A DNA stretch of 64,000 nucleotides, taken from Selaginella moellendorffii (taxonomy: Eukaryota; Plantae; Lycopodiophyta). A program made the position numbers and the translations under genes. The stretch covers positions 429,402-493,401 of the forward strand of contig NW_003314294.1 in the NCBI RefSeq assembly GCF_000143415.4, in the 5' to 3' direction. Under the pieces are notes generated by a model, which was not told the DNA's origin, ran no database searches, and worked only from the letters and a program-made list of their open reading frames with translations. Below, in pieces: positions 1 to 64,000 of this stretch (positions are counted from its first letter, which is position 1; each line of letters starts with the position of its first letter).

Positions 1-54
1 AGCCATTATCGAAGTCCCTGGCAAAAACACCATACCCTAGCGCCAAGAACGCGC

Positions 55-58
<4 letters not shown>

Positions 59-88
<30 letters not shown>
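59..88. repeat. (AG)n microsatellite
   Basis: Uninterrupted AG dinucleotide run. Confidence 0.95.
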
Positions 89-92
<4 letters not shown>

Positions 93-225
93 CAAACCTC
101 GCATGCTTTAGGTGGCATTTCCTGGGCCGAGAATCGATCCGGCGCCATCCAGTTTTTTCAAAAAACTATTATATTATTAACGTCAAAGGCAAGGTCAACT
201 GTCAAGTCTATCTATCTTAGAATGT

Positions 226-763
226 TTAGGATGTCAACTTGATTTCACTCTGGGTTTTTGTCTTCACGGAGATCACGTCATAGTCTACCCGTGGCTCGAC
301 AACAAACTCAAAACAACACATCCTGGAGATTAAATCCAGCACTTGAGAGTGATCAATCCAACCAAGAACCACAGACTTACCGTCTTGATCTGGCAGACAC
401 AAGGTAATCCGCACCCACCGCCTTGGCTTCACTGTTGAGCAAATCCTCAATGCCAAACATGGGCTCAAACCGCGCCGTATAGTGAATAGTGAGCTACAAC
501 AATGTAGATGTCCCAAGAATCAACAAAAGATCCCATCTTGTTTTGGATCATACCTGAAGTTCCTTTTTTGCACTTTGGCAGAGCGCTTTAGCTCTCACGA
601 AAGTATTCATCACCCATGGATCATGTGGATGCCCAATACATACAAGATAGATCGTGTCCTTGGCGTGCAGCCGATTATCCCCAAGAACCCATTGCAAGGC
701 TTTGAGTTCGCTCTTGACAGCCACAACCCACACCTTCCCTTCCTTCTTCCACGCTTCTGCCAT
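226..763 (-). CDS. Universal stress protein (UspA)-like small protein, copy 1, 3 exons (763-554, 493-381, 322-226)
   Basis: GT-AG introns of 60 and 58 nt join an open frame: KVWVVAVKSELKALQWVL..DTIYLVCI / IEDLLNSEAKAVGADYLVSARSR / MCCFEF..DVISVK. This follows the USP fold pattern (VAV..ALxWA..D.I.LxHV; ..A...AD.LV.GSRG). Confidence 0.7.
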
Positions 764-1451
764 TGCTAGTATAAAACGATATATGGTGTTCAACATATAT
801 AGTCTAAGCTGTAGGCTAAAACTTCGTTTGCTATTTTTTATTCGAAAAAAGGCTAGTATTCCTTAAGCTTAACTATTTTAATTCAGTTACTTTGATGTTG
901 CGAACTTGGGTAAAAACATATTGACATTAACTCTTTCACAGTAGTATATCTTGTACAGAGAATTGATCCTTGTAAAAGTAAGACTGAGATCGAAGCTGTA
1001 TCAAAATTATACAAGGTGCTCAAAAACAGCGTAGACACCATGCCCACGCTTCCAATGTCTTATCACCTGTGACCAACGTTTCTGGGTCCAAACGAGAGGA
1101 TAGAAGTCATAATGAAACTACTTGAAGTTTCCATCTCAGCCATTGCTATGACTCGACACTATCCAACCATAAACGATGGCAGATGTTATTTGGATGACAC
1201 ATGAGAAATTGTCACGAAGACTCTTCCAGAAAAAACCACCTAGGTTAACAAAAGACACAATACTGGCGCGAGATAATTTTGAAAGGCTAGAACTTTAAAA
1301 AAAACTTCAAACCATACAAAAACTCCGGGATCCGGCACGCGTGATGATCCTAAATCATTCTTTATGTGGCATTTCCTCGGCGCACCAGCTTGATTGGTCA
1401 GCAAGGGTCGTCAACTTTCAAGTCAAAAAATTAATGAAATTAAGATTGATC

Positions 1452-2070
1452 TTAGAACCACCCTTTCGGGGATTGCGATCCTTTTGGGAGTTGCGGTTGC
1501 AATGCTTTCACTCTGGGTTTGGCCTTCACGCGGATCTCGTCATATTTTTCATAGTTTTCCAATTGACTGACCGGCTTAAGAAATTCAAAACAACCCTCCC
1601 CGTCCCTGAGATCAAATGGACAGCAATTGAGTGATCGATCCAATCAAAAACCACAGACTTACCAAGGTCTTGATCTGGCAGACACCAGGTAATCCGCACC
1701 CACGCCCTTGGCTTCACTCTCGAGCAACATCTGAACAGGGTTGTCACCAAAATACCGCGCCGTACAGTGAATAGTGAGCTACAACACCTCATGATCCCAT
1801 GATCATGAATCAACAAAAGGGGGATTTGGATAATCATACCTGGAGCTCTTTCTTTGCATTTTGGCAGAGTTCTTTAGCTCTCGTGAAAGTATTCATGACC
1901 CATGGATCCTGTGGACGTCCAATACATACAAGGTAGATCGTGTCTTTGGCCTGTAATCGGTTTTCCGCCAGAACCCAATGCAAGGCTTTGAGTTCGCTCT
2001 TGACAGCCACCACCCAGACCTTCCCTTCAACCTTCTCACCAACATCCTCAAGGCACACGCGGATTCCCAT
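1452..2070 (-). CDS. USP-like small protein, copy 2, 3 exons (2070-1840, 1778-1663, 1605-1452)
   Basis: Paralog of copy 1 with identical intron positions. Exon 2 reads FGDNPVQMLLESEAKGVGADYLVSARSR, resembling USP GDP...A...ADLLVMGSRG. Confidence 0.7.
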
Positions 2071-2249
2071 TGCTCTAAAATTATACTTCTGGTGGTGCAC
2101 TATTTATATAGTCTTGCCATGGCTAAAATTTCATTTGTGCGATAAGATAATTTGTTATGAATTAAATCAATATTATTGAGAAAATTCATATATAAGTCAC
2201 TGGTCGACCAAAAACATTTCCTCGGGACATACTGGTGAGCTGTGAGCTC

Positions 2250-2790
2250 TCCATGCTGCTGCGAAGCTGTCCGAGTCGGCCGCCTGATCCTCAACGATTT
2301 ACAGATCATGGAGAGAGTATGAAGACTTCTTCCACGGCCTCGTGGCAAAGGTGAAGAAGACCTCCTACAGAGACTTTTCGTGCCTCAAGCACACCCAGGT
2401 TACAATCTAATGGTTTCTTTCTCAAAAATGCTTTCACTCAATGTTTCATTTGCTATCTCTGAAACCGGTGACTCTTGGTTTAATTGCCAAAAGCTGAAAC
2501 TTCCAGCTGCAAGATGGTTGGTGATGGCTGGTCCGTCGGTGCACTGCTTGGGTACGCATACGTGTGATCGCTTGCATTGGAGATGGAAGCTTTCAGGTAC
2601 TCCTAAGTCTTCCACAAGTACAAGAAAAAGAGGTTTTTTTTTTTCTTGTTTGTCTCTCAGCACAAGATGTTGGTACCATGATTCGTTGCTCATGTTCCTG
2701 ATTACATGATCGACGGCCCCTACAACAGGATAAAAAACTGTGATTACACGTGAACAACATGATCTCCCAGGTTTATCACCATCTTGCAGA
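2250..2790 (+). pseudogene. PDC: Pyruvate decarboxylase pseudogene fragment (C-terminal half)
   Basis: ETGDSWFNCQKLKLP, GWSVGALLGYA, IACIGDGSFQ, QDVGTMIR and DGPYN motifs in shifting frames with internal deletions. Confidence 0.85.
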
Positions 2791-2999
2791 ACTTAAGTCT
2801 GATGTAATGATGTTAACAATAAGTGAAGGGCCAGGATTCGAACCCGGAAATAACATTTTGGTTAAATTTTTTTTTAATTTTTTTTTTGAATTCAGAATAA
2901 CAAGCACATCCAGCTATAAACCATAAAAAACCCATTCAGCTTGTTCAAAAAATTATATTATTATTGGTCAACTTTCAAGTCAAAGAAAAGGGAGACGAT

Positions 3000-3346
3000 C
3001 GTCAACTTGAAGCTTTGGGGGGTTTGGGCTTCATCAAAACAACACATCCTGGAGGTTAAATCCAGCAATCAATCCAACGAAGAACCACCCACAGCCTTGG
3101 CTTCACTGTTGAGCAAACTCTCAACACTGCTGTCACCATGATGGAATACAAACATAACAAAACACCAACTTTAAGGATCATTTACCTGAAGCTCTTTTTT
3201 TGAATTTTGGCAGATGGAAGCCCAATACATACAAGATAGATTGTGTCCTTGGCATGCAACCAGATACCTGCAAGAACCCATTGCAAGGCTTTGAGTTCTG
3301 TCTTCACAGCCCCCACATCCAGGCACACGCCGATGCTTTCTGCCAT
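3000..3346 (-). pseudogene. USP-like copy 3, pseudogene
   Basis: Homologous to copies 1 and 2 (ELKALQWVL..HAKDTIYLVCIG). A deletion and frameshift precede the first donor site and exons 2-3 are partly deleted. Confidence 0.75.
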
Positions 3347-3819
3347 TGCGTATCCTTGTGGTTTTCAATATATATCGCTAAAATTATTGTGGCTAAAATT
3401 TCGTTTGCTATATTTTATTTGACCTCCTTATTAGGATGATTATATTTTAACCATAACAGTTTCAATCATCTTTCTTGCAAAGGAAAGGCTGCCTGAAAAA
3501 CACAAAGAAAAAGTGCGCTCTGATGGAAGCTACTAAATGCGACAATAAAAAAACAAGCGGGTTTTTTTATAAAGTCTCAATTGATCAGAAGAACCCTAAT
3601 GCACTAGCATTTGAATCATTCATTCATTTACATGGTCTTGTGGTGCCTCCCAAGAAACATGAGGCCAAATAAGTTGCCAGGATCGTTTGGCAGCTACTTG
3701 ATGCCACTGGGTTCTAGGTCTCTTGCGCTTCCAGCCTGTTGCTTAGTGAAGCTGACCATTGCCAGACCTAAATTAATTGTGTCTATGGTTTATCCCAAAA
3801 CAAAAAAAGAAACCAAAAT

Positions 3820-4545
3820 GGTAACAGCAGCGGCCCCCATTCGAGCAGCTTCTTGCTCGCGATGCTCATTGTTGTAAAGCGTTCACGACTCCAGTGTAAT
3901 CCCAGTTTTTTTTATCGTGTCCGTCGTGGATCTCCACTTCAATCGTGGCCACCGTTGTTAATCAGGAATATGATGCTCCCCAACATCCTGTGCTGTAACC
4001 TAGACAGACCAGGAAAAAAGTTCCACAAAGAGCCAAGTTCCTATAAAAGCTTTGTCTTGGTTCACATAAATCTATGAAAACAATGCTTGTGTTATGTCAG
4101 CACAAGGGTTTCCAAGCAAGACACAAATCTTCCACGCAAAAACCATCATAATCATTGATGAGAGATTTCATGCTCCACAAAATAAACAAGTTTTAAATTG
4201 CAACAGCAATGGATGTTCCACACAGAAAGAAGAAAAAGAGAGAAAAAATTTCGTTACCTGAGCACAATTAACTTCCAATCGTGTGATGAAAGAATTCGAA
4301 TTGGAGCCTCCAACGATGCAAATCACCGGCAAATTCTCGCTCTAGGAGCCCGCGATGGCGTTGATGACACTAAGCCCCCCAACAGTGAAGGTCACAGCGG
4401 AAGCTCCCACGCCTTTGGCGCCCGCGGGTAGCCATCGGTGGCATACCCAGCATTGAGCTCGTCGCAATAGCCCATGTAATTTAGCAGATTAAAATCCCCC
4501 AGCACGCCAAAGAGATCAGTCACGCCACTCTCTGGCAAATCTCTA
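3820..4545 (-). pseudogene. PDC: Pyruvate decarboxylase pseudogene (collapsed N- and C-terminal pieces)
   Basis: GVTDLFGVLGDFNL, DELNAGYATDGY and ICIVGGSNSN, then IIFLINNGG..IEVEIHDG..KNWDYTG and SKKLLEWG; frameshifts and deletions throughout. Confidence 0.85.
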
Positions 4546-4751
4546 AGAACTTGACAAGTGCTTATTAAATTAACAATACAATAATAATACTTAAAAATAT
4601 TATTAAAATATGTAAACAATAGCCAACTTTTTCATGTAAATATTTTGTGTACAAATATAATAAATGTTTTTTCTTGAAAAAAATGGTACTCATCTTTAAT
4701 AATTTATAATATTTAAAACTAATAATTAAAAATTTGAGAACAAACAAATGG

Positions 4752-4926
4752 TGTGAGGGCCAAGTGTACGGTTACGATGCCATATATTAATATTAGCGTA
4801 GTGGGATTTTGGTAGCTGTCGGATTGGTTTCAATTTGGACCACTCACTTCTGTATATAAGCTAGAGTTTTTGGGCTAATTGATATGCACATTTCTATATT
4901 CCCTTTCTATATTCCAAGCACTCACA
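4752..4926 (+). mobile_element. Solo LTR of the neighbouring Ty3/gypsy family
   Basis: TGTGAG...CTCACA inverted termini with a 4-bp ATGG duplication on both sides. Homologous to the repeats at 6283-6530 and 11641-11816; contains TATATAA. Confidence 0.8.
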
Positions 4927-4987
4927 ATGGCAAACTAAAAATTTATATAAATAGATATATAGTTTTTCTTATTTCTTATTTGTAATA

Positions 4988-5920
4988 ATGAGCTTTAAAA
5001 TTTTATTATTAGTAATTTTAATTTTTTCTTTTATTGCAAGCTATTATGCACAACCACCACAAACAAGAACGATTGGAGGTTTATACCATTTTGGTAATAG
5101 ACACATCAGTAGAATTATAAGTGAATTTAGAAATTTAATAGGAAGAATTAACATACCAATCAATCCTGGGCCAGATGGATATTTTATTCAAGAATCAGTA
5201 ACTGTTGCTTATCAACAAGTTATTATTCGAATTTATATATTTCGTGATGCTTTAAGGGGCTTTAATTGTAGATCACTTCCTGAAGGCTATGCATTTACTG
5301 CACGATATTTACAAGAAACATTTACTCAAATATTACGACTTGTAGAATATCATGCACGTCTTTATGGTTTACAAGAAATTATTACTGTTTATAGACACTT
5401 TATAATTGATTATTTTGCTAGTGGACCAAGAAGAAGAAATCCTAATGATCCAATGCCTTCTTTAGAATATCCAAAAGATTTACCTGATGATAATAATCCA
5501 CCTAGAGATATTTTAAATAGTGATTTTGATACTTCACAATGTTGGGCATATAGAACACAATTAATAAGTGGATATAAACATAGAATTAGTACATATATAA
5601 TTAATGGCAATGCTTTAGTATCATCAAATAATCATTATAGAGCAACTCTTATCAATTGTAATTTAATAATTGAAAGTATTCTTCATGAAAAAAGTATATG
5701 GTCTACAAATTCAAAAAAATTTGATGTTTCTTGTTCTTTACATCTTCAATATAGTGGTCGTTTACTTATAAATGATGATGATGATAATATTATATGGGAA
5801 AATGATAATTATTGTTTAGAATGCATACTTTTTGCTTTATTAACGCTTGAAGATAATGGAAAATTAGTTGTATCAAGTCATATTGGTAACTCAAAAAATA
5901 TAATTTGGAAAAATAATTAG
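4988..5920 (+). CDS. Secreted protein: signal peptide, unknown ~165-aa domain, C-terminal bulb-type (GNA/B-type) lectin domain; intronless
   Basis: 310-aa uninterrupted ORF in very AT-rich DNA with a hydrophobic N-terminus. The C-terminus shows the B-lectin repeats G.ALVSSN..Y..L.NCNL..WSTNS..C.L.LQ..G.L.I..IW..L.LEDNGKLVV..IW. Confidence 0.75.
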   Translation: MSFKILLLVILIFSFIASYYAQPPQTRTIGGLYHFGNRHISRIISEFRNLIGRINIPINPGPDGYFIQESVTVAYQQVIIRIYIFRDALRGFNCRSLPEGYAFTARYLQETFTQILRLVEYHARLYGLQEIITVYRHFIIDYFASGPRRRNPNDPMPSLEYPKDLPDDNNPPRDILNSDFDTSQCWAYRTQLISGYKHRISTYIINGNALVSSNNHYRATLINCNLIIESILHEKSIWSTNSKKFDVSCSLHLQYSGRLLINDDDDNIIWENDNYCLECILFALLTLEDNGKLVVSSHIGNSKNIIWKNN

Positions 5921-8650
5921 AAAATTCATTATAATATATAAAATATAGTAATTTATAAGATTAAAAACTTAATTTGCTCCATATTTCCCACAACAATGTG
6001 TGGCTTGTTATTCCTATTTAGTATTATTTATTAATGAAATTTACCAATGCAATGAAATAAATATATTTGTAATTTAAATACAAGATTAATCTTATTGCAT
6101 AAGATGGTATAATAAACTAGTATATACTAAAAAGTATTTCAGAAAGTTTATAATTTATAAATGTAAAATAAATCTAAATGAATAATAACTTTAGATGAAG
6201 TTTACATGACTCATGAAAAGAGGAAAAAAAAACTTAATAAAAGTTATAATATATATCAATTTAAATATGGCAAAATTTACATTGTGAGATCTAAGTGTAA
6301 AGCTATGATGTCATATACTATTATTAATATAATGGGATTTAAGTAGCTATTAAACTTGTTTCAATTCAGACCACTTGCTTTTGTATATAAACTAGGGTTT
6401 TCGGGCTTTGTCATGGTTTGAACATTATTATTGTCCAGATATCAATTCTTTCATTTCTTAGAGCATTTTTACTATAGAGAATCAAATATGCACATTTCTA
6501 TATTCTATTTGCATAATCCATACACTCATATTAGTAGCGATAAGGGGCAGCTTTGATTGTCCATGATAAGTGTTTTGATTTGTGCTTTTATTTTAAATTT
6601 AGCTTTTACATTGTCTAAATCTTTTTCTTTTCTTTAATAGCTTTTCAGTTTTTCTTTTTTCCCTTCATTTCATTCATCTTCATGGTAGAGTAGTAGCCTC
6701 CTCCTCTTCCTTTGACTCTAAAGTATCAACTGGTGTAATTACTTAATACTATGTGGTTACATATGACTAATCAAATTCATTTGATATTGGCATTCATAGT
6801 GTGTAGTGCACTCTTATTGACAACCCTTGCATCTAGTTGGAGTTTTTCTTTGGGAATCCTGGGAATAATGTGTATTATTAGTTCAATCATTTTACAGTGA
6901 TTGCTACTTATCATTCTTGGGATGATACTTGACATTCGTGCAAGTTCCTCATATATTTTTAAAAGATGGTGTTGCAATGGTACAATAGTTTAAACATAGA
7001 CACTCATATGAATTAGAGCTTTCTCTTAGATGTTTTTAAGCATGCATTTGGATATGTTGATGATTGTGATGATGTAATTCAACATTTGTATCATCTCTTT
7101 CAAAAGCCATCTAAGTCATTGATACAGTTTGGTATTTGCTTTCAAAACCTCTTGTTTCACATAGAGCTAAATATATTGGAGTAAATATATTATGGCTAGT
7201 ATTTCATTAAAATAATGTAAGCTTTATACATGCATTTGCTCCCACCACCCTTGATAACACTCTTTAACTGATATAATGTTATGAGATATCATCTTTTTCA
7301 CTTATTCCTACACATATTTCAACTCTACTTTCTGTGGGAGATCTTCTTCTAGTGAAGGTTGACACTATTGTTACCCGTATTCAAGAATAAGGGCAAGAAC
7401 GTGGTTATGGCTATGATGTTTGGTGATGGGTATATGATGAAGTTGGCCACATATATTGGCATTGTCCGTATTTTCTAGATTAATATCTTACCTTGACGTT
7501 AATAATGTCATATTGGTGCTATTGTAGTGGAAGGTCATGACATAGAGATTCTTCTAGGAAACAAGGAATTGCACAAGTAGTAGAGGGTTTTTACGTAACT
7601 AAGTTAGTGACTCTTTCATCCTTTTTTCGAGAGTACCATCTTCACTTAACACTAATTCATTTAGTGTTTACTTTTCAAGCTTATTCTTATAATAAGAGGT
7701 TTCTTATTGTTTTGTCTGTATTAGTTAATACAGGCTTGAGTTTATCTTTTATTATTTGGTTTATTGCCACATGTTGCCATTTACAATTGTGTCCTATAGC
7801 AAAGCCAGTCTTCATTCTTTATAACAATGGTCATACACATACAAATACGCATGATGAGGTGAACTTAATTGTGCATATGGGTGATTTCGAGCTTGAGTTT
7901 CAATTATTGTGAGTAGTGCCAAGTTAAGCTTTTAACGTCATCCTTAAATATAGATTAATTGCAATGTAATTATGCCAAATGTGACTTTGAGGCATCTCCT
8001 CTTTATCTCATTTTTATTCCATTCCTTTTATTTTTGTTCTAGTTCATCCTTATGCTTCTATCATTTTTGTCTCCTTATTATTTCCTATTATATTTTTATC
8101 TTGCTCCTCTTTTCCTTTATCATATCCTTTTGATGGCATTTATGTTGTAGCAATTGACCAGCTTAAGGAGTATACTAATCTCTTTGACTTATTATCTAGG
8201 GCTAAGATTGCAACATACTATCTTATTCTAACTAGGATGCTTGTCCAATTAAGGTTTTTATTCGTTGTTAGTCGCCAAAGGAAATCAAGATTTTATGTGC
8301 AAATATCAAGGAAACATTGGAGAAGTGTGTTATCCAAAAGTCTTGGAGTTTTTTAATATGTAAACTTCATCTTGTGACAAAATTTGATAGGGGTATTTGA
8401 TTGTGCATCAACTATTATCTATCAAATTAGATGATTATCCTAGATATGTACCCTCTTGCTCATAATATTGATCTACTAAATTATTTGGGGAAAAGTTGCT
8501 AGTTTACTAAGTAAATATTTTTTTTGGGTATTGACAAGTGTTGATAGCCGAAGAAGATGCATCATTTGGTTTATATGAGTTCTTAGTGATTGCATTCGAT
8601 TTGAACAATGCTCTAGTGACTTTTCAACAAATGATAGACAAAATTTTTTA

Positions 8651-8752
8651 CAATCTAGAAGTGAATGATGACTTCATCAATGATATGTTGGTCCCCTCCA
8701 ACAATCTAAAAGTGAATGATGACTTCATCAATGATATTTTGGTCCACTTGGA
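8651..8752 (+). repeat. 51-bp tandem duplication over the decayed RT catalytic-motif region
   Basis: CAATCTAGAAGTGAATGATGACTTCATCAATGATATGTTGGTCC occurs twice with few changes. Confidence 0.9.
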
Positions 8753-8863
8753 TGGGATGTAAGAGAAGCATGTTTGTGATGTTTTCAAGGTGTTGGATTA
8801 ATTGTAAGAAGTTAGTTTAAAGTTGAAGCCATCAAAGTACGTGTTTGGGTCTAAACACACAAC

Positions 8864-9441
8864 TGTAAGTTCCTGAATTTAAACTTCCCAGGAGGTCATC
8901 CAGCCAAGTACTATTCAAACCCAAAAACATTTAACTCTAAATATCCCAAAATCCTTAATTGATTGAAAAAGGGGGTGCACTCTTGTTCATGGGCCCTTTC
9001 CCTCTATATTTGAACCCCATGGACAATCTCTCGAGTCGTTATCTTTAGTTGCTTACAATCCACCATGCTTCCTTGCAAGTTCACGCCCTCATGAATGGGC
9101 GTGAGGAGCTGCAATTCTCTCGAGAGCCTCTTGACACACCCCTTGGGAGCAAATTGGACCAGCCAAATGTCAATCAACATATGGTGTGATTCCCTTAGTC
9201 AACATATGGTGTGATTCCCTTAGCCAACCAACAGAGTCGGACCTGAAACCCCTCTAATACCAAATGTAAATTCCAGAGTTTAGATTTCTTGGGAGGTCAC
9301 TCAGCCCAGTACTATTCAAACCCAAGGACGCTTAACCCCAAATATCCCAAGACTCTTAACCGATTGGAAAAGGGGGTGCACTCTTGTTCATGGGCCCTTT
9401 CCCTCTATATTTGAACCCCATGGATTATTTCTCGAGTCATT
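8864..9441 (-). mobile_element. Cassandra-like TRIM (non-autonomous LTR element with a 5S rRNA-derived core in its LTRs) nested in the gypsy RT
   Basis: LTR 8864-9057 (TGTAAG...CTTACA) and a second LTR 9265-~9441. A reverse-complement tRNA-Met PBS (CTCTAATACCA) sits at ~9252-9262. Each LTR carries ACTTCCCAGGAGGTCA..CCA..AGTACTA..CCCAA..CGCTTAAC, the reverse complement of the 5S internal promoter region. Confidence 0.85.
9174..9223. repeat. Perfect 25-bp tandem repeat in the TRIM internal region
   Basis: TCAACATATGGTGTGATTCCCTTAG x2. Confidence 0.9.
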
Positions 9442-12111
9442 CTCTATTTTGAGTACTATATTTTTTGTGAAGGTTTGCAAGTTAATCATAACAAACTTAT
9501 GGCTATTTTAAAGTTCTTTACTCCGAAGTGCGTGAATGATGTGCAACACTTCTTTGGCAAGGTGCAATATCTTAATTATTTTGTTGACCATTTTTTTTAA
9601 TTATACTACATTATTGCAAGTATTGCCAAAGTCATCAATATTGTTCTTAATTTAATTTGAGGATTGCAAGTGGGCATTTATAGATTTTAAAGAGTTGTTG
9701 GTGACTCTTCCAATTTTAGCATATCTTGATTACACTTAACCTTTTATTTTGTATGTGGATGCTTCGAATATCAAATATTGATCCTATATCAGTTATATAT
9801 TGCAACTAGTAGAAATGAACTACTTTATAATAGAGAAGTTAAAGTTTTAAGAAGCTTCATGTATATTTATATGGTTCTTGGATATTACTATAAGGTGACT
9901 ATGTTGCGATTACTTCATTATTGAAGTGGAAGAACTTAGTTAATTATATTGTTTAGTGAGCTCTAGAACTTAGTTAATTATATTATTTGGTGAGCTTTAA
10001 AGCCTTAAATATATAACTTTGAAGTTATTCATCATTTAGGGAGTTCTATAGTTGATGTTAATGCTCTTTTTGAAACTCTCCTCCCTTCTTCACTTTCTTC
10101 TTTTATTCCTAAGGAGCTTGTTATTTTAATATTAATAGATAAAGATTCCATATTATTGATAATTGTTATATTTGATGTTCATTATCCATAAAGTGTGGAG
10201 TAAGATTTACCTTTTTATGATGAGGTTTGTGAGGCTTAAAAAAGTTAAGCCATATATCTAAGCTTTGTGATGGGTTTATGAATCTTCATCACTTGTTGAT
10301 AACTTACCTTTTGATATTTACATTCTCAATATCATCTTAAGGATAACTTTTTTATTTTATGGTGACTAATCCTAATGATCATTTACAACTAGTGCTTTCT
10401 CCATGCCTATTATAATTTTTCTATTTTAAGTAGGTATATGACACATCATTGTATGACTAAGAAGTTACATAAGTATTTCTATTGGCTGGAGATGCAATGT
10501 GATATTATCTAGTATGTACATAGTTGCACTTGATGTCAAACTCATAATACTCCCCCTTGTGCTATAAAAAACAGTTGAAGTCAATTGCAATTTCTCATTT
10601 ATTTGAGTTGGTGGCATTTGATTTGATGGATTCTCTGGGATAATGGTTCTACATTTATGGCCATATTTTAATGTCTTGCCTAGGGATACACTACACTATC
10701 ATGAGTTCTTATCATTTATAAACAGATTTGGACCTTCAAAAGAATGATTATAAAGTATGTAAATTTCAATATTTGGATTGAGATGGTTATTTGTTATTTG
10801 TTTAGTATACATATATCATAGGGTTATGTTGATAATTCACTATATAAACTCTTATATAATCATAATATGATATTGCTAATGAAGTTCAATTTACCTTTGC
10901 AATCGCCACAAGCTACCAATGCTATAGTGCACCTAAATCTGGAGTTAAACTCTAAACCTGTTATACTATGAGAGGGTTTAGTACGCATTTCATATCCCTT
11001 ATACACATTAACTCCCTGTATCCAACTCTTGCATGCCAAATGGTGTCAGACTAGGAGTTCCTACCTTATGTTTATCCAATCTAAATACACATGCATTGAT
11101 CAATTCTCAATTATTTCAAGTGGGAATTATAAAAAGAACTAGCAGCATTGACCTCCTACCATCATAGTAGTAAAGAAAGTGTCCGTAAAGATTGGTTGAC
11201 AAGTAAATTTTGATACCTAAAATCATATTTGTGACAAATATTATATCATGGGATCACTATTTGACAAACATTCTTTCACTAGTTTGAGTGGAGTTTATTA
11301 AACACTTGGGCCATGTACAAGTGGGACAACAATGGTGCCACAACTCCTATTATCATCAATTTTTAAAGTATAAAGTGGATGACTTAGTGTAGTTTAATTT
11401 CCCAATCTTACAATATATGGTTTATTTAAGGGGTTCTTTACTCATTAGAAGGGACTATGTCAAATATTGCAGCAAGTTAGTCATAAGTTTACAAAGTTTA
11501 GTATGATTTTCAATAATCCAATCCTCAAGAAATTGTGTATATACAAAGGGATTAAGAACAATTGACACCACTTACAAATCCATTAGTGCTTCTTTTTAAT
11601 GTCTTTAATTACCTTCCATCATTTTGAGAGGAAGGGATGATATAAAGTTTAGGTGTACAGTTATAATATTATATATTATTATTAGTATTGTGGGATTTTA
11701 GTAGCCATTAGATTGGTTTTAATTTAAACCACTCACTCCCATATATAAATTATGGTTTTCAAGTTAATTAAATATGCATATTTTAATATTTTATTTCCAT
11801 ATTCCATCAATTTTAATGATATTTATTTGGTACTTATAGTTTAGATGTTTTACCATTATTTGTATATTCTTTATACTTTCAATAGTTTTTTAACCATATT
11901 ACGAGTCAATTTGGGAATAAAAGTATTTTTTTAAAAAAATATGTAGTAAGGTAGTCATGTTTAGATACTGTAAAATAAACATCTTTACTGCTAAGAAAAC
12001 AATTAAAAGATCCAGTTTGCAAGAAGAACACAAATAAGAATAAGGAAATCTGATTACAGTAATACTAAGTTTATAATAAAAAGAGAGGTTCACAAAGGGC
12101 ATGCCACCTAG

Positions 12112-12460
12112 ATGTGGGGGCATGCAAGAATCTCAATGTGAAATAATTTATGTATCCATTTGGAGGCTTGTGATCTTCTAGTTAGAGTTATTCTCTCTTC
12201 AGCGATCTCCATGACTATTTCAAGCGTGAACCCAACCACACATACCTCGTCGAGAAGCCAAAGAGAGACCAAAAAGTACGAAAGCACTCTTTAACAAAGT
12301 GCAAAAATTCCTTAACCAATTATAATTAGAAATGCACACTAGAAGGAATCACAACTTTGGACATGCAAAGAAGAAAAATCTATATTTCAAACGTTCTGTT
12401 TTTTCACAGGCAAAGTTATCCAAATCACAAAGTCTTTGATCAACTTAAGCATGCCCATAT
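12112..12460. repeat. Diverged duplicate of 13700-14165
   Basis: Shared blocks GTGGGGGCATGCAA, TCGAGAAGCCAAAGAGAGACCAAAA and CAAATCACAAAGTCTTTGATCAACTTAAGCA. Confidence 0.85.
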
Positions 12461-12624
12461 CATATATGTGCAAAGGGGAAAAAATGAATGTTAGTGTCGT
12501 TCTAGGGTTTGTAGATCCAGCAAGTGAGGAGGGGTCAATGCAAGTCATCTATTACCAAATCGATTGAATGCACCCAAGACAACCTTCAGAATCTTCTGGC
12601 GGTGCATTGAAGGGCATTCGCCTC

Positions 12625-13514
12625 GGCCTACCCGCAACCATCCGGAAGTTTCAGCTTTTGACAATTAAACCGAGAATCACCCGTATCCTTTGACAGCATG
12701 CCCTGTAGAAAAGAAAGAAGGAATTTCAGAAAATGAAATGTTGAAACCTCGACGAGAGAGTCTAGACCTGGAAGAGCACATTAACTCGGAGCTTTGCACC
12801 AGAGTTCTCCTTGCCGCCAACTTCCGCCAGAGGCACGTAAATATGGCGCAGTCGATCAACTCGTGAGCATCCTCCAGGTCCTTGACAACCACCTGTGAAA
12901 GAAAAATACATGGAGAAATCAGCCAAGTTCCTATAAAGGCTTTGTCTTGGTTCCCATAAAGCTATGAAAACAATGCTTGTGTGTGTTGTGTCAGCGAGGA
13001 AGAGCACGACGATTTCCAAACAAGCACAAAAGAACAAGAACAAAGTACTGCAGGACAAAAATCTTCCACGCATAAACCATCAAAACCATTGATGAGAGAT
13101 TCCATGCTCCAAGAAAACCAAGTTTTCAATGTGATGAAATCACAGAGAAAGGAGTAAAAAAGAAACGAATGGAAAGAAAGAAAGAAATTTTGTTACCTGA
13201 GCACAGGTCTTGCTTGAAGCATGCGAGCTCCTGAGTAAAATCCGCGACTCCAGTCGTGTGATGAACAACTCGATTGCTCCCATACTCATTCGAATTGGGG
13301 CCTCCAACGATGCAAATCACCGGCAAATTCTCGCTGTAGGAGCCCGCGATGGCGTTGATGACGATAAGCCGCGCAAGCTCCCACGCAGCTCGTTGCAGCA
13401 GCCCACGACGCAGCTCGGCGATGAGCTCGTCGAGCAGCAGCAGATTAAAATCCAGAGATCGGTCACGCCGATCTCCGCCAGGCGCTGCGCCAAATGCCGC
13501 CCAGCAGTCTCCAT
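12625..13514 (-). pseudogene. PDC: Pyruvate decarboxylase pseudogene (collapsed)
   Basis: GRHLAQRLAEIGVTD, GCCNEL, LPVICIVGGPNSNEYGSNRVVHHTTG, VVKDLEDAHELIDCAI, LRVNVLFQ and TGDSRFNCQKLKLPDGCG, with frameshifts and large deletions. 12920-13560 is paralogous to 4030-4560. Confidence 0.9.
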
Positions 13515-13598
13515 TCCCTCGCTGGCAAGAACCCTTAAGTCTCTAAGAACTTGACAAGTGTCTCAGACACGTGGACGATTCATTAACTATAGCGTTAA

Positions 13599-13679
13599 GT
13601 TGAGATGGCCGAGCTGGTCTAAGGCGCCAGATTAAGGTTCTGGTCCGCAAGGGCGTGGGTTCGAATCCCACTCTCAACA
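13599..13679 (+). tRNA. tRNA-Leu(AAG)
   Basis: Acceptor stem GTTGAGA/TCTCAAC, anticodon arm CCAGA-TTAAGGT-TCTGG, long variable arm, GTTCGAATCC T-loop. Confidence 0.97.
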
Positions 13680-14542
13680 AAAAAGATATCACTTTTGGAC
13701 GTGGGGGGCATGCAATGCAAGAATCTCAGTGTAGAAACGTCGATCCACTTCTCCTAGTCAATCTTGGAAGCTTGTGGACTTTGCGATGTTTTTGGTTGGA
13801 GTACTTCTTTCTTCCGTGATCTTCGGGACTGTTTCGAGCGTGAATCCAACCACACACACCTCTTCGAGAAGCCAAAGAGAGACCAAAATTCTTCCAAGTA
13901 CCAAAGCTCGCGCTTGGTACTTGGAAATCACGAGCGCGCGGAAATTCCTTGACTGGCTATAACTAGAAATGCGATCCACACTGGAAAGAATCACGACTTT
14001 GGGCATGCAATGGAAGAAAATCTATAATTCAAACATACAAACTTAACATCGTGAGGAATATAACATCATGACTTCCATGTCATGTTTCTATACTTTTTCG
14101 GTGTTTTTTCCGCAAACAAAGTCATGTCCAAATCACAAAGTCTTTGATCAACTTAAGCACGCACATATAAATACATTAATATTTTAATCATATATATATA
14201 ATATAATACAAGGACGCCAGGCCGCAACAAAGAAGCTATGTAGTTTCAAGTGTACACTGGCACCGAAATGGCTCAACTTTTCTTCTCCTTTGAGGCAATT
14301 CGCGTTGATCCATCCCGGTCGCAGCACTCGGCTTGTCCAAATTCTTATGTATAGCGCTGAGCTTATTGTCGCAAGTAGATACATAAAATACCTCCCTTCC
14401 TCGCTGGTGTTGTGAGTAATCTTCTCTTCTCTAGTCTGGTTAGCAGCGGTACGAACAAAACAATTGCAAGAAATAATCTTCAAGGACCTGGCAAAAAATC
14501 AAAGGAGTTTAAACTTTAGAGAGGCTGAGACTATAAACTCTT

Positions 14543-16718
14543 TCACTGACCATTCTCCACAAAGCCCATCATGTGAACGATGTTCTGTAGCTCCCCATCC
14601 CAAACACTTGATGTCTACAAGCCAAAAAAGTGAGGAAAAGTTTAGAACTTTCAAAGCTTCTACTACGCTTTTGCTTTTATTCTTTGGTACCTGTGAGGCG
14701 GGATCACTGTATGGATCGAGGCACGGGAAAGCTCCTCTTCGCATAGCAGCTTCTTGTAAACCGGTCAGTGTTCTCAAGTCGAAACCGGCAAGTTGCAAGG
14801 CACTGTGTTGTGCTTGATGCAGCTGCTGCGAATAGCTTTGGGGCCCCAGGACAAAATTTGTTGGAGAGGCCCGTCCATGCGGCACCTAAGCCGAGGAGAA
14901 CAAATCTAGACTTAGCCTCAAGAAGAACTAAAACAAGGACACAGAAAAAAAAAGGATTTTTAGCAGCGTACGGACCTCTTTTCCTAGTAGACTTTCGACG
15001 TTGAACTCCAGGCGGGGGTTCACGGCTGCCAGCTTCATTGACAGGAACTGGTTTAAAGAAAACTCGCGTAAATACATTGAGAATCAACACTTCGACGAGC
15101 TGTACCTCAACTTGACGCTGGAGCGACTGGACGTAGTTAATGATTTCATCAAGCATCACGGCTTTTCCAGTAACCTACAGCAGGGAGAGAGAATTCTCAT
15201 CAGCCATCATCGAAGCCCCTGGCAAATGCATTGAAACTTACTTTGTTACATCCGGGTACTAGATCCTGCAAGAACTTCATACGCTCGCTGATTTTCTCCC
15301 TTCGAACCTGGTACAGAAGGAATGGGAATTTTAAGTGCGATTGAAATAGAGAAATGCACGAACTCTCGCAATTAAAGTTCACAGGTAGCTTACCCTTTCA
15401 GCGAGGCTATGACTATCGGTTGCTTGTCCCCTTCGAGCTCTCACATGAATGTAGTCCTTGGGAGGCTCGGGTGGTTTTGTGTTCTCCTTGACTGACTTGG
15501 GGCTTGTGCTTCCAGAGTTGTCACTGCTGCTTCGATCGGCTTTACCATTACCATGCTGTTTTGACTCTTCCTTCGCGTTTGGATTCCTCTGTCGCTTCCC
15601 TTTAACTTGCTCTCCATCCTGTCGAGACACAAGAACGACGCTTAGTTGAGAGAAAAAGAAAAGGAAAGAAAAGCCGCGAATTCTTGTTAAGAGAATCACG
15701 GACCTTGACACCGCTGCTGGTCACACACGAAGAACCGTCTTTGAGCTTGTCCTCGGACAATGTCCTCCGCTTCCTTCCGGTGGATTCCTTGACAATCGAC
15801 GCCTGGCCTGCGGGAAAAAGGAAAAGAAAAAACCAGATTTTTGAGACACGGAACGAACTCGGCCAATTGCAATCGCTTACTTGTTTCTTGCGCGCTCTTG
15901 GCCCCACTCGTGTCATCCACAGATGCCTCAACTTTCGTCTCAACAACTGGCAACTTACTTGCATCAGCCTGGCAAAGTGGGATCGCAACACCAGATCTGA
16001 TGTGATCTTTGTTCTCGTCAACCAACGCAAAGACGGCTTGACTTAAGTGAGAAGCAGTAGCAGCAGCGGCGGCGTTACCGTTCCCAAACGAAATGAAACC
16101 ATGAGTCCCGTGATGCTGACTTGCCGCCTCCACTGGAGAATTCCATCCACTTTTCGCCTCGGACGCCAGGAGATGAGGACTCGATCTCATTGAAGAGTTT
16201 GTGCTCGCACTGGTGGAGAGACACCCCCCTATCCGTCCAATTAGCTCCACCATGGTTCCATCGGACAATGCCGCTCCTTGAGCTGTAGTAGCAGTCGTAG
16301 TAGTGCTCGAGGGAGTTAAACCAGAGCCTCCACTCCCAAGGGACGACGCAAAATCTCCCATTTGCTGCCAGTCGACGAGAATTTCATGCTGTTCTCCTCC
16401 GGTGAGATGATGCGAGGAGTGTATACTCAACACCTGTGCTGCTGCATTGCCGCTGGACGTGAAGAAGTGTGTGTCGGCATTCTGCTGCTGCGGCTCCCAA
16501 GAAGAGGAAGACTGTCCGACCAGCTGAAAGCTCGACGAGGCGTAGCTTGGAAGTGATCTCTCCAAAGTAAACTTGTCGTGGAAATCAAGGGACATAGGCG
16601 TGGAGAAGCCGTGCTGCTGAGCGGTGGTGACGACTCGAGGCAGCGCTTGAGGATGCGAGACGTCCATGCCCTCATGGAATAGGGACTCGGCAGACGATAC
16701 GTGTGGTACAGCAGCCAT
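14543..16718 (-). CDS. bHLH transcription factor, subfamily XII (CIB/BPE/bHLH49-like), multi-exon
   Basis: [72 protein letters not shown], with C-terminal [14 protein letters not shown]. Exact start and internal exon edges are approximate. Confidence 0.92.
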
Positions 16719-19700
16719 GTATCACGCACGCGTTGTAATCGATAGAATTCTCGGAATGTAGGCCTTCAGTAGCTAGCTTAGGAGATAACGATGACATCCA
16801 GTGATTGGAAGGCCGGAAGAACGAGCACGAGCCATGGTGTGATATCTCCTGCTCGATTCTGTCACAGAAACAAGCACAATTCAGCATCAAAATCGTTCTT
16901 TTTGTCGCGGCAAGCAATGCAAGATGACTCTTACGCACACACATCGCAATAGCCCAAAACAACCACTTACTTCAGTCCTCAAAAACCATTCTACCATCAT
17001 TCCAAGAGACAACAATAACGCTCAACTGGATAACTTGGAGCAATTGTGTAATCTAACACAGAGGGGCAGCGAAGCGAGAGGTATAGAGCGAAAGCAGGGT
17101 CGTTTGATTGAAATTTTGACACGGGCAGCAGGAGAAAGCTGCAAAGGATAAAGAGAGGCTTGAAGAAATGTCGCAAAAGAGCACCCGAGCCTGGTCGAGC
17201 AGTTGCGAGTGAGAAAAGAAGGAGAGTCTAGAGCCGCTCATAAATCAAGAGTCTAGCCAGCCAGTACAAAGAGAAACAGTGAGTTGGAATCACCTGGCAA
17301 GAAAACAAGAAGCCCAACAATGGAAGCATAGCAGCACAAAGGGCCCACTCCCTCCTAAACACACCAGCATACTTAGCAAAGGGCAAGAGGAGGAGAGGAA
17401 AAACCTGATGGAGCGAACAATGCACCTGTGCTGCTCCTGGGCAGCAGCAGCAGAGAGAGCAAAAGGAAGGCTGTTTTTGCGTATCTGGCAGTTCCCCAAG
17501 TACACGAAAAGAAGCACAGGCACAGCCCTGAACAAAAGCAATGGAGGAAAAAGAGAGCACCAGTGCAGTGATGTGCAGATGCAATACTATACTATACACT
17601 AAGCTTAAGTTATAAAAAAGAGAAAAAAAAAACAGGATCAAAAAAGAAAGAAAAAAACTCAAAGGTGGACTGGAACAGCGTAACACAAGCTATAGACGCA
17701 CGAGCAAGAGTACAGCAGCAGCAGCCGCGGCAGCAGCGGCTCGAAACACCAACACGTTTCCCTGGGATGAAAATGAGTGCAGAACAACTCGCAAGGATCT
17801 TATAACAACTAGATCAGACCGACTGAATCGACAGACATACGCGTTGAGTTAGCAAAAGCTATGCCGGGAGGAATGCAATGGCACAGAGAAGAAGAAAAGA
17901 AAACAAAGGATAAAGAGAAAGATCAATGCCTGGGGGGACGAACGAACCAAACGAACAGGAAGCAAGGAAGCAACGAGGCGGCAACTCTAGCTTCCAATTG
18001 CGTGACTGAAACCCGCAAAGCATTAAGAAGGGGACCTCCTCCTTATACTTTTTATCTCTCTTGCGTATTCTAATGCCGCGGAGGAGCCGGAAATGACCAG
18101 AAGCTGCGTACACCTATAATGCCCGTGGTGAAGACGAAAGAACGAGGAGAGGGGGAAAAAAAAAAAACACTCCCTTTCACAGCCAGGAAGAGGAAAAAAA
18201 AAACCTTTAAAAACACACACTGGCTATGGCAGACAGAGTTGCACAGCTCGATGAGTCACTGAAAGGACCACAAAGAATTCAATCCAGGGGTGGTCAGCAG
18301 CGAGCGATCGCTTGCTTGCAGAGTAGTGTTCTCTTCTCTCTCTCTCTCTCCATTTTTTTTTTCCCTCTCTTTTTCTTTGGCAGGGATAGAGGCGCTGCGC
18401 TTGTCTCTTACAGTACCCAAGGACACGCGAGTTAGAACTTAAAGCACACTGTTGCCGGCTGGCCAAGGGGGAAAGCGAGTGTTTGCAAAAACCGATAATG
18501 CCGGAGGAAGTGATCCCAAGGAGATGGAAACAAACAAGAAAAGGAAAATTCGCAGAGAATCTCAGAAAAACTTTGCCAAAGGATCACTCGCTCACAGAAG
18601 ATACGACCACCACCAAAGCGCTCTCTCTCTCTCAAAAAATAAACGAAAACAAAACAAAACAAAAGCAAAAAAATGAGAAAAGAATGCATAAAAAATGCGA
18701 GAGAGAGGGAAGAATTCTCTCCATTTTCATCTCTTCCAACGCTTGAATGAATGGCATGGGCCGGATGAAAAGCTAAAAAGGACCACGCAACAACGCAAGC
18801 CGCCAAACTTCTCCCCCAGATGGGCAAAGAAAAAAAAAAGGGGGGGAAAAATCCCTCCACTAACAGTTCCAGTACTCGCTCGGGAATGAGTTTAAAACGC
18901 TAGCTAGAGTGAAGAGCGCCGATAAATACATACCGGAAAAGAGGGCCAAGCATTGGCACCGCTGGCCCGCCCACGGATTCCACCGTCGTCCTTGCCGCCA
19001 TAGCCCACGAATTTTTAGGGCTCTTGCTTAAACCCTAACCCCCCGTAAATGATTCCCGAATAATCTCCCATGCAACGACTCGTTGGCGGATCTCCGATTC
19101 CTCCGTTCTTCTGTGGAACTTCTTTTTTGTTCAATTGGGTTGGATTGGATGGATTCAAAGCGGGGTGGCGGAGCTAAGATAGGGGTCACGGACAAGTTCT
19201 TGGGGGAGTCGTGATCCCAGTTGGAAGCAACCAATTGTTTGACTTCACGAGACAAGAAAGAGGACTTTCCTGGTTTGCGAGCTTGAGTTGCTTCCCAGGC
19301 AAATATTCCTTCTAAGGCGTTCCCCCCGGGAACTTACAGTTTGACTTGAACAGCTTCCTGGACATTCACGTGAATTTCACCACCTTTGCCATGCGTAATG
19401 CATAATGTACTAATTAATCGCTAAATTATCAACGAATACAAGCATGCAGGAAAGATTAGAGCTAAAAAAGTTAGCTAGCTAGAGCTCTACCTATGTTTCT
19501 ACAGGGATGATCCATCCAGGGGTGTCGTAATCCCACCCAGAAAAACTTAGCTAAAGTTTGCTCCAAGGAATCAACCAGATGCCAATTTTTAATCCGCACG
19601 ATGGATCAACACGAACTAACAACAAGGGAGCAAACACACAGCATGATTCGAGTCAGTCCTTTTGCTTTCGTCCCATCAAAGCGTGATCAGCTAAACAGTA

Positions 19701-20871
19701 GAGTTTGCAAGAACAACCACAAACATTATGGCCCTAGAATAATCACCCCGGCTGCGTTTCCGCAAAGAAAACGCATTCTTTCTTTCACTCCTCTCCAAGC
19801 ACAACGCAGGGACAAATTCAACCGTGACACTTCCATTGACACGACAATCCAAGCAAACAAGTCCGCGTCGCTTTGTTTTGTCCTAAACCAGCTCATTTGG
19901 GTTAAGTAAATGATGTGTTTTGGCCATAATATGATAAACTAATAGGATGATGGAAGCTCGATGAATGTGGACGATCACCAAACACAGAGCTCGAATTCTT
20001 TAGTCCTGGGAAGCTTTGTCCACGGGAATCTGGGTTGCTTAAGCATATGAGCATGGGTTTCATCAAGGATCGTTCGTTGAACTCCAAAGCTCGCTCGTTT
20101 TCTGGTGTTTGTTGTTGGTTGCCAGGGATCTCACTCGTGCCCGCGATCATAAACAATTCATGGGTCAATCATTGAGCATATGGCTGGGACAGTTTAGAGG
20201 TGGAAAGGAAGGGACTCAAGGAGGAGACCTGAGATGATCCACACTATTCTGATCGGAGATCTCCCAAGAAATAGAGAGATCCCCGGACAGCGATGTTGTT
20301 TCAGAGATATCAAAGTTTTCGAGTAGCATCCGGTTGTTGGTCTATCACTCCATCCAAATATCAATCTCCAAAGTTATAGAGCTTTCACACATTCATTCAT
20401 TTCATTCACCTCGCACGAAGAAACAAAACCACTTGCTCAAAACAATGATAGGAAAGAAAGTACCAGCACATGCAAATGCTTGTAGTATTTGACAAACAAA
20501 TCGAAGGGGTCATTTGGATCGTCTCCTTTCATGGTTTGTTTAGACTCTCCCTTGGTATTATTCCAGGAACTTGGCTATGCCTACCAGGCTATCTAGTAAC
20601 TAGCTCTATAAAGATTCCCGCTCTATATTCTTCCAGTTTCTTGAGTAAACTTCCTCTATATCATACATTTGAGAATTGCTATTGTAGAATTGGAGATAAA
20701 CAATGGAGAATGTTGCCAAGTTCTGCAATCACAATCTTATAAAGCTAGAAAGGATCCCTTGATTACTATGACAAGAGGAAAAAAATATCAAGGCTTGCCA
20801 TGTGCTTCTACCATTGGATAGTAGAACTTGACGTAAGATTTGATGGAAAAAAGGCTAGTGCTATCAGCGCT

Positions 20872-20942
20872 GCACTGCTGGTCTAGTGGTAGAATAGTTC
20901 CCTGCCACGGAACAGACCCGGGTTCGATTCCCGGGCAGTGCA
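20872..20942 (+). tRNA. tRNA-Gly(GCC)
   Basis: Acceptor stem GCACTGC/GCAGTGC, anticodon arm GTTCC-CTGCCAC-GGAAC, GTTCGATTCC T-loop, downstream T-run terminator. Confidence 0.97.
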
Positions 20943-21009
20943 TAGATTGCTTTTTTTTAATTTATGTTTTGCCCTAAGCCCTTAGGTCAGTTGGAATCGT
21001 CGATTTGCC

Positions 21010-22257
<1,248 letters not shown>

Positions 22258-23226
22258 CCCCTCCTCCTTTTGTTGGTTGGATCTGGCGAAAGCTTTCAAG
22301 GAATCAATCCCAAAAGCGAGAAGAAACTTGTTGGAAAGGTGTGTTCCAGGACAGAGAACGAAAAAAAGTACTTCCTTGAAGCTTTAAAAAATTGTCTAGT
22401 GGTGGCCACAATCCTTGGATCCAACAATCGCAGCCCACTATGAGCTCGCATCATTGGCAAGAAGGACGAGTGTGAATTCCATCCAGCTGTGGCTTTCCTC
22501 CATTTTTTTATTTATGCCGCTCTATGAAAGGAGCGTCTCTCCAAAGATTTGGACACAATCCATGGCTGGATGTTCGTTTTCTAAGCTTTCCACTTCTATG
22601 TTTGTGATGGTGAAGTTAAAAGGGGTCCAATTTAAATTTAAATTCTAGAAAGCGCGGGAATTAGGGCTTGGGGTTTGTAGGGCGATGGCGATGGTCGTCG
22701 CGCTGCCGGCCGGCATTCCACCAGATGGAGTCCCCTGCGGTAAGTCGCGGAAGAGGAATCTCGAATTCCAGTCCATGGCGCAGGTCGGTCGGTCGCGCGG
22801 ATCAAATTGGCCAGTCTATGGGGATGAACAGGAGTCGCGACTAAGAACTAAGAGGAAACGACAAGTAAGCGCGTTTATTCCCACCCAAAGCAAAGCAAAA
22901 TACGTTTTTTTGTTTCCCTGTTGGTGTAGAAGCGTTGAATCTGCTGTGCCGTTCGAGAGGGTTATGTCATTGCCTCGTCTCCTTCGGAAGAAACGATGCT
23001 TGGAGTGCGAAAAAAAAGCGTTTTTTCTTCTTTCGTTCCACCAGTTTCAAAGAAGGGAAGGCAAAGAATTCCAGGTGAGCTTTTGACAAACATCTACAGG
23101 GATTAGTAAGCAAGATTTCATCCATCCGGGTGGAAGAAGAAAAGGAGGAGACGCGGAGGACGAGAAGGGAAACTGGATAATTGGTGGCAGTGGAACAAGT
23201 AACTCTGGTATCAGATTTTTCCGAGG

Positions 23227-25187
23227 ATGAGTTTACAGGATAGCAACGGCAGGCACAGGCTCCAGGATGACTACATAATTGGTCCAGTTTTGGGGTATGG
23301 AGGATTCTCGGTGGTGAGGAAGGGAGTTCACAAGGAAAATGGTACTGAAGTTGCCATAAAGACTTTGAGGAAGCAAGGCTTTGGCTATGGTGACAAGAAG
23401 AATGGTGGAAGGCCTTTGGCAGGGGCTACTAAGCGAGGCAGGGGTTCTAGAGGCAGGAAGAGCACGGCAGGGCCAACGCAGGACAGCTTAATTTCCGAGG
23501 CACTGGTCGCGAATGAGATCATAGTAATGCAAAGGATAGTGGAGAATGTGTCACCGCATCCAAACATCGTCCACTTACACGACGTTTACGAGGACGAAGC
23601 AGGCGTGCATTTGGTGCTGGAGCTTTGCTCCGGAGGGGAGCTGTTTGACAGGATAGTTGCTCAAGAGAAGTACTCGGAAGCTCAGGCGGCTAAAGTTGTC
23701 AAGGAGCTCGCAACTGGATTGTGTAGCCTTCATGATGCTGGGATAGTCCACAGGGACCTCAAGCCGGAGAATTGCCTCTTCCTGACCCCGGAAGAGGATA
23801 ACCATCTTAAGATCATGGACTTTGGTTTGAGCCAGATTGATGGAGCAACGAGTCCGATCGTTGGAATGTTTGGATCAGTTGACTACGTTGCTCCAGAGAC
23901 TTTATCGCATCGAGACGTGCTTCCTGCGAGTGATATGTGGTCCTTGGGGGTGATTCTCTACATCCTTCTGTGCGGGTAACCATGCAAACTTTCATTTTTC
24001 TTCAACCTTGTTTAATCGTGTTATCTTCTTTCTTTGGGTTAACCAGGTATCCACCATTTCATGGAACAAGTAACAAAGAGAAGCTGGACCTCATTCTTGC
24101 GGTAGGCATTGACTGCCTTTGCTAATAAATCTAAGCTTTCTTCCTTCCAGGGTGATGTGAATTTTGAAGAGTACACTTGGAAAACTATTTCCAGCCATGC
24201 CAAGCAGCTCATACGTGACTTACTGGCTGTCGATCCGCATCGAAGGCCGTCAGCCAAGGCGGTAATGCTTTATATCCTGCCTTTGTCTCTCGTTTGAGCC
24301 TCTTCCTGCTGAGAATCGAAAAGTGTTTGTGCAGCTGGTTTCAGATCCATGGGTGCGAGGAGACATTGCAAAGCAAGACCGTCTACCCGAAGAAGTCATA
24401 CGCCAGCTACACTTCTTCAATGCTCGTCGAAAGTTTCGAGCAGCAGCTTTTGCTAGCATCGTCAGCAACAAGTTCTTACACCTTACCAAGAACTTGAAGA
24501 GCCTGGTCGGTTCACGGTCTCTCAGCGGCGACGAGCTCCAGGATCTCGTCAGCCACTTCAAAAAGCTGTAAGATAGACTCATCCTGGAGCGCTGGTAATT
24601 ACTCTACTGATATGACTGCTTGACAGCTCCACAAACGGCGTGGACGTCGCACTGGGTGAATTCGAAGCGGTTCTGGAGGCAATGAAGATGAGGTCCTTGC
24701 TTCCTCTGGCACCTCGCATTTTCGACCTGTTCGATCACAACAGGGACGGCGCGGTCGACATGCGTGAGATCGTCTGCGGCTTCACGTCACTCAAGCAGTC
24801 TCACGGGGACGAAGCTCTCAAACTCTGCTTTCAAGTAAGATTTCTTTCGTTCTTCCTTTTTTTCTTTCCGAGCGACACTAGAAATTCTCTCAAACTCTTT
24901 AGATGTATGACTCGGACGGCTCTGGCTACATTTCCAAAGACGAACTGGCATCGATGTTGAGAGTAAGCACAACTTAGAGCTCTTTAAACCTTTCTCGCTT
25001 CTATCTTTTCCAGGCTCTTCCGGAAGAATGCTTGCCGGGAGACATCACCGAGCCAGGGAAGCTGGACGAGATGTTTGATCGAATGGATGCTAACAGCGAT
25101 GGTCGGGTAAGCTTTGACGAGTTCAAGGACGCAATCCAGATGAACAGCTTCCTAAGGGAGGCCGTGCTCTTTCCTTTGCGTGCGTAG
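23227..25187 (+). CDS. CCaMK: Calcium- and calmodulin-dependent protein kinase (CCaMK/DMI3), multi-exon
   Basis: Kinase domain (HRDLKPEN, IMDFGLS), RIVENVSPHPN, CaM-binding FNARRKFRAAA, and three visinin-like EF hands (LAPRIFDLFDHNRDGAVDMREI, MYDSDGSGYISKDEL, DITEPGKLDEMFDRMDANSDGRVSFDEF). Confidence 0.96.
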
Positions 25188-26054
25188 AAGAAATCATATC
25201 TCTTTGCGAGAGATTTTTATATCCTGCAGCTTTTTGTGAAGATCCCACTCAATATAAAATACCGAGTGAAAAGCTCTCCTTTAAAATCTTCTCCAGAGAA
25301 ATCAAAATCCGGGACGGTAAAGAAGCAAAGATAAAAGCTTAGAAAACTCGTCCCAGGATGATATCTTTCTTTGTACTTGGCGTAAAGAAGTTTTGTCCCG
25401 CTTTTGTTTCGTCCTGATCTTCTTCGTACTGAGCACTGCAAATGCCTGGCGTGGGCATTTGCTGCTCAGCTGCTTTAAAACGTCCTAAAACCTCCATTTT
25501 TTTCCTTATTTTTTTTTTTTCTTGTGGATCCATTGTCACACTCGCCTGAGTTGACGTTGCAAAGATTGCAAACATCAGCACTTCCACATGGAGCTAGAAA
25601 ATGTGATGCTTTGATACCAAATTCGCGATGTTTGTATCACACCTCTCTCTTTTTCTCAGTAGCGTAAAGGCTGGGCACGTCTGTTGGGGTCAGCCAAGTT
25701 GTATTCTCATACGTACGCATACTGTAGAGCGACAATCGAGTGGGATTGGATCGGCACAACTTGGCGATGCGGGAGGAATTTCAGTGTCATGTGTCAATCC
25801 TAGAAAAAAGCCAGCTAAGTTGTCCGCCAACTTTTATAAGCAGGGGCTCCAGCGCAAAAAAGGTGGCAAAACAAGGTTGTATATGTTGCAGCAGCCTGCC
25901 TAGCTAGATCCTCTCATGTGATGCTCGACAACGAAATCTCGGTCAAGAACAGCAGACTTTCCGAAGAAAAAACTCTCTGGGAAATTTCGGGCGGTGGTGG
26001 AGCGCCGAAAGTGACGCATTTCACGTTCAACCCCAGACAAGTTGCGTCGAAACC

Positions 26055-26281
26055 GTACGAGCCCTAATATTCCAGGGGATATACGCGCACATGATCGTAC
26101 TTTGGCCTTTCACGAGCGTACGGTACGTCTCGCGGGACTGTTTTCGTACAGGGAGAGTTCGTGAAGTTCATAATGAGACGCCACCACCGCATGGATCGTA
26201 TCGTCTCGACCAATTAGGGCTCCTGGCAGCTGGAGTGGGTGTTTCTAGATTCGGTATTTTTCATTCGTACCAAGTACGTAC
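26055..26281. promoter_or_regulatory. Cluster of 8 CGTAC (SBP-box/CuRE-type GTAC) motifs
   Basis: GTAC at 26055, 26097, 26118, 26123, 26146, 26267, 26274 and 26278, each reading CGTAC on one strand. Confidence 0.55.
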
Positions 26282-28253
26282 GACGGGAAAGAGAAGCCGC
26301 GAAGCTAGCACCAAAGCTTCTTCTGGGTTTTTGGACGATCTGCGAAATCTCTCACGAGAAGACCTGTATTTAATTGTAATTGCCCAACGTTGGGATTCCA
26401 AGGGTGACGACGGTGGAGACTTGTTCGTCTGCCCCGGTATTTATGGCCCCTGCGACTGCGGGGATACAAAGTCGCGATTTTCCTGCGACCATGTAGAAGA
26501 TTTCAGGAACAAGACAGGATATTCGCGGTAATCTTCTTCGTGGCCGGGAAGATGCCAAGTTCCCCATTTCCATCCATTGTGAGCAAACTCCATGAGTGTT
26601 CACGCTTCTCAATGCAAATGCCTGCCAGTACGCGGGCCGAGTACTTGACTCCGCTCAGGAATCAAGCGAGAGTCGTGCTCCAAGGTCCCTGTCCTCTCTC
26701 TCTCTCACAATCCATCTTTCTTTTACTCGTCTCCTTTCTTTCGCGAACAACAAAACGCTGCTTTGCATTGTTCGTCGGGCTTGCGCAGTGAGGCAGCAGC
26801 AGCAGCACCAGGGCTTATTTTTGCTCCCCCCCTCTCTCTCGAATTCCGGATTCGTGATTTCTGAGCGGCTCAAGGAAGGGATTCATTCGCCCACGCCCAC
26901 ACACGGGTGTGTGCATGACAGCCGGGGTAGCAAACAGCCTTGAAAAAAGCATCAGGGCATGGCTTCGAGCGTTACTGCACGTGGGCTTCTGCGTATAATC
27001 GCACCCGGCACAGCCCACAAGGCGAAACCATCGCGACCGTCGGATTCCCAGCAAATACCGCAGCACGGCAAATGCTGCTTGTTGAAGATTTGCGTGCAAC
27101 AAAGCGGATTCCGAGCACGGCAGACTGGGCGCGCCTGTGAGAGCAGGGCTTGCAAATCTAGTCCTTGTTTTGTAAGGTTTTGGATGGAGAAACAGTACTG
27201 GAGTTTGCATTTGCCAGGTTCAGGCATCTGTGGATGGATAAAGCGGTTTCTCTTTGTCTTTAGCGGCGGTGTCACGGATTTGTTCTTGCTTTTGTCAGAA
27301 AGAGGAATCAAAAATCGTTCAAACACTTGATTTGAAATCGCAGCGAGCGAGCGAGAGGAAAGATTGATGCTCGCGGAATTCTTCGCGATTGGTGTCCAAT
27401 CTCGTACCATAACTTTGGCGGTTGGGTTGCTGGGTGGCTGTGCAGGCTAAAAGTAAAAGCAGCCGCGTTTTCTCCCCCATTTTTCCTTGTCCTTTTTTCT
27501 CTCCATTCGATCGACTCCAAGCCGACAGCTTGTCGATCGATCGATCATAATCGACCCATTCGCCCTCCGTTGGGACTTAGATATCAATCTACCTCACCTC
27601 CACACTCTGGTCCTGGACGATTATGTCCTACACAAAGTAAGCCTTTCACTTTGACCACGTATAAAAATCAAATCTCAATCAAAAGCCAAAGAAAGGAACC
27701 CAAACAAGACAAAACAACCAAGGAATGAGCAAAACACCAACATGTGTTGGTATCAAGGTGATGCAGACGGAGCTTGTCGACGATTTCACGCGAAAGAAAG
27801 GCGCACAGCCCAAGTGATTAGTCCCCAAATCTTTGAGGTAATCGATCTCTATCAAGATGCCCAAGAAGGGCATTTGCTGTCACCATAAGCGTGCTTAGTC
27901 CCAAGGAATGCGGCCAGAGCGCAGGCGGTGACAGGGGGCAGGAGCAGACGTTAGAATCCCACCACTGCCATTTTTTGGACCAACGAGTACCGACAAGCTT
28001 CACGCTTGCTAATTAATCCGGTCACAAAGACGCCATTACTTAACAGTAATCAATGGCGACAATGAGGAAAACTTGGGCATTGTTTTTCTTCCCATCACTG
28101 TTTCTAGGATTCTTGGAGACGAACAGGAAGAGAGGTTCTTTTACTCACAACTTAGAGAGGTTTTTCTCCTTTTTTTTTTGCTAGAAAGATCACAAGCTAG
28201 AGTTGGAAATGGATCGTCTTGCAGCTTAGAAACTGTTCATGGGTTTCCACAGA

Positions 28254-28282
28254 TTCTTCTTCTTCTTCTTCTTCTTCTTCTT
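28254..28282. repeat. (TTC)n microsatellite
   Basis: Perfect TTC run. Confidence 0.95.
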
Positions 28283-29250
28283 GAGATGAATTCGTCCTCC
28301 TTGCACCCTCACGGATTCATGAACAGGAGCTAGAGTTTTGCTGGATCGATCCATCGAAGAGAGAGGGAGCTGAGCTTAGCGATGGTGGTGCTGTTTGCAG
28401 CAAATGGAGATGGATCCAGGAGGAGCTGCTCGTCCTCGCCCTGTGGATCATGATAGCGATGATCGATGATCGCAGTACGCTGCCTTGGGAAATGGAGATG
28501 GTGATTATAAGTCCATGGATAGAGGATGATAGATTTCCATAGCCTGGATAGTACCTATAGCGGTAACTTGTAGCAAGGGAGAACTGGAAGGGAGGAGAAG
28601 ATCATTCGCTCATAGCTAGACAGACATAAGTTCTTCTCTTTCTTTCTTTTTTTCTCTCTCTCTTTTTTTCCTCCTCCTCAGTAGCAGCAGTGAGTGTAGC
28701 AGCAGTGAGAGCGAGCAGCGCTTTGTCCAGGCCCAAATTCATCGCTGCGACCGTGGGGCATTCTTGTGTCATGCTGCGGTCACTTGGTACTCACTCACAG
28801 CATTGACATCGATCGATCGCGCGGATCACTTCACTTACTGCTACTTCGTTCTTGGTTCTTCTAAGTTCTTCTTCTCCTCTCTTCTTTCTCGCTATAAGAA
28901 CTTCTCCTCCTTCATCCAGTCCATGGCCGGCGCTCGTCCTTCTCTTTCTCTCTTGGGCATCGTCCCACCAGTGGAAGCTTCCAAGATCTTCCACGAGGAG
29001 CTTAGTTTGAACAGTGGTATATAGTAGCATAGAGAATTTTATAAACTTTGGCGCAGCCAGGAGGAGAAGAGAGCGAGAGAAAGAATCGCTGGATGATCCG
29101 GCCGGGATGATCAAGAATTCTGGGTGGTAAGCAAAACAAAGGAGAGATCTTTGGGTGGTTCTTTCTCTTGGGTTTCATCGACCATCACCATCATCGAGAG
29201 AGAGAGTGAGAGATAGACATATCGATCGAGGAGTGAGGGAAAGAAAGAGG

Positions 29251-30438
29251 ATGAATCCGTCCAGGTTTCCAGCGGCATTTCCATTCCAGCAGATGCTCGA
29301 GCTCCACCACCAGCACCAGCAACAGCAGCAGCAGCAGCAGCAAGAAATTCCTCCACACCAGCACTCCGAGGACGAAGATAACAGCAGCAGTGGGAACAAG
29401 GAGCTAGAACATCCACACCACCACCACCTCCACCACCAGATTCACCACCACCACCAGCAACAGCAGCAGCAGCAGCAGCAGCCTCAGCACCAGCAAAGCC
29501 CGCAAGCCCAGAAATCTCCCGGCGGAGGTGGCGGAGGTGGCGGCGGTGGCGGTGCTGGATCCGGCGGCGAGGTGGTCGCCCCCGTCCGCAAGCCGCGAGG
29601 CCGCCCGCCGGGATCCAAGAACAAGCCCAAGCCGCCCATCATCATCACGCGCGACACGGGCTCCGGGATGCGCCCCCACGTCCTGGAGATCGCGCCCAAC
29701 ACCGACATCGTGGACGCCATCGCCACCTTCGCCCGCAAGCGCCAGCGCGCGCTGTGCGTCCTCTCGGCGCGTGGCACCGTCTCAAACCTAACGCTCCTCC
29801 GCCACTCCCCCGCCTCCTCCGCCGCCTCCGCGCCGCCCTCCTCGCCGCCATCCTCCTCCGCCGCATCCACCGGCGCCACTCCCTCCTCCTCCCGCGCCGC
29901 CGCCGCCGCCGCCACCTCCACGGTCTCCTTCCAAGGCCGCTTCGAGCTCATCTCCCTCTCCGGGGCATTCCTCCAGCAGCAAATGCCCAGCGCGGGCATC
30001 TTGGGGGCATATTCCGGGCTAGCGGTGTCCGTGGCCGGGGGACCGCAAGGACAGGTCCTCGGTGGAAATGTGGCCGGTCCTCTGGTGTCGGCCTCTCCAG
30101 TGATGGTCATCGCCGCCTCCTTCGTCGGCCCAGCGTTCGATCGCCTGCCACTGGACGATCAAGATGGCGAGATTCCGGAAGAACAGCCAGCCGCGGGGGC
30201 GGGGGCGGCGGCAAATCCCAGTCCCAATTCCACTTCCGGCCAGTTGGGTCTGCCGCAGCACGGGAATTCGTCGCCCCCATCGATCCCGATCCACCAGCTG
30301 ATGAACGATCCATTTGGGCTGGCGGCGGCGGCGGCGGCGGCGCACCACCACCACCACCACCACCAGATCCCGCCGCCGGAATTGCTGGCTTCTTGGGCGG
30401 CCGCCGCTGCCGCTGGAGCTACCAGGCCGCCAATGTGA
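29251..30438 (+). CDS. AT-hook motif nuclear-localized protein (AHL, clade A; AT-hook + PPC/DUF296), intronless
   Basis: RKPRGRPPGSKNKPKPPIIITRD AT-hook; PPC motifs HVLEI, FARKRQRALCVLS, GRFELISLSGAFL and QGQVLGGNVAGPL; Q/H/G/A homopolymer tracts. Confidence 0.96.
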   Translation: MNPSRFPAAFPFQQMLELHHQHQQQQQQQQQEIPPHQHSEDEDNSSSGNKELEHPHHHHLHHQIHHHHQQQQQQQQQPQHQQSPQAQKSPGGGGGGGGGGGAGSGGEVVAPVRKPRGRPPGSKNKPKPPIIITRDTGSGMRPHVLEIAPNTDIVDAIATFARKRQRALCVLSARGTVSNLTLLRHSPASSAASAPPSSPPSSSAASTGATPSSSRAAAAAATSTVSFQGRFELISLSGAFLQQQMPSAGILGAYSGLAVSVAGGPQGQVLGGNVAGPLVSASPVMVIAASFVGPAFDRLPLDDQDGEIPEEQPAAGAGAAANPSPNSTSGQLGLPQHGNSSPPSIPIHQLMNDPFGLAAAAAAAHHHHHHHQIPPPELLASWAAAAAAGATRPPM

Positions 30439-32544
30439 TCGCGATCGCCGCCAAGAGGTTCTTCTCTCTTCTCTCTCTCTCTTTTGCTACTTGGAAAGAA
30501 CAGTGTTCTTGGTGGATTGGATGGAGAATTGGCCTCTCTCTTGTTCCTCGTCGTGGAGGTGAGATTTTTCTTTCGTGGGATGGGATGATCGTCGTCAGCA
30601 TTTCGATTGCATCGAATTTTTTTTTGGGGTTTGGTCGCGGTGATTTCTCCACCGCCAATGCTCATACGATTTCTGTCATATAGAGGAGAAACAAACATAT
30701 ATGGAGCTCTGGCAATTCATTTATGTATCATGCGCAATGGTTCGTGTTCACGATCATCAAAAGAAGCTTTTTTTTTTTGTGTTGATTTCAAAGTTTTTCC
30801 TTCTGCTGTAGATTCATGGAGTGAGCGGCGGCAACGCTGGAACAAAACGTAAGTAAGCAGGAATCCTGGCCGACAAACTAAGAAAACTCACTGTTTTGTT
30901 TGCATTGGAGTTTGCGATGGCACGTTTCCACGACCCGAGTGTGTTTAGTTCGTGTCTCTTCCAGTCCTGCCCAACAAACACAAACAGCAAGCGTGCGTGA
31001 TTAAATCGAAGAAGCAGCCACGCTTTGCTTTGACTGATCTGATCGATGAAACTAAGTAATAATAAACTCACCTAGGTAGTCACCGGCGGACAAGCTATAC
31101 GTTTTTGCTATACTGATCCGGTGCTCGCGAGCGGGTCCTTGAGTCCGTATATAAAAGCCCGAGCCATTGATTCAACCATCTCTTTCTCACTGCGCGAAAG
31201 AAAAGCCCACCAGGAAAGAATCAATCATGCATACACATTAAGGCACTCACAGGCTGCTGCTGAATCTCCCTGGTGCTGCTGCTACTGCGGCTGCCAATCT
31301 CTCCACTTCGTGGCCGGCTACATAGCCTTCCAAGAAGAGGAGGCTGGGGTCAAGGCAAAGACCCGGTCCACTTACAGCCAAGGTCTCTCTCCATTCCTTC
31401 ATTGATAGACTGCTTCTCTGGCCACCTTCCTGCGAGCACCTGCTAGAGCTGCTATCTGTGAGGAACCTGCCAAAATGTCACCAAAGGAATCAGATCAGGC
31501 AAGGCAAAGGAGTGTTTCCTCTCCTCACTCTTCCAGGCTAGAAAAGGAGGGAACAGAAAGAGCGAACAAGGATTTTTACCATTTCTCGCTGTCCCGCCTC
31601 GGTCCTTGCCTTGCGCTCCGCTGCTCCGCTGCCTGTAATTACAAACTGCGTCCATTTGTCAACAACGTAGTAATCATCACTCACCACCCTGCTGACGGTG
31701 GAAGAAAAAAAAAATGCTTATTTTTCTCCTTCCTTTCCTTTCGATATGAAGCAGTCACACGTTCTCATGATGTTGAGAAGCGACACCCGGCTTTGTCCAT
31801 ATTCATGGCCTGCCTCCAGCTTTATCTGCTTCGCAAAAGTAAAGATCAGATCCAGAAAAGCCTGGATATTCGAATACAAACGAAGTATGAAAGTCTTACC
31901 TCTCTATCCGGCTCATAGTCGTCCGTGGAATGATAGGCTGCTGATTCTGATGAGAGATTCATAACCTCGGAACAACACGTAACAGACGCCATTACTACAC
32001 AGCGGTTTGCAAGTAAAGTCAGTGATTGCGTTCATCACACCATGCCATTAAGCATAAACCGCGACGCCAGATCGAGGGGCCCCGAGGCGTTCCGACGACA
32101 TTTTTCTCACCAATGAGTACTTCCCTGGAGGAGCAAGAGAACTCCAAGGTGGCATACGCAGTCCATTGAATACTCGCACACTCTTGAGAGCTAACGGACT
32201 CACGATCCAGCACAGGAGGATTGTGTGTACGTTCACATCACTCCCCACAAGCACTTTGCGGACAAGCTGCAGATGAAACACGGGAACGAGTCAGCAGTGG
32301 CAGCGAAAAAAAAGGACTCGCACCTCAAAACTTTGAACCACGTTTTCTCAAAGGTGTAGCACGTGTGCTGACGCTCCTCGTCCCCCCGGTTTAAGCACTA
32401 AATCAAATCTCGTCCGTTAGCTTTCTGGAGAAACGCACACGCACAGCCTCGGCTTACCTAGGCTGACATGCGTACTCGAGCGCCTCCCAACTCTCGTGTT
32501 CATCCCTACACGTAGCTCGAACCTATAGATCTCTATACCTCTTA

Positions 32545-34024
32545 TCAGCCCGAACGATGAATGAAAGTCCCCGTATCATTCCAAGGGCGCTCGGAGTAAG
32601 ACTTCCCAATGATACTGCGCGCGGTGTTGACAGTACCGTCCTCGCACCTGTACTCTGGGAAGTACTCCGTGAAGGAACTGGTGCCGAGGTCATGCAGTCC
32701 ATTGAACAGAAACTCGTGGATGTAATGCTGCATGAAACGAAGGTTATTTGGCCCAGCGAAACAATTCACAGTACCTCGCATCGATCCTCTCCTAGAAGCC
32801 TTCTCAAGACAGGCCGTCCAGGATCCTGTAAAACAGGTGTTGGTCGATACGAATCTCCGAAAAGCTCCATACCTTCGAAGCACGCCATGTCAAGTAACGG
32901 TGGTGAGCCACTTTGTTCCTACAAATCGCATCGATATCGGTCTCACTTGTGGCAGCACCTATAATCCTTGTCCACGCCTGCGAGTCGGATCCAGTTCAAC
33001 ACCCAAACCATTGGCAATTCTATGATGCTTTACCATGATATAATCTTGAAACGCCAGATAGATAGCTTCGTCAACTTCCTTGTTGCTTTCGGGCTTTGAC
33101 CACAAAACGATCGGCGAAAAGAACTGCAACGATTCCCCAGTAAGTTTCTCACCCCATGGAAGCAGCTGCAGCCAGGTGCTACACGTTAAAGCATTGACAA
33201 AATCTTAGAAGCTTGTGAAATCACCTTGCTATGCTTTTTAACTAACGGCAGGAGCTCACTGTAGTACTTGTCCTTGTAAGCTTTGTCGGCTTCGACGTTA
33301 TACAGCGGATTTAAATCCCTATAGAAGCAGAGGGAAAAGCCTAGAATGAAAATGGAATGAAAACACAATCGCGAAACATAGAGAACCTAAAGAGGAAAAA
33401 GAAAGAACCTCCAAACCACAAGAACTTACAAGACGAAAATGCTCCTAGACGACGAAGTGAAGAAATCCGCGCAGAAGATAGGCAGATCGAAGCAAGGCCT
33501 TGGAAAAATGGCCATGTTAAACACCTGCAAAGAACCAAGTTGATCACAAGCTATGTCTTCCTTGTTCTTCTTACCTGCATTGCCTCTCCACCATCAATAA
33601 CAGCCGAGCGAAGCATCCGGATTTTTTTCGACTGGTAAGCATGGCTCTTGATGACAGTTCTTCGATCTTCCGCGAGAATTTCCCCTACATGATTCTGGAA
33701 AAAAAAGAAGAGAGAAATCCGAATGCTACTCCAAACTTTTCCACCATACCTTGACAATCTCATCCGGCTCCACGAGCTGCTCGAACCGAGAGACGCTATC
33801 CACCGCGAAATCCACGAACTTGTCATACAAAGCGGCAGCTCTTAGAAGAACAAGCCGCTGCCGCTGCCGAAGGACCTGGAATGATCGATTTCTACTCATC
33901 GATTCTCCGAAGCAAATCCCATCTCTACCTTCAATCTCGCCGCGGCAAGGAAGATCCTTCGATCCGGAGGAAATGTAGCTCCCGGCTGGAAGAAGGCGGC
34001 AACGTCCGTCGCGCGATGCTCCAT
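32545..34024 (-). CDS. HY2: Phytochromobilin synthase-type ferredoxin-dependent bilin reductase (HY2), multi-exon
   Basis: KIRMLRS, DLPIFCADFF, DLNPL..YKDKYY, PWGEKLTGESLQFFSP, HRYLTWRASKDPG and the HY2-type tail FLFNG..YFPEY..GTV..RSIIGKSY..RPW. Confidence 0.93.
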
Positions 34025-34100
34025 AGCAACAAAACCCTAAACCTCTCGTTGTGGTAGAGCCCTAAAAAAGTAGAGTGGAAACGGAGGGGAGGAAGCGGCT

Positions 34101-34461
34101 ATGGCGACGGCAGCTCGTTCCATCGCTTCAAAGCTCACGCGCCCGGCATCCTCGCCTCACCAGATCGTCCCACGCCGGATGATGTCCGCGGGAGGTATGG
34201 GCAAAATCTTTGAGAACATCTAGAGCGAGCGATTTGTTCGCTTTTCCAGGGCACGACGATGTGCACAGAGTGAATTGGTACCAGGCGCCGCTCAGCCCCA
34301 TGTCTTGGAAGGAGCACCAAGTAAGAAATCGTGATTTCCCCTTTCCATCGGTCGATCGAGCCATTTCTTTTCTTTCCTCTTCTTAGATTGTGATTGGAGT
34401 GATCTTTGGATGGGGAGTTGTGGGCTACAGTGGATACAAGTTTTTCACCAGGAAGAAGTAA
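34101..34461 (+). CDS. Small mitochondrial single-TM protein, probably a plant COX7c/COX-X3-like cytochrome c oxidase subunit, 3 exons
   Basis: Presequence-like MATAARSIASKLTR.., then VNWYQAPLSPMSWKEHQ/IVIGVIFGWGVVGYSGYKFFT, resembling the conserved plant W..P.SP..WKEEH..GW...GYKFFT family. The family name is from memory. Confidence 0.65.
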
Positions 34462-34785
34462 GCTTTGTGGAGGTGGAGTTTGGAGTTTCTTTTTTTCTTT
34501 GTTCCATCTCTTGGAGAATAACGAGTAGACATGAAACTCTGGAGAACGATTTCCACGAAGAACTCCCAAGAGCGTTTTCGTTTAGCCAGTGTTGCACTGC
34601 CATTCTCGGCTATCGATTTCTTTGAGCAGTGCTTTTTCCAGCTCGAGCTCATGAATGATCTCGTCATATATCTTGTCTTCTTTATCACCTGAGTGAGCAT
34701 CACAAAGAGCTCAGCGGATAGAAATCATACCGACGATTACTCCCACAGATTTTATATACTTTTGGTTGATGAGAACTTGAGAGGA

Positions 34786-36783
34786 TCAATCACCTGCTGG
34801 AGTTTGGATCGTCACAATAAACCCCTTTTGCCTTAGCTCGATCTCAGCAGCGTCTCGGTTGTAAGTCTCAACTTCGAAACTCAGCGGCTCGGGTGGCGCA
34901 TCTCCCTGTATAACCAAGAACGTTTAGCAAGCTTCCCAAAACGAAACGAAAAGTGTAAGAACCTGTTCGTATCGATCATAAGGAAGCACTGTTGGATCCA
35001 AACGCCATCCAGAAACTCCTTGTTTGTACACATAGCACCTAGAAAGAGCATGACAAGCTACTTCTTTTTCTATTCCTCTATTGATTTTACCTTGTTATGC
35101 CAGCATCCGAGCACAACTGGGCCACCCACATTGCTCGCTTCGACGTCCTGCCTAAGCACAAGAATGACAAATGATGAGGAAAAAGAGTTGTAAAGCTAAA
35201 GTGGAGACTCACTGTATAGAATCACCACGTCGTTCTCCTCAATCTTTGGAAAATGATGATTGTTCTCCCAATCGCTCGCACTCATAGCCAAGCCTTTAGG
35301 CCATTCTTCCACTGCAAGTTCCAGCTGTTTAGAAGATTACAGTGAGTACGAATTTGGTACCTGGAATGTGTAAAGAGCCAGGAATGTGGCCGTAGAGGGA
35401 CCTCTCGTCATATCTGCGAACGTCTATCAACAGAGGCCGGATGCCTGGCTGTTGCTCTTTTGCGTTAAATCCCGCCTCCTGCAGTACGAATGCAACAGCA
35501 TCCCTGGATCACCTACACAGATGAGGTCTTGCATGACTCACCAAGCGGCAAGAAAGCATCCAAACCTTCCCAGAAAATTGATGTAGGAACTTCCGGCATC
35601 GGACATGTACGCCTGGATTCCTCCAGAAAGAACACAGCATCTATAAATGCCGACGAGTAAGTCGTGACACAAAGAATAACGTTTGTCTCTCACCCGTTAA
35701 AGCCAAGCTCAGCAGCAACAGTAGCAGCCCGTTGTGCTCGCTGTCCTCTCGTCGAAACAAAAACCAGAATAGCGGTTCTCGTCGGTTGCTTAGCTGCTGG
35801 AAACCGGCTATCCCATACGCTTTCTACGAGTTGTAAGCAGGCTCTCACTTCACTTTCTGCATTGCTAGAACGTCAATTTCAGATGTAAAAGCCCGAAAAA
35901 CAACACCGACAGAAGCCAACAGTGAAACAAGGGACAAGAAACATCACGAGCAATAAAGAAAAGGAACACAAACAAAGAAAGTAAGAACAAAACAACCAAA
36001 CGTAAGAAACACAAAGAAAGAAAGAACAAGCAAGCAAAACAAACAGTGGAAAACAAACAAGAACAAAAGGTGGAAAGAAGTACCTGGAATGTTGATCACG
36101 TACTCGAGCGAGAAGGCGCTAGCACGAACAGCATCCGGATGCCTCACGTCGATGAGCAAGAAGGGCACGCTATCCAGCTCCGCGAGCTTCCTCACCGCCT
36201 TGGGACTTAGCATCGAGTAGAGCGGAGAATCCACAGGTCTGAACGGAAGGCTATTGATCCTCGCCTCGCTCACCCCTTGTCCATCTCTAAGCATCTGTCG
36301 CCGCCGAGCCAAGACCCTGCGAAGCTGCCTCACGCTCCACGCAACCACGGCGATCTGGAGCAAGAACGTGATGGAGCCGCCCACGTAGTGGATCAAAAGC
36401 CGTCCCCGTTCCTCGCCATTCTCGCCATTCTCCCCATTCTCCCCATTCTGGGAAGGCGATGGAGCTAGAGCTGCTGGAACCCCAGCGATTCCAGATATTT
36501 CGGGGATTCTTGGCTCGATTGGCGCTGGCTCCGCCCCAAGATTGCCGAAATCCAGGCTGAGCGTGCTGTCCATAAGCTCTGAGGGCATCGTCGGTCGATC
36601 CCAGCGCTCGCCATAGCTGCCGCTGCCTCCGCCATCACCGCCGCTGCCTAATCCTACTCCTGCTACCGAGAATGACAGACCTTGCCGTGGATTCGAGGAT
36701 GGCGATGGCGGCTGTGACGATGGGAGCGCCGCCGCAAGCTTCTCCAGGTCGGCAACCATGTCCTCCATTGGCGACGAAGCCAT
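34786..36783 (-). CDS. Membrane-anchored protein with two tandem rhodanese-like domains, multi-exon
   Basis: TM helix, then LLIDVRH..INIP..ILVFVSTRGQRAQRAA..LGF..LSGGIQAY and LLIDVRRYDE..GHIPGSLHIP..VILYSRTSKRA..YKQGVSGW; consistent GT-AG introns. Confidence 0.85.
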
Positions 36784-37577
36784 AGCTGGGACGAGCCCTA
36801 AAGTAATAAAAGAAGGGAAAAATGCCAAACCCAAAATGTTTGGATTAGACCAAATAGAATATGCTTCCAATTTAAAAGCTCTTATACCACCTCCAAGGAG
36901 TGTAAACCTTTCCCTGGACATAACAAACCATCTATTAAGTTTGAGTCTTGAGTAGCAATGTACTCTCGAAACTATCCTCCAGACAGTAGCAACTGGAGGG
37001 TTCTCAATCTCAGTGGCAAACTGATCCAAACGGTATTGAGCTCGAAATGCTAGCCCTGGGAATCTCTCATCGTAGGGTGTATACACTCCTTGGAGGTGGT
37101 TCCCAGATTCTTGGATCGCGTCCCATGGCCAAAGTAAACAACGCAGTGCCTTTGGGAATGTGATAGCCGCGGATCTTGCAAGATTCGTCAGAGCTGCGAG
37201 GGATGAGGAGTGGACCTGGGGGGCAAATTCTCAGAGTTTCTGTACCTTCGGGGCATTGGTGAGGAGAGCTAGTATGATAAGTGTAGTTCGCGGTGGCTTG
37301 TAGTTGTGATCACAACCCCAGAGTTTTAGAGAAATCCCAGAAGAACTCAACCTTGCCGAAGATCCACTTTTCTGCCAAACGCTTGTGCTCATGCTCACGG
37401 ACGAAGACATCATCCAGATTCCAAGGTAAGCTTTCAAGCTTTCGAGGCCTGGGCTCACGAGTCAGAGCAATCAATAGCCTACCTTCCAGGCCTGTGAGTT
37501 AGCGGTCTTAGGCTCTTGACCAAGTTTAGAGCTCTCCGTCCTTTAGAAATGCCGGGGTTGGGGACATCGCATTGGAT

Positions 37578-37773
37578 CCTTGTTATGCCAGTATCCGAGC
37601 ACAACTGGGCCACCCTCATTGCATGCCTTCAAACAAGAATGAAATGTGAATCTCAAAGAAGAAACTTAAAAGAGTTATACAAGCTGAAGTGGAGACTTAC
37701 TGAATGGAATCACCTAATCGCTCGCACTCATAACCAAGACTTCCAAAGTTAGAGAAGTAGAAATTTGGTACCT
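37578..37773 (-). pseudogene. Collapsed partial duplicate of rhodanese-gene exons/introns (35090-35362)
   Basis: CCTTGTTATGCCAG.ATCCGAGCACAACTGGGCCACC, GTGGAGACT and AATCGCTCGCACTCATA.CCAAG shared in the same order. Confidence 0.8.
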
Positions 37774-37862
37774 ATGGAAAAGCCTTAGAAATCATTACTG
37801 AGTGAAAGGCGTGATCGATGCTCGTCTTAAATCCTCGATGCTGGTATGTTGACCAACGTTGA

Positions 37863-39574
37863 CTAAGTCTGGGGAGCTTTCCCCTGAATGGTCAGAACCG
37901 AGAAATCGCCAACGCAGTAGTGATGGATCGTCTTCCTTGGGTCTAGAGCCACGCCATTATAGCAAAGCTGCCACTTCTTCTCGTTTGATACAAGCTCATG
38001 TGCTACCTTTCTCTTGATCGCTCTCACGCTCGCGTTGCTTGGAAACATCGCTGTGTACGAGCTCCCTGTCGTGGGCGAGACCACCGTGATCCATAGCTGT
38101 GTCTCCGGCGATGATCTAGATTGATTCCGAGCTCAGGAAACACTTAGAGAGTATTCTAGAGTTTTCCGTACCTTTTGGATCTCTTGTTCTTGCGAGAGAG
38201 CTGATGCTGATTTCGCTGATGCTCGCATTCTTCCTCGCTGGTGGAATCTTGATCGCTCGAGGAAGTGGGTATGTCGAAACAGTAGCTACATTTCCTCTTG
38301 ATCTTCATGTCGAGAAGACGCATCTCTCTCCTGAAACTTTGGAGCAGATCGAGCTTGTCCAGTACGACGCTCTCAAGCTTTAACTCGAAGAGTTTAGCGC
38401 AGTCCACTTTGGCCAAGAGTTCCCGGAGCTTCTCCCTGTCGAAGTCCTCGATGCTGGTCATTATAAACCTGTTGATCTCCTGGCAGAGAATGTCGTGACC
38501 AGTCGATCGATCGGAGATGAAGCCGGCGACCTCCAAGAACTCGTCGAGATTCATCTGCCCTGGACACGACTCTTGCAAGTAGACTTCCATGAAGTGGACG
38601 GCGAGCCTTGTGTATTCTGGCTGATGCCTCGCAAAGTTTCTAGCGAGAGATAGAGCCGAGATGGAATCAGGAAAACCAGTTCTTCGACTCTGATCGCACG
38701 GAAGGAGATTCCCAAAGAAGTCGATCTGCAAGGCCTTGATCAAGTTGCGGTCGATCTTCTTCAGTCGTGAACTAGAAGCAGCCAGGAAATCCAAAAGCGC
38801 AAGAGCTGGAAAGATGGCAAGCAAGCCGTCGAGTGTGTCGTCCACATTGCCTCGATCAGGGAGTTTCTTCATGTGTTCTTTATGGAGATCTACTCTTTCT
38901 TGAAAATGCTTGAGCAGAAACTCGGAGAAAAGCCCGGCATTGCGGCAAATCTGGAGCCTTTGCACACATCCAACCTTGAAGATGAGCTTGTGTAGAGCAG
39001 TGACGAAGGACTTCGCGACCTCCCAGAGAACAAAGGCACCATACGGGAGGACTTTTTTCTCGAAAAAGCAGGACAGGAACAAGGAGAGAAGCTCGCTCGA
39101 TAGATGAAACATCACCTTCTCGAAAACCTTGTCGAGCGATTCCTCCAGCATCGAAAGAAATCTCAAAGCATCCGAGAAGAAGAGCGATACCTCGGCGTGG
39201 GTGGACAAATCTGTCAATGTAGGCAGGGCCTTGTCGAGGAGCTTGGCAATGGCGTCGCCATCTCTAGACTCGCGAATCCATAGCAGGTCACACCATCGAT
39301 CTAGGAGTGGGATCTCCAAGAAGCTGGAGGCGGCACGAAGAACTGCAACGTTGGACCCGTCCACCCGATTGCCACGCTCTTGCAAGGCCTTGAGAAGTCT
39401 ATCAAAGCCATCCGAGCCTCCTGGGAAGTTTGGAAGATCCACAAGCAGGCGACTGCCTCCTCCAGCATCCAGTGCACATTTGCAGATCTTTTGGAAGAAT
39501 TCAGCTGCTTCCAAGTTGAACTTCTCATCGACAAATCGGTCGCCTGCCACGAAGATCACTACTTCCGGGGCCAT
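37863..39574 (-). CDS. Divergent NPH3/RPT2-like (BTB + NPH3) protein with a C-terminal ubiquitin-like domain, 2 exons (39574-38172, 38115-37863)
   Basis: BTB LPNFPGG..F..SNVAVLRAASSFLEI; NPH3 tail MNLDEFLEVA..RSTGHDIL..VDCAKL. A 56-nt GT-AG intron joins in frame to a Ubl (LWITVVSPTTGSSY..SVRAIKRKV..QLCYNGVALDPRKTIHHYCV..SVLTI). Confidence 0.75.
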
Positions 39575-39619
39575 CTATATAAGAGCTGGGAAGGGTAAAA
39601 GAATGACATTAAAGTGAAA

Positions 39620-42600
39620 CCATTTTAGAATATTCTCTTCTTAAAGAAGGGTTTATTTCTATAATTACAATAAATCAATGACATTTCTCAAGAATATAAT
39701 TAACAAGTAGATAGAAAGTTTTGAGCCATTTGAGCATCAACAACACTGATAAAAATAAATTATATTAAAAATAAAATAAATAATTTAAATTATTTTTAGA
39801 AAAATATTTTATTACACTTAGATAAATTTTAACATGTAATTATTTATTATATTACTATTCAGCTATCATTTCATACTACACTGTTTAAAATTTTATTTAC
39901 AATAAAAGGGTTTATAGTTTTTTAAATGTGACACTTTGATGTTATATATTACACACTTTTTTAAAAATTTGTACTTAGAGTATTCAAAACATAACTAACT
40001 TTATATTTTTTATAAATTAATAAAATATTAGAAATGATTGTAAAATCTTCACCTTTTTCTTATAGTATTATAACTCTCTATATACTAAGCTTATTTAGGT
40101 TTAATTAAATCTAATATTTACTAAAGCTTTTACTTCTTAATACACAGATTGAAATTTACACTGTTGCCACATCAGCTGCTCACCAATTTGTTGATAAAAT
40201 CTAATACTTTTAACTAATGCCACATATGCCAATCTCAACAAACTTTGCACAACAATTCCATGATGAACAGATGAGTGTTTTTGTAAGCTATAATCAATGT
40301 TGTTGTCTTCCAACCTCTTGACACAAAGTTTAACAAAATCTAAAGCAACATCTAACAACTTAAAAGGAGCATTCAAAGTACGTACTTCCAGGGGATAGTA
40401 TGCATAGAGACATAGTGCATCAACAACTAGCTCATGAAAGAAAATGCAAAACTCCACAATGAAATCCACACTCTCAAAGCAAAGTAGCTTATAGTAATGG
40501 AAGATGATAATAAAAGTGAGTATGACAAGGAGAACAATGATGATGAGGAGTTTCATTAGCAACTCAATAAGTTCAAGGTTAAACTCATAAGAACTCTAGT
40601 ACCAATAAAGCCAACTAACTAATGGAATAGTAGGAGCCTCGAGACAAAGCTTTATTTAGTTATAGGAGAATGAAACATAGCTAAACAACCATGCATTTAG
40701 GCATTTTTCTTATAGTTAGGATTATGACCTTGACACTCAAGGTTACAATCTTGATAATCAAGATTCAAAAAGAAATGACAATTACCACTATATAAGAATA
40801 GTTATGTGGGAGAGTTAACACTCAATCCCTACCCCTGTCTCTTTTGTACTTTAGCTTTCCATTATCAATGTACATCCACATGCTCAAAATTTAGAGTACT
40901 TAAGCAATGCCAAATTTATCCTTACTCACGATCTTGATAAAAACCTTTATAAGGATTGAAAGACTTGAATCACTTTTCTTTTTCACTTTCTGTATGTTTA
41001 TTTGTGTTTAGCTACAACAAAGCATAAGATTAAGTCAAGCAAGTGCAACATACAAGCAATTCACATAAAGTTTCCAAAAAAAAAATTAAAAGTACTACTA
41101 ACCACAAATGCTCATCAGGATTACTCCCCACAAAATAAAGAAGGTCATCTTCAAGGTAATATAAAAAATATACATTGTTAAAATAGTAAATAATTAGCAA
41201 ATGATGCAAAATTCTCAAACCCATCATAAAATATCTGAATCAACAACTCAACCTTTTGAGCCTTATAAACCTCGTTAACAGAAATGAAATAAAGAATAAA
41301 GATTAACTTTGTTGCACGATGTAATAATAAATGGCAACATATGGCAATTGGCTAAGAAATAGAGTCTAGAGAGAATAATAATTATTATAAAATGAACTTG
41401 AAAAGTAAATATTAGATGAATTGGTGCTGACTGAACCTTTCAATAATACTCTCAAAAGAAATATAGAAGGGTCATTATCTTATCTGCACAAAGACCTTCT
41501 ACTACTTATTTAACACTTGATTAAAGTTAAAAATTATTACATTCTTTTATACTCATTTCAATATATTCCATTTATCACCTATAGTAAATTATTTGTCACA
41601 TAGCTTTGGAAATAACACCTTTATAGGACAAAAATGTATAATAAGTAAAACAATTATATAAATTTACAATTTTAAAAAGCTTTTATTTTATAACAAAATT
41701 CTATGACATGCAAGAACATATAAAATTCTTATTTATAATTTTATACTGGCATCAATTCCATATATGAGGCTTTTATAATAATTTCAACATTATAGCACAA
41801 TCATATTGTAGCACACCTCTATTATTAAGTTATAACTCAAAAACATTTTATAAGGCAGGAGAAATTGTAAATTGCTAGCAAATAATTGTAGAAAAAATGG
41901 ATATATAAATTTACTTCATTCACAATGAATAGTTATGATAAGAGTTAGGTTAGGGTTAGGGCAACTATACAATATTTAGAATTTAAAATTTAAACTTAAA
42001 AACTAAGTAATAACAAAATTTAAATTTAACTATTTTAAAATAAAAAACATAATTAAAAACTAAGACAAATGCAATATAATATACTTAAAAAAATTATATT
42101 ATTAAAAAATAAAAATTATAAATAAGTCAAATTTAAATTTAAATTACTTAAATTTCATATGCAATAGGCTTAGCTATGGCCTTTTATAAATTATACAAAA
42201 AAAATGAGCTTAACACTGATTAGCCTGTTAAAAGAAAATTGCTTGCTATTACATTTTTTTAAAAAAAATATAATTTAAATCAAACTTTATAATTTAGTTA
42301 TTTATATGAAATATGACCTATTTTACATAAAATATTATTGATATTATTGTTTAACAATTATATTTATTATGATTATTAAAAAGGTAATCTATTTTAATAA
42401 TTATAAGTAATTTTTAATCTATATATCAGAAGGATAAAGAAATTAAATTTAGTTATATAATTATTTAATATTAAGTTTTTGGCTAGTTTTTTATATAATT
42501 TTAAAAAAATTTATTTAGGAGACAAAGCTAAATTGTATAAAATATTTTGGAATTATTTTAATGTAGTATTCGCAAATGGTATAATTTACAATGATATTTA

Positions 42601-43375
42601 AATTTTCTTAAGCAAATTAAAAATCTTAAATAAAAATTGTGGTTAATATCACAAGGTTTTATAAAAATATTTATTTTTTTTAAACACTTTTTAAATAATA
42701 AAATTTTATAGGTATATAATTTTACATTGCATGAAGTGATAGCATGTTATAATAATATAAACAATATAAAAATAAATTATTATTTTTATTTTTAAGTTTT
42801 TTTGGATTTTTTATTGTATGTACAATTAATATACCTACACCAATGTTTTAAACTATTTATAATAAATCTCAAATATCAAACTTTCCAACAATTTTTTACC
42901 TATTTATTTACCTTAACATAATAAAGCTTTTTTAACTATATTTTTATGTTATTTTTAATTATAAATAAATAAAAATATTTTATATACCATAAAATACTGA
43001 TATTTTTACTTTTATTTATTTTTATACCTAAATGTTTTTTACTGAATTTTTATTTTTATTTTTAAGTGATACATTAAAAGTAATAAAATAAGTGCTAAAT
43101 ATTCACTAGGTAAAGTAAAAGAAGATTAAAAAGAAAAAGTGCCATATTTAATTCTAGAAATATTTATTCTAATAAGTAGAACAAAATATTTATGTTTTTT
43201 TTATTATTTAAAGCAAGTAAAATTTTACTTTTCTTTCCAAAAAGAATAATATTTTTTTTATTAGATAAATGTTTTTTTTTCCCTTCTTCTATCTGTCATC
43301 ATTTTTTATTTCAAAGTTTTCTATCATTTGATAGATTCATTTTGTCTACTATATCTTTTTTCCTTGTCGATGGAA
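39620..43375. other. AT-rich island, probably decayed transposon sequence
   Basis: Abrupt compositional shift with no credible ORF; element family not recognisable. Confidence 0.5.
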
Positions 43376-43600
43376 TTTGACGAAGTACAGGTGTTGGTGA
43401 CCAAACAGCGTGTATGTTTATTCTATTGCTAACGTGGCGGAGTCCTATCCGCTAATACTTTGCATGGGTAAATCGACGGTCCAGATGCTATCTAGAACCG
43501 ACGGCATTGGCGAGGCGCTTGCATTGTCGAAGGTCATAGATTGGAGGGCTCGCTAGGAAGGAGGAGCTTGGGCGAAGGAGAGAGCTCCCGTTTCTTGGAT

Positions 43601-44962
43601 ATGGCAGCAGCGGCCATGGCTCAAAAGGTTTTGGTGCCTTGTTCTTCGTCTTCGTCTTGCGGGAAAGCCCAGTTCTCTCCAAGCCGAGGTAGGATCTTCT
43701 TTCGTTTTGGAAGGTTTTGGATCGAAAGCTTTTGCTACAGTTCACACCCATGCCATCGCATTTGGTGGAGAGTTGTCTCAGAGTTCTAGCAGGAAGAACA
43801 AGAGCCTAGCGCTAAAAGCTGTTGCGGTAAGTTCTATCTCCTCTCCATTTGCTTTCGTCGTCTCGGTCGAAATTGCTAAAGATTCTCAACGTTTCATGCT
43901 CGCAAAGGGTGAAACATCCGCTCCAGTTACTGCAAAGTCTGGGTGAGCTTCTTTCTTCCATAGTTCTAAAATCTTTTCTTTGCAAAGCTTGATCATATCT
44001 TTTGTTTCCCAGGCACGAGATCTTACTCTTCGATGCTCTCCGCGAAGGTCTCGAGGAGGAGATGGCGAGAGATCCCACCGTGTGCGTCATGGGAGAGGAC
44101 GTCGGCCACTACGGAGGCTCCTACAAAGTCACCAAGGGGCTGGCCGAGAAGTTTGGCGACTTGCGCGTGCTGGACACGCCGATTTGCGAGAACTCCTTCA
44201 CGGGAATGGGGATCGGCGCTGCCATGACGGGACTCCGGACAGTGGTAGAAGGCATGAACATGGGATTCTTGCTCCTGGCCTACAACCAGATCTCCAACAA
44301 CGCTGGAATGCTCCACTATACGTCGGGTGGTCAGTTTAAGATCCCGGTGGTGATCCGCGGCCCCGGTGGGGTTGGAAAGCAGCTTGGAGCCGAGCACTCG
44401 CAGCGTTTGGAGTCCTACTTCCAGTCAGTCCCGGGCTTGCAAATGGTGGCGTGCTCCACTCCATACAACGCGAAGGGACTGATGAAGGCCGCGATCCGGA
44501 GTGACAACCCGGTGATCCTCTACGAGCACGTCTTCTCTACATCTCAAGGAGAGNNNNNNNNNNNNNNNNNNNNNNNNNNNNNNNNNNNNNNNNNNNNNNN
44601 NNNNNNNNNNNNNNNNNNNNNNNNNNNNNNNNNNNNNNNNNNNNNNNNNNNNNGAGGGTATGATCCGGAGATCATCGACATCAGGTCGCTCAAGCCTTTT
44701 GATCTTCTTCACGATTGGGAACTCGATCAAGAAGACGCACAAGGTTCTCATCGTGGAGGAGTGCATGAGAACTGGCGGGATTGGAGCCAGCTTGAGAGCT
44801 GCGATTCTTGACAACTTCTGGGACTTCCTCGATGGCCGGCCCGAGTGTTTGTCGTCACAGGACGTCCCGACACCTTACGCTGCAACGCTGGAGGACGCGA
44901 CGGTGGTACAACCGGCGCAGATCATTGTGAAAGTGGAGCAAATGTTGCAAGGTCTCATCTAA
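43601..44962 (+). CDS. PDH-E1beta: Plastid pyruvate dehydrogenase E1 beta subunit (interrupted by an assembly gap)
   Basis: Transit peptide exons, [84 protein letters not shown]. Confidence 0.96.
44554..44653. other. Assembly gap (100 N)
   Basis: Run of N. Confidence 1.
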
Positions 44963-45899
44963 AACTCTGGATGGGATGGGACAATCACGACAAAGACAAA
45001 CGCTCTTAAATTCCCCGATAAGAGTAGGCGAGAGTGGAAGTTCTTCGAATCCATTCTTACAATAAGGAAGAACATTGCCAGTTTTTCGAGTTCATACCTG
45101 GAAAAAAAATTCTTTTTTAGTGGCTTCGAAAGGATGGCATGGAAACCATTGAAGAACACGAGCCTTATTAAATATCCATTATTTTTTTTAAGCTCATAGC
45201 CATTAAAATAAACCTCTTTTCTGGAACCATCCTCTCGCCGGACAAGCCAGGCATGACTGGGTCTACTAATCGCCTCTTCCTCTACATTTGCCACAAGGAA
45301 CGATCTTCCCATTGCCACATATGTTATGCCTTTTCCTGGAGAGCATGAAGTCCATGACTTCCATAGCCACGCTTAAGGAAATAACTTACCGATTCACTCG
45401 TGACACCGCTCTTGGAGCTTTCGAGCTCGCGAAAACTGCAAGTGGCTTACCCTACTCCCCCCACCCAGCTTGTATTTAGAACTCGTGGAACCAAAGCATA
45501 CCTGAGAACAGCACTGGAGAATGTGATCAGGGCTTGACAAGGCTTTCAAAAACCCCACTTGAAAACATGATGTGCCCCCTAGGAAGGGGAACAGTCTAAC
45601 TTGCCTTCATTAGCCCATGTCACTTACAAATATTCCGCCATATAGCCTATTGTGTGGCAAGCTCTTTTAAGAATGAGGAAGCACAAAGTTAACTGGAATA
45701 ACAATGATTTAGGCAGAAATCTAAAGACTCATGAGCCCCTCTGTCACACACACATAATTCCCAGCCATCAGTCTCTCCATAACAAGATTCAAGAAACTTT
45801 ATTCTCTAAAACCTTTTCCCACAAGAAAATGTGGCATCTTATTTCAACTTTAAACATTGTTACACACTTAAAAGGGTGAGGTTTAGCCTAACCCTTCCC

Positions 45900-47890
45900 T
45901 GTGATCACCTCCCTTTATATAATTAGCTTTTTTTTGGTTTCCTCTAAATCTTTGTTACACTCTAGCATAGATTCTCCTACTATAACTCTTAAGGAATATT
46001 TTCACATCTCTATATCACACCTTAAACACTCAAAACACAACTTTAATTATTTCTATGGTTTGGATGGTATAATGACAAAATGGGAACTATGGCCCAAGGA
46101 GGAGAATTAGGAGGCTAGCCCAAAGAAGACATCACAACCACTACACTATAAGATTATTTAAAAATGTTATATGATCAAATAGACTACTAGAGATGTGTCT
46201 TTATATATTAAGGTGTACATAAAGTCTAAGTTAATAAAAATCAATGGATGCTCATAAATCCAAATTTATAATAGCTACAAAATCTTCACAGACAAGTGAC
46301 TCTTTAAAAGTAGAGCAAATATAAAAAAGGATGACCAAAACCAAGGCTGCCTCTTTCATATAAATAGTAAATATATTGTGAATATATATGTGACTGTTGG
46401 CCCTACCTTGACTTGGATTTGTTTCACATCAAATACATTCAAGTTCATAGAGGTCATATTGTAAGATTTAATCCTCAAGTTAGCTTTGGTTTCAATTTGA
46501 ACGAAACATTACTTCCTTGCTCAAATTGATCCTCTTTGGAAGCTTTATTAGCTCCTCTTATAATATGAAAAATAACATTTAGATGACCATAATGGAAATG
46601 TGATATAAGTTATATATCTCCTAAAAGGTAAATATGTACTTTATAGTAATAATATTTATTGTACAGAATATATAATTGTATGAGTTATTTTTACACCAAT
46701 TTTTTGTTTACTTAAGAAAAACCTGTAGGTGGACTTGGATGGTAGTGGAAATACCTTATAATTTATAAACTTTCCTAAACACTTCCTAGTATATTCTTTT
46801 TTATTTTACCATGTAATGGTTAATATGCAATAATATTAATATTGATTTATAAATTATAAACATGTTTATAATTATTGATCAATTGGATTATTCAAAAATA
46901 CTAAATAAGAATGACACTACTATTAAGTAAACAGGTTGCTGCATGCAATGTGAAGCAAATTTTTTCCTTTCTAATGTTGATTTCTTAATATTAGTGTATC
47001 TATTATTTATTAATACAATTGATTAAATGGAATTAAACCTGTTTGTAATTTATAAACACAAAATTAGTCTTCAATTATTAGATAATAAATTTAATTACAA
47101 TGTGAGTGCTCAAGATATAGGAATAGATATATTAATTAGGGTTTAGATCCCTACTTATATACAAGAAAGGATGGACTAAATTCAATCCCAAATGGATATT
47201 ATAGTATTATAATTAATATATTATCTAGCCAAGTAATACATGTATATACATGTATATATTTACAAATTTTATACCATCTTTCCTTCCAAAAAATGAAAAA
47301 GGTGATGGCAATAAGTCAGGTGAAACATCTGGAGCATTTGCTAGGCAACTATAAACTATTACAAGAATTTGAAACTTTTACAAAATCATTAATAAAGTTG
47401 TTAACAACCATAACTAAAACAAAACCCAAAGTCATGATATAAGCATTAATCTACTATAAAATCCCGATAAAATAATTAATTTGATGAGGAAATCTTTACA
47501 TATTTATTCCAAGGATATATAAATTTATCCCATATTGGGTAAAATCATTAGCTAAAAAGACAACTTCTAAATTAAAATAATTATGCAAAATTAATGCACA
47601 AACACAATGAGTACATATTCCACCCACTAACAGGATATAAAAGACCCTAAATCAAACTCTAGAGCATGCAATATTAATTTAGACACATAAACTACCTTAG
47701 ATTGCCAAAGAAAACAAAAAAGAGCATTCCACTATGCTTGAATTCTTGTTTTGAAAATTTTATTGATGTGTTATTATCCGCATGTTATGTTTTGAGCATA
47801 TTTTTAATTCCATCATTGTAAGTATTTTTTTTTTTTCACCATCATATACTGCTAGCTCAACTTCAAATTCTCTTACAAATAATACGTGGG
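45900..47890. other. AT-rich island, probably decayed transposon sequence
   Basis: Compositional shift, no credible ORF. Confidence 0.45.
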
Positions 47891-47932
47891 TTTTTAGGTC
47901 AAGAAGAAAGAAAATCGTTTGAGGATTTTTCT

Positions 47933-49116
47933 ATGGCAAGTAGCAGTGCTCTATCGGCAGCAGCGACGCTCACAAAATCCGCCAATTCCTTCGCCTCCAG
48001 CAGCAGCTCCAGCTCCGCCTCCGCCCCCTCCAGGAAATCCGGGAGCTTCAAATGCGGTACGCGATTCTTCGCCTCCATTCCCTTCACCAAAACATTGACA
48101 GATTTTGGGTCGCAGGGATGAGAATCCGGGCCGAGAGCGACGGCAGCAAAGGATCTACGACAAAATCTCCCCCACCGGTGGAATTGGAGCGCTCCCCGGC
48201 CGATAAGCTCGTGGATGGAATGTCGTTCGGCCAGCTGTGCGATGAATTTCAGTGCATAAGCAGCCCCTCCGTGGAATCTACGTGCCGTCAGCTCGCGAGA
48301 GATATCCTGGAAATTCGAGATGGGAATAGAGCTCTGGGAACTCTGGCCTACTTTGTCAAATACAAGGTAAGCTCTTCCTTCTTTTTCTTTACACGACTAG
48401 TTAGATCTCTTCTCTCTTTTCTAGGATCCATTGAGGTCTTTCCAAGGACGATTGAAGTACAATAGGCCGTCGTGGACGAGAACTGCCTTGGAGAATCCAA
48501 CAGTGGTACGTACGTGATTGGTTTCTTTGCTTGCGAGCTTTTCATATTCATGCAGTGGTGCTTTGGCGGTGGTTCCATTTGCCTCCTCAGGCAGTGCGTC
48601 AAATGGAGATGGTGTCGACGAGCGTGCTACGAATCCAGTGGACGATACAAGGAAGGCCAAAACTTGCTGCTGCTTCCTTCGTTGGCGATGTTCTTGTCAA
48701 CGTAACGTCGACTTTCACTCTCAACCAGATCAGTGGCCAGGTTCTGGAGCACCGAGAGGAGTGGGACCTCTCCGGCAACTCTCCTCTGGCTCAGGCATAC
48801 TTTTGGCTCTCCAGGATTGCGTACTCCACAGTCGAAGCTGGCAAGGATACGTCGGAGTTAGTCCAAGGGGTATCCAAGGTTATTGACAAGAACTTGGGCG
48901 ATGACAGCAGCATTTACGTCGATCCAACCGATCCAAAGAAGGTCTGGTTGTTTCTCTTTTCTCATAGAAATAGTTTATATCGATCTTCACGACTTGGCAA
49001 ATTGCCGTTTGCAGTTCTTCCAAGTGGATGATAATCGCCAAAAGGACATTTACCAAGTTGGCCTGGTGCTTGCGCTGCTCTACCTCCTTGTCCAGTTCTT
49101 AAAACTCACGCTTTGA
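47933..49116 (+). CDS. Conserved chloroplast protein, DUF2358/NTF2-like with C-terminal TM, 5 exons
   Basis: Ser-rich transit peptide; DKLVDGMSFGQLCDEFQCISSPSVESTCRQLARDILEIR, YKDPLRSFQG..Y, FTLNQISGQVLEHREEWDLS, FFQVDD..LALLYLLVQFLKLTL. Confidence 0.85.
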
Positions 49117-49531
49117 CCATAAACCGGTAAGACAAGCGGGTTGTAAAACGGGTCTTACAAGCACTTGTGTTTTGGCAGAACTTGATTGTATAGAACCGTT
49201 TTGACTGCGCAAGCGACTTGTAAAATGCCTTCGTACACTACAGATAGTAACAGGATTATCGTCTTAAACACGTTCTTCTTTGTTTTCTTTGTTTTTTTCT
49301 GTTTTCTCCTTTTTTTTTCTTCTCTTGAGCCTTCCGTGGCGTGTTCGCCAGGTACTGCTAGTTTCTTCTTTTCTTTCGTTGTAAAGTTCTTCACATTTTG
49401 TAGCTGGCAAAATCGTGATCCTCGCCCCTTCCTCGCATCCTTCCGGTTAGTAGTGCTTAACAAATCGAAGTCTCGTCTCTGACACACGCACAATATAACA
49501 GCCATCAGGTTTGGATTGATAGATTAATTCC

Positions 49532-49888
49532 ATGGCAGATCACAAGCTGGTTTCTAAGTTCCAGAAGGCCCTCCGCGGATACCAAAAGCTACGACTCATC
49601 GAGAGTGAAGATCCAGCAATCACTCACATTCGCAACCACCTCCTCAGTGACGACTATGATTACTACGGCGATGAGCAGCAGCAATTGACAGAGCAATCAA
49701 GGATTTTCTATCAGCGCTTCCTAGAGGATCTCACGAGAATCGTCCAAGCCTCTTCTCCTCCTCCTCCTCCGCCCTCTTCTGCCAGTGTGAGCATCACAAA
49801 AGAGACGATAGGAAATTTTCCTTTTGATGCAAGGCTGGCAAAAGACTCTATCGCAAGTAACAATGCCTATTATCTCTACAGGCGTTGA
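49532..49888 (+). CDS. Orphan ORF or 5' remnant of a decayed gene
   Basis: 118-aa ATG ORF with a good start context and protein-like composition, running into AT-rich, stop-ridden sequence; no family recognised. Confidence 0.3.
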   Translation: MADHKLVSKFQKALRGYQKLRLIESEDPAITHIRNHLLSDDYDYYGDEQQQLTEQSRIFYQRFLEDLTRIVQASSPPPPPPSSASVSITKETIGNFPFDARLAKDSIASNNAYYLYRR

Positions 49889-50410
49889 TAGAAGTAATTT
49901 GGCTTTTTTGGTAGAACACCAGCAAAAACATTGTGAGAGCTCTGATATAATAGTTTATAAAAAGGGGTAGAAGTTTTAAGGCTTTGCCATTTCATTATAC
50001 TTAGTGGGAGATAAAAAATGGTCGTTTCATACTTGCCAACAGTTATGTATGCTAAAAATTGGCAATGACTGGAAAATATTCATAAGGTATTCTCCCTCTT
50101 ATGCATGGATCAATGATTATTTGAAAGATGAAGTGAAGGATGTTACTTTATAATGTGGCCAGCAACAAGTTCAACATGATAATAAATATTATTTGATCCA
50201 ACCTTTCCTGCTTAGCTGTATGTTTAAATAAAGTTCAGAGGTGTGTTTTAAGTCAGTAGTAATGCTGACATTTGTGTAAGATGCGGTGCTTTTTACCTCC
50301 TAGATTATAGCAGTTAAAAGCACTGAAGGGTTTATAAAAAAGCAATAAGAAGATTCGTACCAAGTGTGAATATGTCACATGAGTATAGACAAACTTTTAA
50401 TTTCTATCTG

Positions 50411-50458
50411 AACATGAATTCTGACTTAGAGGCGTTCAATCATAATCCCACACATGGT
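50411..50458 (-). pseudogene. Short 25S/26S rRNA fragment
   Basis: ATTCTGACTTAGAGGCGTTCAATCATAATCC is the reverse complement of the conserved LSU 3'-domain sequence GGATTATGACTGAACGCCTCTAAGTCAGAAT with one mismatch. Confidence 0.85.
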
Positions 50459-52189
50459 GCATATACTAAACATGACCCAAGATTTTCATTAACATGAATG
50501 GTATATCTTAAGGAATAGAGCTCTGAGGTGGCCATTGCTGGCTTGTCTTGTAGAGCATTGTAAGATAGTTTCCACATCTATACGATTGAAGAGGCCTAAA
50601 AAATGTAGTGACAATTTTGTATCAAATTTAAGAATTAAACTACATAATCTTTTTTGCACCAGTTATTCCAAATGCTTAGGTATGTTAAGCTAGACAGCAG
50701 CTTTCTTGACAAGCTCTTGCTCAAGAGGAGCCATCTAAAGAGGATTCACACTTCAAATTCTTTTTCAATCTCTTTAGGCAATTCTTCCATTGCACTAGCA
50801 GACAGAGCAAATCTTAACTGTCTTAACCTCTTGGCATCACAATCATGCAAGAATTGCCTTCAACATTGTATACCACCTTGATATTATAGGCAAATAGACC
50901 TTTAAAGTCTCCATTGATATTATGATAATTTGTTGCACTATCTATTATGAGTCACGACCTAATATAGATGAATGGAATACATATCTTGACCTCTATGCCC
51001 TCAATTGCTATGTTAGTATAATTACCTTCTAAAATCTTGATGGATATTTTATTTATTGCTATAAATTTGAGCATATTTAAAGAAGCATTGGTTGGAAGTA
51101 ATGCTTGTCAAAAGAAATTTGCACTCACAATTGAGTTTGAAGCATTTGTGTTCTATATGAACCATGGATGAGAATTCTAATCTCAAATGAATGTTCAAAG
51201 TTAATTATCTTGAAAATAAAAGCATTTAAAGTTCATTTAATTAGGAATAGATTATGTAAAAAAATCCATGACAAATCTTATATCTATTCCTATGATCATA
51301 TTTTTTCTTGCTGCCACTTATAATTTTGAATATAAAATACATGTAGAAATGAATTTCTAGATGATTACATACTATAGTGGTTAAAAAAGTGGTAGAAATT
51401 AATTAAAAATTTTAAAAATTTCATTATGTAAATCAACTATTTTTTGTAGCACCTACTACTTGCAAGGCATTTTCTCTATCCCTTGAAAGTTCATTCATTT
51501 TGTGCCTTTGAGCTTTGAAAACCCTTGCAACTAACCTGGCCTCCTCCATCGTAGTACAGGAATATTCGGCTGTTGGTAAGAAATTAAAATTCTGCAACTA
51601 ATTTTAAATCTTAAGAGCACACTTCACTCTCCTCTACACACTGGAAATATTAAAATAGCACAGCAGCAGTTCTCAATGTTATTGAGGTACCACATTTGAG
51701 GTATCTCATGAAGGTTAAGGTCCACAATTGATACAATACAATGAATTGTTTTAGTATCAATTGGTTGACAATTGATTTGGAATGTTTATATTCTCAAACA
51801 ACAAAATGAATTTTCTTTTGGATTCAAATTTCTTGAAATTGTTCTCTAAGACAACTTATTCATTAAGGGAAGAGAAAAGCTGGATGCCAGGAATATTCTC
51901 TTCCCCAGAATGGCATTGCATGAGACTACAGCCCTAATAATACATCACTGGTATATTTAATAGATCTCGTATACCACAATCACACCATTACAACAAGACA
52001 AACTTTCAAAACAAGATGAGCCCTGCAGTGAAGGGGGAGAAAGTGTGAATGAAAGATAGCTATATTAGAATTTTGTTATGTATTTTGCTAGCTAGCAGAT
52101 TAGATATTGCCATAGCAGTTGTCAATGTTAGATTAGAAGAAACACAGGTTTGCAACTTGTAGTACATATTGGTTTATGGTAAAAGGTTA

Positions 52190-52302
52190 TTTCTTCTCAC
52201 AAGAACATGACATAGCCAACTTATTTTCTATTTTCGATCATGCAAGGCAACCTTGCATGATCGAAAAATAAGTTGGCTATGTCATGTTCTTGTAAGAAGA
52301 AA
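52190..52302. repeat. Near-perfect ~52-bp-arm inverted repeat (hairpin) with a 3-nt loop
   Basis: ACAAGAACATGACATAGCCAACTTATTT..TTCGATCATGCAAGG-CAA-CCTTGCATGATCGAA-AAATAAGTTGGCTATGTCATGTTCTTGT; one 6-nt bulge. Confidence 0.95.
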
Positions 52303-53169
52303 ACTACTGTAGCATTATCCAATATAATGTTAACAAGAAACAATTTAGCTGCAACATTTCACTCCTATTTTTATCTATAAGCAATGATTGAGCTATCTTG
52401 CACAACGCAGTTGTCAATGTTAGCATGTTTATGCAGAGTTATAGAAGAAAATATTGGCTTGCAGTTTGGCACGTCCTTAAGTATCCTGAGAAATAGCTGA
52501 TCTTGGTATGGTTTATCATAATATGAGGTAAAAGGCTATAACCTTGGAGGAAATCTAAATGGATCATATCTCCTTTTTTCCAGTCCTCCAGCTAGTCAGC
52601 CATGCTTCAAAATTCATTCATCATCTCCTCTGGCATTGCCAATGGCTGCTTCTGGAGGCACGTTGTAGCTGATTTGGAGCAGCCACTCGCCGCTCCCGAA
52701 ACCATCTCGTGCTTCCTGGATTCTTTGCAATGAGCCACAAACAAGAGGCCAGGTTGTATAGGCTGACGATTCCACTGTTATAACTGCCATTGCTAGCTTC
52801 TATTGCTATGAACATGACCAGAATTAAAAGTTGAAAGGTCATTGTCTAGAGTAGGAAATGTGATAAAAGTACTCACAGATTAATTTTTAAACTTCTGAAC
52901 TAAGAAACTTTCAGGTTCCATAATCACTTTCCCATGTTTGTGTTACCTCATCCACAGGAAAAGATCGCCAATACCAGTAACTTCGGCTTTGAGCCATTGA
53001 CAAAAGTACGTGATTTCTCGGCGATAGCATGATCCAGAATAACAGTTGAACCTCCAATGCTTTCCTGAATGCGGAAGTAACTCTCATCCAAGACATTGAT
53101 AGTGAACTCCATATGATTCATCCTTTGACACCTTAAATTAGCACATATGATAAGAAATAAAGAAAGATC

Positions 53170-54540
53170 GTACCTCATCAAGTATCTCAGCAAAAGTTTG
53201 ACCCCAGGCTCAATCAGCTTGACTTTTTCCTATCCAATTTCTAAACCATTAACTGTAGGAGGCTTTTCCAAACGAATCAAGGGAAGTGCATGGGAGCGAG
53301 ATATGGTTATCCTCTCTCCAATCCTTGCAACCTTGATAGTCATAACATCAAGGACGCTCAAGGCGCACACACAAATCTCCTCCATTCTCAACTCCAGAGA
53401 CTTCAAATGCTCCACAGCCATTGAGACAGCATTCTCAGCGTCCTCGTTGAGCTGAATCGCGAGGAGAACTCTATGCTAATCACCCAGGGAGAAGCTTTTG
53501 CAGCGTTTCCAGTGACCCAACAGTTGCTCAGGCCATCATCTAGAGGCAGTTCCGAAGAGAAACGGCTTCCAAGCCTTTGATAATAGGTCTCACACGTATC
53601 GAAGCTGATGTTGTCCCAGTCGGCTAGGACCAGCACAAACTTGGCAAGCTCCAAGAACGCTTGCATGTCCGGCTCCAAGAGGTCTTCGACGGTATGGTGT
53701 GCCAAAACCACACGCGCTTCAAGTGTTGCTGCCGGAAAGGTCACGTATGCAGGATGGATTAGAGCGCCAGTTAAAGCCTCATACAGCAGCCTCAAGAGCA
53801 TGGCAATCTCAACTCAGAGTAAGAAGGGCCAAACGATTGGCCAGAAAGAAATGGACCTTTTCAAAACACTCATGGAGTTGATATTCCAGACTTCATGACC
53901 ACAGCTGCTCAACTTTAGATCCACCGTCTCCTGCAGAACTTGGCGCCAAGAAGGACCATCCCTGCTGGCAAGAGCAATCCATTCCGGAGGGGCATCCGGG
54001 TAGGCTATCCAGTTGCATGGGATGTTTCCCATGTCAAAGGACACAGCGTTGTGGCACATGTTGATGGTGAAGCTGGCCATGTCAAGATCGATGACATAAG
54101 TGTATTCCATAGGGAATATTGCCTGAGGAGCATACAAGGACTTGGAAGTGCACAAGAGAAAGCCAAGCTCGAGGATACGGTACCAGAGCTTCAAAGGTCC
54201 ATTGGCGACAAGATCTTTAGGTTTGCACCAAGGTTTGTCAAGATTACCAAGTTCTCTCCATATCTCCTGCGAGCCAGTGGGCAGCGCAAGTTTTGTCCAG
54301 GAATTCCGTTGATGGAAACTCCTGGTACTCAAACTGGGGAACAAAAGGGTTACAACAAAGAAATACCACTGTATGATCAATCTGGAGTTTCAAGAGCTGG
54401 ACACCAGGATCATCCTTGAGAAATCTGACGATCTTTCTGCCACTCTCCAAGTTACAGTTCCCATGATTGCAGATGCAGTTGTGGCGGAAGCTGACGTGCA
54501 TGCTTTCTCAAACGGCCACCTTTTGATAAGTAATAGCCAT
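53170..54540 (-). pseudogene. Frameshifted gene of unknown family (EYTYVIDLD motif)
   Basis: Consecutive protein-like minus-strand ORFs in different frames (54244-54501, 53814-54380, 53403-53801, 53230-53421) separated by frameshifts and stops. Confidence 0.55.
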
Positions 54541-54574
54541 TTTATTAAGGAAAAACTACGGAGCCTTGAAAGGA

Positions 54575-56308
54575 TTAGCTAAAACCTTGATAGGCCTTTT
54601 GGACGAGCTGTACATCCGTTTGCTTGTTGAGCCCATTTGCCGGATGAAGAACTGGAAACCTCTCATCCCGCTGCTGCTGGATCACGACTTCCGGCATTCC
54701 AATCCCAACGAAAGCTGGCCTGTTCTCCTGCTGCTGATGGAAGTGCTGCGGCTCGGAGCGATCGCTAAACTGCCTGTGTACCTGAGGATGGTGAGCAGTG
54801 GCAGTGGCAACCGCTGGAATCTCCACGGCCTGTTGCAGCATTGGAGTCGACACCGGTCGAGGGATCGCGTGCTGCTCCAGGAGTTTCCTGTGAAGAGCGT
54901 CACTGCTGGGAGCGTAGAATTGATGCCCAAGAGTAGCAGCGGCTACTGCTGGAGGGCGAGCCAAAGCCTCCAGTCCCATTGGAACAAGCCGCTGAGGCAA
55001 CCCGTTCGTCTTGTGCACGTCTAGCAGCTCGCCTCTCGGGATGTGCTGAACGAGTAGCTTCTCTTGAGGCCTCTCCGCCACCTTGAGCTTCTCGAAGTCC
55101 GAGAGAGTGGCGTCCAAAGCTCTCCTGTCCATGGCGTCTGCGCTCTCCCCAGAGTCTCGTCGATCCATAGCCAGCGAGCTCATGTCGGTTAGCTGGCTGC
55201 TGCTTTGCGACGACACGGAGTCCGAGTGCTCGTCCTCCACGGAGTACTGCCTGATCACCATTCCCTTGGGCAGTATACCCCGTGAAACCTCCACCAGAGG
55301 CACGTAAGTCGACGATGGCACCACGGCTCTCGACGCTGCCATCACCTGAGGCACTACTGATCGAGCAGCCACTACTTGCGGAACCAGAACTGGTGATGCT
55401 GCCTGAGCTCCGGGAACAAGTGAGGGAGTCCCGGGCGCGTAAATTCGAGGGGGCGTCACGGCTGCTGTCAAGTTCTTGGTTGGAACTGTGACGAGGTTCA
55501 CTGGAACGGATGGTGGCAAAACCTGGGGTGATACTACTGGTGGCACAACGCTTGGAATCAGAGGTGACGCTGCCGCTGGAGCTAGAGCTTGGGCTGGAGA
55601 TGCTGCTGCTGGAGCTAGAGCTTGAACTGGAGTTGGGGCTGGAGATGCTGCTGCCGGGGCTGGAGGAACTGGAGCTTGAACTGGAGCTGGGACTGGAGCT
55701 GGGACGACTTGAGGTAGAACCGCAGGAGGAACTGCTACAACTTGCGGTCCTGCCATAGGCATGGCTGGACTTTGCTGTGCTACTAGAGGTGGCGCCGCCT
55801 TGTCGACCAAAACCACAGGTTTTTTGTGCTGCTCCTCCAAAACCACGTTGGCCTTCCTATAAACTCCATTCACAGCCTCGACGAACTTGTGCTCCGGATC
55901 GGCAGCGTTCTCGTGACTCGGTGGCTGCTTCACGGACACCGGAAAGAGAAAGAGCCTCAGCCTCGAGGATGAATCCTTGGATTCCATCCTGTCATACTCC
56001 TCCATCATGTTCTCCAGATCCTCCTCCGAGATCACCGAGACCAGCGCGTCCAAATCTTCGTTTGGCAGCTGGTACTTGAGGATAAAACTCTCGTATGGAC
56101 AGATCTTCCGGAGCTTCGTCATGAGATCGATCACCGAGTCGCCCCTGTGAACCGAGAGAATTCTCGTCTCACCACCCACGTAGCGGAGCTGGGAGTCGTG
56201 CGGGCGAGGCATGATTCGACCACCATAGCTGCACAGGAATTTGGCGCGTCCCGTGAGCGAATCCTCCGACTTGACGGATCCCTGGTCCTCTGCAAAGGCC
56301 GCACACAT
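54575..56308 (-). CDS. PB1 (octicosapeptide/Phox/Bem1p, plant UP2-type) domain protein with a Pro/Ala/Val-rich tail
   Basis: KFLCSYGGRIMPRPHDSQLRYVGGETRI..LKYQLPNEDLDALVSV..EDLENMMEEYDR..RLRLFLF; first ATG at 56308 after a probable 5'UTR intron; internal APAAASP repeats. Confidence 0.92.
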   Translation of the reverse strand: MCAAFAEDQGSVKSEDSLTGRAKFLCSYGGRIMPRPHDSQLRYVGGETRILSVHRGDSVIDLMTKLRKICPYESFILKYQLPNEDLDALVSVISEEDLENMMEEYDRMESKDSSSRLRLFLFPVSVKQPPSHENAADPEHKFVEAVNGVYRKANVVLEEQHKKPVVLVDKAAPPLVAQQSPAMPMAGPQVVAVPPAVLPQVVPAPVPAPVQAPVPPAPAAASPAPTPVQALAPAAASPAQALAPAAASPLIPSVVPPVVSPQVLPPSVPVNLVTVPTKNLTAAVTPPRIYAPGTPSLVPGAQAASPVLVPQVVAARSVVPQVMAASRAVVPSSTYVPLVEVSRGILPKGMVIRQYSVEDEHSDSVSSQSSSQLTDMSSLAMDRRDSGESADAMDRRALDATLSDFEKLKVAERPQEKLLVQHIPRGELLDVHKTNGLPQRLVPMGLEALARPPAVAAATLGHQFYAPSSDALHRKLLEQHAIPRPVSTPMLQQAVEIPAVATATAHHPQVHRQFSDRSEPQHFHQQQENRPAFVGIGMPEVVIQQQRDERFPVLHPANGLNKQTDVQLVQKAYQGFS

Positions 56309-56718
56309 GATTGAAAGCTCCTGGAGGGACAAAGGAAAAAGCTCGCTTTCAACACTGTACACTTTAAAGAGAAAAAAAATTCCCAACTTACTCAAAGCCT
56401 TTCGAATCTTTGTCTTTCCGTTGCCTCCATCGCTAGATCGCGCCGCCAAGCTCACAAAAGCCCCATTCCCGCGCGCTTCCCAGGCAAGGATCAATCTAGG
56501 TCAAAAATGCACCTGAGAGAATCTAAGCGCCGGAGCAGTCGATCCAAATCACATACCCAAAACGCTCCCCGTGAGCGCCAAGAAATCAGGGCTCTCCAAA
56601 ACCGCCATAGCTTGACCTCCAAAATGTGCCAATGACATGGGCCACGATCTTTTCCCACGTTTACCCTACTTTTCTGACGCGTTTACCTCGCTATGCCTAG
56701 CCACCTATAGCCGGTTAG

Positions 56719-56997
56719 CCCGCCACTATTCAAACTACCGGTCACGATCTCCTCGAACCTGGACGCTCCAGATCTCTTTCCTGTCAGGGGATATGGCGCT
56801 GCCCAATGGGAGGCCAACGCGTGTTCTCCAATGGACCAACGACATTGACCATATTGACCGAGAGTTGACAAACAAGCTGACCAAGACGAATATTACCGCG
56901 CCACGCCATTTACAAATCCACCGGTCACGATCTCCCCGCACCTGGACGCTTCAGATCTCTTCCTTGGCGATATGGCGCTAGCCAATGGGAGGCCACC
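56719..56997. repeat. ~95-bp direct duplication with CCAAT boxes in the divergent PB1/PSAG promoter
   Basis: ACCGGTCACGATCTCC..ACCTGGACGCT.CAGATCTCTT..GATATGGCGCT..CCAATGGGAGGCCA at ~56719-56818 and ~56900-56997. Confidence 0.9.
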
Positions 56998-57200
56998 ATT
57001 TTGGATTGCACCACCCACACCACTGGGTTGCTAAGCTGACTATCTCGCTTAGCTTAGCAGCTTAATCAAATCCCAGTAGTGACTACTTTCCCTTGTCACT
57101 GTAGCTAGAGTTCCAGAGCTCTTCCTCATCTTCTCGTCCAAAACTCCAGATTTTTGTTCTTCGCGAGAGCTTGGAGATTTTCTCCAGAGGAAGAGGATCC

Positions 57201-57698
57201 ATGGCTTCTACTTGCGCAGCAGCGTCTTCTTCCTGCATCGTCGCGGGGCTTCCCAGCATCAAGAGCTCGAGCAGCAAGAGATCTGTGGTCGGTTTCTCTG
57301 GATTCCGAGTCGCCAACAAGCTCGACGGCCTCTCAGCAGCAGCTCGGTGCTCCAGTTTCGAGAGCAAGACGGGCTTCGCGAGATCTATGGCTCGGACCAC
57401 CTGCCTGGAGGCGCCGATCATCATCAGCCTGTGCACTGCTGCGTCGCTCGCCATGGGACGGTTTGTGTTCCTTCCTTTCCAGAGAGAGCAGATTGCCAAG
57501 GCCGGGTTGCCGCTCCAAAACGGTGTAAGTCACTACGAGGCCGGAGACACCCGGGCTCAGGAGTTTGTGAGCTTGCTCAAGACGAACGATCCCGCTGGCT
57601 TTAACATCGTCGATGTGCTCTCCTGGGGATCCATTGGTCATATTATTGCCTACTGGATCCTGGCAACTTCAAGCAATGGTTATGATCCTCAATTCTAG
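57201..57698 (+). CDS. PSAG: Photosystem I subunit V (PsaG), intronless
   Basis: IISLCTAASLAMGRFVFLPFQRE..LP.QNG.SHYEAGDTRAQE..LLKTNDPAGFNIVDVLSWGSIGHIIAY..LATSSNGYDP. Confidence 0.97.
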   Translation: MASTCAAASSSCIVAGLPSIKSSSSKRSVVGFSGFRVANKLDGLSAAARCSSFESKTGFARSMARTTCLEAPIIISLCTAASLAMGRFVFLPFQREQIAKAGLPLQNGVSHYEAGDTRAQEFVSLLKTNDPAGFNIVDVLSWGSIGHIIAYWILATSSNGYDPQF

Positions 57699-57923
57699 AG
57701 AGAACTGAAGTATATAAACTCACCGAACTTCAATGGAAAATCGAGGAGTGTTTCTTGTGTATACAGCTCCTGGAAATCCCTTCTCCCGAGTTCTTGTTTC
57801 ATACAGTTCTTCAGGAGCTGCAAGAACGAAAGAAAAAAAAAACATATTTTTACCACGTAATGTAAATATGATCGTGCAATATCCTGGAAATGCGTACCTC
57901 TAATTGATTTTTACTCGGTAAAT

Positions 57924-59283
57924 CTACACAGGGGGTGCCGGGAAGTCGTATAAAATCCACAGGCCCGAGCAAGAGTTGGACTCCAGGGAAGGCTGGATTG
58001 CAAGAAAATGCAATCCTCCCGCAGCTTTTTTTGCAGACTCCCATAAGTCGGCTTCCTCGTCGGCCTGCTTGCTTTTCTTGTAGTAAGAGTAGAACCATTG
58101 CCGAGAAGCTCCAGATAACAGGACCAAGGCCGAGTTTTTCTTGTCCACGGAGAGAGACGCAAGCTCCAAGGAATTCGTCCAGGCTGTGGGAAAAAAGTCA
58201 TTTTTCTTCTTGGGAAGTTTGTATAGAGCACTTACCAGCTAGAGCTAGATCTCTCGAGGATGCAACAGCAACGCCTGGTATTAGAGTGTCAGGAGAAGGA
58301 AGCTCCGTAAGCATGTCAAGCGAGACCTCTCCAAAGTTGGAGCCTTTTTCCACCAGTTTAATTTCTTCTTGAAGCGCTGCAAGCAAATGACATAGCTCAG
58401 CTCTAGTTACGAACAAAGACACCAGAACTTCACCTTGGAATGAAAGCTGAACAAACGCCCACTTCTCGCCTCGATAGTTTGGAGGGACTTCTTTAGGAAC
58501 GTTTACACCCATTGACAGTATACTCGGAGCATTCTCCTGAAATCCTGGATGTTGGCGGTAGACTTGATCGTAGCGCTCGTGCAGCCATCTTACAAGAGCT
58601 GTGCACTGCAAAGTAATGCATGAAGATACACACCTAGATAAAAAAACTTTACATACCCTCTGGCTCGAAGTCACTTGGATGCCGAGCTCTCCACAAGCCT
58701 TTGAGATTATAGTTTTCACTTGAGATCTGCATGAATTACATAAAAAGCCGCGCAAGAAAATAGAAATGAACTAATACCTGAAGTAGCGAACTCTCGTAGG
58801 CCGTGGTAAATCAAAGGTCTCTATAACTTCCGCTATGGCATTCTTTAACGTTGTGCTGTTGATAACATTACTGGGATAGAACCTTGCGAATTCCAGCTGC
58901 CTCTTTGCGTCACAAATAATCAATTCCCACATCCTCTTCCCCCGATCATCGAAGATAGGCCGTGAGCAAAAGTCGAGCTGCCACTCCACAATGGAGGCCA
59001 AATCTGCACCTTCCAGAACTCGTCCATCTACCTGAGCACCTTCGCCTTCTTCGTTTCCTTTCTCTTCATTTCCCTTTTCTTCATCTAACGAAGAAATGCT
59101 GCTAGCCAAATCTTCACTAACTACACTGCTCGAGCCTTCGACGGCGCATTTCCAAACAGTCCGAGAGTTCTTTAGCCTGCCTAGTCCTGTATGTAACTGG
59201 GCACCTTTAGACGGCTGGGGCGTTCTCCAGGAAACTCTACTAGTAGTGAGGAATCCACAAGGCACGAAGAGCGCCATAGCCAT
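57924..59283 (-). CDS. ATAB2: Chloroplast RNA-binding protein TAB2/ATAB2 (DUF1092), multi-exon
   Basis: EWQLDFCSRPIFDDRGKRMWEL, NVINS..LK, RYFRSQ, GEKWAFVQL, PGVAVASSR, WESAKKAAGGLHFLAIQ. Confidence 0.95.
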
Positions 59284-59408
59284 TGCCCTACGGAAGAATC
59301 AGTTGTTCCTCCTAATATTCAGATTAGAGAAAATGGAGAGAACAAAAATCTGGAAACAGATGTCATCAGACCTTAGAAGATTTTCGTGTTCATTTAAGGA
59401 GGAAGAAG

Positions 59409-60897
59409 TTAACAGGTTGGCATGACAACTTCTAGCCTTCGTCTGTTTCTGTCGAACTGTGCTCTCGCATTCTTGAAATCCACAGGGTGTGCCGTTTGTA
59501 CCTGCGTGCTAAACTCTCATCTTATTCAAAGCCAACATGAACACGAAAAGCTTACCTTGAGCTTATACTTTTCAGGGACGTACAAAGAGACATCGGAATT
59601 CGTCACCTCCAGCTCCACCTCGCTCGAAGTTTGCTGGAGACCAACGATACATGGTAAAGCTTATCAATGCTGAATAAAGAGATGCTTACCACTTCTGGCA
59701 AGTCAACTCGCAACACAATCATCTTCGGTTTTTGATTGCCATTTGGTAGAACAGCCTTATCTGTCCTGAAAAAACGCACATTTTTTTCTCTGAAAGCATT
59801 GTAAGTACCTTCGGAATAGCAGCCAGGAGTTACAAACATACCAGAATTTCCCAAGGTCCAAATCATCTCGGTAGATGAATTCGTAAGAAGGCTTCACTTC
59901 TTTGGAGGCAAGTTCCTTCACGTCTGGCACTGAATCACTTGAAGGTTTCTCTCCTGCTCTTGACTTGGAAGAAACCTCTTTTTCTGTGTTTGCTTGCTCA
60001 CTTGCCGATGTCTTGCGAACTGTTTGCATCTTAGGATTTCCAGAATGTCCTTTATACTTCAGCTTGGGCAGGATAAATTCTGGGAATGGAGGTTAGAATA
60101 AGAAAGAATATAGAAACACTTATCTGGTCTACCTTCACTAAGCTCTACGCCCCGTTGTTTTTGAATGTTCTCAATTGCTGTCTCTGCTAGAAACCGCTTA
60201 AACCGATTGTTTTTCATGGCACGCTCATGAGCTTCTTCGTTCACTACAAAATCATAAACCTCACACTCCCCGCCGGCTGAGAGAAAACATACGCTTCAAC
60301 AACAAAGGAGAAAAGAAAATTCGAGCAAGCAAACCTTTATCCACGTCGTTTCGTGCAGGACCCAAGCTGTAAGGGATCGACCACTGTTCGCCTTTTCCAG
60401 AATGAGTGAAAGAAGTCGGTTTGTCAATGTTGGTTGTATGGCATATGTTGATGAAAACCTGAGAAGGAAAACTATAGCGACCAACAAAAGAAAGGAAAAG
60501 AAGAAACGCAACCTTCTTATTGTTCTTCTTGTTCTTCGTTTTGACACAAAATCCAGCAACCGGTATGATCAAGTCCTTTCCTTCCATTGAAAAACTGCTG
60601 CGCTCTTCGGCCATTTTGAGGTATGCCTCAGCTTCCTGGCAAACACAGCCATTTTCTCTAAGCTGCAAGAAAAAGAAAATCCATGTCAACTTACTTCCTT
60701 GCTGCCAGGCTGCGAGATCTCCTTCGCATACTCGCTCAAGAGCTCCATAAACTTGGGATCTTTCATACATGTCTTCAGCCTCGAGAATTCCTGTAGAGAA
60801 ATCAAAGCCACAGTGATTTCCAGCCCAGGGCCTTGCTCGATCGGCGAAGACTAACATCGGAGCTGAGATTCATGTCGCGTAGCACTTGCTCCGCCAT
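59409..60897 (-). CDS. DNAAF2: Kintoun/PF13 (DNAAF2) axonemal dynein assembly factor, PIH1 + CS domains, multi-exon
   Basis: N-terminal LSSDEFSRLKTCMKDPKFMELLSEYAKEISQP, P.AGFCVKT, VFINIC, WSIPYSLGPARNDVDK, VYDFVV, PSYEFIYR..DL, IVLRVDLP, ARAQFD..RLEVVMP. Confidence 0.8.
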
Positions 60898-60990
60898 GCC
60901 CACGAGCCCTAAATCCCAGTTAGGGCAGACAAAAGATCTCAGCCGTCGACATTGGCGCGAAAGATTTAAACATTTAAAAAAACAAAAGAT

Positions 60991-61491
60991 TTAATATGGA
61001 TAATCCGAGACGCCAAGCATGGCACTGAGCGTGAGATAGACGAGATAGAGCCCGCCCACGATCACAATCACCGCTAAAACTCCAGTCACTGGATTGCTGA
61101 GAAGATCAAAGATGGGCTTGAAGATGGAATAGAGCCCTCCAGTCGCCACCGTCAAGAAATAGATCCCATATCTCCTCATGTTATCCCAGAATTCCTCCAG
61201 CAATGGCCCCTCCGGCCCCATCGCCAAATCTCCCAAATTTCTCCCATCTGTGGAGCCGTGAAGATCGATCGCTGCGTGCGCGGCGTCTGGATGCGTGTGG
61301 GAAAGAACACCATAGCCAATTCCAAGCGCTGCTGCTAGATACAGCGCTGTGGGCTTGAAGATCTCCTTTTGCGCTGGAATTTCTGGCCGTGAGCTTGATT
61401 TGATAGAACCCAATGAACGCGATTTGATTCTTTTCGCTCGCAACGCTGGAATTTGAGCGCAAAATGGAGATATTGATAGAGAAAACGCCAT
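60991..61491 (-). CDS. Ycf33 (DUF751) family chloroplast membrane protein, intronless
   Basis: Transit peptide then MGPEGPLLEEFWDNMRRYGIYFLTVATGGLY..KPI..LL.NPVT..LTLSAMLG. Confidence 0.9.
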   Translation of the reverse strand: MAFSLSISPFCAQIPALRAKRIKSRSLGSIKSSSRPEIPAQKEIFKPTALYLAAALGIGYGVLSHTHPDAAHAAIDLHGSTDGRNLGDLAMGPEGPLLEEFWDNMRRYGIYFLTVATGGLYSIFKPIFDLLSNPVTGVLAVIVIVGGLYLVYLTLSAMLGVSDYPY

Positions 61492-61541
61492 AGTAGCCAC
61501 TAAGAACCCTACAATGCGTATGAAGAGCTCTGTTTTAGGGT

Positions 61542-61940
61542 TTATGAGAAGTAGCCATAGCCATCGTCGTCTTCCGTGAGCACACTCAGATTGAGTACCT
61601 GCTTCTCGCCGATCCACATCGCATGCGCCGTGTGATCTCGCAGAGGGTTTCCAGTGTTGGGATGGATCAACACCGAGAAATTCCGCCGGTTGAGAGGGAT
61701 CCAGGTCACAAACTCCACGAAATCTTCGTGCTTCATGAGATTTACCTCGAAATTCCCAATTCCATGAGGGCCAATTGGCTTGTCCCACACCTTGATCTTG
61801 AATTGGGGGAATTTGCCGCGTATCTCGTCCTGGAGCTCCCTGGCCTGGCGCAGCTGGGCCTGATCCGTCTGGAAGAAATAGACGTGGACGTCGTAGGATC
61901 GAACACGGAAAGGGAAATTCGGTGTCTTTGCCATGATCAT
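61542..61940 (-). CDS. DOPA 4,5-dioxygenase-family protein (fungal/bacterial DodA type, not plant LigB type), intronless
   Basis: YDVHVYF, WDKPIGPH, FEVNL, W..LNR..FSVLIHPNTG..RDH..HAMWIGE..LNLSVL; start at ATG 61940 or 61934. Confidence 0.88.
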   Translation of the reverse strand: MIMAKTPNFPFRVRSYDVHVYFFQTDQAQLRQARELQDEIRGKFPQFKIKVWDKPIGPHGIGNFEVNLMKHEDFVEFVTWIPLNRRNFSVLIHPNTGNPLRDHTAHAMWIGEKQVLNLSVLTEDDDGYGYFS

Positions 61941-61977
61941 CAAACCCTAGCGAAGAACAGGGAGCTCCTTTGCTCTT

Positions 61978-63086
61978 ATGGCTCTTGTCCACGCCTTGAA
62001 TTCGCGGTTCCTGGCGCCCAATCGAAGAATCGAGCGCCACCCATTTGCATTCGCGCCTAGAATCCTTGGAAATTCGCCTCGCCGGGTATTAGCCCTCTGC
62101 GATCGATGCCTAGCTCACCACTGTGGTTTTTCTTTGGGCAGGCGAACAAGGATCGCGTCGCATGCCCTCGATCTTCCGCAGAGGAGACGAAGCCCAAGAC
62201 AGTGTTCGTCGCCGGCGCGAATGGCAAAACCGGGAAGCGCATCGTGAGCAAGCTGCTAGCGGATGGATTCAAGGTCCGCGCCGGTGTCCTGGATGTTGCC
62301 AAGGCTCGGTCCAATCTACCCAGCAGCCCCAACATCGAAATTGTGTGAGATCTTCATCCATTTCTTTCTTCCACTCCATTTCTCCGCCATAGCCAAAGCT
62401 CGCCTCGTTTGTTCTTCCTTGTCTCAGATCCCGGCTGACGTGACCCAAGGGACAAATCCACTGGCAACTTCGATTGGAGACGCGGATGCGGTGATTTGCG
62501 CTACTGGATTTCGCTACTCTCTCGATGTCCTGGCTCCCTGGAAGGTAGATTCTTTCCGGATCTCGACTCGATCGATCATACATTCTTTCTCCTCAGGTGG
62601 ACTATCGAGGAACCCTAAACCTCGTGGAAGCGTGCCGCAAGAATGGGATCAAGAGATTCGTGCTCATAAGCTCCATTCTCGTGAATGGCGCCGCGTGGGG
62701 GCAGGCGCTCAATCCAGCCTATCTGGTGCTCAATGCGTTTGGTCTCACGCTCATCGCCAAGCTCCAGGCCGAGAACTATGTGAGAAGCTCTGGGATCAAC
62801 TACACGATCATCCGGCCTGGGGGCCTCTCGGAGGAGAAACCGGATGGAAACAAGAAGATCGTCATGGCAAAGCAGGCAAGGCATTTCTCTCCTTTGATTC
62901 TTTGAGAAATTGACGATTTGATCGCAGGATACGCTCTCGTCCGGATCGATTTCGCGAGATCTTGTCGCTGACGTTGCTGTGGAGTCGATCGATTGCGACG
63001 ATGCGAGCTTCAAAGTAGTGGAAATCGTGGCGGAGCCTGGCGCCCAAAAACAGAGCATCGCAGAGCTCTTTGCCCTAATTTCATAA
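61978..63086 (+). CDS. Chloroplast NAD(P)-binding Rossmann-fold protein (atypical SDR, TIC62/flavin-reductase-like), 5 exons
   Basis: VFVAGANGKTGKRIV, DAVICATGF, VDYRGTLNLVEAC, LISSILVNGAAWGQALNPAY, AKLQAENY..YTIIRPGGL, GSISRDLVA. Confidence 0.93.
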
Positions 63087-63144
63087 TCCTGGTGGGCCGG
63101 CCGAAGAAATCTAGGGCGCGGCATCTTGATATTGTCTCTAAGCG

Positions 63145-64000
63145 ATGAGCGCCGATCTAGTGTCCAAGCTGCGCGCGGCGCTTCTCCACCACCAGGTTCG
63201 TCTCGATCCAGTGCCGCAGCGCCAGCACGTCGAGGATCCCAACGATCCCACGCTCGCTTACATTTCCCGGATGCTTCTGGACGAGGAGGAGGAGGAGGAG
63301 GAGGAGCCGCCGCAGATGATCCAGCTCCAGGATCCCTACAAGAATCTCATCGCGGAGCTCGCCGCTCTGGTGTCTTCGCCCGGCGGCAGTGGGAATCTCA
63401 TCCATCCAGACGATTGTGGAAATATTTCGGTGCCAGACGTCCACGAATCCAGGACGGGGTTCCTGAAATCGATGCTCCTGGAAGCGGCTCGAGCGGTGGC
63501 GGGGAATCGTGGCTCCGAGGTCTACAGGATCATCAGCGAGGTGAGGAGCCTGGCATCGCCAGGGGGCAGCAGTGAAGAACGCACGGCCTTGTTCTTCGCG
63601 GATGCCTTGATTGCGCGCTTCACAGGGTTTGGGCCACAGGTATACAGTGCCATGGTGAAGGGGATCCGAGAGAGGCACTCTGTCCACGTCCGGCTGCTCA
63701 ATCTCCCATCCTTCAGGGTCACCCAGCGATTTGCCAACGGCACCATTCTAGACTTTTGCCAAGGAGCTACGAGAATTCACATCGTCGACTATGGGATCCA
63801 CTATGGCTGCCAGTGGCCCCAGCTCATCCAGAGGCTCTCGCAGCGACCAGAGGGACCGCCGGCGATGAAGATCACAGGGATCGACTTTCCTCGCGTGGAC
63901 GTCAAGGAGACAGAGAGAAACCTCGTGGAGTATGCCAAGAGCTGTGGAATCTCGCTCGAGTTTGAGGTGATCACGAGCACGTCCTGGGAATTGGTCCAGC
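63145..64000 (+). CDS. GRAS transcription factor, LISCL/SCL14-like, runs off the window end
   Basis: LAYISRMLLDE N-terminal motif, ASPGG..ERTALFFADALIAR, FANGTI..IHIVDYGIHYGCQWPQLIQRLSQRPEGPPAMKITGIDFP. Confidence 0.93.
   Translation, partial: MSADLVSKLRAALLHHQVRLDPVPQRQHVEDPNDPTLAYISRMLLDEEEEEEEEPPQMIQLQDPYKNLIAELAALVSSPGGSGNLIHPDDCGNISVPDVHESRTGFLKSMLLEAARAVAGNRGSEVYRIISEVRSLASPGGSSEERTALFFADALIARFTGFGPQVYSAMVKGIRERHSVHVRLLNLPSFRVTQRFANGTILDFCQGATRIHIVDYGIHYGCQWPQLIQRLSQRPEGPPAMKITGIDFPRVDVKETERNLVEYAKSCGISLEFEVITSTSWELVQ

What the first reader, a model, noticed from the sequence alone, without database searches (positions are those of the whole stretch)
57924..64000. Operon-like divergent gene array with 37-125 bp between coding sequences
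From a 37-bp hub (61941-61977) four genes run leftward head-to-tail: DOPA dioxygenase, 50 bp, Ycf33, 93 bp, kintoun, 125 bp, TAB2. At least two run rightward: NAD(P)-binding protein, 58 bp, GRAS. These gaps cannot hold a normal 3'UTR, terminator, promoter and 5'UTR. Either polycistronic mRNAs (known in green algae) or promoters and polyA sites embedded in neighbouring CDS must be used. Telobox-like AAACCCTA motifs lie in the hub and in the dioxygenase-Ycf33 gap.
Basis: partly seen in the sequence, partly recalled or inferred. Interest (0 to 1): 0.75.

Follow-up and report, generated by a model that had tools for sequence, protein, structure and literature searches.

The report
Tightly packed spikemoss genes, separate promoters
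Seven nuclear genes of the spikemoss Selaginella moellendorffii really are only 37-125 bases apart, but nearly every tiny spacer carries a known plant promoter motif (the telo-box) just before the next start codon, so this looks like extreme packing of separate, overlapping genes and not an operon.

Summary
The window is Selaginella moellendorffii scaffold GL377598.1. Pfam and the public CDS calls of both haplotypes give the same genes and the same CDS-to-CDS gaps: Tab2 <125- PIH1/kintoun-like <93- Ycf33 <50- DOPA-dioxygenase <37 hub> NAD(P)-binding -58> GRAS. PsaG converges on Tab2, 225 bp away.

The operon reading is not favoured.
- The telo-box core (CCCTA/TAGGG) occurs 7 times in the 363 bp of spacers, against 0.3-0.4 expected (P<=5e-5). 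Each copy lies within 50 nt upstream of a start codon. Six neighbouring genes with wide spacers have none.
- The upstream ORFs are not depleted of AUGs (observed/expected 0.93-1.21), unlike green-algal polycistrons.
- The spacers show no RNA structure beyond shuffles and contain no ncRNA.
- The gene order is not seen in the Diphasiastrum, Riccia or Calypogeia loci I could fetch.

Best reading: each gene has its own promoter, and UTRs are very short or lie inside the neighbouring gene. The DOPA and NAD transcripts have no 3'-end-like sequence before the next gene and probably run into it.

No RNA data could be reached, so transcript structure is inferred. The scan reported the same packing and telo-box pattern on other DNA of this genome (s1-349007, s1-410784).

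The parts
57201..57698 (+). PsaG (photosystem I subunit), single exon; converges on Tab2 across 225 bp
   Evidence: Pfam PSI_PSAK, E 1.9e-23. Public CDS call in both haplotypes.
57924..59283 (-). Tab2/ATAB2-like RNA-binding protein gene, about 4 short introns, 382 aa in the public call
   Evidence: Pfam Tab2-like_N and Tab2-like_C on separate exons. CDS call. Exon sketch.
59284..59408 (-). 125-bp spacer from the PIH1 stop to the Tab2 ATG. The first 100 nt are 62-68% AT, followed by a pyrimidine-rich patch and TAGGG at -7. That TAGGG is absent in the other haplotype.
59409..60897 (-). PIH1-domain (kintoun/DNAAF2-like) gene, about 8 introns. The public call is 341 aa in the other haplotype. The alternative 356-aa call in this haplotype ends at 59299.
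   Evidence: Pfam PIH1. PIH1 and PIH1_CS on the public products. Exon sketch.
60898..60990 (-). 93-bp spacer from the Ycf33 stop to the PIH1 ATG. A U-rich first half (66% AT) is followed by an inverted telo-box pair, GCCCTAA-7 nt-TTAGGGC, at 60906-60926.
60991..61491 (-). Ycf33 (DUF751) gene, single exon, 166 aa, with a transit-peptide-like N-terminus. Not called in the public annotation of this haplotype.
   Evidence: Pfam DUF751, E 2.5e-21. 99% identical to XP_024525504.1 of the other haplotype. 9 synonymous and 2 non-synonymous differences.
61492..61541 (-). 50-bp spacer from the DOPA stop to the Ycf33 ATG. An exact telo-box at 61536-61543 overlaps the stop codon, and a second core in inverse orientation lies at 61507-61511. 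There is no AT-rich 3'-end-like sequence.
61542..61940 (-). DOPA 4,5-dioxygenase-family gene, single exon, 132 aa (130 aa from the second ATG at 61934, which the public call uses)
   Evidence: Pfam DOPA_dioxygen, E 7.7e-37, over the full profile. Exact match to the public CDS.
61941..61977 (.). 37-bp head-to-head hub between the DOPA and NAD start codons, with an exact telo-box at 61942-61949 (+) and pyrimidine-rich patches on both strands
   Evidence: One substitution between haplotypes.
61978..63086 (+). NAD(P)-binding Rossmann-fold protein gene, 287 aa, 5 exons. Introns at 62086-62141, 62343-62427, 62545-62596 and 62876-62927; the last has a GC-AG boundary.
   Evidence: Pfam NAD_binding_10. 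Public CDS of 287 aa in both haplotypes. Introns read from the sequence: the exon lengths add up to 288 codons.
63087..63144 (+). 58-bp GC-rich spacer from the NAD stop to the GRAS ATG. It holds a site II motif, TGGGCC, at 63093-63098 and TAGGG at 63112-63116. There is no 3'-end-like sequence.
   Evidence: The spacer is kept in the recent duplicate.
63145..64000 (+). GRAS (scarecrow-like) gene, single exon, 476 aa. It runs past the window end to position 64575 in window numbering.
   Evidence: Pfam GRAS, E 8.1e-40. Full ORF in L004 15945-17375.

Best explanation
This is a gene island in the compact nuclear genome of Selaginella moellendorffii. Seven unrelated genes have been squeezed together, but each remains its own RNA polymerase II transcription unit.

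Nearly every tiny spacer carries a telo-box-type proximal promoter element (CCCTA core, in two cases the exact AAACCCTA) 7-50 nt upstream of the next start codon. Transcription therefore most likely starts in the spacer or in the last bases of the upstream gene, giving very short leaders.

Inferred 3' ends:
- PIH1 and Ycf33 probably end in the AT/U-rich first half of their spacers, which gives a bipartite 'terminator half, promoter half' layout.
- DOPA-dioxygenase and the NAD-binding gene have no such sequence before the next CDS. Their transcripts probably extend into or through Ycf33 and GRAS as overlapping, read-through-shaped RNAs.

Each downstream protein would be made from its own capped mRNA and not from a shared one. 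At the 37-bp hub the two divergent genes probably have overlapping 5' ends.

Shown here: the gene identities, the gaps, the motif enrichment, the lack of AUG depletion and the lack of synteny. Inferred: the positions of transcription start sites and poly(A) sites, and the role of the motif.
For: - The gaps and genes are reproduced by Pfam and by the public CDS calls in two haplotypes.
- CCCTA/TAGGG occurs 7 times in the 363 bp of spacers against a mean of 0.26-0.42 for random interval sets of the same sizes (P<=5e-5).
- 7 of the 10 occurrences in 57000-64000 are in the spacers, each within 50 nt of an ATG.
- 0 of 6 nearby genes with wide or unrelated upstream regions have the core within 80 nt of their ATG.
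- The motifs are conserved in the other haplotype for PIH1, Ycf33, DOPA/NAD and GRAS.
- In Arabidopsis and rice, telo-boxes sit mainly in 5' flanks and 5' UTRs and pair with site II motifs (PMC3022908). TGGGCC lies at -52 of GRAS.
- AUGs in the upstream ORFs are at expectation: 8 against 6.6, 9 against 9.7, 14 against 13.6. Several are in strong context.
- The sequence after the PIH1 and Ycf33 stops is AT-rich. The sequence after the DOPA and NAD stops is not.
- In Arabidopsis read-through bicistronic RNAs, second ORFs are rarely translated (PMC9768141).
Against: - No RNA evidence of any kind was reachable. The collection holds no RNA-derived contig for PsaG, DOPA, Ycf33 or GRAS.
- The Tab2 motif is only a 5-mer and is lost in the other haplotype.
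- A neighbouring tight pair with a 108-bp gap has no telo-box core.
- The genes are not the translation-apparatus genes for which telo-box promoters were defined.
- The motif test was framed after the motifs had been seen.
- Spacer divergence between haplotypes is no lower than in CDS, so there is no sign of extra constraint.
Confidence: 0.65

Rival explanations
1. True polycistronic expression as in green algae. One promoter at the hub drives DOPA-Ycf33-PIH1-Tab2 leftward and NAD-GRAS rightward, and the downstream ORFs are translated from the shared mRNA by leaky scanning or reinitiation.
For: Same-strand ORFs lie 50-125 nt apart, shorter than the algal medians of 212-260 nt (PMC7896298). No 3'-end-like sequence follows the DOPA and NAD stops.
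Against: There is no AUG depletion ahead of the downstream ORFs, and 8-14 AUGs, several in strong context, would have to be bypassed. The upstream ORFs are 130-340 codons long, too long for efficient reinitiation (established knowledge). Promoter-type motifs sit before each downstream ATG. There is no structured inter-ORF element. The order is not conserved in Diphasiastrum, Riccia or Calypogeia.
Confidence: 0.07
2. Read-through is the main product. Long multi-gene primary transcripts are made and then cut into monocistronic mRNAs, or they coexist with them as NMD-prone by-products, as for Arabidopsis read-through transcripts.
For: The Arabidopsis precedent (PMC9768141). The DOPA>Ycf33 and NAD>GRAS spacers lack poly(A)-signal-like sequence. 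Other notes of this scan report RNA running across close neighbours elsewhere in this genome (s1-421272, s1-420806; not checked here).
Against: No mechanism for cutting and re-capping is known in plants. No tRNA or ncRNA punctuation was found. The telo-box enrichment points to separate initiation.
Confidence: 0.15
3. Partly a modelling artefact. Some starts are mis-placed, so some gaps are larger than stated: the hub would be 165 bp if NAD starts at 62106, and the Ycf33>PIH1 gap about 225 bp if PIH1 starts at the internal Met of exon 2.
For: Both of these starts rest on predicted short first exons. The two haplotype annotations disagree on the PIH1 3' end and on whether Ycf33 is called at all.
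Against: The 50-, 58- and 125-bp gaps are bounded by plain ORFs with in-frame upstream stops. NAD exon 1 gives a transit-peptide-like N-terminus, as expected for a plastid protein, and both haplotype annotations use it. From memory, not tested here: the first exon of PIH1 continues the N-terminal motif of kintoun.
Confidence: 0.1
4. Some of the packed genes are silent relics, so they need no signals of their own.
For: The GRAS allele of the other haplotype carries a stop. Ycf33 is not annotated in this haplotype.
Against: Ycf33 and DOPA show mostly synonymous differences between haplotypes (9:2 and 5:2) and match their Pfam profiles over the full length. All reading frames are intact in this haplotype.
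Confidence: 0.03

Closest known systems
Telo-box (AAACCCTA) proximal promoters of plants, often paired with site II motifs (Gaspin et al. 2010, PMC3022908)
   Same: The motif is the same. It lies just upstream of the start codon, in or near the 5' UTR. A site II motif precedes it at GRAS. It can be used to flag cryptic Pol II promoters.
   Different: The genes here are not ribosome or translation genes. Several copies carry only the CCCTA(A/G) core. Three junctions carry an inverted pair. The promoter must share 50-125 bp with the end of the upstream gene.
Green-algal polycistronic loci (Gallaher et al. 2021, PMC7896298; leaky scanning, PMC11892635)
   Same: Co-oriented ORFs with very short inter-ORF distances in a member of the green lineage.
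   Different: There is no AUG depletion and no weak-then-strong Kozak pattern. The upstream ORFs are long. Promoter motifs sit before each ORF. The order is not conserved in the species checked. No shared transcript has been shown.
Arabidopsis read-through (bicistronic-shaped) transcripts suppressed by NMD (Kurihara et al. 2022, PMC9768141)
   Same: A likely fate of the DOPA and NAD transcripts, which lack a 3'-end signal before the next gene. The second ORF would not be translated from such an RNA.
   Different: In Arabidopsis these are minor by-products of normally spaced genes. Here the spacing itself would make overlap the rule.
Compact Selaginella gene islands (S. lepidophylla: 1.1 kb mean intergenic distance in gene-rich regions, PMC5750206)
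   Same: Same genus-level architecture of tight, unmethylated gene islands separated by repeat-rich blocks. Low-GC blocks flank this island.
   Different: The gaps here are about ten times shorter than that mean and come five in a row.

Membership tests
Green-algal-type polycistronic locus | Co-oriented ORFs with a short inter-ORF distance (medians 212-260 nt) | tested here: met
   Gaps of 50, 93, 125 and 58 nt
Green-algal-type polycistronic locus | AUG depletion in ORF 1 and the inter-ORF region, with a weak start context at ORF 1 | tested here: not met
   AUG observed/expected is 1.21, 0.93 and 1.03. Several internal AUGs have -3R and +4G. The second DOPA start is in strong context.
Green-algal-type polycistronic locus | A single promoter and a single poly(A) site, with full-length reads spanning all ORFs | not testable with these tools
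   No RNA-derived contigs for these genes in the collections
Green-algal-type polycistronic locus | Colinearity conserved across distant species | tested here: not met
   DOPA stands alone within 20 kb in Diphasiastrum. Ycf33 has other or no neighbours in Riccia and Calypogeia. Other Selaginella species could not be examined.
Telo-box promoter | AAACCCTA, or its core, in the 5' flank or 5' UTR close to the start codon | tested here: met
   Exact 8-mer at -50 of Ycf33 and -36 of NAD. Cores within 50 nt of the PIH1, GRAS, DOPA and Tab2 ATGs. Enrichment P<=5e-5.
Telo-box promoter | Upstream partner motif (site II TGGGCY or a TEF box) | tested here: inconclusive
   TGGGCC only at -52 of GRAS. GTGGGC abuts the PIH1 ATG. 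None was found for Ycf33, NAD or Tab2.
Telo-box promoter | The motif actually drives or positions transcription (TRB binding, start site nearby) | not testable with these tools
   Needs start-site data, reporter assays or TRB binding data
Bidirectional (head-to-head) promoter | Divergent genes whose starts lie less than 1 kb apart and share a promoter region | tested here: met
   37 bp between the DOPA and NAD start codons (43 bp from the second DOPA ATG) in both haplotypes. This depends on the NAD exon-1 model.

The most novel reading that the evidence does not exclude
The telo-box could be a two-in-one punctuation mark. Three co-oriented junctions carry inverted pairs of the core, bracketing or following the upstream stop codon. 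If a Myb-type TRB protein bound there, it could stall and terminate the incoming polymerase (roadblock termination, as yeast Reb1 and Tbf1 do) and also set the start site of the next gene. That would let a land plant run separate genes 50 bp apart without conventional terminators.
Probability: 0.12. Interest if true: 0.7.

Novelty: new member of a known kind. Interest (0 to 1): 0.38.

Why it matters
It shows how far a land-plant nuclear genome can compress gene spacing: five junctions in a row of 37-125 bp. It also points to a short, recognisable motif as the likely promoter core in such spacers.

That gives a concrete test case for how Pol II termination and initiation coexist within about 50 bp. 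It also warns annotators of this genome that UTRs and CDS of neighbouring genes will overlap, and that small genes such as Ycf33 get dropped.

It does not provide evidence for operons in land plants.

Tried and rejected
- **RNA evidence.** Exact-protein look-ups for DOPA (both start choices, both haplotypes), Ycf33 (both haplotypes), PsaG and GRAS returned only the genome assembly and no RNA-derived contigs. The only transcript-like contig found (L007, another species) carries DOPA-dioxygenase alone, followed by about 580 nt with no match to the other genes of this array.
- **Synteny.** None in Diphasiastrum, Riccia or Calypogeia.
- **Spacer constraint between haplotypes.** Divergence is like that of CDS, so this is uninformative.
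- **The NAD+GRAS tandem duplicate as a test of constraint.** It is too recent, at 97.5% identity.
- **RNA structure in the spacers.** Not better than shuffles, z from -1.46 to +0.63.
- **Rfam and tRNA scans.** Nothing found.
- **Gene calls for the first 47 kb of the window.** The look-up of a 340-aa ORF failed, so there is no window-wide gap distribution.
- **Literature.** No paper was found on polycistronic or read-through nuclear transcripts in Selaginella.
- **Intron solver.** My ad-hoc solver gave ambiguous internal exons for Tab2 and PIH1. Only the first and last exons are used in the argument.
- **Joined spliced proteins.** These were not sent to any search tool. Exons were searched separately by reference, and joined CDS were made only inside scripts, for counting.


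Full report
**What is there**

The window is nuclear DNA of the lycophyte Selaginella moellendorffii, on scaffold GL377598.1 of GCA_000143415.2. The 130-aa DOPA-dioxygenase ORF matches a public CDS on that scaffold exactly. The homologous stretch of scaffold GL377570.1 is 96.5% identical and represents the second haplotype.

- PsaG, 57201-57698 (+)
- Tab2, 57924-59283 (-)
- a PIH1-domain gene, kintoun/DNAAF2-like, 59409-60897 (-)
- Ycf33/DUF751, 60991-61491 (-)
- a DOPA 4,5-dioxygenase-family gene, 61542-61940 (-)
- an NAD(P)-binding Rossmann protein, 61978-63086 (+)
- a GRAS gene from 63145 (+), which ends 575 bp beyond the window

The public CDS calls of the two haplotypes give CDS-to-CDS gaps of 225 (convergent), 125, 93/94, 50, 37/43 and 58 bp.

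**How solid the gaps are**
- The 50-, 125- and 58-bp gaps are bounded by plain ORF ends and by first ATGs with in-frame stops upstream.
- The 37-bp hub depends on a predicted 56-nt GT-AG intron (62086-62141). This intron joins a 36-codon, transit-peptide-like first exon to the Rossmann exon. Without it the first in-frame ATG is at 62106 and the hub is 165 bp.
- The 93-bp gap depends on a 14-codon first exon of PIH1.
- The annotations are uneven. In this haplotype Ycf33 is not called at all, and PIH1 is modelled as 356 aa ending 15 bp before the Tab2 ATG. In the other haplotype PIH1 is 341 aa.
- Ycf33 and DOPA are real, constrained genes. Between haplotypes they differ at 9 synonymous and 2 non-synonymous codons, and at 5 and 2, respectively.

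**Local context**

Further calls on the same scaffold, near the window end and about 34 kb beyond it, are spaced 1-6 kb apart, apart from one 108-bp pair and the 59-bp spacer of the NAD+GRAS duplicate. Low-GC (25-35%) blocks separate the islands. This is therefore a locally extreme island and not a uniform property of the region. For comparison, gene-rich regions of S. lepidophylla average 1.1 kb of intergenic sequence (PMC5750206).

**Test of the promoter idea**

Writing out the spacers showed that each holds the core of the plant telomere motif close to the next ATG.
- In the 7 kb from 57000 to 64000, CCCTA/TAGGG occurs 10 times. Seven of these lie in the five spacers (363 bp), each within 50 nt upstream of a start codon.
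- Random sets of intervals of the same sizes hold 0.26-0.42 copies on average. In 20,000 draws per background, 7 or more copies turned up once against the 54000-64000 background and never against the other two (P<=5e-5). The stricter 6-mers give P<=0.0025.
- Two copies are the exact telo-box AAACCCTA. One overlaps the DOPA stop codon, 50 nt before the Ycf33 ATG. The other abuts the DOPA ATG, 36 nt before the NAD ATG.
- A site II motif (TGGGCC) lies 52 nt before the GRAS ATG.
- Six nearby genes with wide or unrelated upstream regions have no core within 80 nt of their ATG: two unnamed genes, PB1, PsaG, gene X and the truncated NAD copy.
- The motifs are kept in the second haplotype, except the weak one before Tab2.
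- The GRAS motifs are kept in the recent duplicate.

In Arabidopsis and rice the telo-box is concentrated in 5' flanks, mainly in the 5' UTR. It pairs with site II and has been proposed as a flag for cryptic Pol II promoters (PMC3022908). I take this as the main evidence that most of these genes start their own transcripts in or just before their spacer. The test was framed after I had seen the motifs, and binding or activity was not tested.

**Test of the algal polycistron idea**

Green-algal polycistrons are translated by leaky scanning. They show AUG depletion ahead of ORF 2 and a weak start context at ORF 1 (PMC7896298, PMC11892635).

| Upstream stretch | AUGs observed | AUGs expected |
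|---|---|---|
| DOPA CDS plus spacer | 8 | 6.6 |
| Ycf33 CDS plus spacer | 9 | 9.7 |
| NAD CDS plus spacer, last intron left in | 14 | 13.6 |

Several of these AUGs have -3 purine and +4 G. The other checks also go against this reading:
- The spacers fold no better than shuffled sequence.
- They contain no Rfam family or tRNA.
- DOPA-dioxygenase stands alone in Diphasiastrum.
- Ycf33 has unrelated or no close neighbours in Riccia and Calypogeia.

The sequence-level criteria for an algal-type polycistron are not met.

**Where the upstream genes might end**
- After the PIH1 and Ycf33 stops, the first 50-100 nt are 62-68% AT with U-runs, which is typical of plant 3' ends. The telo-box half of the spacer follows. 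These two spacers look bipartite.
- After the DOPA and NAD stops there is no such sequence. The 400 nt after the NAD stop are only 34-52% AT and hold no AAUAAA-like hexamer.

The DOPA and NAD transcripts therefore probably run into, or through, Ycf33 and GRAS. Such RNAs would be bicistronic in shape. By analogy with Arabidopsis read-through transcripts, the second ORF would rarely be translated from them and they would be prone to NMD (PMC9768141). This part is inference.

**What could not be done**

No RNA-derived contig for any of these genes is in the reachable collections, so start sites, poly(A) sites and read-through remain untested. Capped-RNA start-site data for this species are public (PMC11335568) and would settle the matter.

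Joined spliced protein models were not sent to any search tool. Exons were searched separately by reference, and joined CDS were made only inside scripts, for counting.

**Relation to earlier notes of this scan**

After I had formed the reading above, the notes showed that the same packing had been flagged repeatedly on other pieces of this genome. Two follow-ups reached the same telo-box and separate-promoter conclusion (s1-349007, s1-410784). Two others report RNA running across close neighbours (s1-421272, s1-420806), which I could not check. My motif test on this window is an independent repeat of the first claim.

**Verdict**

The finding is a real and striking example of gene packing. 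It is best explained as separate, abutting or overlapping transcription units with telo-box-type promoters, at a confidence of about 0.65. True operon-like expression is unlikely, at about 0.07.

One pattern remains unexplained. Three co-oriented junctions carry the core as an inverted pair, always with the sense copy first: at the DOPA stop, before the PIH1 ATG as a perfect 7-bp palindrome, and around the NAD stop. This leaves room for a terminator-plus-promoter role of the motif.

Noticed in passing
window 60991-61491 (-): The intact Ycf33/DUF751 gene is missing from the public gene calls of this haplotype (GL377598.1). It is called as XP_024525504.1 on the other haplotype.
   Followed up: yes
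L001 8249-8290 (other haplotype), equivalent to window about 63670-63700: The GRAS allele of the other haplotype carries an in-frame stop, so its public model is cut to 293 aa. The allele in the window is intact (476 aa).
   Followed up: partly
L002 1252-3641 (window numbering 68294-70683, beyond the window end); L010 10001-11599: The 3' part of the NAD gene (from about 62312), the spacer and GRAS are tandemly duplicated at 97.5% identity, with inverted GRAS fragments upstream of the copy. A third GRAS copy 34 kb away has a deleted NAD remnant fused upstream, and its public 532-aa model reads that remnant in the wrong frame. A fourth copy has an unrelated AT-rich upstream region.
   Followed up: partly
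window 57137-58085: A 949-bp tract covering the PsaG leader and CDS, the convergent spacer and the last Tab2 exon is 100% identical between the haplotypes. The surrounding 7.7 kb differs at 2.7% of positions, so about 26 differences would be expected here. Possible causes are gene conversion, a recent sweep or an assembly collapse.
   Followed up: partly
window 19030-19037 (+) and 34032-34039 (+): Two further exact telo-boxes lie between divergent ATG-started ORFs (ATGs 36-40 nt and 15-69 nt away). One of these ORFs has a transit-peptide-like start. They may be further head-to-head hubs.
   Followed up: partly
window 62876-62927 (+): The last intron of the NAD(P)-binding gene has a GC-AG boundary instead of GT-AG. 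With it, the exon lengths add up exactly to the public 287-aa product.
   Followed up: partly
window 57201-61491: Three photosystem-I-related genes lie within 4.3 kb: PsaG, the psaB translation factor Tab2, and Ycf33, which is linked to cyclic electron flow around PSI in cyanobacteria (from memory, not verified here). The NAD-binding protein also has a plastid-type N-terminus. This could be chance, and the order is not conserved in the other plants checked.
   Followed up: partly
window 60906-60926; 61507-61543; 63072-63116: Inverted pairs of the telo-box core sit at three co-oriented junctions, always with the sense copy first. One pair is a perfect 7-bp palindrome with a 7-nt loop. As RNA they are not more stable than shuffles.
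   Followed up: partly
window 4000-12000, 40000-44000, 46000-48000, 50000-52500: Blocks of 25-35% GC separate the 45-55% GC gene islands. They are presumably repeat or transposon-rich spacers.
   Followed up: no
window 61542-61940 (-); L006; L007: The intronless DOPA-dioxygenase-family gene has 54-60% identical homologues in Diphasiastrum complanatum and in a transcript-like contig of another species. It is therefore an ordinary gene of non-seed plants and not a recent transfer into Selaginella.
   Followed up: partly

Follow-up and report, generated by a model that had tools for sequence, protein, structure and literature searches.

Selaginella moellendorffii carries an intact, transcribed and conserved nuclear gene for a DodA-type dioxygenase, here called DODA, near the end of the window (the whole stretch of 64,000 nucleotides that was analysed). 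Together with its orthologs in other land plants it forms a clade of new members of the already known PF08883 enzyme family. The explanation that we favour with good overall confidence is that of an old and functional plant DodA gene that probably encodes a catechol-cleaving enzyme, may have come to plants by an ancient transfer from fungi and does not belong to an operon.

Structure of the DODA gene

61542..61940, minus strand: DodA-type (PF08883) dioxygenase CDS (ORF list, Pfam, PDB matches, AF2/Foldseek, RNA contigs, ATG contexts)

In the program-made ORF list, the reading frame comprises 133 codons at 61542-61943 of the minus strand and is intact and intronless. The stop codon is located at 61542-61544 and ATG codons are found at 61940 and 61934; depending on the start, the product has 130-132 amino acids. 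The second ATG (61934) carries an A at position -3 and a G at position +4. The NCBI model of the allelic copy begins at this second ATG, giving a protein of 130 aa and a CDS of 393 nt. Residue numbers given below refer to a query of 131 aa (window:61545-61937:-).

Family, fold and conserved site

The DODA protein matches the Pfam family PF08883 (DOPA_dioxygen) with an E-value of 7.8e-37 and 126.2 bits (cut-off 25), far more than chance would give. The match runs from position 1 to position 105 of a profile with 106 positions. This was the sole Pfam family matched at E<=0.01, and no LigB domain was matched at this threshold. A search of NCBIfam gave no match and was uninformative. Among proteins of known structure, 2peb (5e-17) and 2nyh (1e-15) were found by sequence, 2NYH/2P8I being matched as well. 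An AlphaFold2 model of the protein reached a pLDDT of 91.9 and a pTM of 0.85. In a Foldseek search with this model, the best four chains belonged to 2nyh, 2peb and 2p8i, with E-values of 1e-11 to 5e-11, a TMt of 0.85-0.87 and, in three of the four, an rmsd of 1.2-1.4 A. The ESM Atlas model agrees with the family fold (TM 0.83-0.87 to a PF08883 cluster); the feature search of the Atlas returned bacterial PF08883 clusters only and added no taxonomic information.

The motifs that characterize the family are all present, namely H18-V-Y20, G56-P57-H58, I91-H92-P93 and D101-H102. In an alignment of 40 sequences from plants, fungi and bacteria, P57, H58, H92, P93, H102, W108 and G110 are invariant, while H18, Y20 and D101 are conserved in at least 90% of the sequences. 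Judged by sequence and predicted structure, the protein is a member of the DodA/PF08883 family with its fold and its conserved histidine site. The first-pass annotation, which was made from the sequence alone, had recognized a DodA-type dioxygenase with intact HVY, GPH, IHP and DH motifs, and had considered it unrelated to the LigB-type DODA of angiosperms. The Pfam, PDB and Foldseek results bear out this assignment.

Predicted function and comparison with known enzymes

AmDODA (dodA) of Amanita muscaria, the founding member of PF08883, shares the Pfam family and the conserved histidine residues with the Selaginella protein, but has 185 aa and four introns (PMC9097196), whereas the Selaginella gene lacks introns and its product of 130 aa consists almost only of the domain. 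The bacterial proteins GdDODA (Gluconacetobacter diazotrophicus), AcDODA (Anabaena cylindrica), 2NYH/2P8I (Paraburkholderia xenovorans) and 2PEB (Nostoc punctiforme) are of the same size class (115-125 aa); bacterial PF08883 proteins share the fold of the Selaginella model at an identity of 31-32%. AmDODA, GdDODA and AcDODA are homologs of 2P8I and 2PEB, possess a His-His-His site and convert L-DOPA in a metal-dependent manner (PMC9097196). AmDODA opens the ring of L-DOPA at both the 4,5 and the 2,3 positions, and GdDODA and AcDODA make betalamic acid from L-DOPA (PMC9097196). The betalain DODA of angiosperms (LigB/class III extradiol dioxygenase, for example BvDODA of Beta vulgaris) performs the same 4,5-extradiol reaction on L-DOPA as the characterised DodA-type enzymes, but is unrelated to the Selaginella protein in fold and family. 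AmDODA and the betalain DODAs of plants have no common origin (PMC9097196).

With metal-ligand roles taken from PMC9097196, the metal would be held by the conserved histidines H58, H92 and H102, with H18 and D101 nearby, and the enzyme would cleave a catechol ring in an extradiol manner, the likely substrate being L-DOPA or a catechol close to it. Three distant DodA members act on L-DOPA, and none of the conserved residues is missing from the Selaginella protein; by analogy, it would most likely open L-DOPA or a similar catechol by metal-dependent extradiol cleavage. To our knowledge, most PF08883 proteins are uncharacterised, also with regard to their natural substrate, and we know of no DOPA-derived pigment from these seed-free plants.

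In the AlphaFold2 model, the domain begins with its first strand after only about 10 residues. A targeting extension would not fit into so short a stretch; the protein is therefore presumed to be cytosolic, and a plastid or secretory signal appears unlikely. Liverwort gene models (187, 223 and 293 aa) carry 50-90 additional N-terminal residues that are absent in Selaginella, as in Marchantia Mp2g09460 (L003:6001-6564), Riccia P0156 and P0279. These residues could be a targeting peptide or the result of a mis-called start.

Genomic setting and transcription

The neighbourhood of DODA is densely packed:

61492..61541, minus strand: spacer of 50 nt from the DODA stop to the Ycf33 ATG (ORF coordinates; crossed by a contig of run X2)
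60991..61491, minus strand: Ycf33 (DUF751) CDS of 166 aa, the next gene downstream (Pfam PF05421, E 2.5e-21)
61978..63086, plus strand: NmrA-like NAD(P)-binding gene with five exons (RNA joints; translation matches the gene in the second assembly described below)

A protein 98% identical to DODA is encoded in the S. moellendorffii assembly GCA_000143415.2, where it is annotated as 'uncharacterized 21.2 kDa protein'. The gene order on that scaffold (L001) is GRAS, NmrA-like, DODA, DUF751 (Ycf33), PIH1, Tab2-like and PsaK. An identity of 96.9% over 6 kb between the window and this scaffold fits two haplotypes of the same genome. Within the DODA CDS, the haplotypes differ in five synonymous and two nonsynonymous codons, a pattern that, with such small counts, is compatible with purifying selection; the spacer and the Ycf33 ATG differ at three positions. 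Because bona fide plant genes flank DODA in two independent haplotype sequences, contamination is excluded. The embedding between plant genes, from which contamination had been judged unlikely at first pass, is thus found twice.

Evidence for transcription was obtained from Logan contigs of four runs from four studies. These data are unstranded, and the strand of the DODA transcript was inferred. The contigs skip the introns of the plus-strand NmrA-like gene as well as the CT..AC introns of the minus-strand PIH1 gene, showing that they are assemblies of RNA. The contigs cover the whole DODA ORF, and no joint was observed inside 61448-62084. DODA is therefore intronless, as the ORF had suggested.

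The exons of the NmrA-like gene are located at 61978-62084, 62141-62342, 62428-62542, 62595-62871 and 62924-63086. Three of its joints read GT..AG; for the fourth (62871>62924), whose position has 5 nt of slack, GC..TC is printed. After splicing, the frame stays open as far as the stop, and its translation agrees with the gene called in L001. Exon 1 encodes a basic N-terminus rich in Ser, Arg and Ala that resembles a transit peptide. The GT..AG intron at 62085-62140 removes the ATG at 62106, which mechanical ORF calling would choose.

Several further observations concern the surroundings of these genes. By analogy with L001, PIH1 starts about 95 nt past the Ycf33 stop, and no contig covers 60249-60892, the first part of PIH1, in any of the four runs. 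Contigs over Ycf33 stop 7-39 nt beyond its stop codon (window 60896-60993). At the start of the GRAS gene, a GAG/GGA triplet repeat (63272-63321) encodes an in-frame Glu-rich run, and upstream of this gene, insertions of 5-6 nt at 63099 and 63140 occur in one RNA run. Elsewhere in the window, blocks of 26-34% GC (4001-12000, 40001-44000, 46001-48000 and 50001-52000) alternate with genic DNA of 45-57% GC; the former are presumably islands of repeats or transposons that separate gene clusters.

DODA and Ycf33 as probable separate transcription units

The two minus-strand reading frames are only 50 nt apart, and the first-pass annotation had suggested that DODA might be expressed as the first cistron of the Ycf33 mRNA. 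A contig of run X2 (60952-61905) indeed covers Ycf33, the spacer and the greater part of DODA. In the remaining three runs, contigs over Ycf33 (60952/60958/60984-61365) end at a break at 61366-61447, the only interruption of the coverage. Seven haplotype SNPs within these 82 nt, in the part encoding the N-terminus of Ycf33, split the three runs into two alleles of roughly equal depth (e.g. 42.5 of 96.7). Since the break coincides with these SNPs, it looks like an assembly bubble rather than a transcript end, and both haplotypes appear to be expressed.

Continuous coverage would allow a single mRNA with two translated cistrons, but contigs over two genes show neither single molecules nor the strand. 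The contig that holds DODA runs on into the NmrA-like gene, through the first intron of the latter. A distance of only 37-43 nt separates the ATG of the NmrA-like gene (61978) from that of DODA on the opposite strand, so that the divergent transcripts must overlap head to head at their 5' ends and are merged by an unstranded assembler. On an mRNA starting before DODA, eight AUGs would precede that of Ycf33, among them the AUG at 61934 with its A at -3 and G at +4, which makes leaky scanning to Ycf33 unlikely. Reinitiation after an ORF of 130 codons is inefficient in eukaryotes and also counts against translation of a second cistron. In addition, the Ycf33 contig is 2-3 times deeper than the DODA contig in two of the four runs, although this is a weak measure.

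The order DODA-Ycf33 is also not a general feature of plant DODA loci. In tblastn searches, Ycf33 was found next to DODA in L001 only, and not beside the orthologs in the five relatives checked, i.e. Marchantia, Adiantum, Diphasiastrum, the plant-like metagenome contig L002 and the transcript contigs L005/L006. Likewise, no NmrA-like neighbour was found beside the orthologs in Marchantia, Adiantum, Diphasiastrum and L005/L006. The ORF that follows the DODA homolog on L002 was tested as a candidate and is not Ycf33. Our data fit overlapping monocistronic transcripts in a very compact array better than a bicistron: the spacings of about 40 nt and 50 nt would reflect closely packed transcription units and not an operon. 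A working DODA-Ycf33 bicistron, from which both proteins are made, is unlikely, and the proposal of a shared mRNA is correspondingly weakened in spite of the continuous coverage.

Orthologs in seed-free land plants

A word search with the single protein returned three relatives only. The near-uniqueness suggested by this result was wrong, as exhaustive searches of representatives and with a plant profile revealed relatives. Among 1.84 billion representatives, 1074 relatives were found at E<=0.001. The best three (53-56% identity, E about 1e-34) belong to Adiantum, a fern, and to the liverworts Riccia and Marchantia; the plants are followed in rank by chytrids, Zoopagomycota, Blastocladiomycota and ascomycetes. 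Searching with the plant sequences as a profile brought in Ceratopteris, Diphasiastrum complanatum (60% identity), Calypogeia fissa, Riccia sorocarpa and, from a EukProt transcriptome, the hornwort Nothoceros aenigmaticus, together with about 12 unlabelled transcript or metagenome sequences, before scores fall to Mucoromycota (Bifiguratus, Umbelopsis). Altogether, plant orthologs show 53-60% identity to the Selaginella protein. No moss, seed plant or alga was observed among the named matches within the best 120-150 of more than 1000, most of which are unnamed. Judging from these matches, seed plants and mosses seem to lack the gene.

The unlabelled sequences from Logan, ENA and JGI (P0008 and P0280-P0294) fall, with the exception of P0008, within lycophyte, fern or leafy-liverwort subclades. 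P0008 and several other unlabelled sequences of eukaryote type may come from algae. The contig L002 (JGI metagenome 3300047537, 4977 nt) carries an intronless plant-type PPR gene of 883 aa followed by a DODA ortholog. As this ortholog nests in the lycophyte subclade and has a plant-type PPR gene beside it, L002 is best read as plant DNA in an environmental sample, probably from a lycophyte. An Ephedra EST labelled DOPA_dioxygen + U-box + RING was set aside, because it looks like a weak multi-domain annotation.

The orthologs of Marchantia, Calypogeia and Diphasiastrum are without intron as well. In Adiantum, one GT..AG intron of about 740 nt, which opens with a long GA-dinucleotide repeat, follows the residues HPNTG (L004:8346-9081), and the Ceratopteris ortholog is interrupted in the same region by about 980 nt of extra sequence (L010:3001-4385). 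An intron common to ferns and Mucoromycota was considered and rejected: that of Bifiguratus is located inside the GPH motif, so the fern intron probably arose within the plant lineage. In the literature, including work on horizontal gene transfer, we found no mention of the PF08883 family in seed-free plants; this statement does not extend to the genes listed by Ma et al. 2022 and by Richards et al. 2009.

Phylogeny and origin

To place these sequences, a tree of 77 sequences and 135 columns was calculated with IQ-TREE (LG+C20+F+G4 PMSF) and rooted on bacteria. Eukaryotic DodA sequences are set apart from the bacterial ones by a branch with support of 97/97. Within this clade, all plant sequences, from liverworts, a hornwort, lycophytes and ferns, form one clade (94/88). 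One of its subgroups (100/94) unites Selaginella, Diphasiastrum and four unlabelled sequences. The sampled Basidiomycota belong to a separate Dikarya clade; AmDODA itself is not in the tree. The deep order inside the plant clade is poorly resolved. In AU tests, neither the union of the liverworts (p-AU 0.275) nor that of the vascular plants (p-AU 0.243) was rejected, and the data are in this respect compatible with vertical descent in land plants that follows the species tree. Because the plant orthologs form one clade, any acquisition would predate the divergence of the living land-plant lineages. That DODA was present in their last common ancestor and has been vertically inherited since is a safe conclusion from the sequence comparisons.

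These results also bear on the idea that Selaginella alone took up the gene recently, from a fungus or a bacterium. Such an event would suit a gene without introns whose family consists mainly of fungal and bacterial members, and the mere three relatives yielded by the word search pointed the same way. However, the plant orthologs are closer to the Selaginella sequence than any fungal sequence and share one clade with it, and the gene is found in both haplotypes. Its GC3 of 0.69 is close to that of its divergent NmrA-like neighbour (0.65; Ycf33 0.53). Contamination as the source of the other plant sequences is opposed by the fern intron and by the scaffolds of the orthologs in liverworts, a clubmoss and ferns, which are chromosome-scale (33-178 Mb). 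We consider a transfer into Selaginella alone extremely improbable.

Fungal relatives show 40-47% identity to the Selaginella protein compared to 31-39% for bacteria, which agrees with the resemblance to fungal members that had been noticed at first pass. The sister group of the plant clade consists of Mucoromycota and the yeast Geotrichum (81/80), inside a clade of fungi and Balamuthia. With Mucoromycota-like fungi as nearest relatives, the family may have reached the plant lineage by transfer before land plants diversified. A comparable ancient transfer from fungi to plants has been described for fungal fruit-body lectins in Marchantia (PMC11906373), which show the same pattern as DODA, occurring widely among fungi as well as in bryophytes and further seed-free plants. 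On the other hand, a tree in which all named fungi are held together apart from the plants is not rejected (p-AU 0.28). The fungal origin depends on one node (81/80) in an alignment of 135 columns.

Purely vertical descent from an early eukaryote would instead require that plants kept the gene via their algal ancestors, as did fungi and Amoebozoa, and that it was lost many times independently elsewhere. The presence of the family in land plants, Balamuthia (Amoebozoa) and every major phylum of fungi, the AU result for the fungi and the unlabelled eukaryote-type sequences, which could be algal or protist, are in line with such a history. It predicts, though, that algal orthologs should outrank fungal ones in the plant-profile search, and among the best matches listed there was no named green, red or other alga, nor a seed plant or moss. 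The best tree, moreover, places the plants inside the fungal radiation. We regard descent without any transfer as rather unlikely. An ancient transfer from a fungus explains the distribution most economically; it is plausible but unproven, and we judge it about as likely as not. Of the horizontal acquisition that the first-pass annotation had proposed, at most an event no later than the origin of land plants could stand, while a recent one specific to Selaginella does not agree with the plant clade. As to the vertical clade of homologs from green algae and bryophytes, which by that annotation's own account would speak against an acquisition, bryophyte, lycophyte and fern orthologs do form one, with no green-algal homolog among the named matches.

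Significance

In the papers considered here (such as PMC9097196), DodA-type DOPA dioxygenases are described from fungi and bacteria, and the only DODAs described from plants are of the unrelated LigB type. Our analysis adds a conserved DodA clade that is found in every major lineage of seed-free land plants except, apparently, the mosses. Plant DodA proteins are already contained in public annotations, where they are named only hypothetical or uncharacterised. Since the clade includes the transformable model Marchantia (Mp2g09460), questions of both the catechol chemistry and a transfer at the time of land colonisation are directly testable.

The most far-reaching version of this history is a tentative one that we would not expect to hold in full. 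It states that a Mucoromycota-like donor passed the gene to the ancestor of land plants, that it was kept under selection for more than 400 million years in liverworts, hornworts, lycophytes and ferns and lost in seed plants and mosses, and that the plant enzymes have retained the cleavage of L-DOPA, giving betalamic acid or compounds of the muscaflavin type. If this were true, seed-free plants would hold a second route to betalamic or muscaflavin-type chemistry, independent of the LigB route of the Caryophyllales, and possibly an undiscovered class of catechol-derived metabolites.
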